The notes under the pieces: model-generated
Database searches by the model: none
The model's input: the letters and a program-made list of their open reading frames with translations, nothing else
What the model was told of the DNA's origin: nothing
Shown: in pieces, positions 1 through 64,000 of the stretch
Layout of the letters: each line of letters begins with the position of its first letter
How positions within the stretch are numbered: the first letter of the stretch is position 1
Program-made: the position numbers and the translations under genes
Origin: Patescibacteria group bacterium
GTDB taxonomy: Bacteria; Patescibacteriota; Minisyncoccia; UBA6257; HR35
Assembly (NCBI GenBank): GCA_030549845.1
Contig: JAUQQN010000002.1
Coordinates: 53,307 to 117,306 of the forward strand
DNA length: 64,000 nucleotides
Reading direction: 5' to 3'

Positions 1-454
1 ATATTAAGTTTACTTTCAATCCTCCAATTTGGTTTACAACAGATTTTATGAGATAACTATCAATTACAATATATTTTTTAATTTTTAAGCCAGTTATTAA
101 AGAAACTTCCCTTAATAGCTCTTCTTTTTTATTTAAGCCCCACAAAGAATTGATTTTATAAAAATCTCCATTAATATTTACAAGTAAATCTCTAGGTATA
201 TGAATTATAAATAAATGATCTTCCTTCAAATAAACAACGAAAATTGCATCTGTATTTTCTGCTCCATAATGGTAACCTCCCATTTTCCCCAAAAACAAAA
301 TAGCCTCTTCTTTGTATAATGACTCTTCTATTTTTTCTTTTAATTCTTTTATAAAAATGATTTTTCTATCTGAAAAAACTAAATCAAAAATCAATAGAGA
401 GATTATTGTTAAAAATATAAAAATTGCTAATATTTTTAAATCCACTTTTGTCAT
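1..454 (-). CDS. LytR-CpsA-Psr (LCP) family protein, N-terminal part; the 3' end lies beyond the window edge
   Basis: Reverse-strand translation from the ATG at 454-452 gives MTKVDLKILAIFIFLTIISLL (TM anchor) then ...LFLGKMGGYHYGAENTDAIFVVYL...IHIPRDLLVNINGDFYKINSLWGL...LITGLKIKKYIVIDSYLIKSVVNQIGGLKV, which is the LCP-domain pattern. It is not in the ORF track because it runs off the window. Confidence 0.5.
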   Translation of the reverse strand, partial: MTKVDLKILAIFIFLTIISLLIFDLVFSDRKIIFIKELKEKIEESLYKEEAILFLGKMGGYHYGAENTDAIFVVYLKEDHLFIIHIPRDLLVNINGDFYKINSLWGLNKKEELLREVSLITGLKIKKYIVIDSYLIKSVVNQIGGLKVNLI

Positions 455-464
455 TTGGTTTCAT

Positions 465-2951
465 TCAAAATGGCTTGAAGGAAAAATTTCCTTCAAAGTC
501 TACTAATATTTTATTTCTATTTTGGATTTCTTCTTTTAAAAGCATGTCTGAAAGCGGACCCATAATCTCTCTTTCTATTGTTCTTTTTACTTCTCTTGCT
601 CCATATATAGGGCTAAATCCTAATTCTATAATCCTTTCTTTTGCCTTTTCTGTAAGCTCTATAGTAATGCCAAATTTTTGAAGCAATAATCCATTTAAAT
701 CTCTTATCATCATATCTATAATTTTAGAAACATCTTCCTTATTTAATGTCCTAAATATAACAATTTGTGAAAATCTATTTAAAAGCTCTATCCTAAAAAC
801 TTCCGTAAGTTTATCTCTTAAAATAGGAGCAATTGCTTCGATACTTTTACCTTTTTCTATTTCTTCTTTTATAAAATCAGATAAGGCATTAGAGGTGCAT
901 ATTATTATTGTATTTGAAAAATCAACTAGTCTTCCAAAGCCATCTTTTATATATCCCTCATCAAAAATTGGCAAAAATATGTTTAAAACCTCAAAATGGG
1001 CCTTTTCAAATTCATCCAATAATATTAAAGAATAAGGCTTTCTTAAAACTTCTTCTGTTAATAATCCAGCAATTTTTTTCTCTTCATTTCCGATTAATTT
1101 TTCTACATCTTCTGGTTTTTGAAATTCTACCATATCTAATCTTATAATCTGATCCTCCCCTCCAAAATAAATTTTCGCTAACGTTTTTGCAAGTTCAGTT
1201 TTCCCTACTCCTGTAGGCCCAATAAATAAAAATACTGCTATAGGACCCTTTTTTTCTATCCCCGCTCTATACATTCTCAATGTTCTCGCTACTTCCTTTA
1301 CTGCAAATTCTTGATTCACTAGTCTCTGATGGATTATTTCTTCTAAATTCTGTAAAATATATTTCTCTGTTTCAACTGGTGCTTTTACGGGAATTCCCGT
1401 AATTTTTGTGAATACATCACCAATCATTTCTGGCAAAATTGTTTTTTCATTTATCGATTTAGCAAAGCCTATTGCTTCTACCAAAAGATCCCGAGCAGAT
1501 CCTGGTAATGGTTTATGAATTAAAAATTTTTTAGCTAAAATCACAGCCTTTGATATAGCTTGTGGAGATATTATAACTTTATATTCATTTTCCCAAATAA
1601 CAGCTTCTAAGGTTAAAAGTGTTATTGCTTCTTCGATAGAAAGTTCTTCAACCTCTATAATTTCAAATATATTACCAAAATTATAAATTCCTTCTAATTT
1701 AGAAAAGCCTTCTTTTGTAATTGTAGCTATTAAATTTAAATTCGATACTTTCATATATTTGACAATAAGTGGCCAACAAGCAGAAAGTTCTGGTATAAAA
1801 AATATATTATGAATTTCAGGTATATATAGAATAACATTTCTTGCAATAATTGCTTCGTTTAAAATAGATTGAAAATTAGTTAAAAATTCTTGAGGCTCAA
1901 GAGCAAATATATCTTGTATGTTTATCTGGATCAATCTATAATCATAAAATTTTTCTGGAACCTGATCTTTTGTAATTAAATATGCTAAATGCCATATGAT
2001 TGCATTTCTTCCTACCCCCTCTTTTCCAACAAAAAGAAAGTTTATATTATTTACTGCTTCTAATAAGGAGATTACCCTTTCAACTTCTTTTTTGTGACCT
2101 ACCAAAAAACCTAATTCGCCAATTTCTGCTAAATAAGTTAAATCTATGCCTAATTTATCTAATATTGGTGTTGGGGATGAAGTCCAAGTTCTATTAAGCC
2201 ATCTTCTTCTGAATATTGGTTTTAAAAATAAAGAATGTGGTTGTAATTTTCTTCTTTTTATAAACAATTTTTTGTAATATTCTAAAACTAAAGCAGGTCT
2301 TAAGACTTCTGGAATTAATTTATATTTATTTAAAATCTCTAAGACAATAGGATTACCTTTTTCTGATAATGCTAAAAATACTGAACTAAATGTTATTTTT
2401 TCTAAATTAAATTCTTTTGCAATTTCATAAGCCCTTATAAAAATTGTTTCTAGGTTGTTTTGAATAATTTTTAAAGGTTTTAGCTCTAAATCTAATTTTT
2501 GTAAAGTATCAGGTTCTGAAAGGTTTTTTCGTATTTCTTCTTTTAAATTTTTCAAATCAATATTTAACCTAACTAATATATCTTTTATTTCTGGAATATC
2601 TAACAGTTTTAAAAGAAGTACTAATTGAGTTTTACTATATAGCCTTAGAATTTCGATATTTTTTACAATATCAAAAATGAAAATTTTAAAAGATTTATCC
2701 ATAAAATCTGCTACATTTTCTGATTTTTCATATTTAATGTTTTTAGGAGATTTGTTCTTGAAAAATAAAAAATTAGATAAATAAATTAGAATAAACCAAA
2801 AGCCTATTAATTTAAAAACAGGAATTTTTACAGTTATAAAAGATAAACCTAAAACAAAAAGAAAAATTTTAAAACCTATATAAAGAAATTTATAAAAAAA
2901 TTTAAAAGGAAGTGGAATTTTTACCAACTCTAACTCAAAATATTTTACCAT
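465..2951 (-). CDS. ClpC/ClpB-like AAA+ chaperone ATPase with an N-terminal membrane anchor and a degenerate first ATPase domain
   Basis: D2 has an intact Walker A (GPTGVGKTELAKTLA) and Walker B (LILLDEFEKAH). D1 has GKEGVGRNAI instead of GEPGVGKTAI and PEIH instead of DE(L/V)H. A Clp-N-like repeat region is present. The first ~80 aa are strongly hydrophobic (two predicted TM helices). Confidence 0.8.
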   Translation of the reverse strand: MVKYFELELVKIPLPFKFFYKFLYIGFKIFLFVLGLSFITVKIPVFKLIGFWFILIYLSNFLFFKNKSPKNIKYEKSENVADFMDKSFKIFIFDIVKNIEILRLYSKTQLVLLLKLLDIPEIKDILVRLNIDLKNLKEEIRKNLSEPDTLQKLDLELKPLKIIQNNLETIFIRAYEIAKEFNLEKITFSSVFLALSEKGNPIVLEILNKYKLIPEVLRPALVLEYYKKLFIKRRKLQPHSLFLKPIFRRRWLNRTWTSSPTPILDKLGIDLTYLAEIGELGFLVGHKKEVERVISLLEAVNNINFLFVGKEGVGRNAIIWHLAYLITKDQVPEKFYDYRLIQINIQDIFALEPQEFLTNFQSILNEAIIARNVILYIPEIHNIFFIPELSACWPLIVKYMKVSNLNLIATITKEGFSKLEGIYNFGNIFEIIEVEELSIEEAITLLTLEAVIWENEYKVIISPQAISKAVILAKKFLIHKPLPGSARDLLVEAIGFAKSINEKTILPEMIGDVFTKITGIPVKAPVETEKYILQNLEEIIHQRLVNQEFAVKEVARTLRMYRAGIEKKGPIAVFLFIGPTGVGKTELAKTLAKIYFGGEDQIIRLDMVEFQKPEDVEKLIGNEEKKIAGLLTEEVLRKPYSLILLDEFEKAHFEVLNIFLPIFDEGYIKDGFGRLVDFSNTIIICTSNALSDFIKEEIEKGKSIEAIAPILRDKLTEVFRIELLNRFSQIVIFRTLNKEDVSKIIDMMIRDLNGLLLQKFGITIELTEKAKERIIELGFSPIYGAREVKRTIEREIMGPLSDMLLKEEIQNRNKILVDFEGNFSFKPF

Positions 2952-3288
2952 TGTAAATCAAATAACTTATAATAAATGGTGCTGAGATCCAAAAAAGTAA
3001 AATTAAAACTAATGTAAACGTATTAATAAGATGCAAAAAGACAGAAATGAATATTAAGATGATTCTTAAAGGTATTGCATAAAAATAAGTTTCAATTCCT
3101 TTAATTCCATAAAGGGGCGCAAAAAAATACTTTATGTTAAGCCTTATGCTAAATTTTTTTTCTATAATTAAAAAATTTTTTGTATATTCATTAAAGATAT
3201 ATCTTAAAAAATCATAAAACCAAAATTTAAAAAAAATATAAAAATCTTGAAGAATTTCATTGATTAAATTTTTGATTAAAATTTGCAT
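2935..3288 (-). CDS. Hypothetical small membrane protein
   Basis: 117-aa ORF with a hydrophobic C-terminal half; no recognisable motif. Overlaps the start of the Clp-like gene by 17 nt. Confidence 0.3.
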   Translation of the reverse strand: MQILIKNLINEILQDFYIFFKFWFYDFLRYIFNEYTKNFLIIEKKFSIRLNIKYFFAPLYGIKGIETYFYAIPLRIILIFISVFLHLINTFTLVLILLFWISAPFIISYLIYNGKIF

Positions 3289-4554
3289 TTAAAATAAGGT
3301 TTTTAATTCTTTCTTTTCTAACTTTTCTTTCTTTTCTAATAATATTTTAACAACTCCATATTCTCCATCATAGCCAGGTTCAATATAAATTTCATTTTTG
3401 AAAAACTTATCTATACCATAAAAAACTTCATCAGGTACAATTTTCTTTATTTTTTCATAATCATTAGGACTCAAAAAGAAGTTAAATTCATTTCCATAAA
3501 TTTCTAAAATTTTAAAATAAACATCTAAAACCTTTTTTGATGTAGGATCAGAGTTTAAGGCTTCAGCTATTATTTCTGTAAGTGGAATAATATTTTTAAA
3601 AGGAGGCCTATTTGGAGGCATAAAGTTTTCTTCCCTGTCTGCTAGTTTTTCAACTCTACTTAAAACACCTATTGTTACAGGTTTTAAGCAAACAGGACAT
3701 ATATAATTGTTCTTTTTTGACTCTTTTGGAGAAAATCTTACTTTGCAATTTCTATGACCATCGTAATGATATTTACCTTCTTCAGGAAAAAACTCAATAG
3801 TCATTAAAATTTTATTTTTTTCATCAGGATCTTTTAAAGCTTTTAACAAACTAAAAAAAGAAGGTTCTTCTAACTCAAAAATTGTAGCTTCTCTTCCTAT
3901 TCTGTGTGAATATGGAGAATGTGAATCTGAAAAAGAAACAATTTGAAAATCATCTAGCTGAGAAAGTCTCCAATTCATTTTAGGATCACTTGAAAGACCG
4001 GTTTCTACTCCGTAGATATATTTTTTATATTCTCCAAATGCTTCATCAATTGAATCAAATCCTGACATTGAGCCAAACAAACTAAACCATGGAGTCCAAA
4101 TATGAGCAGGAATTATTATAGAATTTTCGTTAATATCTAGGGCTATTTTTATAACTTCTATGATATCTAATCCCAAAGTCGGCCTTCCATCCGAAGAAAG
4201 GTTTGTAAAAATCGAAATTTTTTTATTGAATTTTTCAACATCGCTTAAATATGGGAACATAACTAAATAATGGATTCTTCGCACAGCACCATGTTTAGAG
4301 TAAATAGAACTGATTTCACATGAAAGCAAAAAATATATTTCATCCTTTGAATTTTTTAATTTTAAAAATCCTTTTCCATTATCTTCAAGCTTTTCTTTTA
4401 TCTCTTTAAACCATAAAGGATGGGTAAAATCTCCTGTAGCTAAAAGATTTAATCCTTTATATTTTGCCCAATAATGTAAATTTTCTAAATCTAAATTTTT
4501 CGAACATGCTCTAGAATATTTAGAATGTAAATGCAAATCTGCATAAAATTTCAT
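3289..4554 (-). CDS. PHP-domain protein resembling endonuclease Q (TIGR00375-like)
   Basis: N-terminal PHP motif MKFYADLHLHSKYS and LLATGDFTHP. Internal Cys/His cluster CPVCLKPVTIGVLSRV...HYDGHRNCKV. The 421-aa length matches EndoQ-type proteins. Confidence 0.5.
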   Translation of the reverse strand: MKFYADLHLHSKYSRACSKNLDLENLHYWAKYKGLNLLATGDFTHPLWFKEIKEKLEDNGKGFLKLKNSKDEIYFLLSCEISSIYSKHGAVRRIHYLVMFPYLSDVEKFNKKISIFTNLSSDGRPTLGLDIIEVIKIALDINENSIIIPAHIWTPWFSLFGSMSGFDSIDEAFGEYKKYIYGVETGLSSDPKMNWRLSQLDDFQIVSFSDSHSPYSHRIGREATIFELEEPSFFSLLKALKDPDEKNKILMTIEFFPEEGKYHYDGHRNCKVRFSPKESKKNNYICPVCLKPVTIGVLSRVEKLADREENFMPPNRPPFKNIIPLTEIIAEALNSDPTSKKVLDVYFKILEIYGNEFNFFLSPNDYEKIKKIVPDEVFYGIDKFFKNEIYIEPGYDGEYGVVKILLEKKEKLEKKELKTLF

Positions 4555-4623
4555 TAAAAATAATTATAAGAGAAATTTATCTACATTTTAGCATAGTTGT
4601 TCCGAGGATTAAAACCTCTTAAT

Positions 4624-6096
4624 TTACTTTATATAATAAAGTCTAATAGAACATTTGCCACCTACATAAGCTTTTCTTGCTATTGCTGCATAATCAATAT
4701 AAAACTTATCTGAGCCTTCTAAGATAAATCTCATACCATCAAAATTCTTATAAATAACAAAATCATAACCCCAACCTCCTGCCCAATCTTCTCGGCCATA
4801 ATAATGTAGTGAATTAATCCCCCTCTTAAGATTTTTGAACTCTATGACATTGGATTCGAAACTTGAAGGAGGTTGAAGGTTACCTAATCTTTCTCTTGAA
4901 ACAATATATCCTGTCCAAAATCTTCCATATACTTTTCTATTCCAATTTCCCAGATTCTCGCTGGTTATGGTATCCCTTACAAAATAAGGAAATATTTGGT
5001 TAGCATATATAATGGAACCAGTCAAATTATCATCACCACTTTTACTAACTAAACCAACGCCTATAGCTAACTTATTAGGTATTAAAAATGCACATATACC
5101 CACTGTGCCATCTTCATATTTAACTTGTACTCCGATTATACTTTTGCTTATTAATGATTGGAATTCAGAAATACTTTCATATCCTACAGCTTCGTATCTT
5201 TCTTGCCATACCATATTTTTTGTAAAATCTTGAACAAAGTAATTGCTTAAACCCTTTTCAATAACTTTACCCTTAAGGCATACATAATCCTGTCTTTGAA
5301 GTTCTGGTATTTCTATATAAGCAATTAATGAGCAATCATCGCCTTGACTTTGAGCTATTTTTATATCCACATATCCTTTTGTCGCAACTTGTTCTGGCGG
5401 TGAGTTTTCAGTAGGAGTTTGAGCAAAAAGAGAAGCCAATATTGAGGTATAGACAGGTTCTGATTTTATTGGTTTAGCTTCTAAAGTATATAAATTACCT
5501 GAGGAAGAAAGCCTTAGATCATATTTCCCTGATGGTATAGGTAATGAAATAGTGGTATTTATTGTTTCAAAACCATTAGCGAACAAATCGTAGAGTTCAT
5601 CGGTTATTGGTGTTTTACCAGGATAATAGAAATATTTTTTGCCACTATTGTAATCATAACCAAAGTCTAATGAAGGCGTTCTTTCAAATATGTTAGTTTG
5701 TTGCCTTGTATAAGCTCTGAAGGATTTATGGCATATACCCCAGGAATTACATCCACCATCTATATCATATGCAACTTGGATATTTGAAGGAGCATTGGAC
5801 CATTGATAAGAATTAGGACAGTTAATATCATTTGAATTTATATCGCATGGCAATCTTGTAACTGTAGTAGCATACTGAAGGGTAGGTTTATTGGTATCTT
5901 CGATAATTTTATAGTGAGAAATATTAATTTTCAAAAACTTAAATCCTTCATTTTCAGTTTTAAATACTGTGTATTTTTGTTGGGTTTGTTGTGCTTTGAT
6001 TTGAGGAAGTGGGATTGTTAATATAAGTAGGGTTAAGAAAGAAAGTAAGATTCCTGTAAAGATTCCTATAAGTATTTGCTTTTTATTGTTTTGCAT
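4624..6096 (-). CDS. Secreted or membrane-anchored Cys-rich hypothetical protein; paralog of 55135-56085
   Basis: N-terminal signal anchor. The segment QQKYTVFKTENEGFKFL right after the anchor is nearly identical in the paralog (QQKYTTFKTENVGFKFL). Internal ATKGYVD motif. No enzymatic motifs. Confidence 0.5.
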   Translation of the reverse strand: MQNNKKQILIGIFTGILLSFLTLLILTIPLPQIKAQQTQQKYTVFKTENEGFKFLKINISHYKIIEDTNKPTLQYATTVTRLPCDINSNDINCPNSYQWSNAPSNIQVAYDIDGGCNSWGICHKSFRAYTRQQTNIFERTPSLDFGYDYNSGKKYFYYPGKTPITDELYDLFANGFETINTTISLPIPSGKYDLRLSSSGNLYTLEAKPIKSEPVYTSILASLFAQTPTENSPPEQVATKGYVDIKIAQSQGDDCSLIAYIEIPELQRQDYVCLKGKVIEKGLSNYFVQDFTKNMVWQERYEAVGYESISEFQSLISKSIIGVQVKYEDGTVGICAFLIPNKLAIGVGLVSKSGDDNLTGSIIYANQIFPYFVRDTITSENLGNWNRKVYGRFWTGYIVSRERLGNLQPPSSFESNVIEFKNLKRGINSLHYYGREDWAGGWGYDFVIYKNFDGMRFILEGSDKFYIDYAAIARKAYVGGKCSIRLYYIK

Positions 6097-6164
6097 GTTT
6101 TTGTTATTGGATTAATTTATTAAATTTTAAAATTGAAATTTTTTATGTCAAATAAAATTGTGGA

Positions 6165-7220
6165 TTATTTAAAAAATTTGGCTGTTATATCTTTAATTGT
6201 AATTAAAATCATCAAAATTATTAAAATACTAAATCCTATAGTGTTTATTATATTTTCTACAACAAAGGGTGTTCTTTTTTTAATTATCAGCTCAAACAAA
6301 TAAACTATAAATCTACCTCCATCTAGAGCAGGGAACGGTAGTATATTTATTATTGCTAGATTTAAAGAAATTATGGCTGCAAAGTGTAAAATATAACTTA
6401 TTCCTAATGTCTTCATTTGTGTATAAATATCATAAAGTCCAAAAGGGCCTATAACTTCTTTTGCTACTTTTGTTTCTTTGACTAACCTTAAAAAGAAATC
6501 TTTTATTGCTACAATTAAATTAACCAATGTTTCATATGTTTTTATAAAACCATAGTAAAAATTTGAAGGAAAAGATTTTTTCTCTAATTTCAACGACGAA
6601 AAGGAAATACCTAACGGACCTATGTTATCTTTAATAAAAGGTATTAATTCTGTCTCAAATTTATATGGCCCTCTTTCTACTCCAACTATTAATTTTTTTC
6701 CTATATAAGGCTTTAATTCTTCTTTTAAGTTATGTAGGTTTTTAATTTGGATAATTTCATTATTATATTTGAAATAAAGAACTTTATCTCCTAATTTCAA
6801 TCCAGCTTTTTCGGCTGGTGAATCAGGGAATACTTGCAAAATAGTTATATTTTCTAACTTGCCAGAGTATTCAGGTAAGCCAACTAAATAGCCAAAAGAA
6901 AATATAAAATAAGCAAAAATTATATTAAATAAAACTCCGCCTAAGACAATTAATATTTTAATGTACGCAGGTTGGGCTAAAAATCCTTTAGGGTCATTTT
7001 CATCAATCTCTCCTCTTAATTTGACAAACCCCCCAAAGGGTATTAAATTTATAGAATACAAAGTTTCATTATATTTAAAAGAGATTATTCTTGGCGGGAA
7101 TCCTAAACCAAATTCTTCAACTCCTACTTTGGATATTTTTGCAAGAAAAAAATGGCCTAATTCATGAACTAAAATTAAAATACTCAAGAAAATTAAAAAA
7201 ATTACTATGTTTTCAATCAT
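6165..7220 (-). CDS. rseP: Site-2 protease RseP (M50 zinc metalloprotease with PDZ domain)
   Basis: HELGHF zinc motif in the first TM helix, a PDZ segment (PDSPAEKAGLKLGDKV), and a multi-TM C-terminus. Confidence 0.85.
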   Translation of the reverse strand: MIENIVIFLIFLSILILVHELGHFFLAKISKVGVEEFGLGFPPRIISFKYNETLYSINLIPFGGFVKLRGEIDENDPKGFLAQPAYIKILIVLGGVLFNIIFAYFIFSFGYLVGLPEYSGKLENITILQVFPDSPAEKAGLKLGDKVLYFKYNNEIIQIKNLHNLKEELKPYIGKKLIVGVERGPYKFETELIPFIKDNIGPLGISFSSLKLEKKSFPSNFYYGFIKTYETLVNLIVAIKDFFLRLVKETKVAKEVIGPFGLYDIYTQMKTLGISYILHFAAIISLNLAIINILPFPALDGGRFIVYLFELIIKKRTPFVVENIINTIGFSILIILMILITIKDITAKFFK

Positions 7221-7759
7221 TGTAAAACTTCTTTTTCTTTTTCCTTAAATAATTCATCGACTTTTTTATTAAATTCTTCAATTTCTTTATCTACTTTTTC
7301 TTTTGTTTTATAAAACAAGTCTTCTGATATCTCTTTTTTTTCTTTTTTATTTTTTAATTCTTTTAAGAAATCATCCCTTAATTTTCTTGATCTTATTCTA
7401 AATTCTTCTTTCAGCTGATTTAGGTTTTTTAATAATTCTTTTTTTGTCTCCTCAGTCAAAGGTGGGAAAGTTACTATTAAATAATTTTTCTCTCTTATTA
7501 CACTTCCTCCAAAATTAGTTTTCTTTATATCTCTTTCAATATCAGAAATTATATTTAAATCCCAGGGTTCAACTTTATATTTTAAAAGATCCAACTGGGA
7601 TATGCTTGCCAATGATTTTAATTCATACTTACTATTATATGCTTCAATAAAAACATTTTCCAGCCAATGTAAAGCAAATCTATAACTTCTAATCTGTTTT
7701 AATTTCTCTCTTATCTCACTGATTAATTTTTCCAAATCCTTTTTAAAATCTTCAATCAT
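7217..7759 (-). CDS. frr: Ribosome recycling factor
   Basis: 180 aa with characteristic RRF segments (PPLTEETKKELLK, ISEDL...KVDKEIEEF). Start overlaps the upstream small ORF in an ATGA arrangement. Confidence 0.8.
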   Translation of the reverse strand: MIEDFKKDLEKLISEIREKLKQIRSYRFALHWLENVFIEAYNSKYELKSLASISQLDLLKYKVEPWDLNIISDIERDIKKTNFGGSVIREKNYLIVTFPPLTEETKKELLKNLNQLKEEFRIRSRKLRDDFLKELKNKKEKKEISEDLFYKTKEKVDKEIEEFNKKVDELFKEKEKEVLQ

Positions 7760-7914
7760 CTCAAATGTAGTATTTCAATTATATAAGGAGTTAATTTTGA
7801 ACCTGCTTCTTGAATAAACTTCATTAATGTTTCTTCTGATATCCCAAGCCCTATTAAAAAAACAATTAATCCTATCAAAAATACAGTTTTTAACAGATTG
7901 AAAGCTTTATCCAT
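7756..7914 (-). CDS. Small hydrophobic ORF (52 aa) translationally coupled between holB and frr
   Basis: MDKAFNLLKTVFLIGLIVFLIGLGISEETLMKFIQEAGSKLTPYIIEILHLR. Its start overlaps the holB stop and its TGA stop overlaps the frr ATG. It is below the ORF-track cutoff. Confidence 0.3.
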   Translation of the reverse strand: MDKAFNLLKTVFLIGLIVFLIGLGISEETLMKFIQEAGSKLTPYIIEILHLR

Positions 7915-8698
7915 TTAAATTTAATAATATATTACTTAGCTGCAATGTTTTATTCAAAGAATAATCTGAATCTTGATATAAACCTTCTAAAAATTTAATC
8001 TTATAAATAGATTCTCTGTTGCCCAGCATTAAATTTAATCTTTCTATATGAATAAAGTATACTAAAGCTTCTTTTAAGTCTATTTTATCCTCCAAAGTTA
8101 ATACATTGTAGATTTTTTCGAAATCATCCTTACTTTTGTACATTTTTACAAGTAAATTAAACATTTCTTTATTTTCTATCGTTTTTAAAATTTTACCTAT
8201 TTGGCCTGGGAAAAGTTGTAAAAGGATTTTTATGGTTTCTCTTTTTATTCCTTTTTTAATCAAAAATTCTTCAATTTCAGAATTGGGCACTAATTTAAAA
8301 ATAATTTTTTGCATTCTAGATCTAATTGTAGAAAGAATTTTATAAGGTCTATGAGTTACGAAAAACAATATAGCACTTGTTTTTATTTCTTCAACAATTT
8401 TTAAAAGTGAATTTTGTGCTTCCTTGTTTAATTTATGAGCATCATTTATAACAATTACTCTTTTTTCATCTGCTGATAAACTTAAAAGTTTTTGTAATAA
8501 ATTTGCTGTATGAAGTTTTAAGATATTTTCTTCAGAATCTACAAATATTTTATCCTTTATACCTTCATCTTCTACTATTTTTTTTATAGTATAAAACTTA
8601 CCTACACCTTCTGGTCCAATTATTATAAAAGCTCCTCTTTGATATTCTCTTAAAATTTTTCTAATTATTTCTTGTTCATTTTTATGGCCTATTATCAT
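7907..8698 (-). CDS. holB: DNA polymerase III delta-prime-like clamp-loader subunit
   Basis: AAA+ core with Walker A IIGPEGVGKF and VINDAHKLNKEAQNSLLKIVEE (sensor and box motifs). 263 aa. Confidence 0.6.
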   Translation of the reverse strand: MIIGHKNEQEIIRKILREYQRGAFIIIGPEGVGKFYTIKKIVEDEGIKDKIFVDSEENILKLHTANLLQKLLSLSADEKRVIVINDAHKLNKEAQNSLLKIVEEIKTSAILFFVTHRPYKILSTIRSRMQKIIFKLVPNSEIEEFLIKKGIKRETIKILLQLFPGQIGKILKTIENKEMFNLLVKMYKSKDDFEKIYNVLTLEDKIDLKEALVYFIHIERLNLMLGNRESIYKIKFLEGLYQDSDYSLNKTLQLSNILLNLNG

Positions 8699-9705
8699 TT
8701 ATGCGAAAGAATTATTCTTCGATAAATATCTAATTTTTCTATAATTTTACCTGTTCCTCTTGCTACACAATACAATGGATCATCAGCTACATAAGTCGGT
8801 ACCCCTGTATGTTCATAAATTAGTGCGTCTAAATTTCTCAAAAGAGCACTACCTCCTGATAGAATTATTCCCTTTTCCATTATATCAGCCACCAATTCTG
8901 GAGGTGTATTTGCTAAAACTTTCTTTATGCCAGCAATTATTTCTCTTAAATCTTTCTGCAAAGCTTCTGCAATGTGGTTAGAATGAATTTTAACATTTAC
9001 CGGTAAACCAGAAAGTATATTTATACCCCTGACTTCCATAATATGCTCATTATTGTTATTCTTTACTGGAATAGCTGAACCTACTTGAATTTTTATCAAT
9101 TCTGCTGTTCTTTCACCTACAGCTAGGTTGAATTTTCTTCTTAAATATTCTTTAATAGATTCATCAAATTTATCTCCTGCTATTCTTATTGATTCCCACC
9201 TTACTATCCCTCCCAAAGAAATAACTGCTATTTCTGTTGTTCCTCCACCAATATTTACAATTAAATGACCGGAGGCAGAATTTATAGGAAGATCTGCGCC
9301 TAAGGCTGCAAGAAGCGGCTCTCTTATTGGATAAACCTCTCTCACACCTGCTTCATAGGCTGCATCTATAACTGCTTTTCTTTCTGTAGAAGTTATTCCT
9401 GCTGGTACAGATATAACAAGGATTGGCTTAAAAAACCTTGTTATCTTAACTTTATTTAAAAAATATTTCAAAATTTCCAATGTTGCTTTATAATCTGCTA
9501 TAACACCTTCCCTTAGTGGCCTATAAATTTTTATATCACCAGGTGTTTTTCCTATCATATCCTTTGCTTCTTTACCTACTGCTAAAATTTTATTGGTCAG
9601 TTCATCAACAGCAACAACGGTAGGTTCTGTCAAAACAATTCCTTTCCCTGCTACATAAACAGTTGTGTTTGCTGTACCTAAATCTATGCCTATTTTTGGT
9701 ATCAT
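8695..9705 (-). CDS. mreB: Rod-shape-determining actin homolog MreB
   Basis: MIPKIGIDLGTANTTVYV... with full-length collinearity to the MreB/ASKHA fold and a DGG...GGG phosphate loop. Confidence 0.9.
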   Translation of the reverse strand: MIPKIGIDLGTANTTVYVAGKGIVLTEPTVVAVDELTNKILAVGKEAKDMIGKTPGDIKIYRPLREGVIADYKATLEILKYFLNKVKITRFFKPILVISVPAGITSTERKAVIDAAYEAGVREVYPIREPLLAALGADLPINSASGHLIVNIGGGTTEIAVISLGGIVRWESIRIAGDKFDESIKEYLRRKFNLAVGERTAELIKIQVGSAIPVKNNNNEHIMEVRGINILSGLPVNVKIHSNHIAEALQKDLREIIAGIKKVLANTPPELVADIMEKGIILSGGSALLRNLDALIYEHTGVPTYVADDPLYCVARGTGKIIEKLDIYRRIILSHK

Positions 9706-9745
9706 TTTTCAAGAGAATAAATTTTCATTAAAATTTTATAAAAAA

Positions 9746-11482
9746 ATGAACAAAATTACAATCCTAGAAATAATTCCTATTGAACCCTTACCCCATAATT
9801 CTCCAGATACATTCTTATATTTTTCAACAGAACCTGTTGAAAGGGGTAGTATAGTTAAAATTACCCTTAAAAATATTAAAACTTATGGTTATGTTTATAA
9901 TACAAAATTTATTGAAGATATTAAAATAATTTTAAAAGATTTAGAATTTGAGTTAAAACCTATCGAGGGCATCTACAAACAAAAAAGATTTATAAGCTCA
10001 ATTCAAGAAAATTTTGCTGAGTGGATTGCTAAAAATTATTATCTGTCTTTAGCTCATAGTTTTTATTTTTTCCTTAGTTTCTTCAACAAGATTGAAAATG
10101 ATATTGAAGCAAAGGAAGAAAAGGGTCACAAATTTTTGAAAAAGTATGAGAGTGAATTTAACATAAATAACTTGCAAAACCTCCCTATTTTAATAATAAC
10201 TCCTACAGAAGATTATGCAAAAATAATTTATGAAAAACTTGATGAAAAATATAAAAATAATGTAGTTTATTTAGATTTAGAAAAACCAAAAAGACATTTC
10301 AAGGAGTTTGCGAATCTAATTTTAAACAAAGAAATGAAAATATTTATTGGAAGCAAAAATTCTATATTCCTTCCTTGGCAAAAATTAAATCAAATTATTG
10401 TTTTAGAAGAGGGGAATATTTTTTATAAAGAATTCTTTAAATCTCCTTATTTTAATTATTTAAATTTAATAGAAAAGTTAGCTAAGCTTCTTAAGACAGA
10501 ACTTATATTAATCGACAAAATACCTTCTTTAAAAACTTTTTTCGATTTTACTTTAAGTTATAAAAATCTAAAAGAAATAGAAGTAAAAAAATTTGATAGC
10601 ATATTTGAGCTTGAAAAAATAATTAAAGACTATAAAACAATAAGGGTTTTTACCCCTTTAAAAATATTAAGCAAAAAAATAAGATGCAATGCGTGTTTTT
10701 ACGAGTTTTTGTGTCCTAAATGTAATTTTCCTTTATCTGTTTACGAAAATTCTGCTTATTGCAGAATTTGTTTTAAAAAATATAGTTTCCAAGACAAATG
10801 TCCTAATTGTAATTCAAATGATATCTATATTAAAGGAATCGGGGCAATTTGGTTAAAAAGGTTTTTAGAAAAAAATGGTTACTTTGTATGGTTTATTAAA
10901 AATAAAAAAGAAATCAAAGAATTTCTATCTCATAATTTTGAAAGGTTTATAATTTTAGGGAGCTATAATATTTTAAATCCATTTTTACCTAATACTGAAA
11001 TTTCGATTTTTGTTAATTTTGACCAAGCTTTTTATTCATGGAATCCATTTTTAAAAGAAAGATACATAAGAATAATTTATAAACTTTCTGAGTTTTCGCC
11101 TATAGTTTATCTTCACACAAATAAAAACATAGAATTTATAGAGAAAATAAAAAATTTTTCTATAATAAATGAAATTTTAGAAGAAAGAAGAATAAATAAG
11201 CTTCCTCCTTTTTATAGATTAGTAAAATTAATTTCAAGATTAAAAAAACTTGAAGAACTAAATAAAAGATTATTAGAAATAAAGAGAGAAATTGAAAAAA
11301 GAATTTTATTAAGCAAAGAATATGCAGAAATTAGTGGACCTTTTTTGGAAAGAATTCCCCTAAGAAAAAGGCGATATCAAATGTTTTTATTGATAAGATC
11401 CAAAAACGAAATAAATTTAAAAAAATTATTAAGCGATATTCCCTACATTGAAGAAATAAAAGCTGATGAAGAAGATATTTAA
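9746..11482 (+). CDS. priA: PriA-like primosomal protein with all helicase ATPase motifs degenerate
   Basis: N-terminal 3'-DNA-binding-like region. PriA-type Cys4 zinc-binding insertion (CNACFYEFLCPKCN...CRICF...CPNCN). C-terminal LPPFYRLVKL. Walker A absent (NLQNLPILIITPTED where GVTGSGKT is expected). DEEH replaced by LEEG. GSATPS replaced by IDKIPS. Arg-finger motif absent. Start chosen at the internal Met (MNKITILE) to avoid the mreB overlap. Confidence 0.65.
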   Translation: MNKITILEIIPIEPLPHNSPDTFLYFSTEPVERGSIVKITLKNIKTYGYVYNTKFIEDIKIILKDLEFELKPIEGIYKQKRFISSIQENFAEWIAKNYYLSLAHSFYFFLSFFNKIENDIEAKEEKGHKFLKKYESEFNINNLQNLPILIITPTEDYAKIIYEKLDEKYKNNVVYLDLEKPKRHFKEFANLILNKEMKIFIGSKNSIFLPWQKLNQIIVLEEGNIFYKEFFKSPYFNYLNLIEKLAKLLKTELILIDKIPSLKTFFDFTLSYKNLKEIEVKKFDSIFELEKIIKDYKTIRVFTPLKILSKKIRCNACFYEFLCPKCNFPLSVYENSAYCRICFKKYSFQDKCPNCNSNDIYIKGIGAIWLKRFLEKNGYFVWFIKNKKEIKEFLSHNFERFIILGSYNILNPFLPNTEISIFVNFDQAFYSWNPFLKERYIRIIYKLSEFSPIVYLHTNKNIEFIEKIKNFSIINEILEERRINKLPPFYRLVKLISRLKKLEELNKRLLEIKREIEKRILLSKEYAEISGPFLERIPLRKRRYQMFLLIRSKNEINLKKLLSDIPYIEEIKADEEDI

Positions 11483-12726
11483 AGATTAAATATTGTTTTT
11501 AAAAAGATTAAAAGATCTAAAATTAGACTTCTATTTTTTAAATAATATAGATCATATTCTAATTTTAATTTGCTTTCTTCTAAGCTTCTTACATATTTGT
11601 AATTCACTTGTGCCCATCCAGTTATCCCCGGAGTTACTATATGTCTTATATTAAAAAATGGTATTTTTTTATTTAATTCTTCTACTATATTAACCTGCTC
11701 GGGTCTTGGGCCTATAAAAGAAAGTTCTCCCTTAAAAATATTGATAATTTGAGGAATTTCGTCTAGATGTAATCTTCTTAAGATCTTACCAAAAAAGAAT
11801 ATTCTTTCATCGTTTTCTTTTGCCCATATTCCTAAATCCTTGCCTTCTTTCATTGTTCTAAACTTCAATAAAGTGAATATTCTTCCATCTTTTCCTACTC
11901 TTTTTTGTTTAAACAATAGAGGACCAGGGGAGTTTAAATAAATACCTAAACAAACAAAAGGAAGTAGGGGTAATGCAAATATTAATAAAACTAAAGAAAA
12001 AATAAGATCGATTAATCTCTTTAAATAAGTCTGGATTTTGTGTTCTGGATTAACAACTTCTTTCAAAATCCAATATTCATCAATTTCTTCTAATGGAATT
12101 AATCCTAAATTTTTTTCATAAAATTCAATAATTTCCATTAAAGGAATATTTAAACTTAATTTTTTAAAATCAATAAAAGGAGCAATTTTCCTACTTATTA
12201 AAATTAAATCGCAATCTTCATTTATATTTTGAAGGTTCTCAGATATTGCTAAAATATTTAAAAAACCTAAATTATTAAAATCTTCTAAAATTCTTTTATG
12301 TAATTCTTTCGGCGCTATTACTAAAACTCTTAATTTATAGTTAGATAAATATTTTGTGTAAAATATTTGCCTAAAAATTAAAAATAACGAAAAGTAAATC
12401 ATAACAAAAATTAAAAGATTTGTTTTAGGAGTTATTCTTAAAAATGGATTGAAATAGAAAAGTAGTATCGAAAATAATGAACCAAACAAAAATGCTTTTA
12501 ATGCATTTAAAGTTATTCTTTTATTAGTAAAAGGAGAATAAAGATTATTTACATAAAAACCTATAATCCAAAAAGGAATAGCTAAAGAAAAAGCTATTAA
12601 ATGTTCTTTCAAAGTAATATAATTGATTCCATATCTAATTATTACTAATAAAATTATAGAAAGATAAAAAATCAAAATATCTATTAACACAAGAAGAGAG
12701 AGAACTATTTTGCTAAAATTTTTCAT
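11479..12726 (-). CDS. Polyprenyl-phosphate glycosylphosphotransferase (bacterial sugar transferase, WbaP/WcaJ family)
   Basis: C-terminal catalytic motif SPGPLLFKQKRVGKDGRIFTLLKFRTM...LDEIPQIINIFKGELSFIGPRP. N-terminal TM helices. Confidence 0.85.
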   Translation of the reverse strand: MKNFSKIVLSLLVLIDILIFYLSIILLVIIRYGINYITLKEHLIAFSLAIPFWIIGFYVNNLYSPFTNKRITLNALKAFLFGSLFSILLFYFNPFLRITPKTNLLIFVMIYFSLFLIFRQIFYTKYLSNYKLRVLVIAPKELHKRILEDFNNLGFLNILAISENLQNINEDCDLILISRKIAPFIDFKKLSLNIPLMEIIEFYEKNLGLIPLEEIDEYWILKEVVNPEHKIQTYLKRLIDLIFSLVLLIFALPLLPFVCLGIYLNSPGPLLFKQKRVGKDGRIFTLLKFRTMKEGKDLGIWAKENDERIFFFGKILRRLHLDEIPQIINIFKGELSFIGPRPEQVNIVEELNKKIPFFNIRHIVTPGITGWAQVNYKYVRSLEESKLKLEYDLYYLKNRSLILDLLIFLKTIFNL

Positions 12727-13051
12727 GGTTCAATGGTTAACTTATTCCATATTTTTACAAAAATTTTATAACCAACAATCCAAATTATCATTAAAATAAG
12801 AAGTATTTTCCCAATTAGATTTAAAATCTTATCAATTGTTTCCATTTTTTATTATTTTAATCTCACAAGGCATATAAAATTTAGTGCCATATATAAATCC
12901 TATTTGAAACATTAAAAACCCAAATAGAAAAAGTATAATAAAAAGTTTAATTTTATTTTTATCCACTTTTTCTAATAAAGATTTCATCAAATGGTTTATA
13001 ATTTAAATGGCAAAGGGTTGGTTGGAGCTATTGCGGCTCCACCCTTTCCTA

Positions 13052-13078
13052 CCCCGCCTAACGGCGGGGTAATTTTTT
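13052..13078 (+). terminator. Intrinsic-terminator-like GC hairpin plus U-tract
   Basis: CCCCGCC-TAAC-GGCGGGG followed by TAATTTTTT. It is preceded by a second long imperfect hairpin at 13012-13049. Confidence 0.5.
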
Positions 13079-13083
13079 ATATT

Positions 13084-13156
13084 TGCCCCGGGAGGGACTC
13101 GAACCCCCAACCTTGAGCTTAGAACGCTCCTGCTCTTCCGATTGAGCTACCGGGGC
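13084..13156 (-). tRNA. tRNA-Arg (anticodon TCT)
   Basis: 73-nt cloverleaf. Acceptor GCCCCGG/CCGGGGC. D-arm GCTC...GAGC. Anticodon loop with TCT. T-loop TTCGAGT. No encoded CCA. Confidence 0.75.
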
Positions 13157-13186
13157 TTATTAAAATTATTATAAGACTTTTTAGAT

Positions 13187-14287
13187 TTAACTTAAAAATT
13201 CTCCTAATATTCCTACTATAAATCCTACAATATAAAATATCAGCATAAGATAAACTAAGGCATTTGGAATTTTGAAATACTTTTTTTCTTTTAACTTTAA
13301 ATAGCATAATAAAACAATAATTAAATTTAATCCTATGAACAAACTCCCTATAGCGCTAATAAGTTTAGCTAAATTTTCTAAGTTCAGAAAAATAAAACAT
13401 AATATAGGTAATGAAGTTAATACCCACGATTTAGATTCGCTTAAACCAAAATCAACATTTAATCCTCTTTTTAAATAAAATGCTAAAGCTATAAAGGTAG
13501 TAAAAATATTCAAAAATGCTAAAATCCCAGCTAAAGTTAAAATCTTAATATCTACCCGATTTTTTAAACTAGAAAAAGTTTCAGGGCTTATATTTTTGCC
13601 TACTATACCAACTATTGATATCGTAAAAAGTAAATAAATCAAAGAAATTAAAAAAAGGGCAATTAAATTTATTGCCAGCATTTTTTTCTTATTCTCTCCT
13701 ATTAAATCATAAACAATCTGCAAAGAAGAGTAACCAGTAAAAGCAAAAATTAAAACACCATAGCTAATAAAAGGATTAAAAGAGGCAGCTTGAATGTTTT
13801 TGAAGTCAACTTGAGGAAGGAATATAGATATTAAAAATATAAAAAGCAAAAGTAAAAGTACAGCGAGGGTTGATTCTACTTTGGCAAAAGGATTTATTTT
13901 TAAGAAAATAATTAGAATCACAAAAAGGGCAATAAAGATTTTTATTAGCAATGGATTAATTGCGAAAAATGAATTTATTATTGCTGGAATAGCTAACAAA
14001 TAAGCCCAAAAAACAAGTTGAGTACCAAAAAAATCTAACACCCATACATACTTTTTGAATTTTTCTCCTAATATTTTCCCGGCTAATCCAGGCAGATTGT
14101 GTTTTTCTTTAACCTGAAAAATTATCTCTGAGTAAATTAAATGAAGTAAAAAAAATGACATAACAACTAACAAAAACCAAACCCAAAAATAAAATCCTGA
14201 ATGAACAAATGCATAAGGTAAAACAAAAACTCCAAGGCCTATTATTGTACTTATTATTATTAAAATACTTTCTATAAAATTAATCAT
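13187..14287 (-). CDS. Polytopic membrane transporter, likely an amino-acid permease (APC superfamily)
   Basis: 366 aa with about 10-11 predicted TM helices; N-terminal GLGVFVLPYAF resembles amino-acid transporter signatures. Confidence 0.45.
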   Translation of the reverse strand: MINFIESILIIISTIIGLGVFVLPYAFVHSGFYFWVWFLLVVMSFFLLHLIYSEIIFQVKEKHNLPGLAGKILGEKFKKYVWVLDFFGTQLVFWAYLLAIPAIINSFFAINPLLIKIFIALFVILIIFLKINPFAKVESTLAVLLLLLFIFLISIFLPQVDFKNIQAASFNPFISYGVLIFAFTGYSSLQIVYDLIGENKKKMLAINLIALFLISLIYLLFTISIVGIVGKNISPETFSSLKNRVDIKILTLAGILAFLNIFTTFIALAFYLKRGLNVDFGLSESKSWVLTSLPILCFIFLNLENLAKLISAIGSLFIGLNLIIVLLCYLKLKEKKYFKIPNALVYLMLIFYIVGFIVGILGEFLS

Positions 14288-14696
14288 TTTTTCTTATTTT
14301 ATCTTCAATAAAAGGAAGAAGGGCTAAAATTATTAAAACTAAAATTGTTGTTAAGAAAGCCTCGATATAAAAACCTTGGCCTACAGCCATTCCGATTCCT
14401 GCAGTTGTCCATAAAGCTGCAGCTGTTGTTATTCCATAAATATGCTCATCTTTTAGAAAGATTAAACCAGCACCTAAAAATCCAATCCCTAACACAATAT
14501 TTGCTAAAATTCTTGCAGCTGCATCTGTAGGAAAATATATAGCACTTACAGAAAAAAGGGTTGCACCTAAGCTTACTAATGCGAAAGTTCTCATACCAGC
14601 TTGTTTTTTAAAAAAACTTCTCTCAATGCCGATTAAGGCTCCAAGTGTTGTTCCTAAAATAAGTCTATAAATAACTTCAATTATACTCATTTTCAA
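14280..14696 (-). CDS. MgtC/SapB family membrane protein
   Basis: GIERSFFKKQAGMRTFALVSLGATLF...ARILANIVLGIGFLGAGLIF...GITTAAALWTTAGIGMAVGQG, which is the MgtC family signature. Confidence 0.85.
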   Translation of the reverse strand: MKMSIIEVIYRLILGTTLGALIGIERSFFKKQAGMRTFALVSLGATLFSVSAIYFPTDAAARILANIVLGIGFLGAGLIFLKDEHIYGITTAAALWTTAGIGMAVGQGFYIEAFLTTILVLIILALLPFIEDKIRKND

Positions 14697-15216
14697 TAAG
14701 TTTAATGAACCTTTCGACTAATTTTATTGGATCAGCTTCCCAAATTATTTTATCATGACCCTTTTTTGCTTCATTAATGATTTCATCCATATATTTTTCT
14801 TCACCTCCAGAACCTAAAAGTATTGCCATTGGTTTTTTCTCTTCATATGCTATCACAAATTCATTTAAAGTACCAGTTCTTCCACATATAAAAATTACAC
14901 CATCTCCTGATCGCACTAAGATTAAATTCCTTCCTGAATGCCCTAAGCCTGTATAAAAAATCAAATGATGGTAATCCAAAGGCAAATTGTAAACTTCTAA
15001 ATGTTCTTTTTTATCAATGGCAGGCGAAAAACCCACTACAAAACCGCCATTTTCGTATGCTCCTTTTGCCGCCCAAAAAGGAACTCCTGTAGTTGCTCCT
15101 GTAACAACTATGATATTTCTTTTTGCCAATTCCTTACCGATCTCATAAGCTAATTCATTCACATTCTCAGAACAATTTTGTGTCTCTGCTGCTCCTGAAA
15201 TTGCTATTTTTATCAT
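14677..15216 (-). CDS. TIGR00725-like Rossmann-fold protein (LOG/Smf-related)
   Basis: IVVTGATTGVPFWAAKGAYENGGFVVGFSP...YTGLGHSGRNLILVRSGDGVIFICGRTGTLNEF pattern. Confidence 0.6.
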   Translation of the reverse strand: MIKIAISGAAETQNCSENVNELAYEIGKELAKRNIIVVTGATTGVPFWAAKGAYENGGFVVGFSPAIDKKEHLEVYNLPLDYHHLIFYTGLGHSGRNLILVRSGDGVIFICGRTGTLNEFVIAYEEKKPMAILLGSGGEEKYMDEIINEAKKGHDKIIWEADPIKLVERFIKLIENEYN

Positions 15217-15219
15217 TTT

Positions 15220-15414
15220 TTAATAATAAGCATATTCTAAAAAATCTTTTGGAGCAATATCAAGTTTACTTTTGTTTTTAATATTCTTTTTACCCCTTTT
15301 AACTCTACAATGATCTATCCCTGGTGATTTTTTTAGTAATTTCCCTTTTTTGCTTAATTTAAATCTTTTTATAAAAGATTTCCTTAATTTGCCTGGAACC
15401 ATTTTTGTTTTCAT
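15220..15414 (-). CDS. rpmI: Ribosomal protein L35
   Basis: 64-aa basic protein (MKTKM...KRFK...) immediately downstream of infC, the canonical infC-rpmI arrangement. Confidence 0.55.
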   Translation of the reverse strand: MKTKMVPGKLRKSFIKRFKLSKKGKLLKKSPGIDHCRVKRGKKNIKNKSKLDIAPKDFLEYAYY

Positions 15415-15415
15415 G

Positions 15416-15902
15416 TTATTTTCGACTTATTAATGTAAATAAAGTATTGCCTTGTTGTTTAATTTCATTTACTATTTTGAAAGGTATTTCTATATTATCT
15501 AATATTTTTTTCATTTTTTCTTTGGCTAAATCAATATGAATTAATTGCCTGCCCTTTAATATCATTTTTATCCTCACTTGATGACCTTCGTTTAAAAATT
15601 CCTCTGCCTGCTTTGCTTTTCTCAACAAATCTGATTCAGCCTCTTGGAAACTTATTCTAATTTCCTTGACTTCTGTTTTCTTTTCTTTTTTTGCTTGTTT
15701 TTTAATCTGATAAATATATTTATAATAATCTCCTAATTTTATGACAGGCGGGTCAGCTTTTTCTGATATTAAAATCAAACCGGTATTTTTTCCTTCGGCT
15801 ATTTTAAAAACTTCATCAAAATTAAAAATTCCTAAATTTTTACCCTCTTCATCAATTAATCTTACTTTTTTAAATTTTGCTTTTTGTAATCGTGGGTCAA
15901 TC
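15416..15902 (-). CDS. infC: Translation initiation factor IF-3 with a non-ATG start
   Basis: The track ORF (15416-15778) covers only the C-terminal domain (VKEIRISFQEAESDLLRKAKQAEEFLNEGHQVRIKMILKGRQ). The same frame continues upstream without stops through the IF-3 N-domain (KVRLIDEEGKNLGIFNFDEVFKIAEGKNTGLILISEKADPPVIKLG). The only plausible starts are ATT at 15902 or CTG at 15905, echoing the AUU start of E. coli infC. Confidence 0.75.
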
Positions 15903-15936
15903 AGTTCTCGTAAATAATTATAAATTTAAATTAAAT

Positions 15937-16410
15937 TTATAGTAAATGATCTGCTATTTTACTAGCAGCATAAGATTCTGGCTTTACTTTTACTTCAAAA
16001 CCATAACCTTTGATTAAATTAATAATTTCTTTAACAATACTATTGCTTTTGCCATTGGTTCCTAAATCTAGATGAACTTCAAAATCAAACTCCAATTTTT
16101 CTCTTAATAAATGACTTAATAGCTCTTTGCTTATTTCTAAACTAAAAAGTGCTTCTTTCCATAATCTTGAATATAAATCTAATAAATTGGAGAAAGTTCT
16201 TCTCCAGAAAAATCTTGCTCCGTATCCAACTCTATGAACAACAATCACAGAGATGAATTCTATTCTATCCTTTTGCTTTTCGGAATCTGTTCCTACTAAT
16301 ATTCTGTATTTAAAGTTCTTATTTTCTAGAATAAAATTTTTTATTTCATCAATTAACTTCTCTTTTCCTAATTTTAATCCTTTAGCTGTTTTAAATCCCG
16401 TTAAGTACAT
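15937..16410 (-). CDS. YkuK/DUF458-like RNase H-fold protein
   Basis: 157 aa containing RILVGTDSEKQKDRIEFISVIVVHRVGYGARFFW, matching the GTDS-containing YkuK family pattern as I recall it. Confidence 0.4.
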   Translation of the reverse strand: MYLTGFKTAKGLKLGKEKLIDEIKNFILENKNFKYRILVGTDSEKQKDRIEFISVIVVHRVGYGARFFWRRTFSNLLDLYSRLWKEALFSLEISKELLSHLLREKLEFDFEVHLDLGTNGKSNSIVKEIINLIKGYGFEVKVKPESYAASKIADHLL

Positions 16411-16424
16411 TTATTGAAAAAATT

Positions 16425-17366
16425 TTAACTTAATTCTTCGTAAGCTGCAATTATCAAAGCTGTTAAAGGAACAATTGTAATTACTCCTAAAATTCCACCT
16501 AATTTACCTCCTATTAAAATAGCGCTTAATGTAAAAACTGGTGGTATATTTAAAACATATCTTGCTACTAAGGGGACTAAAAAATTATTTTCTAATTGTT
16601 GTATTACTATAAATCCTACAATAACCCATAAAACTAAACTAGGATTATAAGAAAAAGTAATTATAATAGCAATTGATGCCGCGATAATAGGACCTATTAT
16701 AGGTATAATTTCTGTAATTCCAGCTATTAAGCCAAGAAGACTTGCATAAGGAATCTTTAATATAACTAACAAAATATAGGTAGCAATTCCTATAGTAAAC
16801 ATCAAAAATATTTGACCAATAAGCCATAATGCAAGTTTTCTTTTAATTTTTAAATAGACATTATAATATTCTTCCTTTTGAAGTATTTTTGCAAAAAATT
16901 TATTCATAAACTTAACTTGCGTGGAAACATAAAATGAGATTACTAATATCAAAATAATGCTAAATATACCTCCAACTATATTCAAAAAATTCGAAAATGT
17001 TCTAATAAATAGGTCAGGTGTTGGCTTATTAAACAAATCTTTTAAATAATCTTCTACTCCTTTCAAGCCTAGAGATTTTAAATAATCAATTAAATTTGGA
17101 AATAGCTCTTTTATTTCTGATAAAAGAATAGGGGTTAAAAGATAAATAGAAACCATAAATAAAAATAGTATTATTAAATAAATAAATGAAACTATTATTG
17201 TAAAAGGAAGTTTAATTTTGTTCTTTAATCGTAAAGACCATTCTTGAATAGCTAAACCCAAAATAAAACCCGTAAGAATAATAAAAAAAATATCTTTCAA
17301 ATACCATAAAAGAAATAAAACAGCAGGTATCAACCAAAAAAATAAGCTCTTTTTTAAATCTTCCAT
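16425..17366 (-). CDS. AI-2E family transporter (PerM/YhhT, UPF0118)
   Basis: Eight or so TM helices. C-terminal GLIAGITEIIPIIGPIIA...NNFLVPLVARYVLNIPPVFTLSAILIGGKLGGILGV. Confidence 0.8.
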   Translation of the reverse strand: MEDLKKSLFFWLIPAVLFLLWYLKDIFFIILTGFILGLAIQEWSLRLKNKIKLPFTIIVSFIYLIILFLFMVSIYLLTPILLSEIKELFPNLIDYLKSLGLKGVEDYLKDLFNKPTPDLFIRTFSNFLNIVGGIFSIILILVISFYVSTQVKFMNKFFAKILQKEEYYNVYLKIKRKLALWLIGQIFLMFTIGIATYILLVILKIPYASLLGLIAGITEIIPIIGPIIAASIAIIITFSYNPSLVLWVIVGFIVIQQLENNFLVPLVARYVLNIPPVFTLSAILIGGKLGGILGVITIVPLTALIIAAYEELS

Positions 17367-17381
17367 TCAATAAATTATATA

Positions 17382-18665
17382 TTAGAAATCTATTAAATTT
17401 AAATCTTCTTTTTTGATTTTAGAATAAGAAGGTAATAAAACGCCGCTTACAAGATTCTCTTTTCTTAAATATTTTAAAGCCATTTGTAAAACTTCCTTAG
17501 TAGAAATTTTTTTAATTTCTTTTAAAATTTCATCAACATCAGCTATTTTGTTATTTAAAATATACTCTAAGCCCATAAAATAACAGATATTTAAGGATGA
17601 TTCTAAAGAAGAAAGCAGACTATTTTTCAATATAGCTATGGCTTTTTCAAATTCTTCATTATTTAATTTTTCTGATTTTAATTTTTTTATTTCTTCCAAA
17701 ATTTTTTGAAAAGCAATAGTGGTTTTTTCTACTTTTGAGCCAGATTGAATATACATATAACCTCTATCAGTATAAAAATCTACATTAGCCCTTATATAAT
17801 AAGTTAATCCTAGTTCTTCTCTTATTGTTTTAAAAAGCCTTGAACTCATTCCAGCGCCTAAAATTGTAACCAAAACATTTACTAAGTATCTTTTATTTTT
17901 CAAAAAAGAAAGGCCAGGAATCCTAAAAAGCATAACTAAATGAGATTGAGTTAGATCTTTTTTATAAATAACTTTGCTTTTAAAACCAGTAGTTTTTTTA
18001 AATTTTTTCTTCTTGGGAACTTTATAATTATTGTAATTTTTAAAATATTTTTCTAAAGTTTTTAAAATTTTGTTTTTGTCAAAATTACCAGCTATTACAA
18101 TTAAAGAATTTTTTGAAGAATAATGTTTTTTAAAATAATTTTTAATTTTTTCACTATTAATTTTTTTGATAACCTCTTCTCTTCCTAATATTGACCAACC
18201 TGCTGGTTGATCTCCGTAACATGTTTTTAATGTTTCATCAAAAATAAGAGCAATAGGATTATCCTTATGAAAGTTGATTTCTTCTAAAATTACATTTTTT
18301 TCTTTTTCTATTTCTTCTTCATTAAATAAAGGATTTATCAACAAATCTGACATCAAATATATTCCTCTTTCAAAATATTCTGGTAGGGTTTTAATATAAT
18401 AACCAGTATACTCATAAGATGTAAAAGCATTATATTCTGCGCCAATTTTATCAAGCTCAAACCCTAAAGCTTGCGGAGAAGGAAAGTTTTTTGTTCCCTT
18501 AAAAAAAATGTGCTCTAAAAAATGAGAAATGCCATTATTTTTTTTATCTTCATAATCAGTGCCTGTCTTTACCAAAACTAAAATAGAATTAGTTGTCAAA
18601 TTAAATGAATTATATAAAAGCACCTTAAGACCATTTGAAAGTTGGTGCAAGGAGGGTTTTTTCAT
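17382..18665 (-). CDS. M16 family zinc peptidase (pitrilysin/insulinase-like)
   Basis: Inverted zinc motif HFLEH near the N-terminus (GISHFLEHIFFKGTKNF). 427 aa. Confidence 0.8.
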   Translation of the reverse strand: MKKPSLHQLSNGLKVLLYNSFNLTTNSILVLVKTGTDYEDKKNNGISHFLEHIFFKGTKNFPSPQALGFELDKIGAEYNAFTSYEYTGYYIKTLPEYFERGIYLMSDLLINPLFNEEEIEKEKNVILEEINFHKDNPIALIFDETLKTCYGDQPAGWSILGREEVIKKINSEKIKNYFKKHYSSKNSLIVIAGNFDKNKILKTLEKYFKNYNNYKVPKKKKFKKTTGFKSKVIYKKDLTQSHLVMLFRIPGLSFLKNKRYLVNVLVTILGAGMSSRLFKTIREELGLTYYIRANVDFYTDRGYMYIQSGSKVEKTTIAFQKILEEIKKLKSEKLNNEEFEKAIAILKNSLLSSLESSLNICYFMGLEYILNNKIADVDEILKEIKKISTKEVLQMALKYLRKENLVSGVLLPSYSKIKKEDLNLIDF

Positions 18666-18961
18666 TTTTCAACTAAAGAAGATTCTTCTTTAGATTTTGT
18701 TTTTACAGAAATAGGCCTTTTCTTTCCTTTGATGATTCTTTTTTTTATTAATAAATTCCAAACAGAATCACTCACATCTGCACCATTTGTAATATAGAAA
18801 TTTATTCTTTCTTTATCAAATTCACCTTCCTTTTTTCTTGGATCCCACCAGCCTAATTTCGCAATAATTTTCCCACTCAACTTGCTTCTTTTTTCTTGCA
18901 AAACTATTCTGAATATTTTTTGGTGTTTTTTGCCTACTGGCTGAAATCTTATTACAAGCAT
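18662..18961 (-). CDS. rpsP: Ribosomal protein S16
   Basis: MLVIRFQPVGKKHQKIFRIVLQEKRSKLSGKIIAKLGWWDP matches the bS16 N-terminus. Confidence 0.85.
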   Translation of the reverse strand: MLVIRFQPVGKKHQKIFRIVLQEKRSKLSGKIIAKLGWWDPRKKEGEFDKERINFYITNGADVSDSVWNLLIKKRIIKGKKRPISVKTKSKEESSLVEK

Positions 18962-18963
18962 CT

Positions 18964-19314
18964 TTAAACAAATTCTATAAGACTTAATTCGGCATTATCG
19001 CCTTTTCTTCTTAAGGGTAATTTTATAATTCGAGTATACCCTCCATTTCTATCCATATATCTTGGAGCTATTTCATAATATAACTTATAAGCAGATTTTT
19101 TAGGTAATCTAGCAATCAATTTCCTTAGCGCAGTTAAATTTTGCTTTTTTGCTAAAGTAATTAATTTCTCAACAATTCTTCTTAGATATTTTGCTCTTTC
19201 TGTAGTAGTCTTTATTCTTCCATTCATAATTAAATGATGTGCTAAAATTTTAAACAAAGCTTCTCTTTGATCTTTTTTTCTGTGAAATTTTTTTACTTTA
19301 CTTAAATGCCTCAT
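18964..19314 (-). CDS. rplQ: Ribosomal protein L17
   Basis: MRHLSKVKKFHRKKDQREALFKIL...GYTRIIKL matches bL17. Confidence 0.9.
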   Translation of the reverse strand: MRHLSKVKKFHRKKDQREALFKILAHHLIMNGRIKTTTERAKYLRRIVEKLITLAKKQNLTALRKLIARLPKKSAYKLYYEIAPRYMDRNGGYTRIIKLPLRRKGDNAELSLIEFV

Positions 19315-19990
19315 TGATTAAGCTGAAATGTTTAATTAAAATCTCTGATGCTTCAAGTAATGCTTCTTGAGGGCTTATTGAACCATCTGTCTCTATTGTT
19401 AATCTCAATAAATTATAATCTGCCCTACCTTTATAAACTATATTTTCAACTTCATAGCTTACATTTACAACAGGAGAAAATATAGCATCCAAAACAATGG
19501 TTCCCGGTTCTACTCTTTCTTTTGTCCTTTCTTCTGCAGGAGAATATCCATATCCTCTTGTAGCTATTAAAGTAGCCTTGAAAGTTGTATCTTTGTTTGT
19601 TATTGTACATATTTTTAATTCTGGATTTACAACTTCTACGCCTGCTGGAGCTTTTATATCACCTGCAAATACTTCACCTTCGCCAGCTTTTTCTATTACC
19701 ATTTCCACAGGATCTTCGCCAAAATATTTGATTCTTACTTGTTTTAAGTTCAATAATATATCAATAACATCTTCTAAAATGCCAGGAATTGTTGAAAATT
19801 CGTGCAAAACACCCTCTATGTGTACTGTTGTAATAGCTGTTCCTTTAATAGAAGACAATAAAACTCTTCTTAAAGCATTGCCAATAGTTACACCATAACC
19901 TGGATATAAAGGTGAAATTTCAAATACAGCTTTATTTTTTTCTGATGCTACTAATTTTATTGATTCTGGAAATATTAATTCTTTTATCAT
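19298..19990 (-). CDS. rpoA: DNA-directed RNA polymerase alpha subunit, N-terminal domain only (no alpha-CTD)
   Basis: 230 aa collinear with the alpha-NTD (GYGVTIGNALRRVLLSS..., the dimerisation and beta/beta-prime-binding region). It ends where the linker would begin. rplQ starts 17 nt before its stop, leaving no room for a CTD. Confidence 0.85.
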   Translation of the reverse strand: MIKELIFPESIKLVASEKNKAVFEISPLYPGYGVTIGNALRRVLLSSIKGTAITTVHIEGVLHEFSTIPGILEDVIDILLNLKQVRIKYFGEDPVEMVIEKAGEGEVFAGDIKAPAGVEVVNPELKICTITNKDTTFKATLIATRGYGYSPAEERTKERVEPGTIVLDAIFSPVVNVSYEVENIVYKGRADYNLLRLTIETDGSISPQEALLEASEILIKHFSLINEAFK

Positions 19991-20019
19991 TAATTTGATA
20001 TATAAAATTTAATTCGACT

Positions 20020-20637
20020 TTATCTGGAATAAAATTCTAACGCCAATTGAACATCGAAAGGAAGCTGTAATTCTTCTGGTTCAGGATATCTTAAAAACTC
20101 TGCTTTTAAGTTATTTACATCCAGTTTTAACCAAGGTGGAGGAGTATATACTTTTAAAATTTTATCTAGATTTTTAAAGGGCTCAATATCTCTACTTGCT
20201 TCTCTTATTTCAATAATATCTCCGGGTTCTAATAAATATGTAGGTGTTTTTATTCGGTTTTTATTGACCAAAAAGTGTCCATGACTAACTAATTGCCTCG
20301 CATGTAATTTAGAATGGGTAAAGCCTAGTTGCCATATAACATGATCTAGCTTGCTTTCTAAAAGCTTAACTAAGGCAACAGGAAGAGGGTCTTTCATTTT
20401 AGAAGCTTTTTCGATAAAATTCCTTAATTGTTTTTCTTTTAAAAGATAATAGTATCTTAATTTTTGTTTTTCAATCAACTTCTTAGCATAATCTGAAAGC
20501 GCTCTTGGTTTATGACCATGGACTCCTGGCCTTGTTCTTCTTCTATCTAAAGCACATTTATTAGACATACATCTTTCATTCCATAAAATTTTTTGCCCCA
20601 AGCTTCTGCAAATTTTGCACTTTTTTTCTATCTTCAT
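20020..20637 (-). CDS. rpsD: Ribosomal protein S4 (zinc-finger type)
   Basis: MKIEKKCKICRSLGQKILWNERCMSNKCAL... with a Cys4 cluster and the S4 domain. Start taken at the internal Met of the track ORF. Confidence 0.9.
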   Translation of the reverse strand: MKIEKKCKICRSLGQKILWNERCMSNKCALDRRRTRPGVHGHKPRALSDYAKKLIEKQKLRYYYLLKEKQLRNFIEKASKMKDPLPVALVKLLESKLDHVIWQLGFTHSKLHARQLVSHGHFLVNKNRIKTPTYLLEPGDIIEIREASRDIEPFKNLDKILKVYTPPPWLKLDVNNLKAEFLRYPEPEELQLPFDVQLALEFYSR

Positions 20638-20638
20638 T

Positions 20639-21079
20639 TTATACCCTTCTTGGCTTAGGAGGAGTAGGACCACCAAATGGTATTGGGGTTCTATCCTCTA
20701 TCGCAGTTATATTAAAATCTTCATTAAATAATGCCCTTAATGCGGATTCTCTACCTGGTCCTATTCCTTTTACAATAATTTTTACTTCTCCAATGTCAAA
20801 ATTACTTTTAACTTTATTTATTAAAAGTTCGGCTGTTTTGGCTCCTGCATATGGGGTCGCTTTTTTTGTATTTTTAAAACCACAATGTCCTGCTGAAGAC
20901 CAGGCTAGTACATTTCCTTTTTTATCTGTAAAGCACATCAATGTATTATTGAAAGTAGCATTTATATAAAAAATACCAAAATCAACATATTTCTTCTTTT
21001 TACTCTTTTTTGTCTTTGCAGTTTCTGATTTAATTTTTGCTTCTTCCCCTTGAACTATTTTTGTTCTTGTTCTACCCAT
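20639..21079 (-). CDS. rpsK: Ribosomal protein S11
   Basis: ...GIFYINATFNNTLMCFTDKKGNVLAWSSAGHCGFKNTKKATPYAGAKTAE matches uS11. Confidence 0.9.
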   Translation of the reverse strand: MGRTRTKIVQGEEAKIKSETAKTKKSKKKKYVDFGIFYINATFNNTLMCFTDKKGNVLAWSSAGHCGFKNTKKATPYAGAKTAELLINKVKSNFDIGEVKIIVKGIGPGRESALRALFNEDFNITAIEDRTPIPFGGPTPPKPRRV

Positions 21080-21462
21080 TATTTTTTAGATACCTTTCTC
21101 TTACCTGACCCGACCGTTTTTCTAGGTCCTTTTCTCGTTCTTGCATTTGTTCTTGTTCTTTGCCCCCATACTGGTAATTTTCTCAAATGCCTCAACCCTC
21201 GATAGCATTGAATATCTATTAATCTTCGTATATTTGCTTGAATTTCTCTTCTTAATTCGCCTTCAACTTTTAAATTTTCATTTATATATTTTTCTAATTT
21301 CCCTATCTCTTCGGGAGTTAATTCTTTTGTTTTTTTCATAGGATCAATACTTAATTCTCTACAAATTTTTTCTGCCAAAGCCTTACCAATTCCATATATT
21401 TTCGGTAAAGCAAACATTAATCTTTTTTCATCTTTTATTTCTACTCCTGCAATTCTAACCAT
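21079..21462 (-). CDS. rpsM: Ribosomal protein S13
   Basis: MVRIAGVEIKDEKRLMFALPKIYGIGKALAEKI matches uS13. Confidence 0.9.
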   Translation of the reverse strand: MVRIAGVEIKDEKRLMFALPKIYGIGKALAEKICRELSIDPMKKTKELTPEEIGKLEKYINENLKVEGELRREIQANIRRLIDIQCYRGLRHLRKLPVWGQRTRTNARTRKGPRKTVGSGKRKVSKK

Positions 21463-21464
21463 TG

Positions 21465-21578
21465 TTATCCTTGTCTTTGTTTATGTTTGGGATTTTCACA
21501 AATAACATAAATACGACTTTTCCTTCTTACTATTTTACATTTATTACACCTTCTTTTTACCGATGCTTTTACCTTCAT
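21465..21578 (-). CDS. rpmJ: Ribosomal protein L36
   Basis: Hand-translated 37-aa [40 protein letters not shown] with a zinc ribbon. It sits between infA and rpsM as expected and is below the ORF-track size cutoff. Confidence 0.85.
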
Positions 21579-21593
21579 TTTTATATTTTGTTT

Positions 21594-21800
21594 TTATTTT
21601 CTTCTAATAATTCTACCTCTATTTTTATCATATGGCGAAAGTTCAACAACAACTTCATCTCCTGGAACTACTTTTATAAAGTTGATTCTCATTTTGCCAG
21701 ATAAATAACATAAAACCTCTCTACCTGACTTTAATTTTACTTTAAATGTTGTATCTGGCAATGCTTCAATTACAATTCCTTCTTCAATTTCTTTTTTCAT
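21594..21800 (-). CDS. infA: Translation initiation factor IF-1
   Basis: 68 aa with an S1-like fold: [51 protein letters not shown]. Confidence 0.9.
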
Positions 21801-21814
21801 TTTTAAAAATTAAA

Positions 21815-21887
21815 TCGGGGTGGCCGGATTCGAACCGGCAATCTCGTGGTCCCAAACCACGCGCCTTAACCATTAGGCCACACCCCG
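21815..21887 (-). tRNA. tRNA-Pro (anticodon TGG)
   Basis: 73 nt. C1:G72 acceptor pair typical of bacterial tRNA-Pro. Anticodon loop TTTGGGA. T-loop TTCGAAT. Confidence 0.8.
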
Positions 21888-21892
21888 CTAAA

Positions 21893-21965
21893 TGGACCCA
21901 GAGGGACTCGAACCCTCGGCCTCCGCCATGCCATAGCGGCGCTCTACCAACTGAGCTATGGGCCC
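21893..21965 (-). tRNA. tRNA-Ala (anticodon GGC)
   Basis: 73 nt. Acceptor GGGCCCA/TGGGTCC with the G3:U70 Ala identity pair. Anticodon loop containing GGC. T-loop TTCGAGT. Confidence 0.8.
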
Positions 21966-21998
21966 TTAATAAAAATAATTATAACAAAAAATAAAAAA

Positions 21999-22073
21999 TG
22001 GTGGGCGGGCCGGGCCTTGAACCCGGATCTCTCTCACTTTTAGAGAGCGCCTTCCCCTTTAAGCCACCCGCCC
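21999..22073 (-). tRNA. tRNA-like gene with an atypical anticodon loop; isotype unresolved
   Basis: Perfect 7-bp GC acceptor stem (GGGCGGG/CCCGCCC), D-arm with GG, T-arm CCGGG-TTCAAGG-CCCGG, discriminator A and a genomically encoded CCA. The anticodon stem CTCTC/GAGAG encloses the loop TAAAAGT, with A at position 33 and an AAA/AAG-type anticodon. Confidence 0.55.
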
Positions 22074-22088
22074 ACCATAAAATAAAAA

Positions 22089-22112
22089 ATGGCCGGAGCG
22101 TGCCGGCCAGAG
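22089..22112 (-). terminator. GC hairpin plus T-tract (bidirectional-terminator-like) just upstream of the tRNA cluster
   Basis: GGCCGG-AGCGTG-CCGGCC flanked by T-tracts on both strands. Part of a larger dyad with 22153-22163. Confidence 0.4.
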
Positions 22113-22368
22113 TATTTTTTAAAGGATTAATTTTTATGGTCAATCAAATACCCTGGCCGGCACCTTTCCGACCAAAACAACCAAAACGAGATTTAATAAT
22201 AGATCTTTCTTTAAAAACTCAAACATTTTATACTTTTTCATTAACATTATATAAAAATTATTATAACATTTACATTTATAAACTTATATAAACTTATTAT
22301 ACAAAAATTTATAAAACTTAAAGTTCGTGAGTAATAAATTTATGCTATTGATATATAATAATTAACTT

Positions 22369-23910
22369 ATGGAAAGAGGGAAAGAGTTGCAACCAAAATT
22401 TCCAAAGCCGAGTGAATATTGGGATGAAATTCAACAAATTTTATCTTCAGCTAAACAAAGTCCTATATCTGGTGCAGCTGTTGAAGCGGTATTAATGAGG
22501 GGGTTACAGAGTTGGCGAAAGAATAAGATTGAAGAATCAAGTAGAAGAATAATTTCTGGAAATGGAAACTTCTTCTCAAATCCACTAATCTTCATTTCTA
22601 CCATACAAGCTCTTATAGCTGCTGAAAATGGGAAATTAAAAGAATTCCTTGATGCATTAAAAAAACATTGGATATATGAGGAGCATTTAAGAAGAGTAAG
22701 GGTAGGTTTTCCTCCTTATTTGAGGCCCATAGAAGAAGCAATAGAAACACAAAGATTCGGGGAGGAATATGAAAAGAAGGTGTTAGAAATTTTACAGATG
22801 TTAGGGTATTATGCAGTTGAAACTCCTAAAATGGATGATTATTATGGAACAGGAGACATTTATATCTATATTAAAACACAAGATGGACATTTGATATTAG
22901 CGATCGATGTTACAACTGTAAGTAAAGAAAATAAAGAAAGAGATTTAGAAATAATTCAATCTAAAATAAAAGCAAATCTTGGAAAAGATAGAAAAAATCT
23001 CACAGCAGCTATAAATCCAAATTCTTTTCTTGAAGCAGGTTATGACGACAAAGTACACAAACTAACGCTTATATTACTACCAGAAGATCAAGATATTTTA
23101 GATAAAGGTAGCGATGAAGAAAAGAAGAGACTTATAAAAAGAAAATTAGAAGAAGCAATTGAAAACTTTAAAAGATTGGCAGAAGAAGAAATTGTTAGTC
23201 ATTACTTAATGCACGCCTTAATAAATATAGAAGAGTTTGAAGCAAAAATAGAAGCATATCAAAAGTATTTAGAAGAAAATGACGAGTTTAGGGGCAAAAG
23301 TGGTTGGGAGAAATTAAAAACAATGGTTTTAGAAGCAGGTTTAGCAACTAAATCTGAAGTAAAAAGATTAGATAGAAAAAAATTAATAGAATTACTCTGC
23401 AACGCATATGCTAGGAATTTAATTAACGAGTATCTTCAAAACGTGGAGTCTCCTCCTAAAACTTTAGAAGATTTATACAAAATTTTATTGAATAATGTAA
23501 ATAAAAATTTTTTAATAGGATTGAAAATTTTAGAAAGAACAAAGCTTTTTGATCTTACAAACAAGGACGAATTTAAAAAACTAATTTCTGAAATATATAA
23601 ATATCCTGAGAGCTTGGAAGAAATACTTAAAGGAGTTTATTTAGAAACAACAATCTTTGGAGAAACTGAACCGGATGATGAAGTTTTAAAAACTTTATAC
23701 AATTTAGACAAAAATTGGAATAACCTAAGCAAAAATGAAAGGAAGGAAAAAATTTTTGAAGCTTTACAAAAACTCATTTTAAAAGATCCCGAAATAGGAA
23801 AAGCCCTTATCGAAGTAGTATACAGAAAACTTGTTAAACAAAGAGAAAATTTAATAAATTTCTGGAATGCAGTAAAATCTTATCTTGAAGTAAGTACTCC
23901 CTATTTTTAA
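22369..23910 (+). CDS. Orphan 513-aa hypothetical protein with a putative Mrr-like PD-(D/E)xK nuclease core and a long alpha-helical C-terminal domain
   Basis: EEYEKKVLEILQMLGYYAVETPKMDDYYGTGDIYIYIKTQDGHLILAIDVTTVSK resembles the Mrr_cat/restriction-endonuclease fold (FE..V..LL...GY.V......DGGIDI......VQCK). The rest is E/K-rich helical sequence. It is the only plus-strand gene in a minus-strand neighbourhood and is flanked by tRNA genes. Confidence 0.4.
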   Translation: MERGKELQPKFPKPSEYWDEIQQILSSAKQSPISGAAVEAVLMRGLQSWRKNKIEESSRRIISGNGNFFSNPLIFISTIQALIAAENGKLKEFLDALKKHWIYEEHLRRVRVGFPPYLRPIEEAIETQRFGEEYEKKVLEILQMLGYYAVETPKMDDYYGTGDIYIYIKTQDGHLILAIDVTTVSKENKERDLEIIQSKIKANLGKDRKNLTAAINPNSFLEAGYDDKVHKLTLILLPEDQDILDKGSDEEKKRLIKRKLEEAIENFKRLAEEEIVSHYLMHALINIEEFEAKIEAYQKYLEENDEFRGKSGWEKLKTMVLEAGLATKSEVKRLDRKKLIELLCNAYARNLINEYLQNVESPPKTLEDLYKILLNNVNKNFLIGLKILERTKLFDLTNKDEFKKLISEIYKYPESLEEILKGVYLETTIFGETEPDDEVLKTLYNLDKNWNNLSKNERKEKIFEALQKLILKDPEIGKALIEVVYRKLVKQRENLINFWNAVKSYLEVSTPYF

Positions 23911-23942
23911 CTTATCAATAAGATAGCTCTGCTTCGAATTTG

Positions 23943-24013
23943 CTGCGGGGCCTGGATTCGAACCAGGACTAACGGCTCCAAAGGCCGCTGTGCTACCGTT
24001 ACACCACCCCGCA
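23943..24013 (-). tRNA. tRNA-Gln (anticodon TTG)
   Basis: 71 nt. U1:A72 and G73 as in bacterial tRNA-Gln. Anticodon loop CTTTGGA. T-loop TTCGAAT. Confidence 0.75.
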
Positions 24014-24090
24014 ATTTTAAAATTATAAATTATTTTTTATCGTATATAAAAATTTTTATTACTTAACCCGTTCTTTTTTATATTTATTTT

Positions 24091-24879
24091 TCAGGTATGG
24101 GTTTTCAATAAATATAAACCTCCATAGATTCCTGATTTTTCCTGAAGTTTGCTTTTAAAAATTTTTGTTTTAAAGGGTAAAGTTTTTAAATTACTAAAAT
24201 TTACTTTTAACTCTTCAAAGTCTAAGCTTTTGATTAATGAACCACCAATAATAATTGCCTCTACTGACCAAAAAATAGCAACATTAATTAAAAACCCAGC
24301 GAAAATTTTATTAATATAGGACCAAAATTTTTTATCTTTAATTTCTTCTGGCTTTTTACCAGTAATTTTTTCTATTGATTTTCCTCCTATTAATTTTTCA
24401 ACTTCTATAAAATTAGAATTTAATAAAAACAAACTATGGCCTGGTTCAAAGCCGAAAAAATTCTCTTCAACTTTTTTATTTACAATTTTTACCCCACCCA
24501 CTCCACTACTTAGAGTAACATAACCCAAAATATTAAATCTTTTACCAATGCCATAAACAGCCTCTCCTAAACCTGCAAGTTCTGCATCATTTTTTAAAAT
24601 AACATCGCAATTAAATAAATTTTTAAAATCTTTAACAATATTTTTATTATTAAAATTAGGAAGGTTAGGGGCTTTAATTATTTTTTCATTTCTTATCATC
24701 CCAGCAAAACCAATAACTATTCTATTGAATCTTGTTTCTTTCAAGTTGTTTTTAAGTACTTGCAAGAAATCATTATAATTCTTAGGAGTTTCGATAATAA
24801 AAAATTTATCAATTTTATTTAAGTTTTTACTAATACCTATTTTAGTCGTAGTGGCTCCTATATCTAATAAAAGGTGCAT
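24091..24879 (-). CDS. ROK/BadF-type sugar kinase (glucokinase-like ASKHA ATPase)
   Basis: N-terminal LLDIGATTTKIGI phosphate-1 motif. GFAGMIRNEKIIKAPNLPNF. C-terminal IIGGSLIKS...GIYGGLYLL. Confidence 0.55.
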   Translation of the reverse strand: MHLLLDIGATTTKIGISKNLNKIDKFFIIETPKNYNDFLQVLKNNLKETRFNRIVIGFAGMIRNEKIIKAPNLPNFNNKNIVKDFKNLFNCDVILKNDAELAGLGEAVYGIGKRFNILGYVTLSSGVGGVKIVNKKVEENFFGFEPGHSLFLLNSNFIEVEKLIGGKSIEKITGKKPEEIKDKKFWSYINKIFAGFLINVAIFWSVEAIIIGGSLIKSLDFEELKVNFSNLKTLPFKTKIFKSKLQEKSGIYGGLYLLKTHT

Positions 24880-26381
24880 TATTCAATTTTAGTTTTTTCC
24901 TTCGATCTTGCAAATAAATAATACCACATTGCTATATTTAACAAAATCAAAATTATAACTAAAATCCACGGTGTTGAAATAATACTAAATAATCCTCCAG
25001 CAAAAGCAGCAAGTGGAGCAAATATATTTTCCTTTTTACTTACTTCAATAGTAACTGGAAAATCTTTTTTGGTCCCATTTATACCTGCTGTAATTATCCC
25101 ATAATATTCACCTTCTTCTGCATCACAAGGTACATCAATAGTCCAATTAAATGAATTTATATCATTAGGTAAAACTTCTATAACTCTTGCTTTTGGCTTA
25201 AACCATTTTTTAATCTCCCCACTTATTGTAAAAGATACTTTTCTTTTTTTGCTATTGTTATTAATAATAGTAATATTTATATTATCTTTCTTGCATATAT
25301 ATGTCTTCAAATAATCATCTATAGATATATCCAAATAAGAATTTTGCATTTCTTTTGTAACCAAAGTAGCGGCCGGAGTTGTTGGCTTAGTTACTGGAAC
25401 TCTGACAGTTTGGGTTATTGTTTTTGTGATTGTCTTTGTAATAAATTGCGTTCTTCCTACACTAAGCACAAGTTCTTTTGAAGAAGTAGCACCCTTATCA
25501 TCTACAACTGTAAGCTTTATATTATAAGTCCCTGAACTAAGGGCCCTTGAAAAAGATGGATTTCTTGAAACAATTTCATTATTTATTGACCATTCATAAA
25601 GAATTATTCTACCATCAGGATCATAAGAGCCAGCTGAAGAGAAGGTTACAATTGTTCCTGGTTTAATTAAGGTTGGAGAATAAGTTATATTAGCAATAGG
25701 TTTTTGATTTTGAGATGTTATAGTTGTCTGTTGAATTTCACGGGAAATTACATTTACACTACAATTTGTGGCTCTTGAAATACCATCTGAATAAACTGTT
25801 AAATAAACATAATAAGTACCTGGAGTATAAAACGTTTTTTGGCAAATAGATGAATTTCCAACACAATCTCCAGACCAGGAATATGAATAATATCCTGTTC
25901 CCCCAGATACGTTAGAATAGAAAGTAACTAAACTTCCTACATAAGCTGGGTTGGGTGCTGAATAGCAAGAAACACTTAAATCAGATTGCTGGGTTCCACA
26001 AGTAGTTGTAAAAGATCTAATTTCCCCATAATTTATTCCGGCGGAGTTTTTTGCTACTGCTCTATAATAGTATGTTGTACAAGGATTTAAATTAAATATT
26101 GTATAACAAAATCTATAAGGAGTATAAGTAACATTCAGGGTTTGAACGGGCGTAGTATTAGTTAAAGCAGTGGTTCTTCCCCATTCAAACCAAACCTGAA
26201 TATTTTGATCCCCTCCTGTATCAGTTATTTCACCAACTAAAGTAGCTTGAGTATCAGTATAGGTTGATCTGCTTGGACAAGCTTGCGCATTTACATCGTA
26301 TAATCCTAAAAACAAAACAAACAATGCAACTAACATTATTTTTAATTTGCTTTTTATAAATCTTTCTTTTTTTATTTGCAT
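24879..26381 (-). CDS. Secreted, C-terminally membrane-anchored protein with an FN3-like N-terminal domain and a PKD-like domain
   Basis: Signal peptide. Domain CPS...ATLVGEITDTGGDQNIQVWFEWG...PYRFC...CTTYYYRAVAKNSAGINYGEIRSFTT. PKD-like segment YDPDGRIILYEWSINN...YNIKLTVVDDKGATSS. C-terminal TM helix. Confidence 0.6.
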   Translation of the reverse strand: MQIKKERFIKSKLKIMLVALFVLFLGLYDVNAQACPSRSTYTDTQATLVGEITDTGGDQNIQVWFEWGRTTALTNTTPVQTLNVTYTPYRFCYTIFNLNPCTTYYYRAVAKNSAGINYGEIRSFTTTCGTQQSDLSVSCYSAPNPAYVGSLVTFYSNVSGGTGYYSYSWSGDCVGNSSICQKTFYTPGTYYVYLTVYSDGISRATNCSVNVISREIQQTTITSQNQKPIANITYSPTLIKPGTIVTFSSAGSYDPDGRIILYEWSINNEIVSRNPSFSRALSSGTYNIKLTVVDDKGATSSKELVLSVGRTQFITKTITKTITQTVRVPVTKPTTPAATLVTKEMQNSYLDISIDDYLKTYICKKDNINITIINNNSKKRKVSFTISGEIKKWFKPKARVIEVLPNDINSFNWTIDVPCDAEEGEYYGIITAGINGTKKDFPVTIEVSKKENIFAPLAAFAGGLFSIISTPWILVIILILLNIAMWYYLFARSKEKTKIE

Positions 26382-26746
26382 TTTGTCTTTATTGATCTAA
26401 TTTCCCCATAATTTATTCCGGCGGAGTTTTTTGCTACTGCTCTATAATAGTATGTTGTACATTTTTTTAATTTATTCACATTTATACAATATATTCCTGG
26501 TTTGCTTAATTTTATTGATTTTGTCTTAAACATTAAACTTGATGAAGAAGATCCGTACTCAAACCAACCTTCTACATATTTGTCATTTCCTAAACTATCA
26601 ACTTTTCCTACAAAAATTATATTATTTTTATTAGCAATAGTTCTCTGGGGACATTTTATTGAAATAGTATTCACCGCAAAAACCCTAGAAGCTAAAAATG
26701 TAAAGAATATTAAAATACTTATTAAAAGGATAAATAATTTCTTCAT
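26372..26746 (-). CDS. Secreted FN3-like paralog (124 aa)
   Basis: Signal peptide plus the same domain, ending ...CTTYYYRAVAKNSAGINYGEIRSIKTKCK. Shares a 68-bp identical DNA segment with the upstream paralog. Confidence 0.55.
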   Translation of the reverse strand: MKKLFILLISILIFFTFLASRVFAVNTISIKCPQRTIANKNNIIFVGKVDSLGNDKYVEGWFEYGSSSSSLMFKTKSIKLSKPGIYCINVNKLKKCTTYYYRAVAKNSAGINYGEIRSIKTKCK

Positions 26747-26796
26747 TTTAATCGTCTTTCTTTTTAATAATATTTTTCTCTATAAATAGTGTTTTT

Positions 26797-27489
26797 TTAT
26801 AATGTTTGAACTGCAGGTAAAGTAATAACAGCAGGCGGATTAGCTCTTACATCCACAGTTACAGAATCAGAAACAGATTGATTGTATCCAGAACAAGTGA
26901 TAGTAAATGTATATCTTCCAGAGCTTAAATTAGAAATTACTTGTGAACCAGAAACTGATTTACTACCACTCCAAGCTGAAACCCATGGACTACTTTGAGC
27001 TGAGCAGGATGAAACATCTCTAGATGTCCAAGAAAGTGTAACACTTTCTCCAGGTAATATTGTTATTGTACCATCAGTACCATTAACCTTTAAATCAACT
27101 TCAGGTCTTACACACAATGTTGTAAATGACATTATATCACCATAAGAAGTACCACCAGAGTTTTGGGCTACAGCTCTATAGTAATATGTTGAGCATGGGG
27201 TTAAATTACTAATAGAAGAACAAAATCTATAAGGAACATTATCAACTCTTAAATATTGCTTTGATGTACTTCTTCCTAGAGAACTGGTTTCCCCCCACTC
27301 AAACCATGCAGTTATATTTTTATCTCCTCCTGTATCATTAATTTGACCTACTAATGTAGCTGCAGTGTGTGTGAATGTTGTATTAGAAGGACAAGAAGAT
27401 TGAGCAAAAGATTTGAGATTCAAACTAAAACCTAAACCTAATAGAGCAATAAGCAAAATACCTAAAGATATTACTTTTCCTCTATTCAT
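26797..27489 (-). CDS. Secreted FN3-like paralog (230 aa)
   Basis: Signal peptide plus CPSNTTFTHTAATLVGQINDTGGDKNITAWFEWGETSSL...CSTYYYRAVAQNSGGTSYGDIMSFTT, followed by a second beta-rich domain. Confidence 0.55.
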   Translation of the reverse strand: MNRGKVISLGILLIALLGLGFSLNLKSFAQSSCPSNTTFTHTAATLVGQINDTGGDKNITAWFEWGETSSLGRSTSKQYLRVDNVPYRFCSSISNLTPCSTYYYRAVAQNSGGTSYGDIMSFTTLCVRPEVDLKVNGTDGTITILPGESVTLSWTSRDVSSCSAQSSPWVSAWSGSKSVSGSQVISNLSSGRYTFTITCSGYNQSVSDSVTVDVRANPPAVITLPAVQTL

Positions 27490-27660
27490 TTTTTGTACTT
27501 TTAGAGATTAATTAAGACCTTTTACTAAAAATAACCCAAGCTTCTAATTAATTTTCGACTTATTAATAAATGTCATTAAATTATAAAATTTTTCTGCCCT
27601 ATAGTCAAGACCCTTAGTAAAGAACAAAATTATTTAAAAAAATACAATTTTTAAATCTTT

Positions 27661-28281
27661 TTAATGAGGTTTTTTAAAGCACACTAAGTTATAATTTATA
27701 GATTTTGATTCTTTTGAAAGGTATTCTTCAATTTCTGTAATCAAAGTGCCTGTTACAAGAATAGTTTTATTTTTTTTACTAAATTGAATTTTTTCCTCTC
27801 TTAAAACTTGCTCAAGATAATCATTACTTGGAAATATCCTAGCTTCTCCTCCTGGTTTTAAAACTCTTAAAATTTCCATAACAGATCGTCTTATGTTTTC
27901 TTTTGACATTTCTTCATCTTCGGAGGTTAAATATAAAGGCATTCCATATAATGATAACACTAAGTCAAATGAGTTATCTTGAAATGGTAACTGTAAAAAT
28001 GAAGCAGCAATTAATCCTAATTTATCAGAGTTATATAAATAGGGTTGAGCTTCTTTGATTTCTTTTCTTCTTTCCTCTTCCTTTAAAGTAATATCTAATC
28101 CTACAACCTCTGCTTTATCTTCTATTTTTTGAAGAAGCTCTCTTGGAAATCTTTGCAATCTTCCTGATCCCAAGTCTAATATTTTTTTACCTTTTAGTTC
28201 TTCTATATTTAAATCTAGTAGCTCTAAATAATTTTTGAGAGACCGGTCTGTTATCATTATTTTTCTTTCGATTTTTTTCAT
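27661..28281 (-). CDS. Class I SAM-dependent methyltransferase
   Basis: Motif I KILDLGSG. Motif post-II FDLVLSLYG. RVLKPGGEARIF. Confidence 0.75.
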   Translation of the reverse strand: MKKIERKIMITDRSLKNYLELLDLNIEELKGKKILDLGSGRLQRFPRELLQKIEDKAEVVGLDITLKEEERRKEIKEAQPYLYNSDKLGLIAASFLQLPFQDNSFDLVLSLYGMPLYLTSEDEEMSKENIRRSVMEILRVLKPGGEARIFPSNDYLEQVLREEKIQFSKKNKTILVTGTLITEIEEYLSKESKSINYNLVCFKKPH

Positions 28282-28285
28282 AAAC

Positions 28286-29074
28286 TTAAACTAAAAACTT
28301 AATTAGTTTGTTACTCAATAGGGGTAAATATTTCCTTCCTATATTCTCCCCTATTTTAATTTTTTCTTGTGCGTTTAGAAAATCATACCATTTAACTTCA
28401 TATGGCAGATTTACATTTATAACAAAATCCGCGTTTTTAACATTAAATTTAGCAAGGTTATATTCTAATATTTTTAAAGAATAATCTGCTACTTCTAAAA
28501 TATTGTAGTGACCCTTGAGAGAAAAATTATAATTACTTAAATTTACAGCAATCACAAAATCCGCTCCCATTTTTCTTACTACATCAACAGGAACAGGCAA
28601 TGAAATTCCACCATCTACTAGCATTTTATTATTTATTTTCACTGGAGCAAAAATAAAAGGAATTGAAATACTTGCTCTAATAGCAGTAGATAATTTTCCT
28701 TTATCTATTACATAATAATCTCCAGAAGATAAATCAGTTGCAATTGCTCTAAAGGGAATTAAGCAATTTTCTATTTTTTTATCACCTAAATAATACTCTA
28801 AAAAATTTTTTATCTTTTCCCCACTTATTAAGCCAGATTTAAAATCAGGATCAAAAAATAAAGAAAATAAATCTTTCCAATCTGTATCAATAGCTATTTC
28901 TTCAATTTTATCTATAGAAAATCCTGCACAATAAAAACCTCCTATTAATGCGCCTATGCTTGATCCTGCAATAAAATTAATAGGAATTTTATTTTCTATT
29001 AAAACTTTTAGAATACCTATATGAATTAACCCCCTAGCTCCCCCAGCACCTAATGCTAATCCTATTTTTATCAT
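28286..29074 (-). CDS. Patatin-like phospholipase
   Basis: Oxyanion GxGxxG (LGAGGARG), nucleophile elbow AGSSIG, and catalytic-Asp motif DGG. Confidence 0.85.
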   Translation of the reverse strand: MIKIGLALGAGGARGLIHIGILKVLIENKIPINFIAGSSIGALIGGFYCAGFSIDKIEEIAIDTDWKDLFSLFFDPDFKSGLISGEKIKNFLEYYLGDKKIENCLIPFRAIATDLSSGDYYVIDKGKLSTAIRASISIPFIFAPVKINNKMLVDGGISLPVPVDVVRKMGADFVIAVNLSNYNFSLKGHYNILEVADYSLKILEYNLAKFNVKNADFVINVNLPYEVKWYDFLNAQEKIKIGENIGRKYLPLLSNKLIKFLV

Positions 29075-29093
29075 ACCTTCATTGATTTATTTG

Positions 29094-29801
29094 CTATTGA
29101 GATTGTTTTTGAGATTGTTGTTGAATTTGTTGTTTAATTTGCTCAATAATCTGAGAAAGGTCTACACCAAAAGATTCTTTTATCTTGGTTTTTAAATTTT
29201 CTAATGTTTTCTCAATATTCTCGAATTTCCTCTCCATAATTGCTTGAGTTTTTCTTTCTAAAACAACAATTTTTTTAGCTAAAAATTGAGAACCGTTCCA
29301 AATGCCAAAAATTTTAACTCTTTCTCCAATTTTTATATCAGTAGTATTTATAAGTTGCGGATTAACTTGAGCCAATAATCTTAAATTTATACTTGATATT
29401 ACCTTTGTATCAGTTCCTATATGCCAATCAATCTTAAAACCTTGTGAGTTAATAGTTAATATATTATTCTCATTTCTATCTACAATACCTTGCTGAACCG
29501 TAAAACCAACTGGGTTTAAAAAGAAGAACTCAGCTTTTATTCTATTTGTTATTTTTTCTCTTACAAAATCATCGAGGTCTTTAAACTCCCCAAGTTGCTG
29601 TTTGTTTAAAGGAGGAGTTTTAATTTCAATTTTATTAGGATTTATCTTAACAAATGGAGCTTTTTCTTTAAATAATTCAATTTTAGGAGCTGGAACTATT
29701 ACTGGAGTAGAAGTAACAACAGGATTTATCTCTTCAGCTTTTGCAATTAAACCAAACAAAAAAAGAAAACCTACTATCCCTCCAATTAAAATTTTTCTCA
29801 T
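29094..29801 (-). CDS. Secreted hypothetical protein with a Q-rich C-terminus
   Basis: Signal peptide and a coiled/Q-rich tail (QQIQQQSQKQSQ); no catalytic motif. Confidence 0.4.
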   Translation of the reverse strand: MRKILIGGIVGFLFLFGLIAKAEEINPVVTSTPVIVPAPKIELFKEKAPFVKINPNKIEIKTPPLNKQQLGEFKDLDDFVREKITNRIKAEFFFLNPVGFTVQQGIVDRNENNILTINSQGFKIDWHIGTDTKVISSINLRLLAQVNPQLINTTDIKIGERVKIFGIWNGSQFLAKKIVVLERKTQAIMERKFENIEKTLENLKTKIKESFGVDLSQIIEQIKQQIQQQSQKQSQ

Positions 29802-30423
29802 TACTTAAAAATTATATTTAATTCGACTTAACAAGTTAATAACTATTTAATTACTTTGATTTTTTAGGTCTCTTTTTAGAACCACAACTTTTTGCCATTT
29901 TTTGTCTACGATATTTTAAAAATTTAAATCCGACCTTTAAAAATTATAACAAAATTTCAGAAATAAAATAAAAAACAAATTGTATAATAGTTTCTTAGCA
30001 TTTATTATGTTTAAGCAAAAAATAAAATTTTAACAAATTCAGGAATTATTGAAATTTCTCATGCAGAAATTTAAAAAAGAATCATGCAAGGAATTTATAA
30101 AAAGGAGCTAAGCTCAGGATTAAAAAATTATTAATTCCTTCTAAAAACAGTTCTGTTAAAAATCACTATAAAAACTTGCTTCAAAATTTTTATAGCAAAG
30201 AGGCATCAAGATTAAAAAATTATTTATTTCATATAAATTTTTAATGTGACTTATTTGCTTTATGCGTAATTACTATTTGCTCTTATTCTTTTGGTGCTTG
30301 CACATCTTATCTACTCCAAAATTACATCATAAAATTTTCCCAAAAACAATAATTGTAAGACGCAGTTTGATAAAAAAAATTGTAATAGTAAAATTTTTAA
30401 GTAATACTTATGGAACTCGAAAA

Positions 30424-32172
30424 ATGTTTGTAAAAAGAAAATCTAATTTTAAATTTATTATAATTACTCTTCTCATCGTTATTATTGAAATAGTTCTAGG
30501 ATATTATTTTAGGCCAATTTCAGAAAAAATAAGCGGCAGTAAAAATCGAATAAGAATATCTGCTGGAATCGTACCTCATCATTTATTGGCAAAAAATATT
30601 ATAGAAAATTTTTTCCGGTACATTTCTTCAAAAGATGAACCCGAGGTGATTGTTTTGTTAAGTCCTGACCATTTTAAAGTCGGGAGTATTGTGGGAGATT
30701 TTTTTATAACACTAGAACCACAAACTTTAGAATTCTATGGGATGAAAATTGATAGGCCACTTATTAAAAATCTTTATTTTGAAAATAATATTTTTTTTAG
30801 CAATTCAAGCATTAAACTCGACCATGGAATTATAAATTTAATGCCTTTCATAAAAAAATATTTTCCTAACAGTAAAGTTGTGCCGTTTATTATACCTTCT
30901 AGTATTTCTAAAAAAGCAGTAGACCAATTTGTAATCTCTCTAAATCGCTTTGCACCTAAAAAAACAATAGTAATTGCTAGTGTTGATTTTTCTCATTATC
31001 TTCCAGTTCCAGCGGCTAGATTCCATGATGTTAAAAGTATTCGTACTATAATTAATTTCGAAAAAGAAAATTTTGAAAAATTAGATGTGGACTCTTGGCA
31101 AGCTCTTTATATTGCAAGAGCTTTTGCTCATAAAATGAAGATGGAATCACCAAAACTAATCGCTTACGCAAATTCTCATGATATTACCAAAAATTCAATA
31201 AGCAAGGAAGTAACTTCGTATTTCAGTGTTGTCTTTGAAAAAGAAACTCAAAATAAAGAAAGAGCAAACAGATTTGAAGGGAAAACAATTTTATTTGTTG
31301 GAAACATTATTCTAGATAAAAGCATAAAGCATATGACACAAAAAAATAGTGTCTTTTATCCATTCGAAAAAATCAAGCAATTTCTAAAAGGAATTGATCT
31401 TTTAGTAGGAAACCTAGAGGGCGTGATTGTTGAAAACCCAGAAAAATTTGATAACCATTCATTAAAGTATGTTCTTCCTCCAGAAATAGTTAAGGCATTT
31501 TCCCATACGAATTTTAATTTATTTTCATTGTCGAATAAACACGCATTTGATATGGGAGAAACAGGCTTGGAACAAACCAAAAAATTTTTAACCAAAGCAA
31601 ATATCAACTTTGTTGGTCATCCGAATGAATGTAATAAAAATTCAAAGTTTGAAAAAAATGAAATAATAATTCTATCTTTTAAAAAAACTTCCTTCTCCAA
31701 TTGTTCTGATAAAGAAATTATAAATCATATAAAAACCGTAAGAGCTCTTAATATAAAAAAATTCATAATAGTTCTTTTACACTGGGATGAAGAATATCAA
31801 TCAAAAAATTTTCTGCTACAACAAAAATTAGCCCATCAAATAATTGATAGTGGAGCAGATTTGATAATCAGTTTTGGGATTCCAATTGTTCAAAAAATAG
31901 AAGAATATAAAAGGAAACTAATTTTCTATTCTTTGGGTAATTTTATTTTTGGTCAACATTTTTCAAAGGAAACTTCACAAACCTTAGCAATAGGTTTAGA
32001 AATTTATTCACAAGAAGTTATTTTTAGACTATTTCCAATTAAAAATCAACTAGGTCAGCCATTTTTGATGGATAGAAAAGAAGCAAATTTATTTCTAGAA
32101 AAATTAGCCGAAAAAAGTTCTAACTCTTTGTCTGACAAAATTAAAAGCGGTATAATAGTAATTAAGAGATGA
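30424..32172 (+). CDS. Fusion protein: N-terminal Memo1-like domain plus C-terminal CapA-like (PGA-synthesis type) metallophosphatase domain
   Basis: N-terminal half: ISAGIVPHHLL...VIVLLSPDHF...DHGIINLMP...IASVDFSHY (Memo-like His cluster). C-terminal half: LSNKHAFDMG (GNHEFD-type), LLHWDEEYQ (HWGxEY-type), GADLIISFGIP, YSLGNF (CapA signature). Single N-terminal TM helix. Start taken at the internal Met of the track ORF. Confidence 0.55.
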   Translation: MFVKRKSNFKFIIITLLIVIIEIVLGYYFRPISEKISGSKNRIRISAGIVPHHLLAKNIIENFFRYISSKDEPEVIVLLSPDHFKVGSIVGDFFITLEPQTLEFYGMKIDRPLIKNLYFENNIFFSNSSIKLDHGIINLMPFIKKYFPNSKVVPFIIPSSISKKAVDQFVISLNRFAPKKTIVIASVDFSHYLPVPAARFHDVKSIRTIINFEKENFEKLDVDSWQALYIARAFAHKMKMESPKLIAYANSHDITKNSISKEVTSYFSVVFEKETQNKERANRFEGKTILFVGNIILDKSIKHMTQKNSVFYPFEKIKQFLKGIDLLVGNLEGVIVENPEKFDNHSLKYVLPPEIVKAFSHTNFNLFSLSNKHAFDMGETGLEQTKKFLTKANINFVGHPNECNKNSKFEKNEIIILSFKKTSFSNCSDKEIINHIKTVRALNIKKFIIVLLHWDEEYQSKNFLLQQKLAHQIIDSGADLIISFGIPIVQKIEEYKRKLIFYSLGNFIFGQHFSKETSQTLAIGLEIYSQEVIFRLFPIKNQLGQPFLMDRKEANLFLEKLAEKSSNSLSDKIKSGIIVIKR

Positions 32173-34742
32173 AAAATTTTCCCCAGCAAATTAATCCATC
32201 CAAAACTATATTATCAATTATTTTAGTAGGATTAGTTATTTTAGGAAGTATTTATGTTAGCATTTTTTATTTTAAAAAAAGATCCCCAAAGCCTCCATTA
32301 ACAAAAATATCACCCATTCAATCCTCTCCTGTTTTTAATGAAGTTTTATTTACAAAAAGATTGATCAAACCCGAGGATATTGCTTTAGAAAAAGTTCAGA
32401 TTATTCCCCAAATCCCTAAATATAATTTACCTCTTAAGACTAAAGACATTGCCAATTATCCAAAATTCTCTCAAAAAATTCGTTTAAGTTCTCGAGCTTT
32501 ATCTCTTTTAGAAAAAAATGGATTTGTAGCAATTACTACGCCAAAAGAGATTGCTAATAAAGAAAGTGTAACTTCAATAGGAGAAAATAGCAAAATAAGC
32601 TATCCAAAAGACGATTTTGCAGCTTTTTATATAGCTTTACAAACATTAGATTTACCGATTTTTATTACTACTGATTCACTTTTACATTTCTACCACATCC
32701 TTTTTAATACTACTTTGATGAAATTAGAAAAAGATCTTTTTTATTCAGATCTTTGGCTAATAAGCAAGGAATTTTTTGATGACGCTCTTTTCCAATATAA
32801 CAAAACCTCTGGAGATTTAAAGGAAGCAGCTAAAAGAAATGTAGCCTATTTTTCAGTCGCTCTAGAATTGCTAAAGCCAAAGCCGCATCAAGTTGCAACA
32901 AAAGAAAATATCCAAAAAGAAATCGAATGCTATCTGCCTTCAGAAACTTGTGAAGAAATTATTTCAAATCAATTAAAAGAAGGAAAACTTTTTAGCTTAT
33001 TTACGCCTGAAGAATTTAAAAAATATTCATTTCAACCACCAGATTTTGTAAAAGATCTGGTTCAAAAGGAAATTCAACTAATTGAAAATCATAAAGGTTG
33101 GGAGAATTCTCCGATTTTCATATACAAAGAAGATTACTCTCAGTACATTCCAAGGGGCCATTATAGCAGATCTGAAAAACTTAAAAATTATTTCAAAGCA
33201 ATGATGTGGTATGGTAGAATGACAACTTTGATTAAAGGATCTCCTAATTTACCAAAGGGGGTATCTAAATGTTCAGAGTATGGAATTATTTCTGAATATG
33301 ATGCTAAAATTCAGACTCTCCAAGCAAGTTTAATCGCTAGTAAATTTTTAAAAAGCCATGATATCCAGAAAAGATGGGAGAGAATCTATAAAATTACTTC
33401 TTTTTTTGTTGGATTTTCTGATGATTTGGGCCCATATGAATATAGTATTGTGTTAAAAAGTTTATTTAAGGGGGAAATTAAACTAGAAAAATTGGAAGAA
33501 AAATATTCAGAAATTAAAAACATTCTCCTTAATCTTCCTTATAATCCAAAAATTTATGGAGGGTTAGGGGCTTGCCAGCTATCTATGCCTTGTCCACCTC
33601 TTTCAGACCAAGAAATTCAAGAATTAAAACTCCAAGAAAAAAAACTTATAGAAGCAACAAAAGGGCTTAGATTAATGGGACAAAGATTCACTATTGATTC
33701 TTGGTTCTTTTCGGAACTTGTTTCTCCTTATTCTGGGATATACATTGGTAATAAAACCACTCGTCCATTCACTCTTGTAAAAACTCAAATTCCTGGTTGC
33801 CAAGAAGGAAGAGAAATAAGAGGCTTTCCTAGGGGGTTAGATATTATGGCCTTACTAGGATCAAAAAGAGCTAAAGAAATTTTGAAAGAATTAGGAGATA
33901 CGGCTTATTCAGATTATGAAAAGAAATTTTCTGAATTAAAGAAAGAATTAGATACTTTACCTCAATATAAATGGTTCGAGAATCTTTATTGGGGATGGCT
34001 TTATGTTTTGAAATCTTTATTAGGTGAATTTGGCGAAGGGTATCAAACCTTTATGCAAACAAAGGCCTGGCAAGATAAGGAACTAAATACTGCTTTGGCT
34101 TCTTGGGCAGAGCTAAGGCATGATACAATTTTGTATACAAAACAAAGTTATACCGGTGCTGAAATGGGTTCTGTAGAAGAACCACCAATCGTTGGTTATG
34201 TTGAGCCAATACCTGAATTTTATGCTCGACTTTTAACTTTAACAAAAATAACAAGTAAGGGCTTGAAAGAATTAATACCAAAAGAAAATTTAGAAAAATT
34301 AAAAATAGAAGAAGTCTTAACGGAATTTTCAAAAATTTTAACGAAATTATTAGAAATCTCAAAAAAAGAATTAGAAAATAAACCATTAAATCAGGAAGAA
34401 TATGATTTCATCCAATATTTTGGAGTAAATTTGGAAAACCTTGTTCGATTGGTTGCACAAGCTGAACCAGATCCTGATATTTTTAAAACAACTTTAATCG
34501 CTGATGTTCACACTGAAAGCAATACTAAAAAAGTTTTGGAAGAAGGAGTAGGGTATATTAAAACTTTAGTAGTAGCTTATAAACTTCCAGACGGTCGAAT
34601 TTTAATTGGAGTTGGGCCTATTTTTAGTTATTATGAATTTAAGCAACCAATGGAAAATAGATTAACTAATGAAACTTGGAGGTTAATGTTGCAAGAAAAT
34701 CCTCCTTCTTCACCAGAATGGACGAGAAGCTTTTCAGAATAA
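32169..34742 (+). CDS. Large (857 aa) membrane-anchored hypothetical protein, possibly DUF3160-like
   Basis: ATGA start/stop overlap with the upstream fusion gene. N-terminal TM. Conserved-looking segments IPRGHYSRSEKLKNYFKAMMWYGR and ELRHDTILYTKQSY. No enzymatic motif recognised. Confidence 0.4.
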   Translation: MKNFPQQINPSKTILSIILVGLVILGSIYVSIFYFKKRSPKPPLTKISPIQSSPVFNEVLFTKRLIKPEDIALEKVQIIPQIPKYNLPLKTKDIANYPKFSQKIRLSSRALSLLEKNGFVAITTPKEIANKESVTSIGENSKISYPKDDFAAFYIALQTLDLPIFITTDSLLHFYHILFNTTLMKLEKDLFYSDLWLISKEFFDDALFQYNKTSGDLKEAAKRNVAYFSVALELLKPKPHQVATKENIQKEIECYLPSETCEEIISNQLKEGKLFSLFTPEEFKKYSFQPPDFVKDLVQKEIQLIENHKGWENSPIFIYKEDYSQYIPRGHYSRSEKLKNYFKAMMWYGRMTTLIKGSPNLPKGVSKCSEYGIISEYDAKIQTLQASLIASKFLKSHDIQKRWERIYKITSFFVGFSDDLGPYEYSIVLKSLFKGEIKLEKLEEKYSEIKNILLNLPYNPKIYGGLGACQLSMPCPPLSDQEIQELKLQEKKLIEATKGLRLMGQRFTIDSWFFSELVSPYSGIYIGNKTTRPFTLVKTQIPGCQEGREIRGFPRGLDIMALLGSKRAKEILKELGDTAYSDYEKKFSELKKELDTLPQYKWFENLYWGWLYVLKSLLGEFGEGYQTFMQTKAWQDKELNTALASWAELRHDTILYTKQSYTGAEMGSVEEPPIVGYVEPIPEFYARLLTLTKITSKGLKELIPKENLEKLKIEEVLTEFSKILTKLLEISKKELENKPLNQEEYDFIQYFGVNLENLVRLVAQAEPDPDIFKTTLIADVHTESNTKKVLEEGVGYIKTLVVAYKLPDGRILIGVGPIFSYYEFKQPMENRLTNETWRLMLQENPPSSPEWTRSFSE

Positions 34743-35110
34743 ATGATAAATAATATTTACGGTTGAAATATTTTAAAAAGCAGACCCAGAAGTTTTAACA
34801 TGTTCATTTGGGATAAATATAAACTTAATTTTTAAAGATTATAAAAGCATAAAAAATTTTAAATTTTGATATGATTAATTCCAGTTTTTATTTCAAAACT
34901 AAGTTTTAAAATATGTAAATATCTTTCGCTCTTATATAAAAATAGAATCTTTATGGCTAAGTAAATATTAAAAAAAATCGCCATTTAATTTCTTCATAGA
35001 GATTATTAATATTTGGAAGCTTAAAGAACTATAGAAAAGTGCAAAAAGCTAGGTATCCTCTATAAACATAAACTTGAAGGATTGATAGATTTAGAGACCT
35101 ATAAAGCTAA

Positions 35111-35464
35111 AAAACTGAAATAGAAAGGGAGATTAGCTCTTTACAGGATTCACTAAAGAGATTGTTTGAAACAGATATTGATTACTTAGATTTAGGTGTT
35201 AATCTTTTAGAACTATGTAAAAAAGCAAGGTTTTTATATGAAAATGCAACTATTGAAGAAAAACGAGAATTAATAAATTTAGCTTTTCAAAAAATTTTGA
35301 TAAAAGATAAAACATTTATTTTCGAATATTCTCCTTGGTTCGCAATTTTACACAAACACTCCGGATTAATTAAAGAAATTTGCGAACTCGAAAAAAGCAA
35401 GAATTTAAAAGAAGAAAATGAAATTTTAGAGAAAGTTTATCCTAAAATGCTCTACCTATATTAA
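35111..35464 (+). pseudogene. C-terminal fragment of a large serine recombinase (integrase); N-terminal catalytic domains missing
   Basis: The in-frame stretch after the stop at 35108 reads KTEIEREISSLQDSLKRLFETDIDYLDLGVNLLELCKKARFLYENATIEEKRELINLAFQKILIKDKTFIFEY, which matches the coiled-coil plus ...FDNSTFDEKR.L...I.KI.L....I.I.W tail of large serine recombinases. No upstream resolvase or recombinase domain ORF exists in 34743-35110. A TTG start was used by the ORF track. Confidence 0.5.
35366..35407 (+). repeat. Direct repeat copy A (42 bp, 1 mismatch vs 39713-39754)
   Basis: ttaattaaagaaatttgcgaactcgaaaaaagcaagaattta inside the recombinase fragment. A second shorter repeat pair lies at 35659-35684 and 39651-39677. 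Confidence 0.8.
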
Positions 35465-35823
35465 TGAACCGCAAATGTTAGATAGAGATAGTATAACACA
35501 GATTTTAAGTTTTGAATCTATCTTTAGTTAAATATTATTTACTCACCACCTTTACTATTATTTTGAAGTACAATCTTAGTTGAGACAAAAGGGGCAACAA
35601 AATATAGTGAAGAAATAATAAAGAAAACAAGAAATTATATAGAAAATTATAGAAAGTCCTTTCAATCTTTCATTAGTTCGTTGGGGATCCAAAAATAAGA
35701 GGGAAACCAAAAATAAAGTTGACAAGACTTTTATAACTATTTTTCACTAAATTATGAAGTATAATAGATTTAAGATAATAGATTTAAGATGGTATTTTTC
35801 TAAAAAAGTACAATAAAAACAGC

Positions 35824-38301
35824 ATGGTTATAAAACAAGGCAAATCTGAACCCAATTTAAAATATATATTAATCATAGTTGTTCTGAGTATTATTGTCGG
35901 GGGAATCGTTATCTGGAACTATTTGATTGTATTGCGGGAAAAAGAACTACAAATAAAAAAACCACAAGAAAAAGAGATTATTAAGTTGGAGGGTAGATTA
36001 TACCGGAAAAAAATCACTTTTGATCTGAAAAATACTGAAACGCTTAAAAATTTTCAAATTTCTTTAAAATTAGATACCTTATCTTTAATAAGGGAAGGAA
36101 AGTTATCTCTTGATTGCGGAAATATTAGGTTTACAGATTCTGATAAGGAAACAGAGATTCCTTATTGGATAAAAGGTAAGTGTGGAGAGAATAATACTGA
36201 AATCTGGTTAAGAGTGCCAGAAATCTTACCTAATTCAAAAAAAACCATTTATGTTTATTACGGCAACGAGGCTAAACCTTCAACTTCAAATTTTGATGAA
36301 GTCTTCAAAACCAATAATTTTTTGTTGGGTTGGTACTATTTTAGTGAGCTAGATAAGCTAAAAGTGACAGATCTTTCTATGAGTAAAAACAACGGAAAAA
36401 TTTTTGGATTAGATTATGAGTTGGTACCATCAAAGATGACATTAGATTGCGAAAATGAGAATGGATGTTTTGTGTTTTTAGATAATTGGGGCAAAGAATG
36501 GGAGTGGACTGATATTCCCGATGCTTATTTTGAAATTCCTTCAGAAAAATTAAATTTTAATAAATTACAAGGATCTATTGAGATGTGGGTTAAACCGAAA
36601 AATGCAAGATCAGGAAAATATCAGAGATTGGTAGTTGATAGTAATTGGGAGATTGAGTTAGGAATTAATCCTAACGGTGATTTATATTTCTATCCAGCAC
36701 AAGCGCCAAAAGATAATTATAACATGATAAATAACCCGTTAAAAAACGATGAGTGGAATCATATAATAGTTACTTGGAATTTTGAAAATAAAGAGGTCAT
36801 TTTCTATATCAATGGAGAAAAAAAGAAAAATGACGTTGAGAATGTTCCAAGATATTGGAAAGAAATGGCAAAAATAGGAAATTTGCAAATTGGAGGAACT
36901 AATTTAGGAATTGAATCTGCATTTGTAGGGTATATAGATGGAGTGAGAATTTATAATAAAGCTTTAGATAGTAAAGAGGCAAAAATGGCTTATAAATATA
37001 ACAGAAGAAACATAAGATATCCAACAATTTCTTTTGGGGCAGAAGAGTTGATTTCGGTAGGGAAATTAAAGGATACGGTTTTTGACTCTTCAATTGTAGA
37101 AAATATCCCTATGACTGATAAAATTAAGATTGGTACTTGTTATGCCACACCACTTCACATAGGGTATAGCTATTATCCTAGCGAGGGAAAATACATCAAT
37201 CCTTCAACCAAAGAAGCTTTCTTTTTGATTCATAGATTAAAAGATGAAGATCTTCCTATTTTTGGTGTACCAAGTCACTTTTTCCCATATGAAGGAGCAT
37301 TTGTTAAATTTGAAGATGCCTTTTTATTATCTTACATAGGATTAGAAATCAATAACCCCAAATTAATTAAAGATTTAAAAATTGAATTTAAGAAAGTAAA
37401 GAGTTATGAACCTGGAATAATTGAGCGTTGGGGGGAACTAATTCCTACTGCCTATGCGTGTGGTCCTTACTATAGTTATAAAACAGTTGGAGATTCGGAA
37501 TTTTCTTTTATAGGAGAAAAAAATGGAATATATTGGTATAAATTGAAAAATCCAATTTTCGTTGACCAAGAAGTTACAATGATGCAACTTTATTACAAAC
37601 CTACTGGCGAAGAAGGAATGCTTTCTATTAGGGTTAACGATATGGTTTTTATTGATAGAAATAAAAAGCTTGTTCGCCCTACTTTTTCTAAAGATTCAAA
37701 AAAACCAATTGAGACAGAAGGAGCGGATTTTTTCTCAGAAATGTATGTTCTTCCTTACTGCCCTCCTGGTGAGAAATATTTTGAGAAATATTTAGCATAT
37801 TTTGCTAAAGAAGAAAAAGGATTTATCATTTTTAAACAAAACCTCGATACACAAAAATTAGAGTTATCTTTTGAAAACCGCGGAAAAGACCAGATTATTA
37901 TTGACCATCAATCTATTTGGAATATTGAAACTCAATTAATAAAATGGAGGGTTAAAGATATCAAAATTCGAGATTTAAATGATAACATTATTTATAAGCT
38001 CTCAATGGATGAAATCAAAAATCAGATATTTGGTAAGAAAATAGACCCAGGTGGAGCAATAAAAATACCTCTTATTTCTCTTAAAGATTTGCAAAAAAAT
38101 ACATTTTATCACATTACTATTGGTACGGGTGAAGAATCGAAACTTGAAGAAGTAACAAATCAAAAAAGAATTATCAAGTGGGTTCTCGGTGATTCACCTT
38201 ACTATTATCCTCGATATCGTTTTAATAATGATCTTTATTTGTACCGTTTAAATGTGGCTCAAGATGGCTCTATCAGTTTCGAAGAAGTAAGGTCGAAATA
38301 A
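35824..38301 (+). CDS. Membrane-anchored DUF2341 plus LamG (concanavalin A-like lectin/glucanase) domain protein
   Basis: N-terminal TM. DUF2341-like LDCGNIRFTDSDKETEIPYWIKG...EIWLRVPEILPNSKKTIYVYYGN. LamG-like GSIEMWVKPKNARSGKYQRLVVDSNWEIELGINPNGDLYFY...WNHIIVTWNF...GYIDGVRIYNKAL. Confidence 0.65.
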   Translation: MVIKQGKSEPNLKYILIIVVLSIIVGGIVIWNYLIVLREKELQIKKPQEKEIIKLEGRLYRKKITFDLKNTETLKNFQISLKLDTLSLIREGKLSLDCGNIRFTDSDKETEIPYWIKGKCGENNTEIWLRVPEILPNSKKTIYVYYGNEAKPSTSNFDEVFKTNNFLLGWYYFSELDKLKVTDLSMSKNNGKIFGLDYELVPSKMTLDCENENGCFVFLDNWGKEWEWTDIPDAYFEIPSEKLNFNKLQGSIEMWVKPKNARSGKYQRLVVDSNWEIELGINPNGDLYFYPAQAPKDNYNMINNPLKNDEWNHIIVTWNFENKEVIFYINGEKKKNDVENVPRYWKEMAKIGNLQIGGTNLGIESAFVGYIDGVRIYNKALDSKEAKMAYKYNRRNIRYPTISFGAEELISVGKLKDTVFDSSIVENIPMTDKIKIGTCYATPLHIGYSYYPSEGKYINPSTKEAFFLIHRLKDEDLPIFGVPSHFFPYEGAFVKFEDAFLLSYIGLEINNPKLIKDLKIEFKKVKSYEPGIIERWGELIPTAYACGPYYSYKTVGDSEFSFIGEKNGIYWYKLKNPIFVDQEVTMMQLYYKPTGEEGMLSIRVNDMVFIDRNKKLVRPTFSKDSKKPIETEGADFFSEMYVLPYCPPGEKYFEKYLAYFAKEEKGFIIFKQNLDTQKLELSFENRGKDQIIIDHQSIWNIETQLIKWRVKDIKIRDLNDNIIYKLSMDEIKNQIFGKKIDPGGAIKIPLISLKDLQKNTFYHITIGTGEESKLEEVTNQKRIIKWVLGDSPYYYPRYRFNNDLYLYRLNVAQDGSISFEEVRSK

Positions 38302-38320
38302 ATCATAGAATATAGAATTA

Positions 38321-39454
38321 GTGATAATTAGATTAAAGAAAACATTAACCTTATTAATAATTAGTGGAGTTTTCTTTTTAGGTAGTTTATTTATTATTGA
38401 ACTGAAACTTTTAAATCGAGATAAATTCGCACACAACTATTCTTCTTTCATTCAAAACAAAACTATATTACAAGAGAAAAAGAAAATAACTCTTAGAGAA
38501 AAACTTGGACAAAATTTAGTAGTTGGAATTCCAGGCCCTACGCTCGATGAAAGAACAAAAGAAATTTTGCATTACATTAAACCAGCTGGAATTGTGTTAT
38601 ATCGTCGGAATTATAAATCCTATTCTCAACTTAAAGATTTAATTTCCCAGTTACAAAAAATTTCAAATGAAGATACTGGGCTTTTTTATTTCATTATGTT
38701 AGATGAAGAACCAGACGGCGCAATGCGTCTCGGTTTACTTAAAAATGTCTTTCCTCTAGAAATACCTGACTGGAAAACTATTGAAAATGATATTAGAATT
38801 TTGGCAGATATAGGAATTAATGTTGAGCTAGCGCCTATCGCAGATTTTCCATTTAATAACGATGCATTTGTTAAAAGACGAGTTCCAGTAAAGAGTGTCG
38901 AAGACTTAATAGCATTTAATAGAACATTTATCAGCTTACTTAAAGAATATAGAATTTCAGCTACTTTAAAACATTTTCCCGGTATGGGAATTTTTATCGA
39001 AGATCCTCACGAAAAGATCCCTCATTCAAATATCCAACAAGAAGTTCTTAATAAATCGTTAAAGATTTTTAAAGATGGGATTGAGAATGGGGCTGATTTT
39101 GTTATGACAGGTCACGCAGTATATGAAAATATAGACCCTAATAACCCGGCAACATTTTCTTCTAAAATAGTAAGAGACCTTTTAATACATCAACTCGGTT
39201 TTCAAGGAATTATTATTACCGATGATCTTTCAGATATGCCCCTGGCTATAAAAGGAATAAATCTTGCAGAGGCTGGTATTAGAGCGCTTAAGGCAGGTCA
39301 TCATTTGATAATGTATTCACACAAATTAGAAAAAACAAAAGATATTTTTGATAAAATATATCGCCGCATAGAAAACGATTTTGAATTGCAATCAATTATT
39401 GAGAGTAATTATCAGAAAATTATTGAATTTAAAAAATCTATCTTCTCATATTAA
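38321..39454 (+). CDS. Glycoside hydrolase family 3 N-terminal domain protein (NagZ-like beta-N-acetylhexosaminidase); GTG start
   Basis: KHFPGMG (KHFPGHG motif), MLDEEPDGAMRLG, ELAPIADFP, VMTGHAVY. N-terminal TM anchor. Confidence 0.75.
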   Translation: MIIRLKKTLTLLIISGVFFLGSLFIIELKLLNRDKFAHNYSSFIQNKTILQEKKKITLREKLGQNLVVGIPGPTLDERTKEILHYIKPAGIVLYRRNYKSYSQLKDLISQLQKISNEDTGLFYFIMLDEEPDGAMRLGLLKNVFPLEIPDWKTIENDIRILADIGINVELAPIADFPFNNDAFVKRRVPVKSVEDLIAFNRTFISLLKEYRISATLKHFPGMGIFIEDPHEKIPHSNIQQEVLNKSLKIFKDGIENGADFVMTGHAVYENIDPNNPATFSSKIVRDLLIHQLGFQGIIITDDLSDMPLAIKGINLAEAGIRALKAGHHLIMYSHKLEKTKDIFDKIYRRIENDFELQSIIESNYQKIIEFKKSIFSY

Positions 39455-39712
39455 AAGTTAGCGTAATAAAAATAAAAAACTTGTCATTGCAAAACAACAA
39501 ATCTGAAGATAGGTTTTCTCGAAAAAACACCATTTTAAAATGCTAAAGTCAATGACAATTCTTCTAAAACCCCAAGTTTCAGACGTAGGCTTAATGCAGA
39601 GTCTCTGCCTCCGTTCTTGAAAATAAAATAAGGGCGAGGGAATTAGCTGGCTTTCAATCTTACATTAAGTTCGTTGGAAATTTGATAACAAACCCATTAT
39701 TGCATTTTAGGT

Positions 39713-39754
39713 TAATTAAAGAAATTTGCGAACTCGAAAAAAGTAAGAATTTAT
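39713..39754 (+). repeat. Direct repeat copy B (42 bp)
   Basis: ttaattaaagaaatttgcgaactcgaaaaaagtaagaattta; it lies in a short remnant ORF ending ...RLIKEICELEKSKNLSEF. Confidence 0.8.
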
Positions 39755-39929
39755 CTGAATTTTAAAATTCTATGGTGCCAATAAGAAAGTTGTAATTGCC
39801 ATATCTATCAGTATACATACAATAGATTTACTCCCAGCATTTTTATTCTATTTTTCCATACAACTTCTCTAATAATTCTTTCACTTTTACATTTCATTAC
39901 TTTTATCTCTAAATCCTGCCTTTATTCAA

Positions 39930-40703
39930 TTAAATATGAATGCCAAAGTAAATCAAAATATATTTCAATGAGACATAGAAAAACAAAAGACCAAACAAGA
40001 ATTTCAAGATATTTGGTTTGAATTTTGCTACGAGCTTTGCGCCATAAATTGCGCCGATTAAAGCGCCGATACCCAAAGCAATTGCTACTGGAATATCAAC
40101 AACACCTTGAAAAAGTTTAAAGAAAGCACCCACCAAGGCCATCCAGACAAAAGCAGCCATTGAAGTACCAATTGCCAGCTTTACTGGTGCTTTCAAAAAA
40201 TAGATGTAAGAAGGGACTAAAGCATAACCACCTCCAAGACCGATAATGCCAGTTAAAATGCCAATAGCTGAACCTAAAATTGTTTTTACTAGCGGCTTAC
40301 CTGGAATTTCCACACCTTGCACAGTTTGGCTTTTAGTAAATAATCCTTCATAAAGCATTCGGACCGAAACGATGATAAAAGCAATACCAATAATCAAGTC
40401 AATTAAATTACCGTAATGTTTAATATAACCAAAAACAATTGAACCAATAATTACACCCAAAATTCCTGCATAACCAGTTAAAAGTGCTGTTTCTTTATCA
40501 ACATTTTTCATTTTAAAATGCTGATAAGCACCCGATGCGGCAGTAAAAACTACTGCCGTTAAAGTTGTACCAATAGCAACTGCTGGATCAAAATGAAAAA
40601 CAAAACGAATAACTGGCATTATTAAAGCACAACCTCCAGTACCTAAAAGCCCGCCGATAACTCCAGCCAAGAAACCGGTGATAAGATAAATTAAGTAAAT
40701 CAT
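39930..40703 (-). CDS. TSUP (TauE/SafE) family anion exporter
   Basis: 257 aa, eight TM helices, internal twofold repeat with GxGGG-like motifs (GGLLGTGG / IGLGGGY). Confidence 0.8.
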   Translation of the reverse strand: MIYLIYLITGFLAGVIGGLLGTGGCALIMPVIRFVFHFDPAVAIGTTLTAVVFTAASGAYQHFKMKNVDKETALLTGYAGILGVIIGSIVFGYIKHYGNLIDLIIGIAFIIVSVRMLYEGLFTKSQTVQGVEIPGKPLVKTILGSAIGILTGIIGLGGGYALVPSYIYFLKAPVKLAIGTSMAAFVWMALVGAFFKLFQGVVDIPVAIALGIGALIGAIYGAKLVAKFKPNILKFLFGLLFFYVSLKYILIYFGIHI

Positions 40704-40863
40704 AATTTCTCTTTCTAGTTTTTAATTCCAGAAAAACTCGGAAATTATTAAAATAATTAATGATATATCAAAACTTTCAAAAATTACCAAAGAATTAAAT
40801 ATAGTTTTAATTACTTTAAACAACTACTGAATTAACAAAATTTCAAACAACGTCACTAAATTA

Positions 40864-41526
40864 TTATAATAAACCTTTTTCTTTTAACCTTTTTAATAAC
40901 CTTTCTAACCCCTCAACAATATATTCAACATGAAGAGCGCCGCAAGAAACTAAAATCTTAGCATTAGGATTTTCGCTTAATATGTTATTAATTTTCTCTA
41001 CCGTAACTCTACTTCTTTCTGGTATCATAATTGTAGCTATTATTTCTGCTATTTGTTTCTCTCCTAAATTGAATTGCTTTAGATAATTCTTTAAATAATC
41101 AACCATGTGTTTGTGTTTAAATAATATCCATTCTCGCATCTTTGCTCCACTCATATCACCAGCAATAACCCTTACTTTATTCTTCTTGGCTTCTTCTACT
41201 AACTTTTGATAATCGATAGAAAGTTTTTCAAGTTGAGAAATTTCTACTATTTTGTCCTGTACAAATTCATCAAGGGTTTGTTGCATATCTTCAGAAAGTT
41301 CTAAAATTAAATGAGTATACTGCCCACTTTGCAAAGCAACTATTAATTCAAAAACACGAGGTCGATCGTGAAATTCACCAAAAATATGCACATTACCAAT
41401 TTCAATGAACTCCTTAGAAATTTCTTCTAGGGTTTTTCCTTTTATTTCAATGAGTTTCTTAGAAATTTCTTCTAGAGAAATTCCTGCTAGAGTTTTTCCT
41501 TTTTTGCCTTCTCCAAATTCTTTCAT
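40864..41526 (-). CDS. ChaN-like (Tiki/TraB/GumN superfamily) protein
   Basis: GNVHIFGEFHDRPRVFELIVAL (GExHd-type motif) and VSCGALHV near the C-terminus. The N-terminal region has an internal tandem peptide repeat. Confidence 0.4.
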   Translation of the reverse strand: MKEFGEGKKGKTLAGISLEEISKKLIEIKGKTLEEISKEFIEIGNVHIFGEFHDRPRVFELIVALQSGQYTHLILELSEDMQQTLDEFVQDKIVEISQLEKLSIDYQKLVEEAKKNKVRVIAGDMSGAKMREWILFKHKHMVDYLKNYLKQFNLGEKQIAEIIATIMIPERSRVTVEKINNILSENPNAKILVSCGALHVEYIVEGLERLLKRLKEKGLL

Positions 41527-41661
41527 ATTTTAATTATTGTTTATTTTAATCATTTTTTGGTTTCGACCTTTATTATCTTTTATTTTTAGCAATTTTTCGA
41601 TTTCACTCATAATAATCTAAATTATACCTCAATTTCTTATGCGCGGAGGCTAGGTAAAGAC

Positions 41662-41689
41662 TTGACAAATTTTGAAAATATGGTGTAAT
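41662..41689 (+). promoter_or_regulatory. Sigma70-like promoter (TTGACA-N16-TGTAAT) for the GC-rich ORF
   Basis: Consensus -35 TTGACA at 41662-41667, 16-nt spacer, -10 TGTAAT at 41684-41689, then a perfect SD AAAGGAGGTG at 41706-41715, 6 nt before the ATG. Confidence 0.5.
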
Positions 41690-41721
41690 TTTAAATGGTA
41701 AACTAAAAGGAGGTGTTTGGA

Positions 41722-42120
41722 ATGAAGATTATCAATTTGACCCCTCATCCCTGTGTCATCCTGCGGGAAGACCCGCAGGGGGACATCGAAGGTGTCGAAG
41801 GTGTAGGGAGTGAAGTTCGCCGCTACAGAAAAATCGCAGAATTGCCACCGTCCGGCAAGGTGGCACGCGCCAGTCAAAAGGAAGAAATTGCTGGTTTCAT
41901 TTTGGTTAACGACGTGGAGGTCCCCGTAGTCAGAATGACTTACGGGGAACCCATCAATTTACCAGAGCCAAAAGAAGGAGTAGTTTATTTTGTCTCCCTC
42001 CTCACAGCCCAGGCTGCGGCGGCCACCGGACGCCGGACAGATGACTTAGTGTTTGCTGGGAAAACAGTTAGGAGTAAGGAGGGCTCAATAATCGGTATAA
42101 CTTCCTTCGGTAAATTATGA
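41722..42120 (+). CDS. GC-rich (about 50% GC) 133-aa hypothetical protein of likely foreign origin
   Basis: MKIINLTPHPCVILREDPQGDIEGVEGVGSEVRRYRKIAELPPSGKVARASQKEEIAGFILVNDVEVPVVRMTYGEPINLPEPKEGVVYFVSLLTAQAAAATGRRTD... with codon usage unlike the AT-rich host. Has its own promoter, SD and terminator. Confidence 0.55.
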   Translation: MKIINLTPHPCVILREDPQGDIEGVEGVGSEVRRYRKIAELPPSGKVARASQKEEIAGFILVNDVEVPVVRMTYGEPINLPEPKEGVVYFVSLLTAQAAAATGRRTDDLVFAGKTVRSKEGSIIGITSFGKL

Positions 42121-42143
42121 TGATGAGAAGTTGCAGGTTTCAA

Positions 42144-42172
42144 GGGAGCCTAAGAAAGGGCTCCCATTTTTT
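42144..42172 (+). terminator. Rho-independent terminator
   Basis: GGGAGCC-TAAGAAA-GGCTCCC followed by ATTTTTT. Confidence 0.7.
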
Positions 42173-42432
42173 CAGTCAAAAAAGAGTATTCGGTTCTCTT
42201 TTTCATGTTTTAGGTTGAAAATAGAATAAGAATTTTAGGTTATTAAGTTCAAATAAAAATAGCCAATTGAAAAACTATAATTTGCGATAGATGTCTTTAC
42301 CTTTTTGATGTGGAGCCAACAACCTCAAGAATTAGCCTTAAATTGTGATTCTTAAATTAAATTAGATAAATTGTGCTATAACTGATTGATTATCAATTAA
42401 TAGAACTGACTTTTAATTTCTCAGCCTCTTTG

Positions 42433-42504
42433 CTCCGGGGGCAGGATTCGAACCTGCGACATCCTGGTTAACAGCCAGGCGTTCTACCGCTGAACTACCC
42501 CGGA
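42433..42504 (-). tRNA. tRNA-Asn (anticodon GTT)
   Basis: 72 nt. U1:A72 and G73. Anticodon loop CTGTTAA. T-loop TTCGAAT. Confidence 0.8.
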
Positions 42505-42533
42505 GTAATAATCAAATAAAATTATAATTCAAA

Positions 42534-42623
42534 TTAATACAAATCAATACTGGCAATTATTTCAAAATTGCCGCATTGAGAACAGCGAGAAGGTGTCTTT
42601 TTATTTCTGCGTTTCTTTGCCAT
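42534..42623 (-). CDS. Possible 29-aa basic CxxC peptide
   Basis: MAKKRRNKKTPSRCSQCGNFEIIASIDLY, preceded about 25 nt upstream by the recurrent AAGGTCGAAAT motif. Only two Cys, so not a complete zinc ribbon. Confidence 0.25.
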   Translation of the reverse strand: MAKKRRNKKTPSRCSQCGNFEIIASIDLY

Positions 42624-43196
42624 TTCTATTCCTATATTATTCTAAATTTCGACCTTTTAAAGTTTATTTTTATTTATAGTAAAGCATCTAATAACATTTT
42701 ACCAAATTTTTCACCAGATTGTAGACCATTAGTAGTAACTAAATAAATTACCATTACGAATAATATTTTCATCTGCATACTTCTACTTATCCCATTTTCT
42801 TCTTAAGATACCGACTTTAGCTAAAATTGTTGGTGCTATTTAGATAGCTGCTAATTTTTATTTAACTCAATAATTCCTAAGCAATCTTATAATTAGTCTC
42901 ATTATTTAAATTTTCTAAGGCTACTGACAACGATAATTTGGTGATCAGATTTTTTTTTAAAAAATCTCAGCAAGCATAAAAAATCCCTCAGCTCGAAAAC
43001 CTTCTTTGGTAATAATAAAAGCAATTTTTTCATTAGCATTTTGTGACTTATAATATTAGGCAGAGAAAAATTAAAAAATTATAAATTTGGCTATATTTTC
43101 TTTGAAGATAATTTAAAAGGCATTAGTTGGTGGCGGAAGAATTTAACGTTTTTTTCAATGGTTAAATTTTATTTAGATTAAACTCTAAACGAGATT

Positions 43197-44186
43197 TTAT
43201 ATCCGAAAATTTCTTTTAACATATAACCAGAACTTAAATATAACTAAACCAAATACAATAATTAAAATACCAACAATCATAATTTTAATTAAAACCTGAA
43301 CAGAAACGATGATAAAAGGAATTAGTTCGGTAAAATTTAAAATAGCGTGAATAGAATCATTAATAACTAATTTAATTTTCTCGTTAATAGCTTCCTTATA
43401 ATCACTGACTACAATTTTAAATGGTTTTGTTTGATTAAGATTAATTGAAAAAACTGAATATTCTCCTTGTTGCATTTTTTCTTCAACAATACCTTGTAAA
43501 CTTCTCATTCTTGAAACTAAATTCATTTTTTCGTTATTAATTTTCATCAAAAGATTAATTTTTCGTTCGCTTGTCTCCATATTTAAAGTTTCTTTTTCAA
43601 TTTGATTTAAATTATTTAAAGTTTGGCGAATAATATCCAGTTCATTTAACTCTTGTTTAGTTGAAATTTTGTAATTTTTAACATATGAATTGCGAACATC
43701 AAAATTTTTTAAAAGGAAATTAAAGAATTCATCAAATTTATTAGTAGGAACATAGGCGGAAATTTTTACATTTATTTTTTCATAATCTTCAGTTTTATAA
43801 TAATCACCAATAAAGCCGTTATAACTTTCTGTTTTTTGTTTTATCGTTTCATAATCCTTATCCACTGATTGAGATTTTATAGAGATATCGCCTTCTTTAA
43901 TTTCTATTTTTGTTTGATCTTTTAAGGAAGAAGGTGATAGGAATGGAGCAAAAGAAGATTCTAATTTAGCTGGACTTGGAAGTTCAAAAGATGGGGTAGA
44001 TAAGGTTTTAAAAGATGGATAATCAGTTCCTCTATAATAATCTAATCGTCTCGAAGCGTTAAAATTTTGAAAATTTAAATAGGTATAAGTAAAAAATAAT
44101 ACTAGCAAGATAATTATAATTCCAGTTATAATCTTTATGAAAAGAGGTAATTTTTTAATTTTTTCAAGAATATTTTTCTCTTCCAT
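43197..44186 (-). CDS. Membrane protein anchored at both ends with a coiled-coil middle (DUF4349-like architecture)
   Basis: N-terminal and C-terminal TM helices, with a central coiled region (NELDIIRQTLNNLNQIEKETLNMETSERKINLLMK). Confidence 0.35.
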   Translation of the reverse strand: MEEKNILEKIKKLPLFIKIITGIIIILLVLFFTYTYLNFQNFNASRRLDYYRGTDYPSFKTLSTPSFELPSPAKLESSFAPFLSPSSLKDQTKIEIKEGDISIKSQSVDKDYETIKQKTESYNGFIGDYYKTEDYEKINVKISAYVPTNKFDEFFNFLLKNFDVRNSYVKNYKISTKQELNELDIIRQTLNNLNQIEKETLNMETSERKINLLMKINNEKMNLVSRMRSLQGIVEEKMQQGEYSVFSINLNQTKPFKIVVSDYKEAINEKIKLVINDSIHAILNFTELIPFIIVSVQVLIKIMIVGILIIVFGLVIFKFWLYVKRNFRI

Positions 44187-44621
44187 TGTTCATTATTAAG
44201 TTCAATTAATTTTTTGACTCTCTCAAAATTATTTTACTCTAAATTTTATAAATTTAAAAAACAATGGAAAGGAAACTTAAAAATCTCGATTGAATTTAGG
44301 ATAAAATTAAGTGTTAAAAACGTTATCAACTCTTTAACAAACATGTTTGGCCTTTTAAAATAGATACTTGCTGACTTTTGAGGATATATTATTTTTATCA
44401 GACCAATTTTATGGTAGCCTCGATAAACAATTAAGTTTGTTCAAAATTTAAATCAATTATTATAGTGTAAATTTATAATTTATTTAGTTAAATAATATTT
44501 ATTCAGTTTAAATATTAATATTTAAAAAATAAAATAATATAGAAAAAATAGAAAAGTAATAAACTAACATTTATAGTAAAGTTTAAAGACATCTTGGGGA
44601 TTTTTAACTATAATATTATTA

Positions 44622-45302
44622 TTAAAAAATCAAAGTTCCTATAAATTGTTTCCCTTCTATGCATTTAATAAAATTTGATAAATTTTTGCCATTAAGAATA
44701 TAAACTTTGAATTTAAGTTTTTTAGCAAGCCTTGAAGCAACAGGATCAAAAGGAGAAGACATTCCAGGTTTCCAATCTTTTTCTATCATTTTTAAATAGT
44801 TATCCCAGCTTAATTTTCTAAAGGGTTTTGCATCTTTATATTTTCTAGGATCTTTATCGTATACATAATCAACGTTTGTCAGATTAATTATGGTATTTGA
44901 ACCATATGTTTTTGCAAGTAAAACCGCATCATAATCAGTACTAAATCCTGGTTTCCAACCAGCGGCTATTAAAATTTTTTCTTTAAAATCAAATTTTTTT
45001 CTGGGGTTTTTAGCAAATCTGAAATGAGCATATTCTCTAAAAATAGTAAGTAAAAGATGTGCATTTAATCTTGTTGAATGTATTCCTAACCAATCTAGAT
45101 CTTCATTAGACGGATTTGATAATTGTTTAGCTGTGGTTTGGTATTTCCTTGCAATTTTACCACCTCCAACAATTATAATAAACCTCTTTCCTTTCTGGAT
45201 TTCTTTTGTAATAACTTCTTTAAATTTATTTAAAAAATTAATATCAATTTCATTTGGCACTATTAAACTACCTCCTAATGAAATGACAAATAATTTGCCC
45301 AT
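44622..45302 (-). CDS. pyrH: UMP kinase (amino-acid kinase fold, short/archaeal-type)
   Basis: LFVISLGGSLI...RFIIIVGGGKIARKY...; 226-aa length. Confidence 0.65.
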   Translation of the reverse strand: MGKLFVISLGGSLIVPNEIDINFLNKFKEVITKEIQKGKRFIIIVGGGKIARKYQTTAKQLSNPSNEDLDWLGIHSTRLNAHLLLTIFREYAHFRFAKNPRKKFDFKEKILIAAGWKPGFSTDYDAVLLAKTYGSNTIINLTNVDYVYDKDPRKYKDAKPFRKLSWDNYLKMIEKDWKPGMSSPFDPVASRLAKKLKFKVYILNGKNLSNFIKCIEGKQFIGTLIF

Positions 45303-45312
45303 TTATTTTGAT

Positions 45313-46830
45313 TTATGGTAAATTATAAAGCTTATTATATTTATTCTTGATATAAGATAAAAATGGTTCAGCAGAAAACTCTTTACCGCATATCTTTGAA
45401 ATCAAATCCTTTGAAGGATAAGTTTTGCCATATTTGTGGATTTTTTCTTTTAACCAATTTTGAATTCTGAGTATACCATTTTCTTCTTTTAACAATTCTT
45501 CTATTACCCCTAATTCATTTTGCAAAGCTTCTAACCACATTCCTGATAAAAATGTACCGAGAGAATAAGTTGGAAAATACCCTATTGCCCCCATTGACCA
45601 ATGAATATCTTGTAAAACCCCTTCTTTATCATTATCAACATCCACATCCAAATACTCTTTCATTTTTGCTCGCCAAATTTCTGGTAATTCATTAACCTTA
45701 ATTTTTTCTTCCAATAGCCCTTTTTCTAATTCAAATCTCAAAATAATATGAAAGTGATAAGTAACTTCATCTGCTTCAACTCTTATTTTTTCTGGTCTTA
45801 CAATATTGAAATATAAAACAAAATCTTCAAATGAATATTTCTTTAAAAATAATAAAAATTCTTTTGCTTTTTCAAAAATTTTTGCTAAAAATATTGGATT
45901 TCTTCCAATAATATTTTCCCAAAACCTTGATTGAGATTCATGAAAGGCATAAGATAGACCTCCTTGCAAAGGTGTAAATTTCAGTTCTGGATCAACTTGA
46001 AGCTCATATAAAGAATGTCCAAATTCATGAATTGTTGCTGTTAAACTTCTACGAAAATCTTTTGGGTGATACCAGGTGGTTATTCGAACATCATTTAAGG
46101 AAATAGCAGTTTCAAAGGGGTGAGGAGCAATATCCAATCGAGAGCGAGCAGGATTGAAATTTAGTAGACTTAATACATAATAATTCAATTTTTCCATTTG
46201 TTCTTTCTCATATTTCTCCTCTTCTAAAGGATGTTTTTCTTTATAAAATGGTGAGTTTCTTATTTGATTAAATAAATCTTTTAATGGTTTCTTTATAACT
46301 TCAAAAAAGTTTTCAAAGTCCTTGGTTGTCCAACCTTCTTCAAATAAATCTATTAAAGCATCATATGGGTGTTCTTCATATCCTAAATATTCTGCTTTTT
46401 TCTTTATTAACTCAACAATTTTCTCCAAATGAGGTTTAAATTTTTCGAAATTGTTTTCTTTTTTAGCATTTCGCCAAATAATTTGAGCTTCGTTTGTTAC
46501 TTTATTAAATTTTTCAATAAATTCATTTGGTAATTTTTCAATGATATTAATTTCTCTTTCCAAAACCCTTACTACACCTTTTTCATAATCATTTAACTTT
46601 TCTAAATTTTCTTTTGCTTTTTCTAATAACTTTTTCAATTTTTTATCTAAAATCAAGTTTTTAATAAGCAGATTAACCTTACCCAAAACAAACCCCCTGT
46701 CTTCCGCCGAGCTCTCTGGCATATAGGTATTTAAATCCCAATCAGCCAAAGATATCAAGCTTTCTAAAGAGCTTATATAATAATATTTGTTTAAAATATT
46801 TTTAATAATTTTATTTTGGAATTTCATCAA
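45313..46830 (-). CDS. Carboxypeptidase Taq (M32) metallopeptidase
   Basis: HEFGHSLY (HExxH), AFHESQSRFWEN (HESQS), IAPHPFETA (HPF), GVLQDIHWS (DxHW). Confidence 0.9.
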   Translation of the reverse strand: MMKFQNKIIKNILNKYYYISSLESLISLADWDLNTYMPESSAEDRGFVLGKVNLLIKNLILDKKLKKLLEKAKENLEKLNDYEKGVVRVLEREINIIEKLPNEFIEKFNKVTNEAQIIWRNAKKENNFEKFKPHLEKIVELIKKKAEYLGYEEHPYDALIDLFEEGWTTKDFENFFEVIKKPLKDLFNQIRNSPFYKEKHPLEEEKYEKEQMEKLNYYVLSLLNFNPARSRLDIAPHPFETAISLNDVRITTWYHPKDFRRSLTATIHEFGHSLYELQVDPELKFTPLQGGLSYAFHESQSRFWENIIGRNPIFLAKIFEKAKEFLLFLKKYSFEDFVLYFNIVRPEKIRVEADEVTYHFHIILRFELEKGLLEEKIKVNELPEIWRAKMKEYLDVDVDNDKEGVLQDIHWSMGAIGYFPTYSLGTFLSGMWLEALQNELGVIEELLKEENGILRIQNWLKEKIHKYGKTYPSKDLISKICGKEFSAEPFLSYIKNKYNKLYNLP

Positions 46831-46848
46831 TTAATATTATATATAAAA

Positions 46849-47718
46849 ATGGAGCTTAAAAGATTTATATTAGAAAGTTTTTCCAATTATAAATTTAAAT
46901 TAGTCAAAATTAATGAACCGAGCAAAAATTTTTTAAATTTTGTAAAAAAACAAAAAATAAAAGAAAGTCTTTTTATTAATAGCTTAAAGGGAATAGATGC
47001 AAATGAATTAGGGAATTTTATTTTTTTATTAAGAGTTTTAGATTTTATGCTTTGGAAATATCCTGAAAACTGGGAATTTAAAAACAGAAAAGGCTTTTAT
47101 GGTTTATTAGAAAGAGTTAAGGTTTTATTTAAAAATGACTATAAAAATATTAAATTTAATGAGTTTAAAAAAATAATTTCTCCTAAAGAAGATTTAAATT
47201 TAGCAAAATTAAGATACAGACTTTTCAAAAAATCTATAAAGTGGTTAAAAGAAAATTTTGAGGGAGATTTTACTAATTATTTTGAAGAATATAACAGTCC
47301 GTATGATTTTTCATTAAAGATTATCACCCTAGAGAAATTTAGCGATTATAATAAAAATTTTTATTTCTTAAAACCCAACCAGCTTTTATATTATGAATTT
47401 ATTCTAGCAAAATTTAGTTCCAAAAATGAGAAATTGGAAGAGTTAACGGTTTTTGCAGATCATAAGTTGTCACAAATTTTTATAAATTTTAATATTTTAA
47501 AAATACCCCAAAATTATAATGATAGAATAAAAACTAGAAAGATTTTTAAAAACAAAAGTATATTTGAAAACGAAATACGAATTGCATCAATTATTATAGG
47601 TGAAATTTTGAGTGAGCGTCTAAAAATCCCTTCTTATATTGTTGATAATTTATTATGGCATATTCCAGAGAAATTTTTAAAATTGCCTCCAATTAGAGTT
47701 AAAACAATATTTTATTGA
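46849..47718 (+). CDS. DUF2419/Qng1-like putative queuosine-salvage protein
   Basis: About 290 aa. ATGA-coupled to the downstream tgt, the typical genomic context for Qng1/DUF2419. LTVFADHKLSQIF resembles the FADYRVPQ region. Start taken at the internal Met to avoid overlap with the M32 gene. Confidence 0.45.
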   Translation: MELKRFILESFSNYKFKLVKINEPSKNFLNFVKKQKIKESLFINSLKGIDANELGNFIFLLRVLDFMLWKYPENWEFKNRKGFYGLLERVKVLFKNDYKNIKFNEFKKIISPKEDLNLAKLRYRLFKKSIKWLKENFEGDFTNYFEEYNSPYDFSLKIITLEKFSDYNKNFYFLKPNQLLYYEFILAKFSSKNEKLEELTVFADHKLSQIFINFNILKIPQNYNDRIKTRKIFKNKSIFENEIRIASIIIGEILSERLKIPSYIVDNLLWHIPEKFLKLPPIRVKTIFY

Positions 47719-48905
47719 TGTTTAGTTTTAATATTCTTAAAAAAGATAAAGAAACAAAAGCAAGGATTGGAATTTTAAGGACTCCTCATGGAATTATTCA
47801 TACACCAAATATAGCAATTGTTGCAACAAAAGGAAGTATTAGGGGTTTAAGCTTTGATAAAGCAAATAGATTTGGAGCGGAAATTTTTATGATAAATACA
47901 TTCCACTTCTTTCATAATAATAGATATGAGATTGTAAAAAAATTTGGTGGATTACATAAATTTTTAAATATAAATTATCCTTTGATGACAGATAGTGGAG
48001 GATTTCAAATTTTTAGTTTGGGCTTTGGGATGGAACATGGAGTAGGTAAGGTAGCGGATATATTTCCAGAAGAGTCAAATATAAAAAATTTACCTATATC
48101 AAAGGGCAGGAATTTAGTAAAAGTTTATGAAGAAGGCGTAGAATTTATTTCACCATATAATGGAAGAAAAATTTTTTTGAGCCCTGAACTTTCTATAAAA
48201 ATTCAAAAGGCATTAAGAGCAGATATTATTTTTGCATTTGATGAATGTACTTCTCCGCTTTCTAGTTATGAGTACACAAAAGAAGCAATGCAAAGAACTC
48301 ATAGATGGGCAACAAGATGTTTAGATGAATTTGGCAAACCAGAAAATCAAGTTATGTTTGGGATTGTACAAGGCGGAGAATATGAAGATTTACGAAAGGA
48401 ATCCGCAAAATATATTAACTCTTTGAATTTTTTTGGTTATGGAATAGGTGGAAGTCTAGGAAAAAGTAAAAAAGATATAATAAAGGTCTTAAATTGGACT
48501 ATTCCTTTATTAGATGAAAACAAACCAAGGCATTTACTAGGAATTGGAGAGGTTGATGATATATTTAATTCAATTGAACAAGGAATAGATTTATTTGACT
48601 GCGTAATCCCTACACGTTGGGCAAGACATGGTGCTGCTTTTAGTTATAAGGGGAGACTTAATTTAAAATCTAGTAAATATTTAAATGATAAAAGACCGAT
48701 TGATCCTAAGTGTAAATGTAATATTTGCAAGAAATATTCTAAGGCTTACATTTCACATTTATTAAAAGAAAAAGAGATATTTGGAATAATTTTATTAACC
48801 GAGCATAATATATTCTGGATTTTAAACCTATTCAAAGAAATAAGACAGGCAATAAAAGAAAATAAGTTTTTAGACCTTAAAAAAAGAATATTAAAATACT
48901 GGTAA
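47715..48905 (+). CDS. tgt: Queuine tRNA-ribosyltransferase
   Basis: MTDSGGFQIFSLG catalytic motif. Zinc site CKCNICKKYSKAYISHL. LGIGEVDD. Confidence 0.9.
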   Translation: MMFSFNILKKDKETKARIGILRTPHGIIHTPNIAIVATKGSIRGLSFDKANRFGAEIFMINTFHFFHNNRYEIVKKFGGLHKFLNINYPLMTDSGGFQIFSLGFGMEHGVGKVADIFPEESNIKNLPISKGRNLVKVYEEGVEFISPYNGRKIFLSPELSIKIQKALRADIIFAFDECTSPLSSYEYTKEAMQRTHRWATRCLDEFGKPENQVMFGIVQGGEYEDLRKESAKYINSLNFFGYGIGGSLGKSKKDIIKVLNWTIPLLDENKPRHLLGIGEVDDIFNSIEQGIDLFDCVIPTRWARHGAAFSYKGRLNLKSSKYLNDKRPIDPKCKCNICKKYSKAYISHLLKEKEIFGIILLTEHNIFWILNLFKEIRQAIKENKFLDLKKRILKYW

Positions 48906-48910
48906 TTAGC

Positions 48911-50542
48911 CTATTTTACACTCATTTTAATAAATTCTACAAAAAGAGGATGGGGGTGCATAAATCTAGATTTAAATTCCGGATGAAATTGAGTTCCTAA
49001 AAAGAATGGGTGGATTTTTTGAGAAAGTTCTATTATTTCCACCAAAAGGCCATTTTTTGAAATTCCTGAGAAAATTATCCCATTTTTTTGCAAAATTTTA
49101 TAAAACGTTGGGTTCACCTCATAACGATGTCTGTGTCTTTCAAAAACTTTTTCTTTTTTATATGCTTTATAGGCAATTGTTCCTTTTTTAATTTGGCATT
49201 CCCAATTACCAAGCCTCATAGTTCCCCCATATAACTTCTCTTTTAATAATTTTTTCTGTTCTTCTAAAATATCAATTACAGGATATTTTGTTTTTGGGTT
49301 AACTTCTGTTGTATGAGCCCCTTTCAAGCCGCAAACATTTCTTGCAAATTCAACAATCATAAGTTGTAAACCATAGCATAATCCAAAAATTGGTATTTTA
49401 TTTTCCCTACAATATTCTATTGCTAAAATTTTTCCTTCTACTCCACGTGAACCAAAACCCCCTGGTATAATTACTCCATTAAAATTTTTTAATTCTTCTA
49501 ATTTATCTTTATTTTTTTCATATTCTTCTGAATTAATCCAATATATCAAAGGTTTAAAACCTAAGCTCCAGCTTGCATGTTTTACTGCTTCAATTACAGA
49601 AATATAAGCATCCGCTAAGACAAAGTTCCCACTTTTAAAATATTTCCCTACTATTCCAATTTTTACTTCTTTGTTTAGATTTTGTATTTTATTAATTTCT
49701 TTATTCCAGATTTTTTTCTCTAAATTGTTTTTCTTTTTAGGTTTTAAATTTAATTTTTTTAAAATTTTTAAACCAAGTTTTTCTTTTTCAAAGTTAAGAG
49801 GTATTTTATAAATTAACTTTTCATCAGGAGCAGAAATTATATCTTCTTTATTCATATTACAATTAAATGCTATCTTTTCTCTTCTTGGCTCATCTAAAGG
49901 TTTTATTGCCCTTGCTAAAACAAAATCTGGTTGAAGGCCCGCAGAGTTTAGAGTTCTTATAGCATATTGTGTTGGTTTTGTTTTTAGCTCCATATCTTCT
50001 CCTTGATAAGGTAAATAACTTACTAATATTAGGAGCACATCTTTTGGTTTTTGAAGCTTTAAAATTCTGACTGCTTCTAAAAATAAAAGGTTTTGATATT
50101 CTCCAACGGTGCCGCCTATTTCAGTAATTACAATATCAGATTTAGTTAATTTTTGTGCTTGGTTTATTTTTTCAATAACTTCTAATGGTACATGAGGCAC
50201 AACTTCTACACATTTACCGTCAAAATATAAACTTCTTTCTTTTTGAATTAGAGACAAATAAACACTTCCTGTAGTCATATAATTTGCTTTTGTAAGTTCT
50301 GTATTTAAAAATCTTTCATAATGACCCATATCTTGATCACACTCTGTTCCATCTTTTAAAACAAAAACTTCTCCATGTTCAATAGGGTTCATTGTTCCAG
50401 CATCCACATTAACATAAGGATCAATTTTTATACAGGTAGTTCGATAACCATACCAAGATAAAATTTTAGCAATTGAAGCAGCTGCTACACCTTTCCCTAC
50501 TCCTGACATTACTCCGCCGCAAACGAAAATATATTTTGCCAT
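48911..50542 (-). CDS. pyrG: CTP synthase
   Basis: MAKYIFVCGGVMSGVGKGVAAASIAKIL synthetase domain. C-terminal glutamine amidotransferase with GLCYGLQ and HPEF. Confidence 0.95.
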   Translation of the reverse strand: MAKYIFVCGGVMSGVGKGVAAASIAKILSWYGYRTTCIKIDPYVNVDAGTMNPIEHGEVFVLKDGTECDQDMGHYERFLNTELTKANYMTTGSVYLSLIQKERSLYFDGKCVEVVPHVPLEVIEKINQAQKLTKSDIVITEIGGTVGEYQNLLFLEAVRILKLQKPKDVLLILVSYLPYQGEDMELKTKPTQYAIRTLNSAGLQPDFVLARAIKPLDEPRREKIAFNCNMNKEDIISAPDEKLIYKIPLNFEKEKLGLKILKKLNLKPKKKNNLEKKIWNKEINKIQNLNKEVKIGIVGKYFKSGNFVLADAYISVIEAVKHASWSLGFKPLIYWINSEEYEKNKDKLEELKNFNGVIIPGGFGSRGVEGKILAIEYCRENKIPIFGLCYGLQLMIVEFARNVCGLKGAHTTEVNPKTKYPVIDILEEQKKLLKEKLYGGTMRLGNWECQIKKGTIAYKAYKKEKVFERHRHRYEVNPTFYKILQKNGIIFSGISKNGLLVEIIELSQKIHPFFLGTQFHPEFKSRFMHPHPLFVEFIKMSVK

Positions 50543-50660
50543 TTTACATAAAAATTTATTTTAATTATTTTAAAATTATTAACTTTAAAAATTAAACCTT
50601 TAAATTTTACTTTGTTTTACTTTAATTTTTTTTAATTTACTTTAAAAGATAACTTAAATT

Positions 50661-51581
50661 TTAATTGAAATAATAATCTAATAAATTTTTCCAATTTGAC
50701 CCTATAATTAATTCATAAAACCATCCCATTGGGATGAAACCAACAAGAAATTTAATAAAATGAGCTAAAGGTTCTGTATAAATATCAATTAATTTCTCGA
50801 AAAAGCTTTTAAAAAGATTATCTAATAAAGCAATAACATCTTGATTTGTTAAAATTAAAAACACTAAAATGACAACAAACGCACTATTAACTAAGAAGAG
50901 AATAATAATTTTAATTAAAATTCTAGAAACTGCTTGATTTTCTTTTTTATCTAAAGGTCCTATAAACAAATAAAATAACAGATTAAATAGGTAATAAAAA
51001 ATACCAGAAATTAAAAAAATTATAGGTATATAACTAAAGGTTATGATAGTTATAAATGCTGCAAATTTATAAAGTGGATCTAATATTAATAGAGACTTCT
51101 GCCAAAGTTTATTTATCTCATCACTAATATAAGTAAAAATATATATACTTAAGCTAATCGACATAACTAAGTATGCAGCGAGAAAAATAAAAGAAGCTAT
51201 AAAGCATTTTAATTTAAGCGTCCATTCAATTTTTTTATATTCACGTCTCAAAATTATTTTACAAGTTTGGTTGAAGTTCCATCCAAGAAATTTTTCAGGA
51301 AATAGTTGGGCCATCATGAAATTAAGGAAGAAAATAAATAAAGATAGAATTATAACTTTATATACTACTAAAAAAGGTAAATTATGTATGTGTAAAAGGA
51401 AAATTACAAAAACATAAAATGCAAATAAACTTAAAATACCCAAAATTATTGCATATCTCCAAAAAATTAAAAAACTTAAAATATATTTAAAAAAATTTTT
51501 AAACCCTATAAGTATTTCTAAATTTTTATTTTTCATCATTAAAATATACTCTTTTTTCAAATAGTATATATATTTTAACAA
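50661..51581 (-). CDS. Polytopic hypothetical membrane protein
   Basis: 306 aa, about 8 predicted TM helices, no motif recognised. Confidence 0.4.
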   Translation of the reverse strand: MLKYIYYLKKEYILMMKNKNLEILIGFKNFFKYILSFLIFWRYAIILGILSLFAFYVFVIFLLHIHNLPFLVVYKVIILSLFIFFLNFMMAQLFPEKFLGWNFNQTCKIILRREYKKIEWTLKLKCFIASFIFLAAYLVMSISLSIYIFTYISDEINKLWQKSLLILDPLYKFAAFITIITFSYIPIIFLISGIFYYLFNLLFYLFIGPLDKKENQAVSRILIKIIILFLVNSAFVVILVFLILTNQDVIALLDNLFKSFFEKLIDIYTEPLAHFIKFLVGFIPMGWFYELIIGSNWKNLLDYYFN

Positions 51582-51790
51582 ATGAATTAAAAATTGAAGG
51601 TTTTTATTATTATTATTATTTTAAATAGAAATTTGTAATTAATTGCCAATTAAGCAACCTGCAATTATGAAATTAATTTTTAAAATATATTAATAAAAAG
51701 TAGGGTTGCTAAATTATTAATTTTATTTTTAAAATATTTTGTATATTTTCTATAAAGTAAATTTATCAACAAAAGTTAAACCTTGAGATT

Positions 51791-54406
51791 TTACTTTATT
51801 TTTGTCTTTAAATATTTATAAATCTCACTAATTAAAATAACTATTGCGCTTAATAAAAAAAGGACAAGAAATTCAAAAAAGGTAATCTCTGCAAAACCAA
51901 AGATATTTCTCAAAAATTGGTTAAATATTGCTAAATACTGTAAAATCAAAGAAATTAAAATTCCTAATAATATGTAACGGTTTAATTTAAAACTTAATGT
52001 AAATATACTTCTATTTAAAGAACGGAGATTTAAAGCATTATAAATTTGAGTAAAACTCATAACTAAAAATGCGTAAGTTCGTGCTTTTTCTAAATTTATT
52101 AAATATTCATAACTAAATATTGAAACTGTTAAAATCATCATTACGCTTGCCATTATTATTAAAAAGGGAAGTACATCTAAATTAATTAAGGATTCCTTTG
52201 GATTTCTTGGCTTAGTTTTAAGCTCATAACCATGTTCTTTTTCAAAAACTAAAGAAGTGCCTACTAAAGTGTCTGTTACAAAATTCAAAAACAGAATGTG
52301 GGTCGGTTTTAAAATAAATGGATAGCCTAAAATCAAAGAACTTAAAATAGTTAAATCTTCAGCTACATTAGTTGTTATTAGGAAAAAAACTATTCTTTTG
52401 AGGTTATTAAATATTTTTCTTCCTTCAATAAATCCATAAAGCAAATTTTCAAGATTGTCATCTAATAAAATAATGTCACTTGCTGATTTTGCTATATCTG
52501 AACCACGCTTCCCCATGCAAATACCAACTTCTGCTTTTTTCAAACCTAAAACATCATTTACGCCATCTCCAATATAAGCAACTGAATATCCTAATTTTTG
52601 ATAAGCTTCTAAAATCTTTAATTTAGTTTCTGGAGTAACCCTGGCAAAAATATAAGTATTTTTTATTTTTTCAAGTAACTCTTTTTCTGTTAAATTTCCA
52701 ATTTCTTGCTGATCTAGTGTGCTTAAGTTTTCAAAACCAACTTCTTTAGCAATATAAATAGCAGTCGCTTTATGATCACCAGTTAAAATTCGTATATCAA
52801 CTCCTGCTTCTTTTAATTTTTTGATAGTTTCCTTAACCAATTTTTTAGGTGGATCGTAAAAAGCAATTAGTCCTACAAAAATTAAATTTTCTTCTTTTTC
52901 TCCTTCATTAAAGGCAACAGCTAGTACTGAAAATCCATTTTCTGCATATTTTAGAGCTTGATTAAAGATATCTTCTTTATTTTCAAATTCTATAACCCCA
53001 TCATGAGTCAAAATAAAATCACAATCTTTAATAATTTTTTCAAAGGCTCCTAGATAATAAGACTCAACTCTTTCATGCTCGACAATTGCTCTTTTATATT
53101 TTTTAACTCTTGAAAATGGTTCTCTTTTTTTAATTTTTTCAACGGCTAAAATATTTTCTCTTTTAATCTTTGCTTTTTCTAACAAAATAAGCAGAGCAAT
53201 ATCTCTTGGATTTCCTTTAAGCTTAATCTCTTCTCCTTTAATTATTTCACCCTCTATTAAAATTGCTGAAATATTTAAAAGTTTAATTAAAGGATAATTT
53301 TCTAAAATATTTATTTCTTTGCCATTCTTTAAAAATTTACCATCGAAACTCAAAGCTTCGCCAGTAACTTCAATCTCTTCATTATTAACAAAAATTTTCC
53401 TTACTGTCATTACACCCTCTGTTAAAGTACCAGTCTTATCAGAAAGTAAAAGATTAATAACCGATAGATTTTCTGTAGCTTTTAAATTTTTTACCAAAAC
53501 ATTTTTTTTATGTAAATCATATGCACTAATTACTAAAAGAATACTAATAATCACCGGTAAACCCTCAGGAATTGATGAGACAAAAGATGACAATACGAAA
53601 AGTAAAGATTCTGACCATAAATAATTTCTTCGGAAAGAGAAATAAAAAATAAATATTGAAGTCAAAAGAGCAATCAAAAGCATTCTTAAAATCAAGTCTT
53701 TAGAAAGTTTTTCGAAATGAGGGGTAAAGCTTTCAATCTCTTTAAATTTCTTGTAAATTTTTCCTAAATAAGTATTTAACGAAGTTGCTATTACAATTCC
53801 CCTGCCCTTCCCTTCAACAACATAGCTTCCCATAAAACCAATATTTTTCATTTCTGAAATTTGAACATTTTCTGGTAAAACTTTTGTATCTTTTTCAATT
53901 GGCAATGATTCGCCTGTTAAAATAGACTCATCAATCCTCAAATTTTCAACTTCAAAAAATCTCAAATCAGCAGGTAAAATATCTCCTTCTTCAACTAAAA
54001 TAATATCACCTGGGACAATATTTTCACTCTCAATTTCTTTAATTTCACCATCTCTTAAAACTTTTGCCCGTGGTTTAAATAGTTGTTTTAATTTTTCTAA
54101 GGTTTTTTCTGTTCTCAATTCAAAAACAAAACCAATAAAAGCATTAACTAAAATTATGAAAAGTATAACAGCTGAGTCATAATATTTTTGAAGAGATATT
54201 GTTAATAATAAAGCAAAAAATAATACTATATTAAAAATATTTTTAAATTGTTTCAAAAATAAAAACGTAATAGATTTTCTTTCTTCTGGTAATTTATTCT
54301 TTCCAAATTTTTTTAGTCTTTTATTTGCTTCTTCTTCGGAAAGGCCGTCTAATGAAGTGTTTAATTGTTCAATAACTTTTTCTATATTTAAAGTATGGGC
54401 ATTCAT
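51791..54406 (-). CDS. Cation-transporting P-type ATPase (Ca2+/Mg2+-type, P2-like)
   Basis: TGES (ILTGESLP), DKTGTLT phosphorylation site, TGDHKATA, GDGVNDVLGLKKAEVGICMG, ten TM helices. Confidence 0.9.
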   Translation of the reverse strand: MNAHTLNIEKVIEQLNTSLDGLSEEEANKRLKKFGKNKLPEERKSITFLFLKQFKNIFNIVLFFALLLTISLQKYYDSAVILFIILVNAFIGFVFELRTEKTLEKLKQLFKPRAKVLRDGEIKEIESENIVPGDIILVEEGDILPADLRFFEVENLRIDESILTGESLPIEKDTKVLPENVQISEMKNIGFMGSYVVEGKGRGIVIATSLNTYLGKIYKKFKEIESFTPHFEKLSKDLILRMLLIALLTSIFIFYFSFRRNYLWSESLLFVLSSFVSSIPEGLPVIISILLVISAYDLHKKNVLVKNLKATENLSVINLLLSDKTGTLTEGVMTVRKIFVNNEEIEVTGEALSFDGKFLKNGKEINILENYPLIKLLNISAILIEGEIIKGEEIKLKGNPRDIALLILLEKAKIKRENILAVEKIKKREPFSRVKKYKRAIVEHERVESYYLGAFEKIIKDCDFILTHDGVIEFENKEDIFNQALKYAENGFSVLAVAFNEGEKEENLIFVGLIAFYDPPKKLVKETIKKLKEAGVDIRILTGDHKATAIYIAKEVGFENLSTLDQQEIGNLTEKELLEKIKNTYIFARVTPETKLKILEAYQKLGYSVAYIGDGVNDVLGLKKAEVGICMGKRGSDIAKSASDIILLDDNLENLLYGFIEGRKIFNNLKRIVFFLITTNVAEDLTILSSLILGYPFILKPTHILFLNFVTDTLVGTSLVFEKEHGYELKTKPRNPKESLINLDVLPFLIIMASVMMILTVSIFSYEYLINLEKARTYAFLVMSFTQIYNALNLRSLNRSIFTLSFKLNRYILLGILISLILQYLAIFNQFLRNIFGFAEITFFEFLVLFLLSAIVILISEIYKYLKTKIK

Positions 54407-54431
54407 TTTTCAAATTATAATTTATATAAAA

Positions 54432-55028
54432 ATGAAAATCAATAGAAAAATTCTAAAAAAGATAAAAAAAGAAATAAGAAAATTCAAAAAATTAACAAAA
54501 AAAGAGAATCTATTTAAAGAAATGTCTTTTTGTATTTTAGTAGCAAATAATAACTTAGAAAAAACATATAAAATATGGAAAAGCATAAAAGACAATCTTA
54601 TTTCCTATAATTACAAATCCCTTTCAAGGATATTAAAAAAATCAGGTTATAGATTTTATAATACTAGAGCAAAATATATCATAGAAAATAAAAATAAAAT
54701 TAATGATGTTTTGAGGGTTTTAAATTCACAAAATGAAAATTACGTAAGAAACTGGTTGGTAAAGAACATCAAAGGGTTTGGATATAAAGAAGCTAGTCAT
54801 TTTTTAAGAAATATAGGCTATAGAAATTTTGCTATCTTGGATAGACATATTTTAAGGTTTTTATTTGATAAAAAAATAATTAAGGAAATTCCGAAAAATT
54901 TGACTAAAAAGAAATATGTAGAAATAGAAAATAAATTAAAACAAATAGCAAAAAAGAATAATTTAACCTTGGCTGAATTAGATATGTATATATTTTACTT
55001 ACAAACAAATAAAATCCCTATTAAATAA
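54432..55028 (+). CDS. N-glycosylase/DNA lyase (Ogg2/archaeal-type 8-oxoguanine glycosylase, HhH-GPD)
   Basis: EMSFCILVANNNLEKTYKIW...VKNIKGFGYKEASHFLRNIGYRNFAILDRHILRFL (HhH plus catalytic Lys/Asp region). About 199 aa from the internal Met. Confidence 0.65.
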   Translation: MKINRKILKKIKKEIRKFKKLTKKENLFKEMSFCILVANNNLEKTYKIWKSIKDNLISYNYKSLSRILKKSGYRFYNTRAKYIIENKNKINDVLRVLNSQNENYVRNWLVKNIKGFGYKEASHFLRNIGYRNFAILDRHILRFLFDKKIIKEIPKNLTKKKYVEIENKLKQIAKKNNLTLAELDMYIFYLQTNKIPIK

Positions 55029-55134
55029 AAAAAATTAGGTAACAGCTAAAAACTATCTTTTTAACACGTTTTTTGGGATTTTCTATGTATAAATTTTTAA
55101 AAATAAGGGGAATGATTAAAAAAATTTAAAATAT

Positions 55135-56085
55135 TCACTGTCCAAAGACCATAAAATTAATTCGAACATTTTTTAACTCAGATGAACATCTCCAAGAAAA
55201 GCTTACCTTAAAATGTGAAGGGTAATTATTTAACCTGCTTCCAAAAACCTCTATGTTATCACATGGATTTCTATCAACAAGACCATTCGTAGTAATACCT
55301 CCTAAAGCGGTGTATACTCCTTTTATTTTATTTATCACCTGATATTCAGAAGATAAATTATAACCTTCAACTAAATTTATTCCATCACTGCAACCTAACC
55401 GTCCACATATTTTAGCTTCAATAATATCAAATCTAGGTGCAGTTTGTATTTTTACGTCTAAAGCATAACCATAATCATAGTATCTGGGAGGTAAATTTTT
55501 TAGCAACAGATGCCCTGTTAGTATTTTTGGTATTTTTGATTCTGTATATTCATCTACATACTGTTTAGTATATTCATCTACATACTGTTTAGTAACTAAT
55601 TCGTTAGGCTCAGTAGGAGTTGCAGAAGGATTAATTAATACACGTATAGGAGCAATAGAATTCGATTGAGTTAATGCACCAAAGTAAATTATTCCATCAC
55701 AAAGCAGCGGATTTTGCCTACAAAGCGTTGGTGAAATTGTTGGCGATAATTCTTTGGGGGGAATTATTCCTATATATGAAAATTGATTATTTTGAAGTTT
55801 ACCAGAATAAATCCATGTACCACTTGTTGCGCTTCTTATAGCTGTTTCAACATAATCATTAATTCTACTTTTTAATACAAAAGCTGGACCGAAATCGTCA
55901 TAAGCAAGGTAACCACGTCCTAAATTAAAGAATAAAAATTTAAAACCAACATTTTCTGTTTTAAAGGTTGTATACTTTTGTTGGGTCTGGCTGCTTAATA
56001 TAGGGGCATTTAACATAAAAGCAAAAAATATAGATAAACAAATTCCCCAGGCTATTCCTTTGTAAAAGTATTTATTATTTTTCAT
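55135..56085 (-). CDS. Secreted Cys-rich hypothetical protein; paralog of 4624-6096, with an in-frame 24-bp tandem duplication
   Basis: Signal anchor then QTQQKYTTFKTENVGFKFL. VTKQYVDEYTKQYVDEYT is encoded by a perfect 2x24-bp tandem repeat at 55545-55592. Confidence 0.5.
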   Translation of the reverse strand: MKNNKYFYKGIAWGICLSIFFAFMLNAPILSSQTQQKYTTFKTENVGFKFLFFNLGRGYLAYDDFGPAFVLKSRINDYVETAIRSATSGTWIYSGKLQNNQFSYIGIIPPKELSPTISPTLCRQNPLLCDGIIYFGALTQSNSIAPIRVLINPSATPTEPNELVTKQYVDEYTKQYVDEYTESKIPKILTGHLLLKNLPPRYYDYGYALDVKIQTAPRFDIIEAKICGRLGCSDGINLVEGYNLSSEYQVINKIKGVYTALGGITTNGLVDRNPCDNIEVFGSRLNNYPSHFKVSFSWRCSSELKNVRINFMVFGQ

Positions 56086-56158
56086 TTGCTTTATTATTTT
56101 AATTTTAATTATACTATATTATATCTTATATCTAAGTCAAACAAATGCTTTGAATAAA

Positions 56159-57943
56159 TCATACCTTTATAACAACTGGAATGATGACAGGTCTTCTTCC
56201 TGTTTTTCTAAATAAGAATTCACTTAATTCTTCTTTTAATGAATATTTTATTTGTTCTTCTTGAATTATCGGCGCTTCATCTCCTAAGAATTGAGTATTT
56301 TTTGCAACTATGTTTTTTATAATACTTCTTGATTCATTAAGTAAATCTTTAGATTCTCTTAAGTAAACAAAACCTCTTGAAATTATATCTGGACTTGTTT
56401 TTATTTCTCCTGTTTTACTATCTATAGTAACAATAACAACAAAAATACCTTCTTCTGCTAAGGCTTTTCTATCTCTTAAAACAACATCTCCTACTGAACC
56501 TAATCCTAAGCCATCTACATAAACTAAATTGGAAGGTACCTTTTCATTTGTCAACTTTACAGAATTAGCTTCCATTTTAACTACATCTCCATTAGCTGCT
56601 ATAATTATTTTTTCTTTAGGGATTCCTAAATCTAAACCAATTTCTTCAACTGCTTTCATCATAAAATAATGACCATGCACTGGCATTAAATAATTTGGCT
56701 TTGCTAAGTTTATAAATAACCTTATATCATCAGCAAAAGCATGACCTGAAGCATGAATATCCATCATTTGATAATGATAAATTTTTGCTCCTTGCTTTGT
56801 AAGTGTATCTTTGAGGTTTTGTATTATTCTTTCATTCCCTGGGATTATAGATGAAGAAAAAATTACAGAATCTCCATTAACTATTCTAAAGTATTTATGC
56901 TCTCTATTTGCTATTCTCATAAGGGCAGAACCTTCTTCTGCTTGAGAGCCAGTGCATATTATTAAAACCTTATGAGGAGGCAATTTAAAGGAATCTTCTG
57001 GTCTTATAAATATTCCTTTTTCAAACTTAAGATATCCTAATCTTTTTGCTACTTCTACATTAACCCTCATCGTATGGCCATCAATTACTACTTTTCTTCC
57101 ATACAAACCTGCAAGGTATATTAATTGTTGGATTCTTTCAAGTAATGATGCAAAGGTTGAAGCTATTATTCTTCCTTTTGCTTTTTTAAATATTTCTTCT
57201 AAATTTTCCATTATTTTCCTTTCTGAAATTATATGCCCAGGTTCTGGTGCGTTTGTAGAATCAACCATCAAAAGGTCTACACCTTTATGAGCTAATTTAA
57301 CTACTCTTGAAAGATCAGCAGGTTTATCAAAAAATGGAGTGAAGTCTATTTTAAAGTCACCTGTATGCATAATATTGCCTACTGGAGTTTGTATAAAGTA
57401 TCCTATAGAATCTGGAATATTATGATTGACATGGAAATAATCAATAATAAAACTTCCTATTTTGAATGTTTTATAAGTATCCTTTTTAATTTCATGAATT
57501 TCGAGTTTTCCTTGATGAGGAAAATCTTGCTGTCTTTTTATTATTATTCCTTTTGTAAGTGGTGTAGCATATATAGGAGGATTTCCTATTTTGTCTATGA
57601 TGTAGGGGATAGCACCAATATGATCATAATGTCCATGAGTTATTAATATTCCTAAAATTTTATCCTTATTTTCAATTAAATATTCTAGATTGGGAATAGT
57701 ATAATCAATACCTAAAGTGTTTTCTATATCGGGATAACCTAAGCCCATATCTAAAATTAAAATTTCTTCTTTACCCTTGATTGGGAACCAATGAAATATT
57801 GTCAAATTTCTTCCGACTTCTTCTAGCCCACTAATAGGTATAATCTTCAATACACCTTCTTTTAAAGTTTTTTGTTTGTTGAATTTTCTTTGTGGCAATT
57901 TAGAAAGATCCTCTAATGTTTCTTGAGTTTTTAACGCATCCAT
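56159..57943 (-). CDS. rnj: Ribonuclease J (beta-CASP metallo-beta-lactamase RNase)
   Basis: ILITHGHYDHIGAIPY (HxHxDH), beta-CASP region, C-terminal domain; 594 aa. Confidence 0.85.
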   Translation of the reverse strand: MDALKTQETLEDLSKLPQRKFNKQKTLKEGVLKIIPISGLEEVGRNLTIFHWFPIKGKEEILILDMGLGYPDIENTLGIDYTIPNLEYLIENKDKILGILITHGHYDHIGAIPYIIDKIGNPPIYATPLTKGIIIKRQQDFPHQGKLEIHEIKKDTYKTFKIGSFIIDYFHVNHNIPDSIGYFIQTPVGNIMHTGDFKIDFTPFFDKPADLSRVVKLAHKGVDLLMVDSTNAPEPGHIISERKIMENLEEIFKKAKGRIIASTFASLLERIQQLIYLAGLYGRKVVIDGHTMRVNVEVAKRLGYLKFEKGIFIRPEDSFKLPPHKVLIICTGSQAEEGSALMRIANREHKYFRIVNGDSVIFSSSIIPGNERIIQNLKDTLTKQGAKIYHYQMMDIHASGHAFADDIRLFINLAKPNYLMPVHGHYFMMKAVEEIGLDLGIPKEKIIIAANGDVVKMEANSVKLTNEKVPSNLVYVDGLGLGSVGDVVLRDRKALAEEGIFVVIVTIDSKTGEIKTSPDIISRGFVYLRESKDLLNESRSIIKNIVAKNTQFLGDEAPIIQEEQIKYSLKEELSEFLFRKTGRRPVIIPVVIKV

Positions 57944-58006
57944 TTCTCTAAAAGAAAAAATTTAATTTAAACGACCAGGAAATTTAAAAATTAGAGAATA
58001 AATATT

Positions 58007-58090
58007 TGCCGAGGGTGGGATTCGAACCCACACGGCCTAACAGCCACAAGGCTCTGAACCTTGCGCGTCTTCCAATTCCGCCACCTCGGC
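58007..58090 (-). tRNA. tRNA-Leu (anticodon CAG), type II
   Basis: 84 nt. Acceptor GCCGAGG/CCTCGGC with A73. Anticodon loop TTCAGAG. Long variable arm. T-loop TTCGAAT. Confidence 0.8.
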
Positions 58091-58097
58091 AATTAAA

Positions 58098-59060
58098 TTA
58101 ATAACCATAGAAAACCACTTCCGGAATTAAAGCATATGCATTTGTTGTATTAGGTACCACCCTAATCCTAATTTCACCTGTTGTCTTTCCAATAGGAACG
58201 TTAACTATTCCATTTGAAGCCGTGGTTGAAGCTACTTCAATAAATTGAGAAGTAGAACTACTCCAATAAAGTATAGAAATCCTCGTATTACCTATCAAAT
58301 TACCTCCATTTAGATACAATATTCCATAATCAACATATCTAGGAACAGACATAGAAAAAATTATAAAATAATCTTCTAATTTTGAGGTAGTAGATGGATG
58401 ATCACCAATTAAAACTGAGGGAGATAAAAGTCCATCATGTAATAAGGGGGCTTCACAGTTTGCAAGTGATGGAGAAGGTGTAGCTGCTGCATAAGTAATA
58501 TTTTTAAAGCTTAATAAATTTAAATTCTCTAGATATGCAAAATTTAAATTTGTAGAATATACAATGGGAACAACGAGACACTCATATAAAGTATCGTTCC
58601 CATTTGCGATATAATATTTACCTTCTAAGTCTATGATATTAGATAGGTTTATTTGAACTTCTTTTATAACACCTGCTTCTCTTTTCGCTATCCATTTAAA
58701 TATCCATTGTATAGGGAAAATCAGATCTCTAAAACCAAAATAGCCTTCGTAAATTATAGGAAGCACTTGTTCACCATATATTGTTATTGTATAAGGTGCT
58801 TTAAAGAATGGTATCAAATTTTCACCACCAAAATAAGGAACTGAAATTTCTGATTGTGGTGGGATGTTTATCGTATTTAATTTGTAAAGCCCGTATTCTA
58901 ATGAAGAAATAACAGAAGAAAACCAATCGCCTCCTCTTTCAATCAAGCGACTTAAAGAAGTAATTTTTGAAGACATTAAACTTATACCTATTATTGTTGA
59001 AACTGCTAACACCAACAAAACAAGTAGAGTTATTAAAAGAATTTGGGCCTTTTTATTCAT
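58098..59060 (-). CDS. Pilin-like/pseudopilin-like secreted protein
   Basis: N-terminal KKAQILLITLLVLLVLAV hydrophobic helix (no Glu5). Third gene of the pilin-like cluster. Confidence 0.4.
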   Translation of the reverse strand: MNKKAQILLITLLVLLVLAVSTIIGISLMSSKITSLSRLIERGGDWFSSVISSLEYGLYKLNTINIPPQSEISVPYFGGENLIPFFKAPYTITIYGEQVLPIIYEGYFGFRDLIFPIQWIFKWIAKREAGVIKEVQINLSNIIDLEGKYYIANGNDTLYECLVVPIVYSTNLNFAYLENLNLLSFKNITYAAATPSPSLANCEAPLLHDGLLSPSVLIGDHPSTTSKLEDYFIIFSMSVPRYVDYGILYLNGGNLIGNTRISILYWSSSTSQFIEVASTTASNGIVNVPIGKTTGEIRIRVVPNTTNAYALIPEVVFYGY

Positions 59061-59517
59061 TAAAACTTAATTTATAAATTACTGATGTTGCTGAAAGGTT
59101 TTGATCTCCTTTCAAATTAGAAACATTTATAAAAACTTTTACATAAGGGCCTGATGTGCTTACTAGAAAATCCATAAGCTTTATATTAGAGCTTGTATAC
59201 CTATCTGTTCCGCTTGCATTTTCTATATACAAACTACTACCTGAAGCAAATAACTTTTCATAAGAATTATTAAACTCAAAACTTACCGAAGAGGTGGTTG
59301 TTTGGATGTTTTTTGCTTCTATACTATTATAATAAATTTTGTGTAAGATTTTAAACATCTCGTTTGATAGGGTTACTTTATCAAAATAAAACGAAGTATA
59401 GTAAATTATACCATATATTATCCCAAGAATCAATATAAAACTAATAGCAGCAATTCCAATATAAACTAAAAGTTCAACCAACGTAAATCCTTTGTTATGG
59501 TAAATAAACTTCTCCAT
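59053..59517 (-). CDS. Type IV pilin/pseudopilin with a canonical prepilin peptidase motif
   Basis: HNKG|FTLVELLVYIGIAAISF: class III signal peptide G/FTLxE. Confidence 0.75.
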   Translation of the reverse strand: MEKFIYHNKGFTLVELLVYIGIAAISFILILGIIYGIIYYTSFYFDKVTLSNEMFKILHKIYYNSIEAKNIQTTTSSVSFEFNNSYEKLFASGSSLYIENASGTDRYTSSNIKLMDFLVSTSGPYVKVFINVSNLKGDQNLSATSVIYKLSFNE

Positions 59518-60055
59518 TTATATTAACGTTTTCTGTTTTGGTGGAATAATAAATTAGAGATGTTGTTGGAGTAATTACAATTATACTTGAAGTTGCTTCT
59601 TTCCATTCATCTTGAAAAATAGCTCTTTCCTTTAAGTTTGTTAGAACAATTAATGATGATTTTAAGGTGTTTGGAGATTGAACATAAATTCTCAGTAATT
59701 TTTGAGAAGGATCTCCTTCCAAGGTCTTATTTTCTACAGTAAACCAGACATAATAATTTTCTAATTTATACGGATAAAGTTCTCTTCCTTCTATTATCTC
59801 GTAACCTGTTGAAGTAGGTGATAAAAAATAACTTACATTTTCTTCTAATTTATCTAATTGTGAGAAGTTTTCTCTTGCTATCCCTAATAAGATATAAGAA
59901 TAATTTGAAGAAAGATTATAAACTACTAATGCTTCTTCAGAAAGCTTTAAAGATTTTGAAACTATAGTAAACAGCGCAAAAATCAAAATAGCGACCAAAA
60001 TAAATACAGAAAGTCCTACTATTACTTCTACTAATATTTGGGATTTAAATTTCAT
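59495..60055 (-). CDS. Pilin-like (minor pilin/pseudopilin) protein
   Basis: MKFKSQ|ILVEVIVGLSVFILVAILIFALF, a non-canonical prepilin-like N-terminus. Confidence 0.5.
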   Translation of the reverse strand: MKFKSQILVEVIVGLSVFILVAILIFALFTIVSKSLKLSEEALVVYNLSSNYSYILLGIARENFSQLDKLEENVSYFLSPTSTGYEIIEGRELYPYKLENYYVWFTVENKTLEGDPSQKLLRIYVQSPNTLKSSLIVLTNLKERAIFQDEWKEATSSIIVITPTTSLIYYSTKTENVNINGEVYLP

Positions 60056-60062
60056 AAAAAAT

Positions 60063-62195
60063 TTATTTATGTTTCAAACTTTGTCTATTGTTTATAATAA
60101 CATCAAAAAGATATTGCGGTACTTCTTGATAATGCGAAAATTCCATATAGCTAAATCCTCTTCCTTGAGTTAAAGATCTTAAAACGGTAACATAGCCAAA
60201 CATTTCAGCAAGTGGGACTTTTGCATTTATTTTTTTCATTTCTCCTTGATCCTCCACTAATTCTATTTTAGCCCTTCTTGAAGAAAGATCTCCAATTACA
60301 TCACCTAAAAATTCAGACGGAACTATTACTTCTAATTTCATTATTGGCTCTAAAAATATAGGATTGCCCTTTTTTATGGCATCCTTAAAAGCAATTTCTG
60401 CTGCTATTTTAAAAGCTAAATCAGATGAGTCAACTTCATGAAAAGAGCCATCAAATAATGTAACCCTTACATCCCTTACCGGATAGCCAGCAATTACACC
60501 TTTTTCCATGGCTTCTTTTATTCCTTTTTCAACAGCAGGGATAAAGTTGTCAGGTATAACGCCGCCTTTAATAGCATTTACAAATTCAAATCCTTTACCT
60601 CTTTCTAATGGTTCGACTCTTATAACTACATGTCCGTATTGCCCTCTACCTCCGCTTTGCCTAATATATTTTCCTTCAGCTTCAACTGTTTTGGTTATAG
60701 TTTCATGATAAGCAACCTGCGGAACACCAACGTTTGTTTCAACCTTAAATTCTCTTTTTAGTCTATCCACCATAATTTCTAAATGAAGCTCTCCCATACC
60801 TCCTATTAAAGTATCACCTGTTTCTTGGTCTACTTTTATTTTAAAAGTAGGATCTTCATCAGATAAAGCTTTCAAGTATATACCCATTTTTTCTTGGTCT
60901 TGTTTTGTTTTTGGTTCTATTTTCATCCATATCACAGGTTCAGCGAATTGTATTGCTTCTAACCTAATAGGATGCTTCGGATCGCAAATTGTATCTCCTG
61001 TTTTAAGTTCTTTAACCCCAACTAGTGCACCAATGTCTCCAGCAAATAATTCCTCTATTTCTTCTCTATGATTCGCGTGCATTCTAACTATTCTTCCAGC
61101 TCTAAATGTTTCTCCAGTTCTTGTGTTTAATATAGTGTCACCTCTCTTTAAAACTCCTGAATATACTCTTATATATGTTAGCGAACCAACAAATGGGTCG
61201 ACAGCAAGCTTAAACGCTAAGGCGCAAAATGGTTCGTTATCATCTGATTTTCTGTATATTTCAGCACCAGTATCAGGATGCCAACCTCTTACAGGTGGCA
61301 AATCAACAGGAGAAGGCAAAAAGTCAATTACCCCATCTAAAATTAATTGAACACCTTTATTTTTCAAAGCTGAACCTGCATAAACTGGTATAAAAGTATA
61401 GTTTATACAAGCCCTTCTAATTGCTTCTCTTATTTCATCTTCATTAAATTCTCCCTTAAAGTATTTTTCCATAAATATCTCATCTGATTCTGCTAATTTT
61501 TCTAACATCATATTTCTATATTTTTCAGCATATTCTTTTAGTTCATTTGGTATCTCTTCCACTTTTAAAATTTCTCCTTTGTCTCCTTCAAAGTAAACGG
61601 CTTTCATTCTTATTAGATCTATAACTCCCTTGAAAGCTTCTTCTATTCCTATAGGGATAGTAACAGGTACAGCATTTTTTGTAAGCCTTTGATGAATAGA
61701 TTGTAAAGATTTTTCAAAGTTTGCACCTAATCTATCTAATTTATTTATAAAGCATAACCTAGGCACCTTATACTTATCTGCTTGATGCCAAACAGTTTCG
61801 GATTGAGCTTCAACTCCTTGTACCCCATCAAATATAACTATTGCTCCATCTAAAACACGTAAAGAGCGCTCAACTTCAGCAGTGAAATCTACATGGCCTG
61901 GGGTATCAATTATGTTTATTTTATATTCCCCTTTTATTCTTTCTTCTTTTGTAGTTGCTTGTTTTTTATAACTTTGAGTCCAAAAACATGTAACAGCAGC
62001 AGCAGTGATAGTTATACCTCTTTCTCTTTCTTGTGGCATCCAATCAGTAACAGTTGTACCTTCATGCACTTCACCAATTTTGTGAGACATTCCAGTGTAA
62101 TACAAAATTCTTTCAGTGGTTGTTGTTTTACCAGCATCAATATGAGCTATTATTCCTATATTTCTTGTCTTTTCAATTGAATAAATCCTTGGCAT
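60063..62195 (-). CDS. fusA: Elongation factor G
   Basis: [35 protein letters not shown]... with all five EF-G domains over the 710-aa length. Confidence 0.95.
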
Positions 62196-62222
62196 TTTAA
62201 TAGATTATAGAATAGAAATTAA

Positions 62223-62714
62223 TTATTTTTTCTTTTTACGCCCCCACCAAGCAAAGTGGGCAAAAGCTCTGTTAATTTCTGCTAGTTTGTGCATTTCATT
62301 TTTCTTTCTTACTGCTTCTCCTTCATTATTTGCGGCTGCTATTATTTCTTCTGCTAATTTTATATACATGGGTTTCCCCTTTTTGTTTCTCGCAGCTTCT
62401 ATTATCCATTTTACAGCTTTGGAAAACCTTCTTTCAGCTCGAACAACTCTTGGAACTAAATAAGTAGCTCCTGCAATTCTACGAGGCCAAACTTCTAAAA
62501 GTGGAGCTACGTTTTTTAATGCTTGCTGAAACATTTTAAATGGATCTTGTCCTGTTTTTTCCTTTATATAATCCATTGCAGAATAGAAAATTTTTTGAGC
62601 CTTAGTTTTTTTACCATCTTTCATAAGATTATTAATAAATCTAGTAACAGCAATTGAATTATAAACAGGATCAGGTAGCCATTTTCTTTCAATTTGCACT
62701 GGTCTTCTTGCCAT
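62223..62714 (-). CDS. rpsG: Ribosomal protein S7
   Basis: [20 protein letters not shown]... matches uS7. Confidence 0.9.
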   Translation of the reverse strand: MARRPVQIERKWLPDPVYNSIAVTRFINNLMKDGKKTKAQKIFYSAMDYIKEKTGQDPFKMFQQALKNVAPLLEVWPRRIAGATYLVPRVVRAERRFSKAVKWIIEAARNKKGKPMYIKLAEEIIAAANNEGEAVRKKNEMHKLAEINRAFAHFAWWGRKKKK

Positions 62715-63124
62715 TATTTTTCTTTCTTAACTCCATATAATGAACGACCTTGCTTTCTTCCTTCAACCGGAGCTGCATCATAGACACCTCTTACAATATG
62801 ATATCTAACGCCTGGTAAGTCTTTAACCCTACCTCCTCTTACTAAAACAATTGAGTGTTCTTGAAGGTTGTGGCCTATTCCTGGAATATAGGCAGTTACT
62901 TCTTTGCCATTGCTTAATCTAACTTTTGCTACTTTTCTTAAAGCAGAATTAGGTTTTTTAGGAGTCATTGTATAAACCCTAACACACACTCCTCTTTTAA
63001 AAGGAGCTGGTAAATAAATTTCTTTCTTCTTCAACGAATTATAATGCCACAAAAGAGCAGTGGCTCTCTTTTTTTCTTTTCTTTTTTCTCTGCCTTTTCT
63101 TATGAGTTGATTTATTGTTGGCAT
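62714..63124 (-). CDS. rpsL: Ribosomal protein S12
   Basis: [14 protein letters not shown]...[11 protein letters not shown] matches uS12. Confidence 0.95.
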
Positions 63125-63154
63125 TTTATTTAAGCTAATAATAAAATAGCTATC

Positions 63155-63226
63155 TGCCTGGGGAGGGAATCGAACCCCCGACGCCGGGCTCTTCAGGCCC
63201 GCGCTCTACCACTGAGCTACCCAGGC
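63155..63226 (-). tRNA. tRNA-Phe (anticodon GAA)
   Basis: 72 nt. Acceptor GCCTGGG/CCCAGGC with A73. Anticodon loop CTGAAGA. T-loop TTCGATT. Confidence 0.8.
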
Positions 63227-63263
63227 TTTTAGTATCTTTTAAAAGTTTATTAATCTTATTATA

Positions 63264-64000
63264 TCAAATTTCTTTTTCTTTTACAAATGGGAAGTAAATT
63301 ACATCTTTTAAGCTTTTAGAATTTGTTAAAATCATAACTAACCTATCTATTCCTATACCTAAACCTGCGGTAGGAGGCATTCCATATTCAAGCGCTTCTA
63401 TGAACGTTTCATCATAAGGATGAGCTTCTTCATCTCCTTTTTTAATCTGTTCTGCTTCTTGAAGAAACCTTTCTTTTTGATCAATAGGATCATTTAATTC
63501 TGCAAACGCATTAATTATTTCTAAACCACCAACATAACCCTGGAATCTTAAGGTAAGTTCAGGATTTTTTGGGTTTCTTTTGGCAAGTGGAGAAATTTCT
63601 AATGGGTGGTCTATTAAAAATGTTGGTTGAATCAAATTAGAACGTATCATCTTTTTAAATATTTCATCAACTATTTTACCTTTTGTTATTACCTTGGGAT
63701 TAAATTCGATATTATTTTTTTCAGCAAAATTTATAAAATCTTCTAAGGGATTTTTAAAGTAATCCAAGCCTGTGTATTTTTTTATTATGTCAACATATTT
63801 CAGCCTTTTCCATTTATTTTTAAAGTTTATTTTTTTGCCTTGGTACTCAATTGTGTAAATATCTTTCTTCTTAAAATACTTATTAAATTTAACAACTAAC
63901 TCCTTAAGTAAATCCTCAACGAATTTCATTAGCTTTTCCCTATCGCAATAAGCATAATAAAGTTCCATCATGGTAAATTCAGGATTGTGTTCTCTATCTA
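63264..64000 (-). CDS. lysS: Lysyl-tRNA synthetase (class II), C-terminal catalytic part; 5' end beyond the window
   Basis: ...HNPEFTMMELYYAY (motif 2 region), LIQPTFLIDHPLEISPLAK, ELNDPIDQ, EYGMPPTAGLGIGIDRLVMILT (motif 3). The reading frame continues open to position 64000. Confidence 0.85.
   Translation of the reverse strand, partial: DREHNPEFTMMELYYAYCDREKLMKFVEDLLKELVVKFNKYFKKKDIYTIEYQGKKINFKNKWKRLKYVDIIKKYTGLDYFKNPLEDFINFAEKNNIEFNPKVITKGKIVDEIFKKMIRSNLIQPTFLIDHPLEISPLAKRNPKNPELTLRFQGYVGGLEIINAFAELNDPIDQKERFLQEAEQIKKGDEEAHPYDETFIEALEYGMPPTAGLGIGIDRLVMILTNSKSLKDVIYFPFVKEKEI

Follow-up and report, generated by a model that had tools for sequence, protein, structure and literature searches.

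The window (the whole 64-kb stretch of DNA that was analysed) carries two overlapping genes: gene 1 encodes a membrane-anchored fusion of a Memo-like domain and a CapA-family domain, and gene 2 encodes a DUF3160 protein. The conserved unit is the pairing of DUF3160 with a CapA-family gene and not the Memo::CapA fusion itself; the Memo domain is a lineage-specific addition to this unit, and an FG-GAP-like domain or a beta-propeller is found in other lineages. There is about an even chance (probability roughly 0.5) that the pair encodes a module of two exported enzymes whose substrate is a peptide or polymer bearing carboxylates, with a chemistry that we infer by analogy with characterized relatives of the CapA domain.

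The coordinates of the pair and its features are given in Table 1. Translational coupling had been proposed from an ATGA stop/start overlap between the two genes, which was found, and a 4-bp overlap is also seen at homologous loci L087, L171, L173, L174, L175 and L176. The AT-rich region upstream of gene 1 is presumed to be the promoter region of the pair. Consensus promoter-like sites within it are no commoner than in shuffles, so no promoter was assigned. Open reading frames of this length in a sequence of 28% GC, with Pfam scores such as those below, are far beyond chance.

Table 1. Features of the gene 1/gene 2 pair in the window.
Feature	Position	Strand	Basis
AT-rich intergenic region (622 bp), divergent upstream gene to gene 1	29802..30423	.	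sequence
Gene 1, membrane-anchored Memo-like::PGA_cap (CapA-family) fusion, 582 aa	30424..32172	+	
Gene 1 N-terminal TM helix, about aa 10-29	30451..30510	+	sequence; AF2 helix 9-29
Memo-like domain of gene 1, aa 45-272	30556..31239	+	
PGA_cap/CapA-family calcineurin-fold domain of gene 1, aa 286-582, active site degenerate here	31279..32169	+	
N294 in place of GD Asp (MslH Asp11 by motif position)	31303..31305	+	homolog comparison
K372 in place of NNH Asn (metal ligand MslH Asn87)	31537..31539	+	residue-level alignment to MslH
SFGIP in place of GxHxH (MslH His292 to His295)	31870..31884	+	alignment to 8ith
ATGA stop/start overlap, gene 1/gene 2	32169..32172	+	sequence
Gene 2, DUF3160 protein, 857 aa	32169..34742	+	Pfam DUF3160
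Gene 2 N-terminal hydrophobic anchor, about aa 13-35			

The database call for gene 1 starts at 30262 and gives a product of 636 aa; the ATG at 30424, which the preliminary description had also chosen, is the start favoured by the family alignment. The Memo and CapA domains recognized in that description are backed by Pfam: Memo (PF01875) matches aa 51-259 (E = 2e-12, 47.2 bits against a cut-off of 27), PGA_cap (PF09587) matches over its entire profile (1-255 of 255; E = 2e-43, 149 bits against a cut-off of 27), and the motifs quoted in their favour (VPHH, SPDHF, DHG, DFSHY, NKHAFD, HWDEEY and YSLGNF) are all in the translation. The N-terminal half has a Memo/LigB-type fold, and in structure comparison the closest solved structure to the C-terminal half is the epimerase MslH. 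The N-terminal TM anchor is likewise borne out by an AF2 helix; a K/R-rich stretch lies just before it, and the hydrophobic segment is kept in 24 of 24 aligned homologs. The helix is predicted to be of the signal-anchor type, which would place the bulk of the protein outside. The fusion had been thought to be an undescribed architecture; in fact, it occurs in more than 350 database proteins, some of which NCBI names 'AmmeMemoRadiSam system protein B', while several homologs are named 'poly-gamma-glutamate synthesis protein' by JGI. Common and annotated as the fusion is in databases, no study of it was found in the literature.

The Memo-like domain retains an intact putative 2-His-1-carboxylate site (H52, H83 and D223). 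D223 aligns with C244 of MEMO1, whose metal ligands are H49, H81 and C244 (PMC11081632), and Asp is invariant at this position in the family; the His-His-Cys site of the MEMO1 type is absent from gene 1, which has Asp for Cys. The residue numbering of the MEMO1 sequence in this alignment was checked against PMC11081632. In its carboxylate third ligand, the gene 1 domain resembles extradiol dioxygenases (Glu) and differs from MEMO1; unlike MEMO1 and AmmeMemoRadiSam system protein B (PF01875, TIGR04336), it has a TM anchor and a predicted extracytoplasmic location.

The NCBI name implies another reading, in which gene 1 belongs to a cytoplasmic AmmeMemoRadiSam system, its partners being AMMECR1 and a radical SAM enzyme, and DUF3160 is incidental. 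The NCBIfam profile TIGR04336 (AmmeMemoSam_B) does score gene 1 at 68.1 bits against a cut-off of 26; moreover, a Memo-AMMECR1 fusion gene adjoins the pair at L087 and is close to it at L110, and at L175 and L176 there is a radical SAM gene that overlaps the fusion gene at its start. However, this radical SAM protein scores 30 bits with TIGR04337, for which the cut-off is 220, AMMECR1 is near the pair only at L087/L088 and L110, and partners of either kind occur at about 4 of about 40 loci, whereas almost every close ortholog has DUF3160 next to it. As had been noted, both partners are missing from the window, where tblastn gave no match to the AMMECR1 domain and a CxxxCxxC motif is absent from all ORFs of 200 aa or more. 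Given also the Asp ligand, and a TM anchor and exported homologs that favour an extracytoplasmic location, we consider a role in AmmeMemoRadiSam very unlikely.

The earlier guess that gene 2 belongs to DUF3160 proved right: PF11369 matches at profile positions 3-632 of 632 (E = 1e-198, 662 bits against a cut-off of 25), and the IPRGHY and ELRHDTILY segments are both in the translation. Gene 2 is 60-72% identical to the listed orthologs, with the nearest at 72%, and retains all family-invariant residues. There are 4371 homologs among the candidates scored, and the family comprises about 5,800 clusters at 50% identity. The AF2 model is of moderate quality (pLDDT 67.7) and is poor at residues 505-675, a stretch that takes in the conserved ELRHD segment; comparison of DUF3160 with solved folds gave no match. 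The family is predicted to consist of large, mostly helical proteins with many invariant His, Asp, Glu, Arg and Tyr residues, and it is purely from this conservation pattern that DUF3160 is presumed to be an enzyme. Archaeal members have been noted as membrane-anchored or secreted (PMC4158269, where DUF3160 is given in a table entry only and CapA is unmentioned). Gene 2, a full-length and high-scoring member that is membrane-anchored or secreted like the archaeal ones, shows no difference in kind from the family. At its anchor, K/R residues are more numerous after the helix than before it, leaving the positive-inside rule ambiguous.

A DUF3160-CapA gene pair was defined here as two adjacent same-strand genes that overlap or are separated by no more than about 30 nt; this is not a curated system, and we know of no member that has been studied. 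The window pair falls within the definition by virtue of its 4-bp overlap. The preliminary description had let its pairing stand or fall on whether the two genes are adjacent elsewhere, and many other genomes have them side by side. Pairings of DUF3160 with a CapA-type enzyme are found repeatedly in many phyla of bacteria. DUF3160 is adjacent at 13 of 14 close fusion loci, to 6 of 42 distant Memo::CapA fusions (most of which have no DUF3160 nearby) and to 9 of 103 proteins with PGA_cap but without Memo. Both gene orders occur. The fusion is directly upstream of DUF3160 at P0130, P0136 and P0193, and DUF3160 is the next gene at P0028, P0032, P0076 and P0090; in five of five DUF3160 matches in PLSDB (plasmids or chromids), a CapA-family gene is directly downstream. 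These five are from Deinococcus (three), Bacteroides and Thiodictyon, i.e., Deinococcota, Bacteroidota and Gammaproteobacteria, and the paired genes overlap by 4 bp in three cases, 1 bp in one and 28 bp in one. When the flanking ORFs of 33 loci were clustered, only the DUF3160 and CapA families recurred. DUF3160 is a second widespread partner set for CapA, which had been said to be found normally with CapB/CapC. A search for a DUF3160-CapA fusion protein found none; at L085, gene 1 still carries 33 aa of the DUF3160 tail, which is a deletion scar. A small, FG-GAP-like third part (motif D-x-TGDG-x-PE ... W-x-W-x-G-x-GF), either separate or fused to CapA, is present in Deinococcus (3 genomes), B. 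finegoldii, Thiodictyon and CPR loci L075, L080, L147 and L154, with no tblastn match in the window.

The CapA-family domain of gene 1 had been described as a complete metallophosphoesterase. Its fold is complete, but three catalytic or metal-site positions have been lost. The domain reads GN, NLE, NKHAFD, HWD and SFGIP, as opposed to the calcineurin-type GD, NLE, NNHxxD, HWG and GxHxH, a set of changes unique to the window copy among 120 homologs; NKHAFD and HWDEEY are degenerate forms of the family consensus NNHTxD and HWGxEY. Asp occupies the GD position in 109 of the 120 and NNH is found in 113, with Asn and NKH, respectively, in the window copy only, which is also the only one to lack GxHxH. 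A frameshift was looked for behind the SFGIP replacement and none was found. MslH has catalytic dyads His88/Asp91 and His295/Asp11 and Ca ligands Glu44, Asn87, His259 and His261. Its Asp11A and His295N variants are inactive (PMC10406935). Asp11, Glu44, Asn87, His88, Asp91 and His295 were mapped onto gene 1: the equivalents of Asp11, Asn87 and His295 are replaced by N294, K372 and P487, while those of His88/Asp91 (H373 and D376) and Glu44 (E332) are present. The window copy is the only one of the 120 without these three equivalents; its CapA centre is probably inactive. The domain is not in general decay, and its overall divergence is usual for the family: pairs that involve the window have a PGA_cap/DUF3160 identity ratio of 0.77, versus 0.84 +/- 0.13 in other pairs.

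Loss of three catalytic-site motifs in a single homolog could instead mean that gene 1 is turning into a pseudogene and that the pair is no longer a functional unit in this genome; the outright deletion of the DUF3160 partner at L085 shows that the module can be lost. We regard such decay as improbable: the gene 1 ORF is intact, it keeps the residues of the Memo site and, outside the CapA centre, every family-invariant position, the CapA domain is no more divergent than is usual for the family, its partner is still 72% identical to the nearest ortholog, and the ATGA coupling is preserved. It counts against the exported module that, if CapA catalysis is central to it, the loss of this activity here beside a fully conserved DUF3160 would require another CapA paralog elsewhere; there is no second one in the 64-kb window.

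To our knowledge, MslH and PgsA are the only CapA-family members studied, and both bear on epimerisation. Their substrates are of peptide type and have a free alpha-carboxylate, from which we infer a carboxylate-bearing substrate for the module. MslH is a Ca-dependent epimerase of a peptide C-terminal residue (mechanism in PMC10406935). In keeping with epimerase chemistry, the D/L ratio of poly-gamma-glutamate is under the control of PgsA (PMC6029982), and CapA has been proposed as an epimerase (PMC8179263). In the module that we favour, the two genes would be co-transcribed and translationally coupled, and their products, which may interact physically, would process an extracytoplasmic carboxylate-bearing peptide or acidic polymer outside the cytoplasmic membrane, with cell-wall peptides and polyglutamate-like material as candidates. 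Its core would be the DUF3160 protein and a calcineurin-fold domain of the CapA/PgsA/MslH family: abstraction of a C-alpha proton would fall to the latter, and binding or cleavage of the substrate to DUF3160. The CapA partner would have gained its N-terminal Memo-like domain, with an intact 2-His-1-Asp metal site, in the lineage of the window. The window CapA domain would probably serve only as a scaffold or partner, because three residues essential in MslH are lost, and activity would reside in the Memo-like centre and DUF3160. A bolder version, which we consider unlikely, is that DUF3160 and the CapA-family domain form an undescribed, ancient extracellular enzyme system of at least seven bacterial phyla, in which a CapA-type C-alpha epimerase and a new-fold depolymerase (DUF3160) would remodel or degrade mixed D/L carboxylate-bearing polymers (poly-gamma-glutamate, peptidoglycan peptides), with a Memo domain of non-haem-iron type recruited in Patescibacteria and Atribacterota. 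If true, this version would give Memo-like domains their first extracytoplasmic role and the CapA family one that is independent of PGA.

The calcineurin fold could equally point to a surface phosphoesterase system, in which the CapA-type domain would hydrolyse phosphodiesters or phosphomonoesters in a polymer or lipid of exogenous origin (teichoic acid, nucleic acid or phospholipid head groups) and DUF3160 would act on the same substrate, as a scavenging device suited to a reduced-genome organism. This is rather unlikely, as no CapA-family member is known to hydrolyse phosphoesters, MslH keeps one metal only, the link to patatin is weak (4 of 33 loci), the window copy has lost metal ligands, and the functional data for MslH and PgsA concern epimerisation (PMC10406935, PMC6029982).

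Compared with MslH (a lasso-peptide C-terminal Trp epimerase; PDB 8GQ9, NF038314), gene 1 not only lacks equivalents of Asp11, Asn87 and His295, but is also membrane-anchored, Memo-fused, DUF3160-paired and outside any lasso-peptide cluster. MslH is a RiPP epimerase (PMC8179263) and the closest solved structure, and the radical SAM gene at L175 and L176 is translationally coupled to the fusion, so that the pair might be a set for maturing a RiPP-like peptide. A ribosomal peptide would then be the substrate of an MslH-type epimerase domain, joined in some cases by a radical SAM enzyme, and DUF3160 would serve in processing or export. Against this, gene 1 scores 38.7 bits with NF038314 (the NCBIfam MslH equivalog) where the cut-off is 700, the conserved neighbourhood holds no hint of a lasso cyclase or similar enzyme, and both proteins bear export signals in several phyla, which together make such a set highly improbable. 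The JGI name suggests that gene 1 is the CapA/PgsA subunit of a poly-gamma-glutamate capsule synthetase, PgsBCA(E), and the two are alike in the PGA_cap match, the N-terminal membrane anchor and a catalytic domain predicted to lie outside. Gene 1 differs in its DUF3160 partner, its extra Memo domain and its degenerate active site. CapB/PgsB and CapC/PgsC, already reported as absent, have no Pfam match in ORFs of at least 120 aa at 22.4-41.5 kb (except 26372-26746) and are also missing from the listed neighbourhoods of homologous loci, and this assignment is thus extremely unlikely.

The placement of the pair inside a putative mobile block was not upheld: GC content is flat, and the neighbours are surface proteins and enzymes. 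The sole mobile hint is a frameshifted fragment resembling a recombinase tail, for which Pfam gives no confirmation, and the two proteins have no match in PADLOC or PHROGs.

Returning to the exported module, both proteins of the window have TM anchors, and in Deinococcus and Bacteroides signal or lipoprotein-type N-termini are found on both the DUF3160 and the CapA partners. Long DUF3160 members bear T9SS sorting tails, dockerin or a PD40 propeller. The signal peptides, lipoprotein signals, T9SS tails and dockerin of these homologs suggest that the module sits outside the cytoplasm. Against it, the cytoplasmic-type partners seen at a few loci (radical SAM at L175/L176 and Memo-AMMECR1 at L087/L110) fit an exported module poorly.

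Gene 1 carries a Memo domain (residues 51-259, 47 bits against a cut-off of 27) and a full PGA_cap model (residues 288-511, 149 bits), and gene 2 matches DUF3160 over its full length (662 bits; all Pfam). The Memo assignment is thus upheld by HMM, and the other domain calls of the preliminary description are also correct: Pfam and NCBIfam sequence matches agree with the AlphaFold structure. With NCBIfam, gene 1 scores 68 bits for AmmeMemoSam_B (cut-off 26) and only 39 bits for the equivalog of MslH (cut-off 700), the CapA-family epimerase of lasso-peptide C-terminal Trp. AlphaFold, run on the family alignment, models gene 1 confidently (pLDDT 88, pTM 0.86) and places an N-terminal helix over residues 9-29. 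The open reading frames, their coordinates, the ATG start of gene 1 at 30424 and the quoted motif strings were all borne out in the sequence. This start (582 aa) is in line with where 23 aligned homologs begin; in the public gene call the protein is 54 codons longer at its upstream end (636 aa), and the extra segment is hydrophobic, with a counterpart in none of the 23 aligned family members. The stop codon of gene 1 overlaps the start codon of gene 2 (ATGA), and the pair is co-transcribed and usually translationally coupled. The window is evenly AT-rich (24-34% GC), its composition unbroken around the pair; a promoter and terminator scan gave counts no higher than in shuffled sequences.

Coordinates of features in the window and in fetched loci of relatives (L-numbers)
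Sequence	Feature	Position	Strand
Window	tRNA-Phe, anticodon AAA	21999-22073	-
Window	ROK-family protein	24091-24879	-
Window	Surface protein with PKD domain	24879-26381	-
Window	Secreted protein, weak Ig-like/PKD-type matches below cut-off	26797-27489	-
Window	Methyltransferase	27661-28281	-
Window	Patatin-like phospholipase	28286-29074	-
Window	Secreted protein without family match	29094-29801	-
Window	Extra segment of public gene 1 call	30262-30423	+
Window	Gene 1, Memo::CapA (ORF)	30262/30424-32172	+
Window	Gene 2, DUF3160, 857 aa (ORF)	32169-34742	+
Window	Frameshifted ORF fragment	~34,990-35,464	+
Window	LamG/DUF2341 surface protein, 825 aa	35824-38301	+
Window	GH3 glycosidase	38321-39454	+
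Window	TauE-like exporter	39930-40703	-
Window	tRNA-Phe, anticodon GAA	63155-63226
L003	~830-aa protein	3031-5478
L005	Patatin-like phospholipase	4278-5327
L005	~830-aa protein	5407-7893
L083	DUF498	6620-6982
L085/L086	DUF3160 tail on Memo::CapA	8696-8794
L087	Memo-AMMECR1 fusion	1367-2950
L087	DUF498	7368-7706
L110	Memo-AMMECR1 fusion	7373-8818
L170	FG-GAP-like protein (unannotated)	about 8830-9400
L171	FG-GAP-like protein	8770-9279
L172	FG-GAP-like protein	4883-5332
L173	FG-GAP-like protein	6723-7265
L175	DUF498	231-593
L175	Activase-like radical SAM	1354-2256
L176	Activase-like radical SAM	1324-2256

The conserved unit is DUF3160 together with a CapA-family gene. The gene 1 family profile was used to collect 160 loci (80 species-representative genomes and 80 metagenome contigs), which were then searched with the DUF3160 protein. 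DUF3160 is adjacent in 13 of 14 loci of close Memo::CapA orthologs (CapA domain at least 38% identical), upholding the adjacency of the two genes in other genomes; it is adjacent to 6/42 of the more distant fusions (flanks are truncated in 19 of the 36 negatives) and to 9/103 PGA_cap proteins lacking a Memo domain. Both gene orders are seen. Exact-protein look-ups found DUF3160 as the next gene for four homologs (P0028, P0090, P0076 and P0032) and the fusion directly upstream of three DUF3160 orthologs (P0130, P0136 and P0193). When the flanking ORFs of 33 loci were clustered, the only recurrent families were DUF3160 and the CapA family. A tblastn search of PLSDB with DUF3160 returned five records (Deinococcus sp. 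KNUC1210, D. radiodurans, D. ficus, Bacteroides finegoldii and Candidatus Thiodictyon syntrophicum), all with an annotated 'CapA family protein' directly downstream, overlapping by 4 bp in three, 1 bp in one and 28 bp in one. The pairing spans Deinococcota, Bacteroidota, Gammaproteobacteria, Firmicutes (Marinisporobacter, L073), Atribacterota, Caldisericota and Patescibacteria. There is strong evidence that the two genes are functionally linked, because their pairing persists where the order of the two is inverted and where the surrounding genes are entirely different, and we regard this deeply conserved pair as the real finding.

No Rosetta-stone fusion of DUF3160 with a CapA domain was found among the nine DUF3160 proteins having long C-terminal extensions, which comprise T9SS sorting tails (four), a dockerin (one), a PD40 propeller (one) and no identifiable domain (three). 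In one genome (L085/L086), the 33 C-terminal residues of DUF3160 (...EWIKTFSE) form the in-frame end of the Memo::CapA gene; this tail is the scar of an in-frame deletion that removed nearly the whole partner gene.

Both partners have signal-peptide or lipoprotein-type N-termini in Deinococcus and Bacteroides, and DUF3160 is listed as a secreted enzyme in an archaeal survey (PMC4158269). This was the sole mention of DUF3160 in our literature search, which found PF11369 nowhere; for 'PGA_cap' the matches were, judged by title, foreign to the subject. The window's products have one N-terminal hydrophobic helix each. Charge distribution is consistent with an N-in/C-out anchor in gene 1 and is ambiguous around the anchor of gene 2, so the topology of the window copy is read from its homologs. 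We put the probability of a functionally linked, exported pair at about 0.9. Searching 1.84 billion cluster representatives with a DUF3160 profile yielded 5,793 matches at E <= 0.001, of which 4,250 reach E <= 1e-10; the family thus counts ~5,800 clusters at 50% identity, and it matches no solved fold. Among the matches listed, the window's DUF3160 protein is 60-72% identical to its orthologs and gene 1 47-61%, so gene 2 is the better conserved; it keeps all family-invariant residues, a good number of which are His, Asp, Glu, Arg or Tyr.

The Memo::CapA fusion, previously taken for an undescribed architecture, is shared by many relatives and therefore not unique: gene 1 has 352 significant matches among the candidates scored from a large protein collection, some already named by their sources as 'AmmeMemoRadiSam system protein B' or 'poly-gamma-glutamate synthesis protein'. 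All 120 matches listed have PGA_cap (PF09587) and 115 also a precomputed Memo match (PF01875); five shorter ones (534-551 aa) have PGA_cap only, yet 96-100% of the query is covered. A subgroup of ~960 aa adds a C-terminal beta-propeller. Named fusion relatives belong to Parcubacteria/Patescibacteria, Caldatribacteriota/Atribacterota and Caldisericum. The key survey of the Memo superfamily is reportedly that of Burroughs et al. 2019 (J Biol Chem 294:10211); a literature search found no study of the Memo::CapA fusion. Each part belongs to a known family, and the fusion occurs commonly; the DUF3160-CapA pair appears to be unstudied.

Four kinds of CapA partner occur beside DUF3160: CapA alone (L073, L157, Deinococcus, Bacteroides), CapA extended at its C-terminus by an FG-GAP-like domain (L075, L080, L147, L154, Thiodictyon), Memo::CapA (the window and its clade) and Memo::CapA::beta-propeller (P0032 type). 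In D. radiodurans, D. ficus, B. finegoldii and Deinococcus sp. KNUC1210 (unannotated in the last), the FG-GAP-like piece has a gene of its own next to the pair and makes a small exported protein. Memo is therefore one among several domains that individual lineages have added to the two-gene core. The FG-GAP-like domain, a third recurrent part of the module (~150 aa), has the motifs D-x-TGDG-x-PE and W-x-W-x-G-x-GF and a sub-threshold FG-GAP_3 match; where it is fused to CapA (L075, L080, L147, L154 and L174) it sits at the C-terminus, and the window holds no copy. A DUF498 (Mth938-like) gene of 120 aa lies one or two genes from the pair in L083, L087 and L175, with a remnant in L176, and was not found in the window. 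Patatin-like phospholipase genes occur a few kb from the pair in 4 of 33 loci (the window, L005, L093 and L094). Directly upstream of the fusion, two Atribacterota MAGs (L003, L005) and three unclassified metagenome contigs (L092, L094, L095) encode a ~830-aa protein without a Pfam match.

In the window copy the CapA site is probably disabled. Motifs were mapped by alignment to MslH, read with the mutational data of PMC10406935; Asp11 was placed by motif position, outside the alignment. N294 stands for Asp11 of the GD motif, E332 retains Glu44 of NLE, and in NNHxxD (Asn87/His88/Asp91) K372 occupies the Asn87 position with H373 and D376 retained; GxHxH (His292/His295) reads SFGIP (positions 483-487). 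Asp11A, Asn87A and His295N alike abolish MslH activity (PMC10406935). Among 120 homologs, the Asp is present in 109, NNH in 113 and a GxHxH-type motif in 106; N, NKH and SFGIP occur at these positions in the window protein only. NKHAFD and HWDEEY, previously read as hallmarks of a complete CapA enzyme, are actually degenerate versions of the family motifs. A compensated frameshift behind the missing GxHxH was ruled out, the other frames holding stops and no motif, and no second CapA gene is present in the 64-kb window. Incipient gene decay is one of the less likely explanations: accelerated decay of the CapA domain was rejected, its divergence relative to DUF3160 being slightly but not significantly low (0.77 vs 0.84 +/- 0.13). 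The pattern is that of a putative pseudo-enzyme domain retained for structure or partnership. Such a naturally 'dead' centre is a useful contrast and suggests an additional structural role of the CapA domain.

The putative Memo-type metal site is intact. H52, H83 and D223, invariant across the gene 1 family alignment, align with H49, H81 and C244 of MEMO1 (MAFFT, bridged by cytoplasmic Memo-AMMECR1 proteins; the numbering of the MEMO1 sequence used agrees with PMC11081632 at 6/6 positions checked), which are the MEMO1 metal ligands (PMC11081632). A sequence search against the PDB gave no mapping of Memo ligands. The third ligand is Asp, resembling the 2-His-1-carboxylate triad of extradiol dioxygenases, whereas that of MEMO1 is Cys. 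The window's genes are a Memo-fused variant of the DUF3160-CapA pair with a probably inactivated CapA centre.

A true AmmeMemoRadiSam role is also among the less likely explanations, the window containing neither AMMECR1 nor a CxxxCxxC ORF of at least 200 aa. A Memo-AMMECR1 fusion of the cytoplasmic type adjoins the pair in L087 and lies near it in L110, and AMMECR1 is also close to PGA_cap genes without a Memo domain in L038 and L060. An activase-like radical SAM gene (300-310 aa) overlaps the 5' end of Memo::CapA in L175 and L176, related contigs whose DUF3160 proteins (P0130, P0136) are among the closest to the window's; it scores 30 bits against the AmmeMemoRadiSam radical SAM cut-off of 220 and is absent from the window. 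These sporadic neighbours may be traces of the Memo domain's origin or an occasional functional tie, and give no ground for counting gene 1 in the AmmeMemoRadiSam system.

CapA/PgsA-family proteins are usually annotated as capsule (poly-gamma-glutamate, PGA) synthesis proteins. This label and the AmmeMemoRadiSam label (the latter on Memo::CapA fusions) both look wrong here, and PGA capsule synthesis, like a RiPP pathway, ranks among the less likely roles. The CapA-family fold of gene 1 is nearest to an epimerase: MslH performs Ca-assisted acid/base epimerisation of a peptide C-terminal residue (PMC10406935), removal of pgsA in B. subtilis shifts the D/L ratio of PGA from 75/25 to 5/95 (PMC6029982), and CapA has been proposed as the PGA epimerase (PMC8179263). 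By analogy, the DUF3160-CapA module, whose homologs bear export signals, might have as its substrate, on the outer side of the membrane, a carboxylate-bearing peptide or an acidic polymer: CapA would abstract the C-alpha proton, DUF3160 would bind or cleave the substrate, and the window's CapA domain would serve as a scaffold. This specific chemistry is tentative and rather doubtful; the main rival, a surface phosphoesterase or scavenging role, is unlikely. The DUF3160-CapA pairing is a lead for functional discovery and not a demonstrated mechanism. Tight, cross-phylum and translationally coupled, it offers access to DUF3160, CapA and bacterial Memo, three families of which little is understood, with culturable hosts in D. 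radiodurans and B. finegoldii.

The observation in the preliminary description stands, and its interpretation holds for domains and coupling and is not supported for the novelty of the architecture or for placement in a mobile block. No mobility gene is present among the listed neighbours (24091-40703), and the flanks at 24879-27489 (-) and 35824-39454 (+) have the look of a cell-surface region more than of a mobile element. The sole hint of mobility is a frameshifted fragment (...LEGLIDLETYKAKKLK / TEIEREISSLQDSL...EEKRELINLAFQKILIKDK...) in the 1.08 kb of non-coding DNA that follow gene 2; to us it resembles the C-terminal part of a large serine recombinase, but Pfam does not confirm such a remnant. 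A defence or phage origin was likewise rejected, neither protein matching PADLOC or PHROGs. Elsewhere in the window, ARAGORN identified a tRNA-Phe with the anticodon AAA, an unusual one, clustered with tRNA-Ala and tRNA-Pro; a normal tRNA-Phe (GAA) is also present.

Follow-up and report, generated by a model that had tools for sequence, protein, structure and literature searches.

A portable GC-rich gene cassette in an AT-rich patescibacterial chromosome probably encodes a Crn4-family ring nuclease

Introduction

How does a conspicuously GC-rich gene, complete with its own expression signals, come to stand in a very AT-rich bacterial chromosome, and what might its product do there? The question is raised by a promoter-Shine-Dalgarno-ORF-terminator unit at positions 41662-42172 (plus strand) of a 64-kb stretch of a Patescibacteria group bacterium genome; this whole analysed stretch is referred to below as the window. 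An initial annotation, made from the sequence alone, had read the unit as a foreign gene cassette whose product matched no family that it recognised. On re-reading the sequence, we found every element that it had listed, each where it had been placed.

The protein can now be compared with the ring nuclease Crn4, whose publication in December 2025 drew on 22 genes linked to CRISPR and on some 20 copies from phages or plasmids, and which forms a homodimer with a previously unseen fold (PMC12830947). Two subfamilies have known structures: Crn4a from Actinomyces procaprae (WP_136192672; PDB 9sma and 9qs9), which acts on cA3, cA4 and cA6, and CRISPR ring nuclease 4 subfamily b, Crn4b, from Hyphomicrobiales (MBK8772583; PDB 9r7b), which acts on cA3 and cA4 (PMC12830947). 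Crn4 assays were carried out in EDTA and gave linear products with 2',3'-cyclic phosphate ends (PMC12830947). We argue below that the window probably carries a horizontally exchanged single-gene cassette, equipped with its own expression signals and encoding a member of this ring nuclease family.

Results

The cassette ORF has a GC content of 0.506 and a third-position GC content (GC3) of 0.511, against 0.283 GC for the whole 64-kb window, in agreement with the earlier description of a gene of about 50% GC with G/C-ending codons on a background of about 28%. The 53 other ORFs of the window average 0.284 ± 0.039 GC (maximum 0.358) and 0.179 ± 0.027 GC3, which places the cassette ORF at z = +5.6 and z = +12.3 respectively. 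A CAI-like codon-adaptation index trained on these 53 ORFs, a check that the initial annotation had proposed, stands at 0.35 for the cassette and at 0.71 ± 0.04 for the other ORFs (z = -9.6). Foreign origin would have been called into question had many host genes shared this composition, but GC3 in the other ORFs reaches a maximum of 0.256; across the whole window no other protein-coding stretch comes near the cassette in composition, and the one further 400-nt stretch that exceeds 0.40 GC holds a cluster of tRNA genes. These data support the conclusion that the cassette is compositionally foreign to its host.

An abrupt GC step of this kind could also arise from an assembly chimera or a contaminant, or from a structured RNA gene of high GC mistaken for an ORF, the GC-rich islands of AT-rich genomes being mostly RNA genes. 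We consider this reading extremely improbable. The interval 39714-42458 is 100% identical in the Logan assembly of SRR21619497 (L001), and it is also covered by a contig from a second sample, SRR27730014 (L025). As two independent read sets assemble through both GC junctions, at 41.6 and 42.2 kb, the junctions that the initial annotation had wanted checked are real and do not reflect a chimera. Rfam yields no match within 41400-42450, even at E ≤ 10, beyond chance-level snoRNA and miRNA scores, and a known structured RNA is thereby ruled out for this interval. Comparison with the L025 allele also argues against an RNA gene: the differences are distributed 14/5/41 over the three codon positions, dN/dS is 0.09 and every indel is in frame, while an AlphaFold2 model of the 132-aa monomer predicts a confident fold (mean pLDDT 96.2). 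The cassette thus contains a real protein-coding gene under purifying selection.

The expression signals are compactly arranged. A sigma-70-type promoter occupies 41662-41689 on the plus strand, with TTGACA at 41662-41667, a 16-nt spacer and TGTAAT at 41684-41689, and an extended -10 element is provided by a TG at 41681-41682, two bases 5' of TGTAAT. What had been called a consensus promoter is therefore present as TTGACA-N16-TGTAAT, but its -10 box is one base off consensus, lacking the A at position 2; this non-consensus box is why a sigma-70 scan passed over it. In the sister strain L025 the same position reads TATAAT. The pattern TTGACA-N16-18-TNTAAT matches once in the 64 kb, at the cassette promoter, where 0.45 matches are expected by chance, so that the match taken alone is not significant. 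From its sequence, the promoter is predicted to be active, with transcription starting near 41697.

A Shine-Dalgarno sequence, AAAGGAGGTG, lies at 41706-41715 (plus strand), with the end of its GGAGG 8 nt 5' of the ATG at 41722. Its predicted duplex with a generic anti-Shine-Dalgarno sequence has an energy of -12.9 kcal/mol, whereas the runner-up among the 54 ORFs of the window reaches -5.9 and the mean is -1.0 kcal/mol; the cassette thus has the sole strong Shine-Dalgarno sequence in the window, as the description of a perfect site nearly absent from other genes had implied. Translation led by a Shine-Dalgarno sequence would be an unusual route in this genome: in 14 of the 54 ORFs a TANAAT box precedes the ATG by 3-14 nt, which gives them a leaderless look. 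The gene itself (41722-42120, plus strand) encodes 132 aa from its ATG, one fewer than the 133 previously counted, and an alternative GTG start at 41713 would extend the product to 135 aa. A conserved 5'-UTR hairpin was considered for the GC-rich homologues and rejected, the consensus structure being unconvincing at -3.5 kcal/mol.

Downstream of the gene, a terminator scan recovered the hairpin and T-tract that had been noted before as an intrinsic terminator, at 42144-42172 on the plus strand. Its 8-bp stem (GGGAGCCT/GGGCTCCC, six G-C pairs) and 6-nt loop span 42144-42165 and its T-run reaches 42172; the L025 terminator is the same save for one loop base, and a terminator function is predicted. 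The cassette is also flanked by a 10-nt perfect inverted repeat (41652-41661 and 42293-42302), whose TAAAGAC core recurs around the homologous cassette of locus L002. We rejected these repeats as terminal repeats of a mobile unit: the right-hand L002 copy lies within an AT-rich hairpin that resembles the terminator of a convergent gene, and the motif is missing from five other loci.

What does the gene encode? Pfam gives no match for the 132-aa protein even at E ≤ 10, and two PHROG families of unknown function match it at E of about 1e-15. A large protein collection contains 28 relatives, which share the motifs NLTPH, AR, VS, GR and VR..G.I.G. Searched against the PDB, a profile of these 28 homologues retrieves Crn4b (9r7b, E = 3e-18), Crn4a (9sma, 1.5e-9) and the Crn4a H15A variant (9qs9, 7e-8), with NLTPH and VR..G.I.G aligned between the profile and the Crn4 structures; the cassette protein as a single sequence matches Crn4b at E = 5e-4. 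The PADLOC model Unk_01 matches residues 1-131 at E = 2.8e-15, and C3a69 matches at 9.6e-7. Unk01 is Crn4 according to the Crn4 paper (PMC12830947). In a Foldseek search with the AlphaFold2 model, Crn4 chains are the sole matches at E ≤ 0.001 (TM scores of 0.68/0.77 to 9r7b), and the model displays the beta-rich core, single short helix and extended beta-hairpin arm of the Crn4 fold. Sequence, predicted fold and catalytic motifs together identify the protein as a member of the Crn4 family, so the earlier statement that it matches no recognised family has to be given up.

The residues on which catalysis depends in Crn4a are H15 and R112, both essential, together with the conserved T13 (PMC12830947). 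In the cassette protein, T7 and H9 of the NLTPH motif, each retained by 90% or more of the 28 homologues, align with T13 and H15 of Crn4a and also with Crn4b, and R117, invariant in 28 of 28, aligns with the Arg of the VRD motif (R112 of Crn4a, R103 of Crn4b). At the R117 position an AT-rich paralogue in locus L026 has Lys. A ligand-contact pair, Ser-Arg (S91/R92 in Crn4a), is structurally conserved in Crn4b, and R92 of Crn4a makes a main-chain ligand contact and stacks on adenine (PMC12830947). S92 of the cassette protein is conserved and aligns with S91, but it is followed by Leu (other subfamily members have Leu, Val or Ile at this position) in place of the adenine-stacking R92. Two insertions further set the subfamily apart, one of about 20 aa in the region of the N-terminal hairpin and one of about 5 aa behind the helix. 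Identity of the cassette protein is about 30% to Crn4b and about 23-29% to Crn4a. Searching 1.84 billion cluster representatives with a profile returned 9152 relatives at E ≤ 0.001, 4914 of them at E ≤ 1e-10.

The second sample offers a direct view of how the gene behaves between sister strains. Gene order is the same in L025 and the window. Identity is 98-99% in the flanks, among which we count promoter, terminator and the spacer to the tRNA, but only about 82% from the Shine-Dalgarno sequence to 17 nt past the stop codon. Synonymous divergence (dS) reaches 0.68 in the cassette gene, whereas the ChaN-like gene next to it shows 0.016, a contrast which indicates that at least one allele was imported after the strains split. 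The differences between the alleles are clustered in blocks (p = 0.0002, codon position controlled), and GC3 is near 0.51 in both. The simplest reading is that a divergent allele, drawn from an outside pool of about 50% GC, replaced an earlier one, perhaps as a mosaic, with the crossovers falling within the conserved cassette ends. Faster mutation confined to the transcribed region is a less likely cause of the high dS. Two other sources of divergence were rejected: mutagenesis of the diversity-generating retroelement (DGR) type, as the substitutions are not A-specific, and amelioration, as GC3 is the same in both alleles and the changes run in both directions. A second sister-host pair, L005 and L009, behaves alike, with dS values of 0.78 in the Crn4-like gene and 0.56 in the AAA-Csx3 gene paired with it, against 0.09-0.25 in host genes.

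Close homologues (45-85% identity) occur in other low- to mid-GC genomes, at sites that are syntenic neither with the window, L025 excepted, nor with one another. One of these records bears the label Candidatus Saccharimonas. Homologues at 45% identity or above all exceed their flanks in GC, by 0.11-0.30; examples are L002 (0.49 against 0.27), L004 (0.66 against 0.37) and L008 (0.70 against 0.49). Remote homologues on contigs of 62-70% GC have the same GC as their hosts. The expression signals recur with the gene: homologues in L002, L026 and L015 are preceded by a TTGACA-N17-T(A/G)TAAT promoter and an AAGGAGG Shine-Dalgarno sequence, and sites of the AAGGAGG type are found in L004, L005 and L009 as well. 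A hairpin terminator follows the homologue in L002 and L026 (the L015 contig stops inside the gene), and hairpins of the form GGGAGAGC...GCTCTCCC, similar to the cassette terminator, lie 3' of the homologues in L002, L005 and L009. Positions 41661-41713 of the window are homologous to the promoter-leader of L002 (43 of 56 positions identical, a score reached by none of 300 shuffles), although the genomic context of L002 is unrelated to the window and the DNA past the terminator bears no similarity. Likeness from promoter to Shine-Dalgarno sequence, and its absence past the terminator, delimit the transferable unit closely to 41661-42172.

Might the gene instead be native, its high GC being intrinsic and due to the amino acids that it encodes, to mRNA structure or to the level of its expression? 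Gly, Ala, Arg, Pro and Val are abundant in the protein, its mRNA fold is more stable than that of shuffled versions (z = -4.1), and the gene shows a GC excess in every low-GC host. Locus L026 bears on both sides of the question. It holds two copies of the gene. The GC-rich one has a GC3 of 0.74, the host-like one a GC3 of 0.29 and Lys in place of the catalytic Arg; the host-like copy still lies about 0.08 above host GC, but, as a member of the same subfamily at a GC3 of 0.29, it indicates that high GC is not forced by the protein. Nor is a strong 9-bp hairpin inside the ORF (41757-41782) kept in the homologues. With a GC3 12 SD above that of host genes, non-syntenic positions and a synonymous divergence between sister strains 40-fold that of the neighbouring gene, the native reading is already disfavoured, and we regard it as very unlikely.

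Foreign origin, the first half of the earlier proposal of recent acquisition from a higher-GC donor that uses Shine-Dalgarno sequences, is thus supported; as for a phage source, an IMG/VR protein-pattern scan found no close homologue, with a best match of 35%. The phage and plasmid relatives that we recovered number 12 and 6 records respectively and share 30-35% identity.

The neighbourhood of the cassette consists of ordinary genes, namely those for TauE, a ChaN-like protein, tRNA-Asn, DUF4349, an amino-acid-kinase-family protein (PF00696), an M32 peptidase, queuosine salvage/TGT, a P-type ATPase and CTP synthase, with cell-envelope genes on the opposite side. The gene content of the window is bacterial (MreB, RRF, PriA, EF-G); one member of the 90% cluster to which its EF-G belongs carries the NCBI label 'Candidatus Aenigmatarchaeota archaeon', which we take for a binning error. 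Among the window ORFs, no phage, plasmid or integrase genes were detected near the cassette. The tRNA-Asn(GTT) reported just downstream is indeed there, at 42432-42504 on the minus strand, but its suggested role as an integration site is not supported. Among the window ORFs there is no integrase, and no direct repeat of the tRNA 3' end of the sort that marks a tRNA-targeted island was found: no att-like repeats of that end are convincing, the only matches being imperfect ones of 13-14 nt inside the ORF. Flanking direct repeats around the cassette are likewise unconvincing, and none of the ten other loci has a tRNA within 3 kb of the cassette. The cassette probably spreads through DNA uptake and homologous recombination and not by way of a dedicated integrase.

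Ring nucleases act on cyclic oligoadenylates, and we therefore searched for partners that make or sense these molecules. Compared with Pfam and with the PADLOC models of 2023, which do not contain newer systems such as Panoptes, the 54 window ORFs include no cas gene, CARF/SAVED effector or CBASS cyclase. Within the 64-kb window, the cassette is thus adjacent neither to a type III CRISPR-Cas system nor to a cyclic-oligoadenylate effector such as Csm6-2, CorA, Can2 or TIR-SAVED. The 119 ORFs within 6-10 kb around the ten homologous loci contain no Cas10, Csm/Cmr, CARF/SAVED effectors or CBASS cyclases. The sole partner around these ten loci is AAA-Csx3, found at three of them (L004, L005 and L009) in the same GC-rich island as the homologue (PADLOC C3a67, E of about 1e-50). 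The AAA-Csx3 family was first listed as a type III CRISPR accessory (PMC6546367).

Discussion

The observations above lead us to propose a working model for the cassette. Transcription would start about 7 nt past the -10 box and give a leader of about 25 nt, and the Shine-Dalgarno sequence would drive translation. By analogy with Crn4, the product would form a homodimer in which a long beta-hairpin (residues 49-78) serves as an arm wrapping round the partner subunit, and H9 of one subunit and R117 of the other would make up a shared active site. Metal-free cleavage of cyclic oligoadenylates, with cA4 and cA3 as the likely substrates and possibly cA6 too, would yield linear products with 2',3'-cyclic phosphate ends. 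Constant expression of such an enzyme would provide a sink for cyclic oligoadenylates and keep the effectors that depend on them switched off.

Whom would this benefit? It is possible, though we put it forward tentatively, that the gene is a domesticated host off-switch that resets a cyclic-oligoadenylate defence encoded elsewhere in the genome, for which type III CRISPR, a cA3-type CBASS or a similar system outside the window would be candidates. Resetting is the known job of cellular ring nucleases (PMC12830947). Strong purifying selection, the same chromosomal site in two strains and, at three of the other loci (L004, L005 and L009), pairing with AAA-Csx3, a known type III accessory family (PMC6546367), are consistent with such a role. 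The empty surroundings are less easily reconciled with it, since no cas, cyclase or CARF/SAVED gene lies in the 64-kb window or within 6-10 kb around the ten loci, and foreign composition combined with fast allele turnover would be unusual in a housekeeping regulator.

The gene may on the other hand serve mobile elements. As a moron-like anti-defence gene, left behind by such elements or still moving between them, it would disable cyclic-oligoadenylate signalling on behalf of a phage or plasmid, as AcrIII-1 or the Crn4b of phages and plasmids does. This, too, is a minority reading in our estimation. A promoter-gene-terminator unit of deviant GC resembles a phage moron, the match to PHROG families at E of about 1e-15 and the 12 phage and 6 plasmid records accord with the Crn4 homologues already described from phages and plasmids (PMC12830947), and allele turnover between strains is typical of arms-race genes. 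Against it stand the absence of any phage, plasmid or integrase gene nearby, the modest 35% identity of the best IMG/VR protein-pattern match, and a dN/dS of 0.09, which means that there is no diversifying selection on the protein.

A third reading is a Crn4 fold with a changed function, either a cyclic-nucleotide sponge or a nuclease for some other cyclic or linear oligonucleotide. The orphan ring-nuclease homologue PfCsx15 sequesters cA4 without cleaving it (PMC13148439), Crn4a itself cuts poly-A RNA weakly (PMC12830947), and the present subfamily has two insertions and a Leu in place of the adenine-stacking Arg. However, the catalytic His and Arg, like the Thr and Ser near them, vary little or not at all within the subfamily, which would be unexpected for a pure sponge, and because these catalytic residues are kept we consider a changed function unlikely.

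A wider proposal can be built on the reading of the cassette as an exchanged Crn4-family ring nuclease, namely that a distinct, self-expressing and recombining Crn4-like class circulates in very small, AT-rich and apparently CRISPR-poor bacteria. We regard this as rather unlikely at present. If it were true, cyclic-oligoadenylate signalling, or interference with it, would matter in these organisms irrespective of type III CRISPR, possibly through an unrecognised pathway of a cyclase and AAA-Csx3 or by disturbing the immune signals of a partner or host cell, and the swapping of alleles between strains would be the mark of an ongoing arms race at a single gene.

Several broader points follow from the analysis. 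The Crn4 fold is far commoner than reported, given the number of cluster representatives that the profile retrieves. To the published distribution we add a divergent subfamily that occurs as stand-alone, promoter-bearing cassettes in AT-rich uncultivated bacteria, away from CRISPR loci, and that is exchanged among closely related strains. A gene that would have been annotated as a hypothetical protein becomes a testable enzyme, and the subfamily supplies short, easily synthesised candidates for probing the substrate range of the Crn4 family. What makes cyclic oligoadenylates in such genomes is a further question that the finding poses.

Finally, the cassette may be set against the systems that it most resembles. 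Phage morons are promoter-gene-terminator units of deviant GC that are inserted between phage genes. The cassette shares with them its own sigma-70 promoter, single ORF, intrinsic terminator and a composition unlike its flanks, but its place is in a cellular chromosome, where housekeeping genes flank it and no phage gene is near. AcrIII-1/Crn2 (DUF1874), a ring nuclease of viruses, differs in being unrelated in fold and family, and AcrIII-1 is specific for cA4. Orphan Csx15 sets a precedent for ring-nuclease-family genes outside CRISPR loci, with about 25% of csx15 genes being orphans, although Csx15 has a CARF-like fold and the orphan that was tested is a sponge (PMC13148439).

Within the Crn4 family, Crn4a is the more distant relative. 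It belongs to type III-D loci, beside Csm6-2 or CorA and sometimes fused to an effector (PMC12830947), whereas no such neighbour is found here, and its R92 is not conserved in the cassette protein, with which it shares the lower range of identity given above. Crn4b is closer. Both proteins carry NLTPH as well as VR(D)..G(R)IIG, the motif in which the catalytic Arg lies, both are small and stand alone, and Crn4b-type genes also occur outside CRISPR loci, in phages and plasmids (PMC12830947). The cassette protein differs from Crn4b in its longer N-terminal hairpin region, in the extra residues after the helix and in having Leu for the Arg that follows the conserved Ser. In the window and the ten loci its gene is not beside Can2 or any cas gene, and it forms a promoter-Shine-Dalgarno-terminator unit in very AT-rich chromosomes, with a ring-nuclease activity that is predicted. 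That Crn4b copies travel on phages and plasmids was already known; what is unusual here is a divergent subfamily, packaged as a portable cassette and subject to rapid allele replacement.

Translation signals and mRNA folding

Shine-Dalgarno-like motifs are scarce in the window: of its 54 ORFs, no more than 5 have GGAG, GAGG or AGGA anywhere in the 25 nt upstream of the start codon. In 14 ORFs the ATG is preceded by a TANAAT box whose end lies 3-14 nt away from it. Together, these counts suggest that many mRNAs of this organism have no leader or almost none.

The predicted mRNA of the cassette, the promoter-SD-ORF-terminator unit that carries the Crn4-family ring-nuclease gene (window 41697-42172), folds into a more stable structure than its dinucleotide shuffles do (z = -4.1). 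Within codons 12-21 of the ORF, at 41757-41782, there is a G-C-rich hairpin of 9 bp, which is identical in the sister strain (L025) and is not conserved in the other homologues.

Other genes in the window

Next to the cassette, the minus-strand ChaN-like gene has a 45-nt tandem duplication at its 5’ end (41399-41500, 83% identical), and the encoded protein sequence thus contains the segment 'ISLEEISKKLIEIKGKTLEEISKEF' in repeated form. The 700-nt AT-rich gap past tRNA-Asn contains a putative 29-aa ORF (MAKKRRNKKTPSRCSQCGNFEIIASIDLY; 42534-42623, minus strand), whose product would be basic and have a CxxC motif. Inside a tRNA cluster, ARAGORN predicts a tRNA-Phe with anticodon AAA (21999-22073), whose Rfam score of 43.9 bits is the lowest among eight tRNAs; a normal tRNA-Phe(GAA) is located at 63155-63226.

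The 90%-identity cluster of the window’s EF-G (60063-62195) includes MEM5844551.1, labelled by NCBI as 'Candidatus Aenigmatarchaeota archaeon'. By its gene content, which includes MreB, ribosome recycling factor and PriA, the window is clearly that of a bacterium, and the archaeal label on MEM5844551.1 is probably a binning error.

Repeats flanking the cassettes

The window cassette is flanked on both sides by a perfect 10-nt inverted repeat, AGGTAAAGAC at 41652-41661 and GTCTTTACCT at 42293-42302. Its TAAAGAC core also occurs in inverted orientation on both sides of the cassette in L002, a locus from another genome with a Crn4-like homologue (5920 and 6626), where the right-hand copy is part of a hairpin resembling the terminator of the neighbouring gene. 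Five other loci are without the motif.

A second Crn4-like gene in L026

In a further homologous locus, L026, the stretch that separates the cassette promoter from the CTP synthase gene contains the heptamer GCAGACT about seven times at 10-11-nt spacing (about 7680-7760), an arrangement that looks like an array of protein-binding sites. The same contig holds two Crn4-like genes, a GC-rich copy at 8001-8402 and a second copy 1.5 kb downstream (9884-10321). The latter is host-like in composition (GC 0.38, GC3 0.29), and its product has an N-terminal extension of 11 residues and a lysine in place of the catalytic arginine. It may represent an older, ameliorated copy, possibly inactive.

Crn4-like and AAA-Csx3 genes as a two-gene island

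Upstream of the Crn4-like gene in L004 (about 5880-5990), L005 (about 5870-5990) and L009 (about 7885-7990), three islands from two different hosts, an inverted repeat (GGGGAGCAAATTGGTCA ... TGGTCAGCTTGCTCCCC) is kept, together with a GC-rich hairpin immediately 5’ of the SD; the automatic consensus fold of this region is weak (-3.5 kcal/mol). No cas genes were found near these three islands. In each, the Crn4-like gene lies directly upstream of an AAA-Csx3 fusion gene comprising a P-loop domain and a Csx3 domain (L004 6510-7910, L005 6640-7905, L009 8652-9911; PADLOC C3a67, E about 1e-50). Since AAA-Csx3, a family first listed as a type III CRISPR accessory, shares the high GC of the Crn4-like gene, the pair forms a foreign two-gene island.
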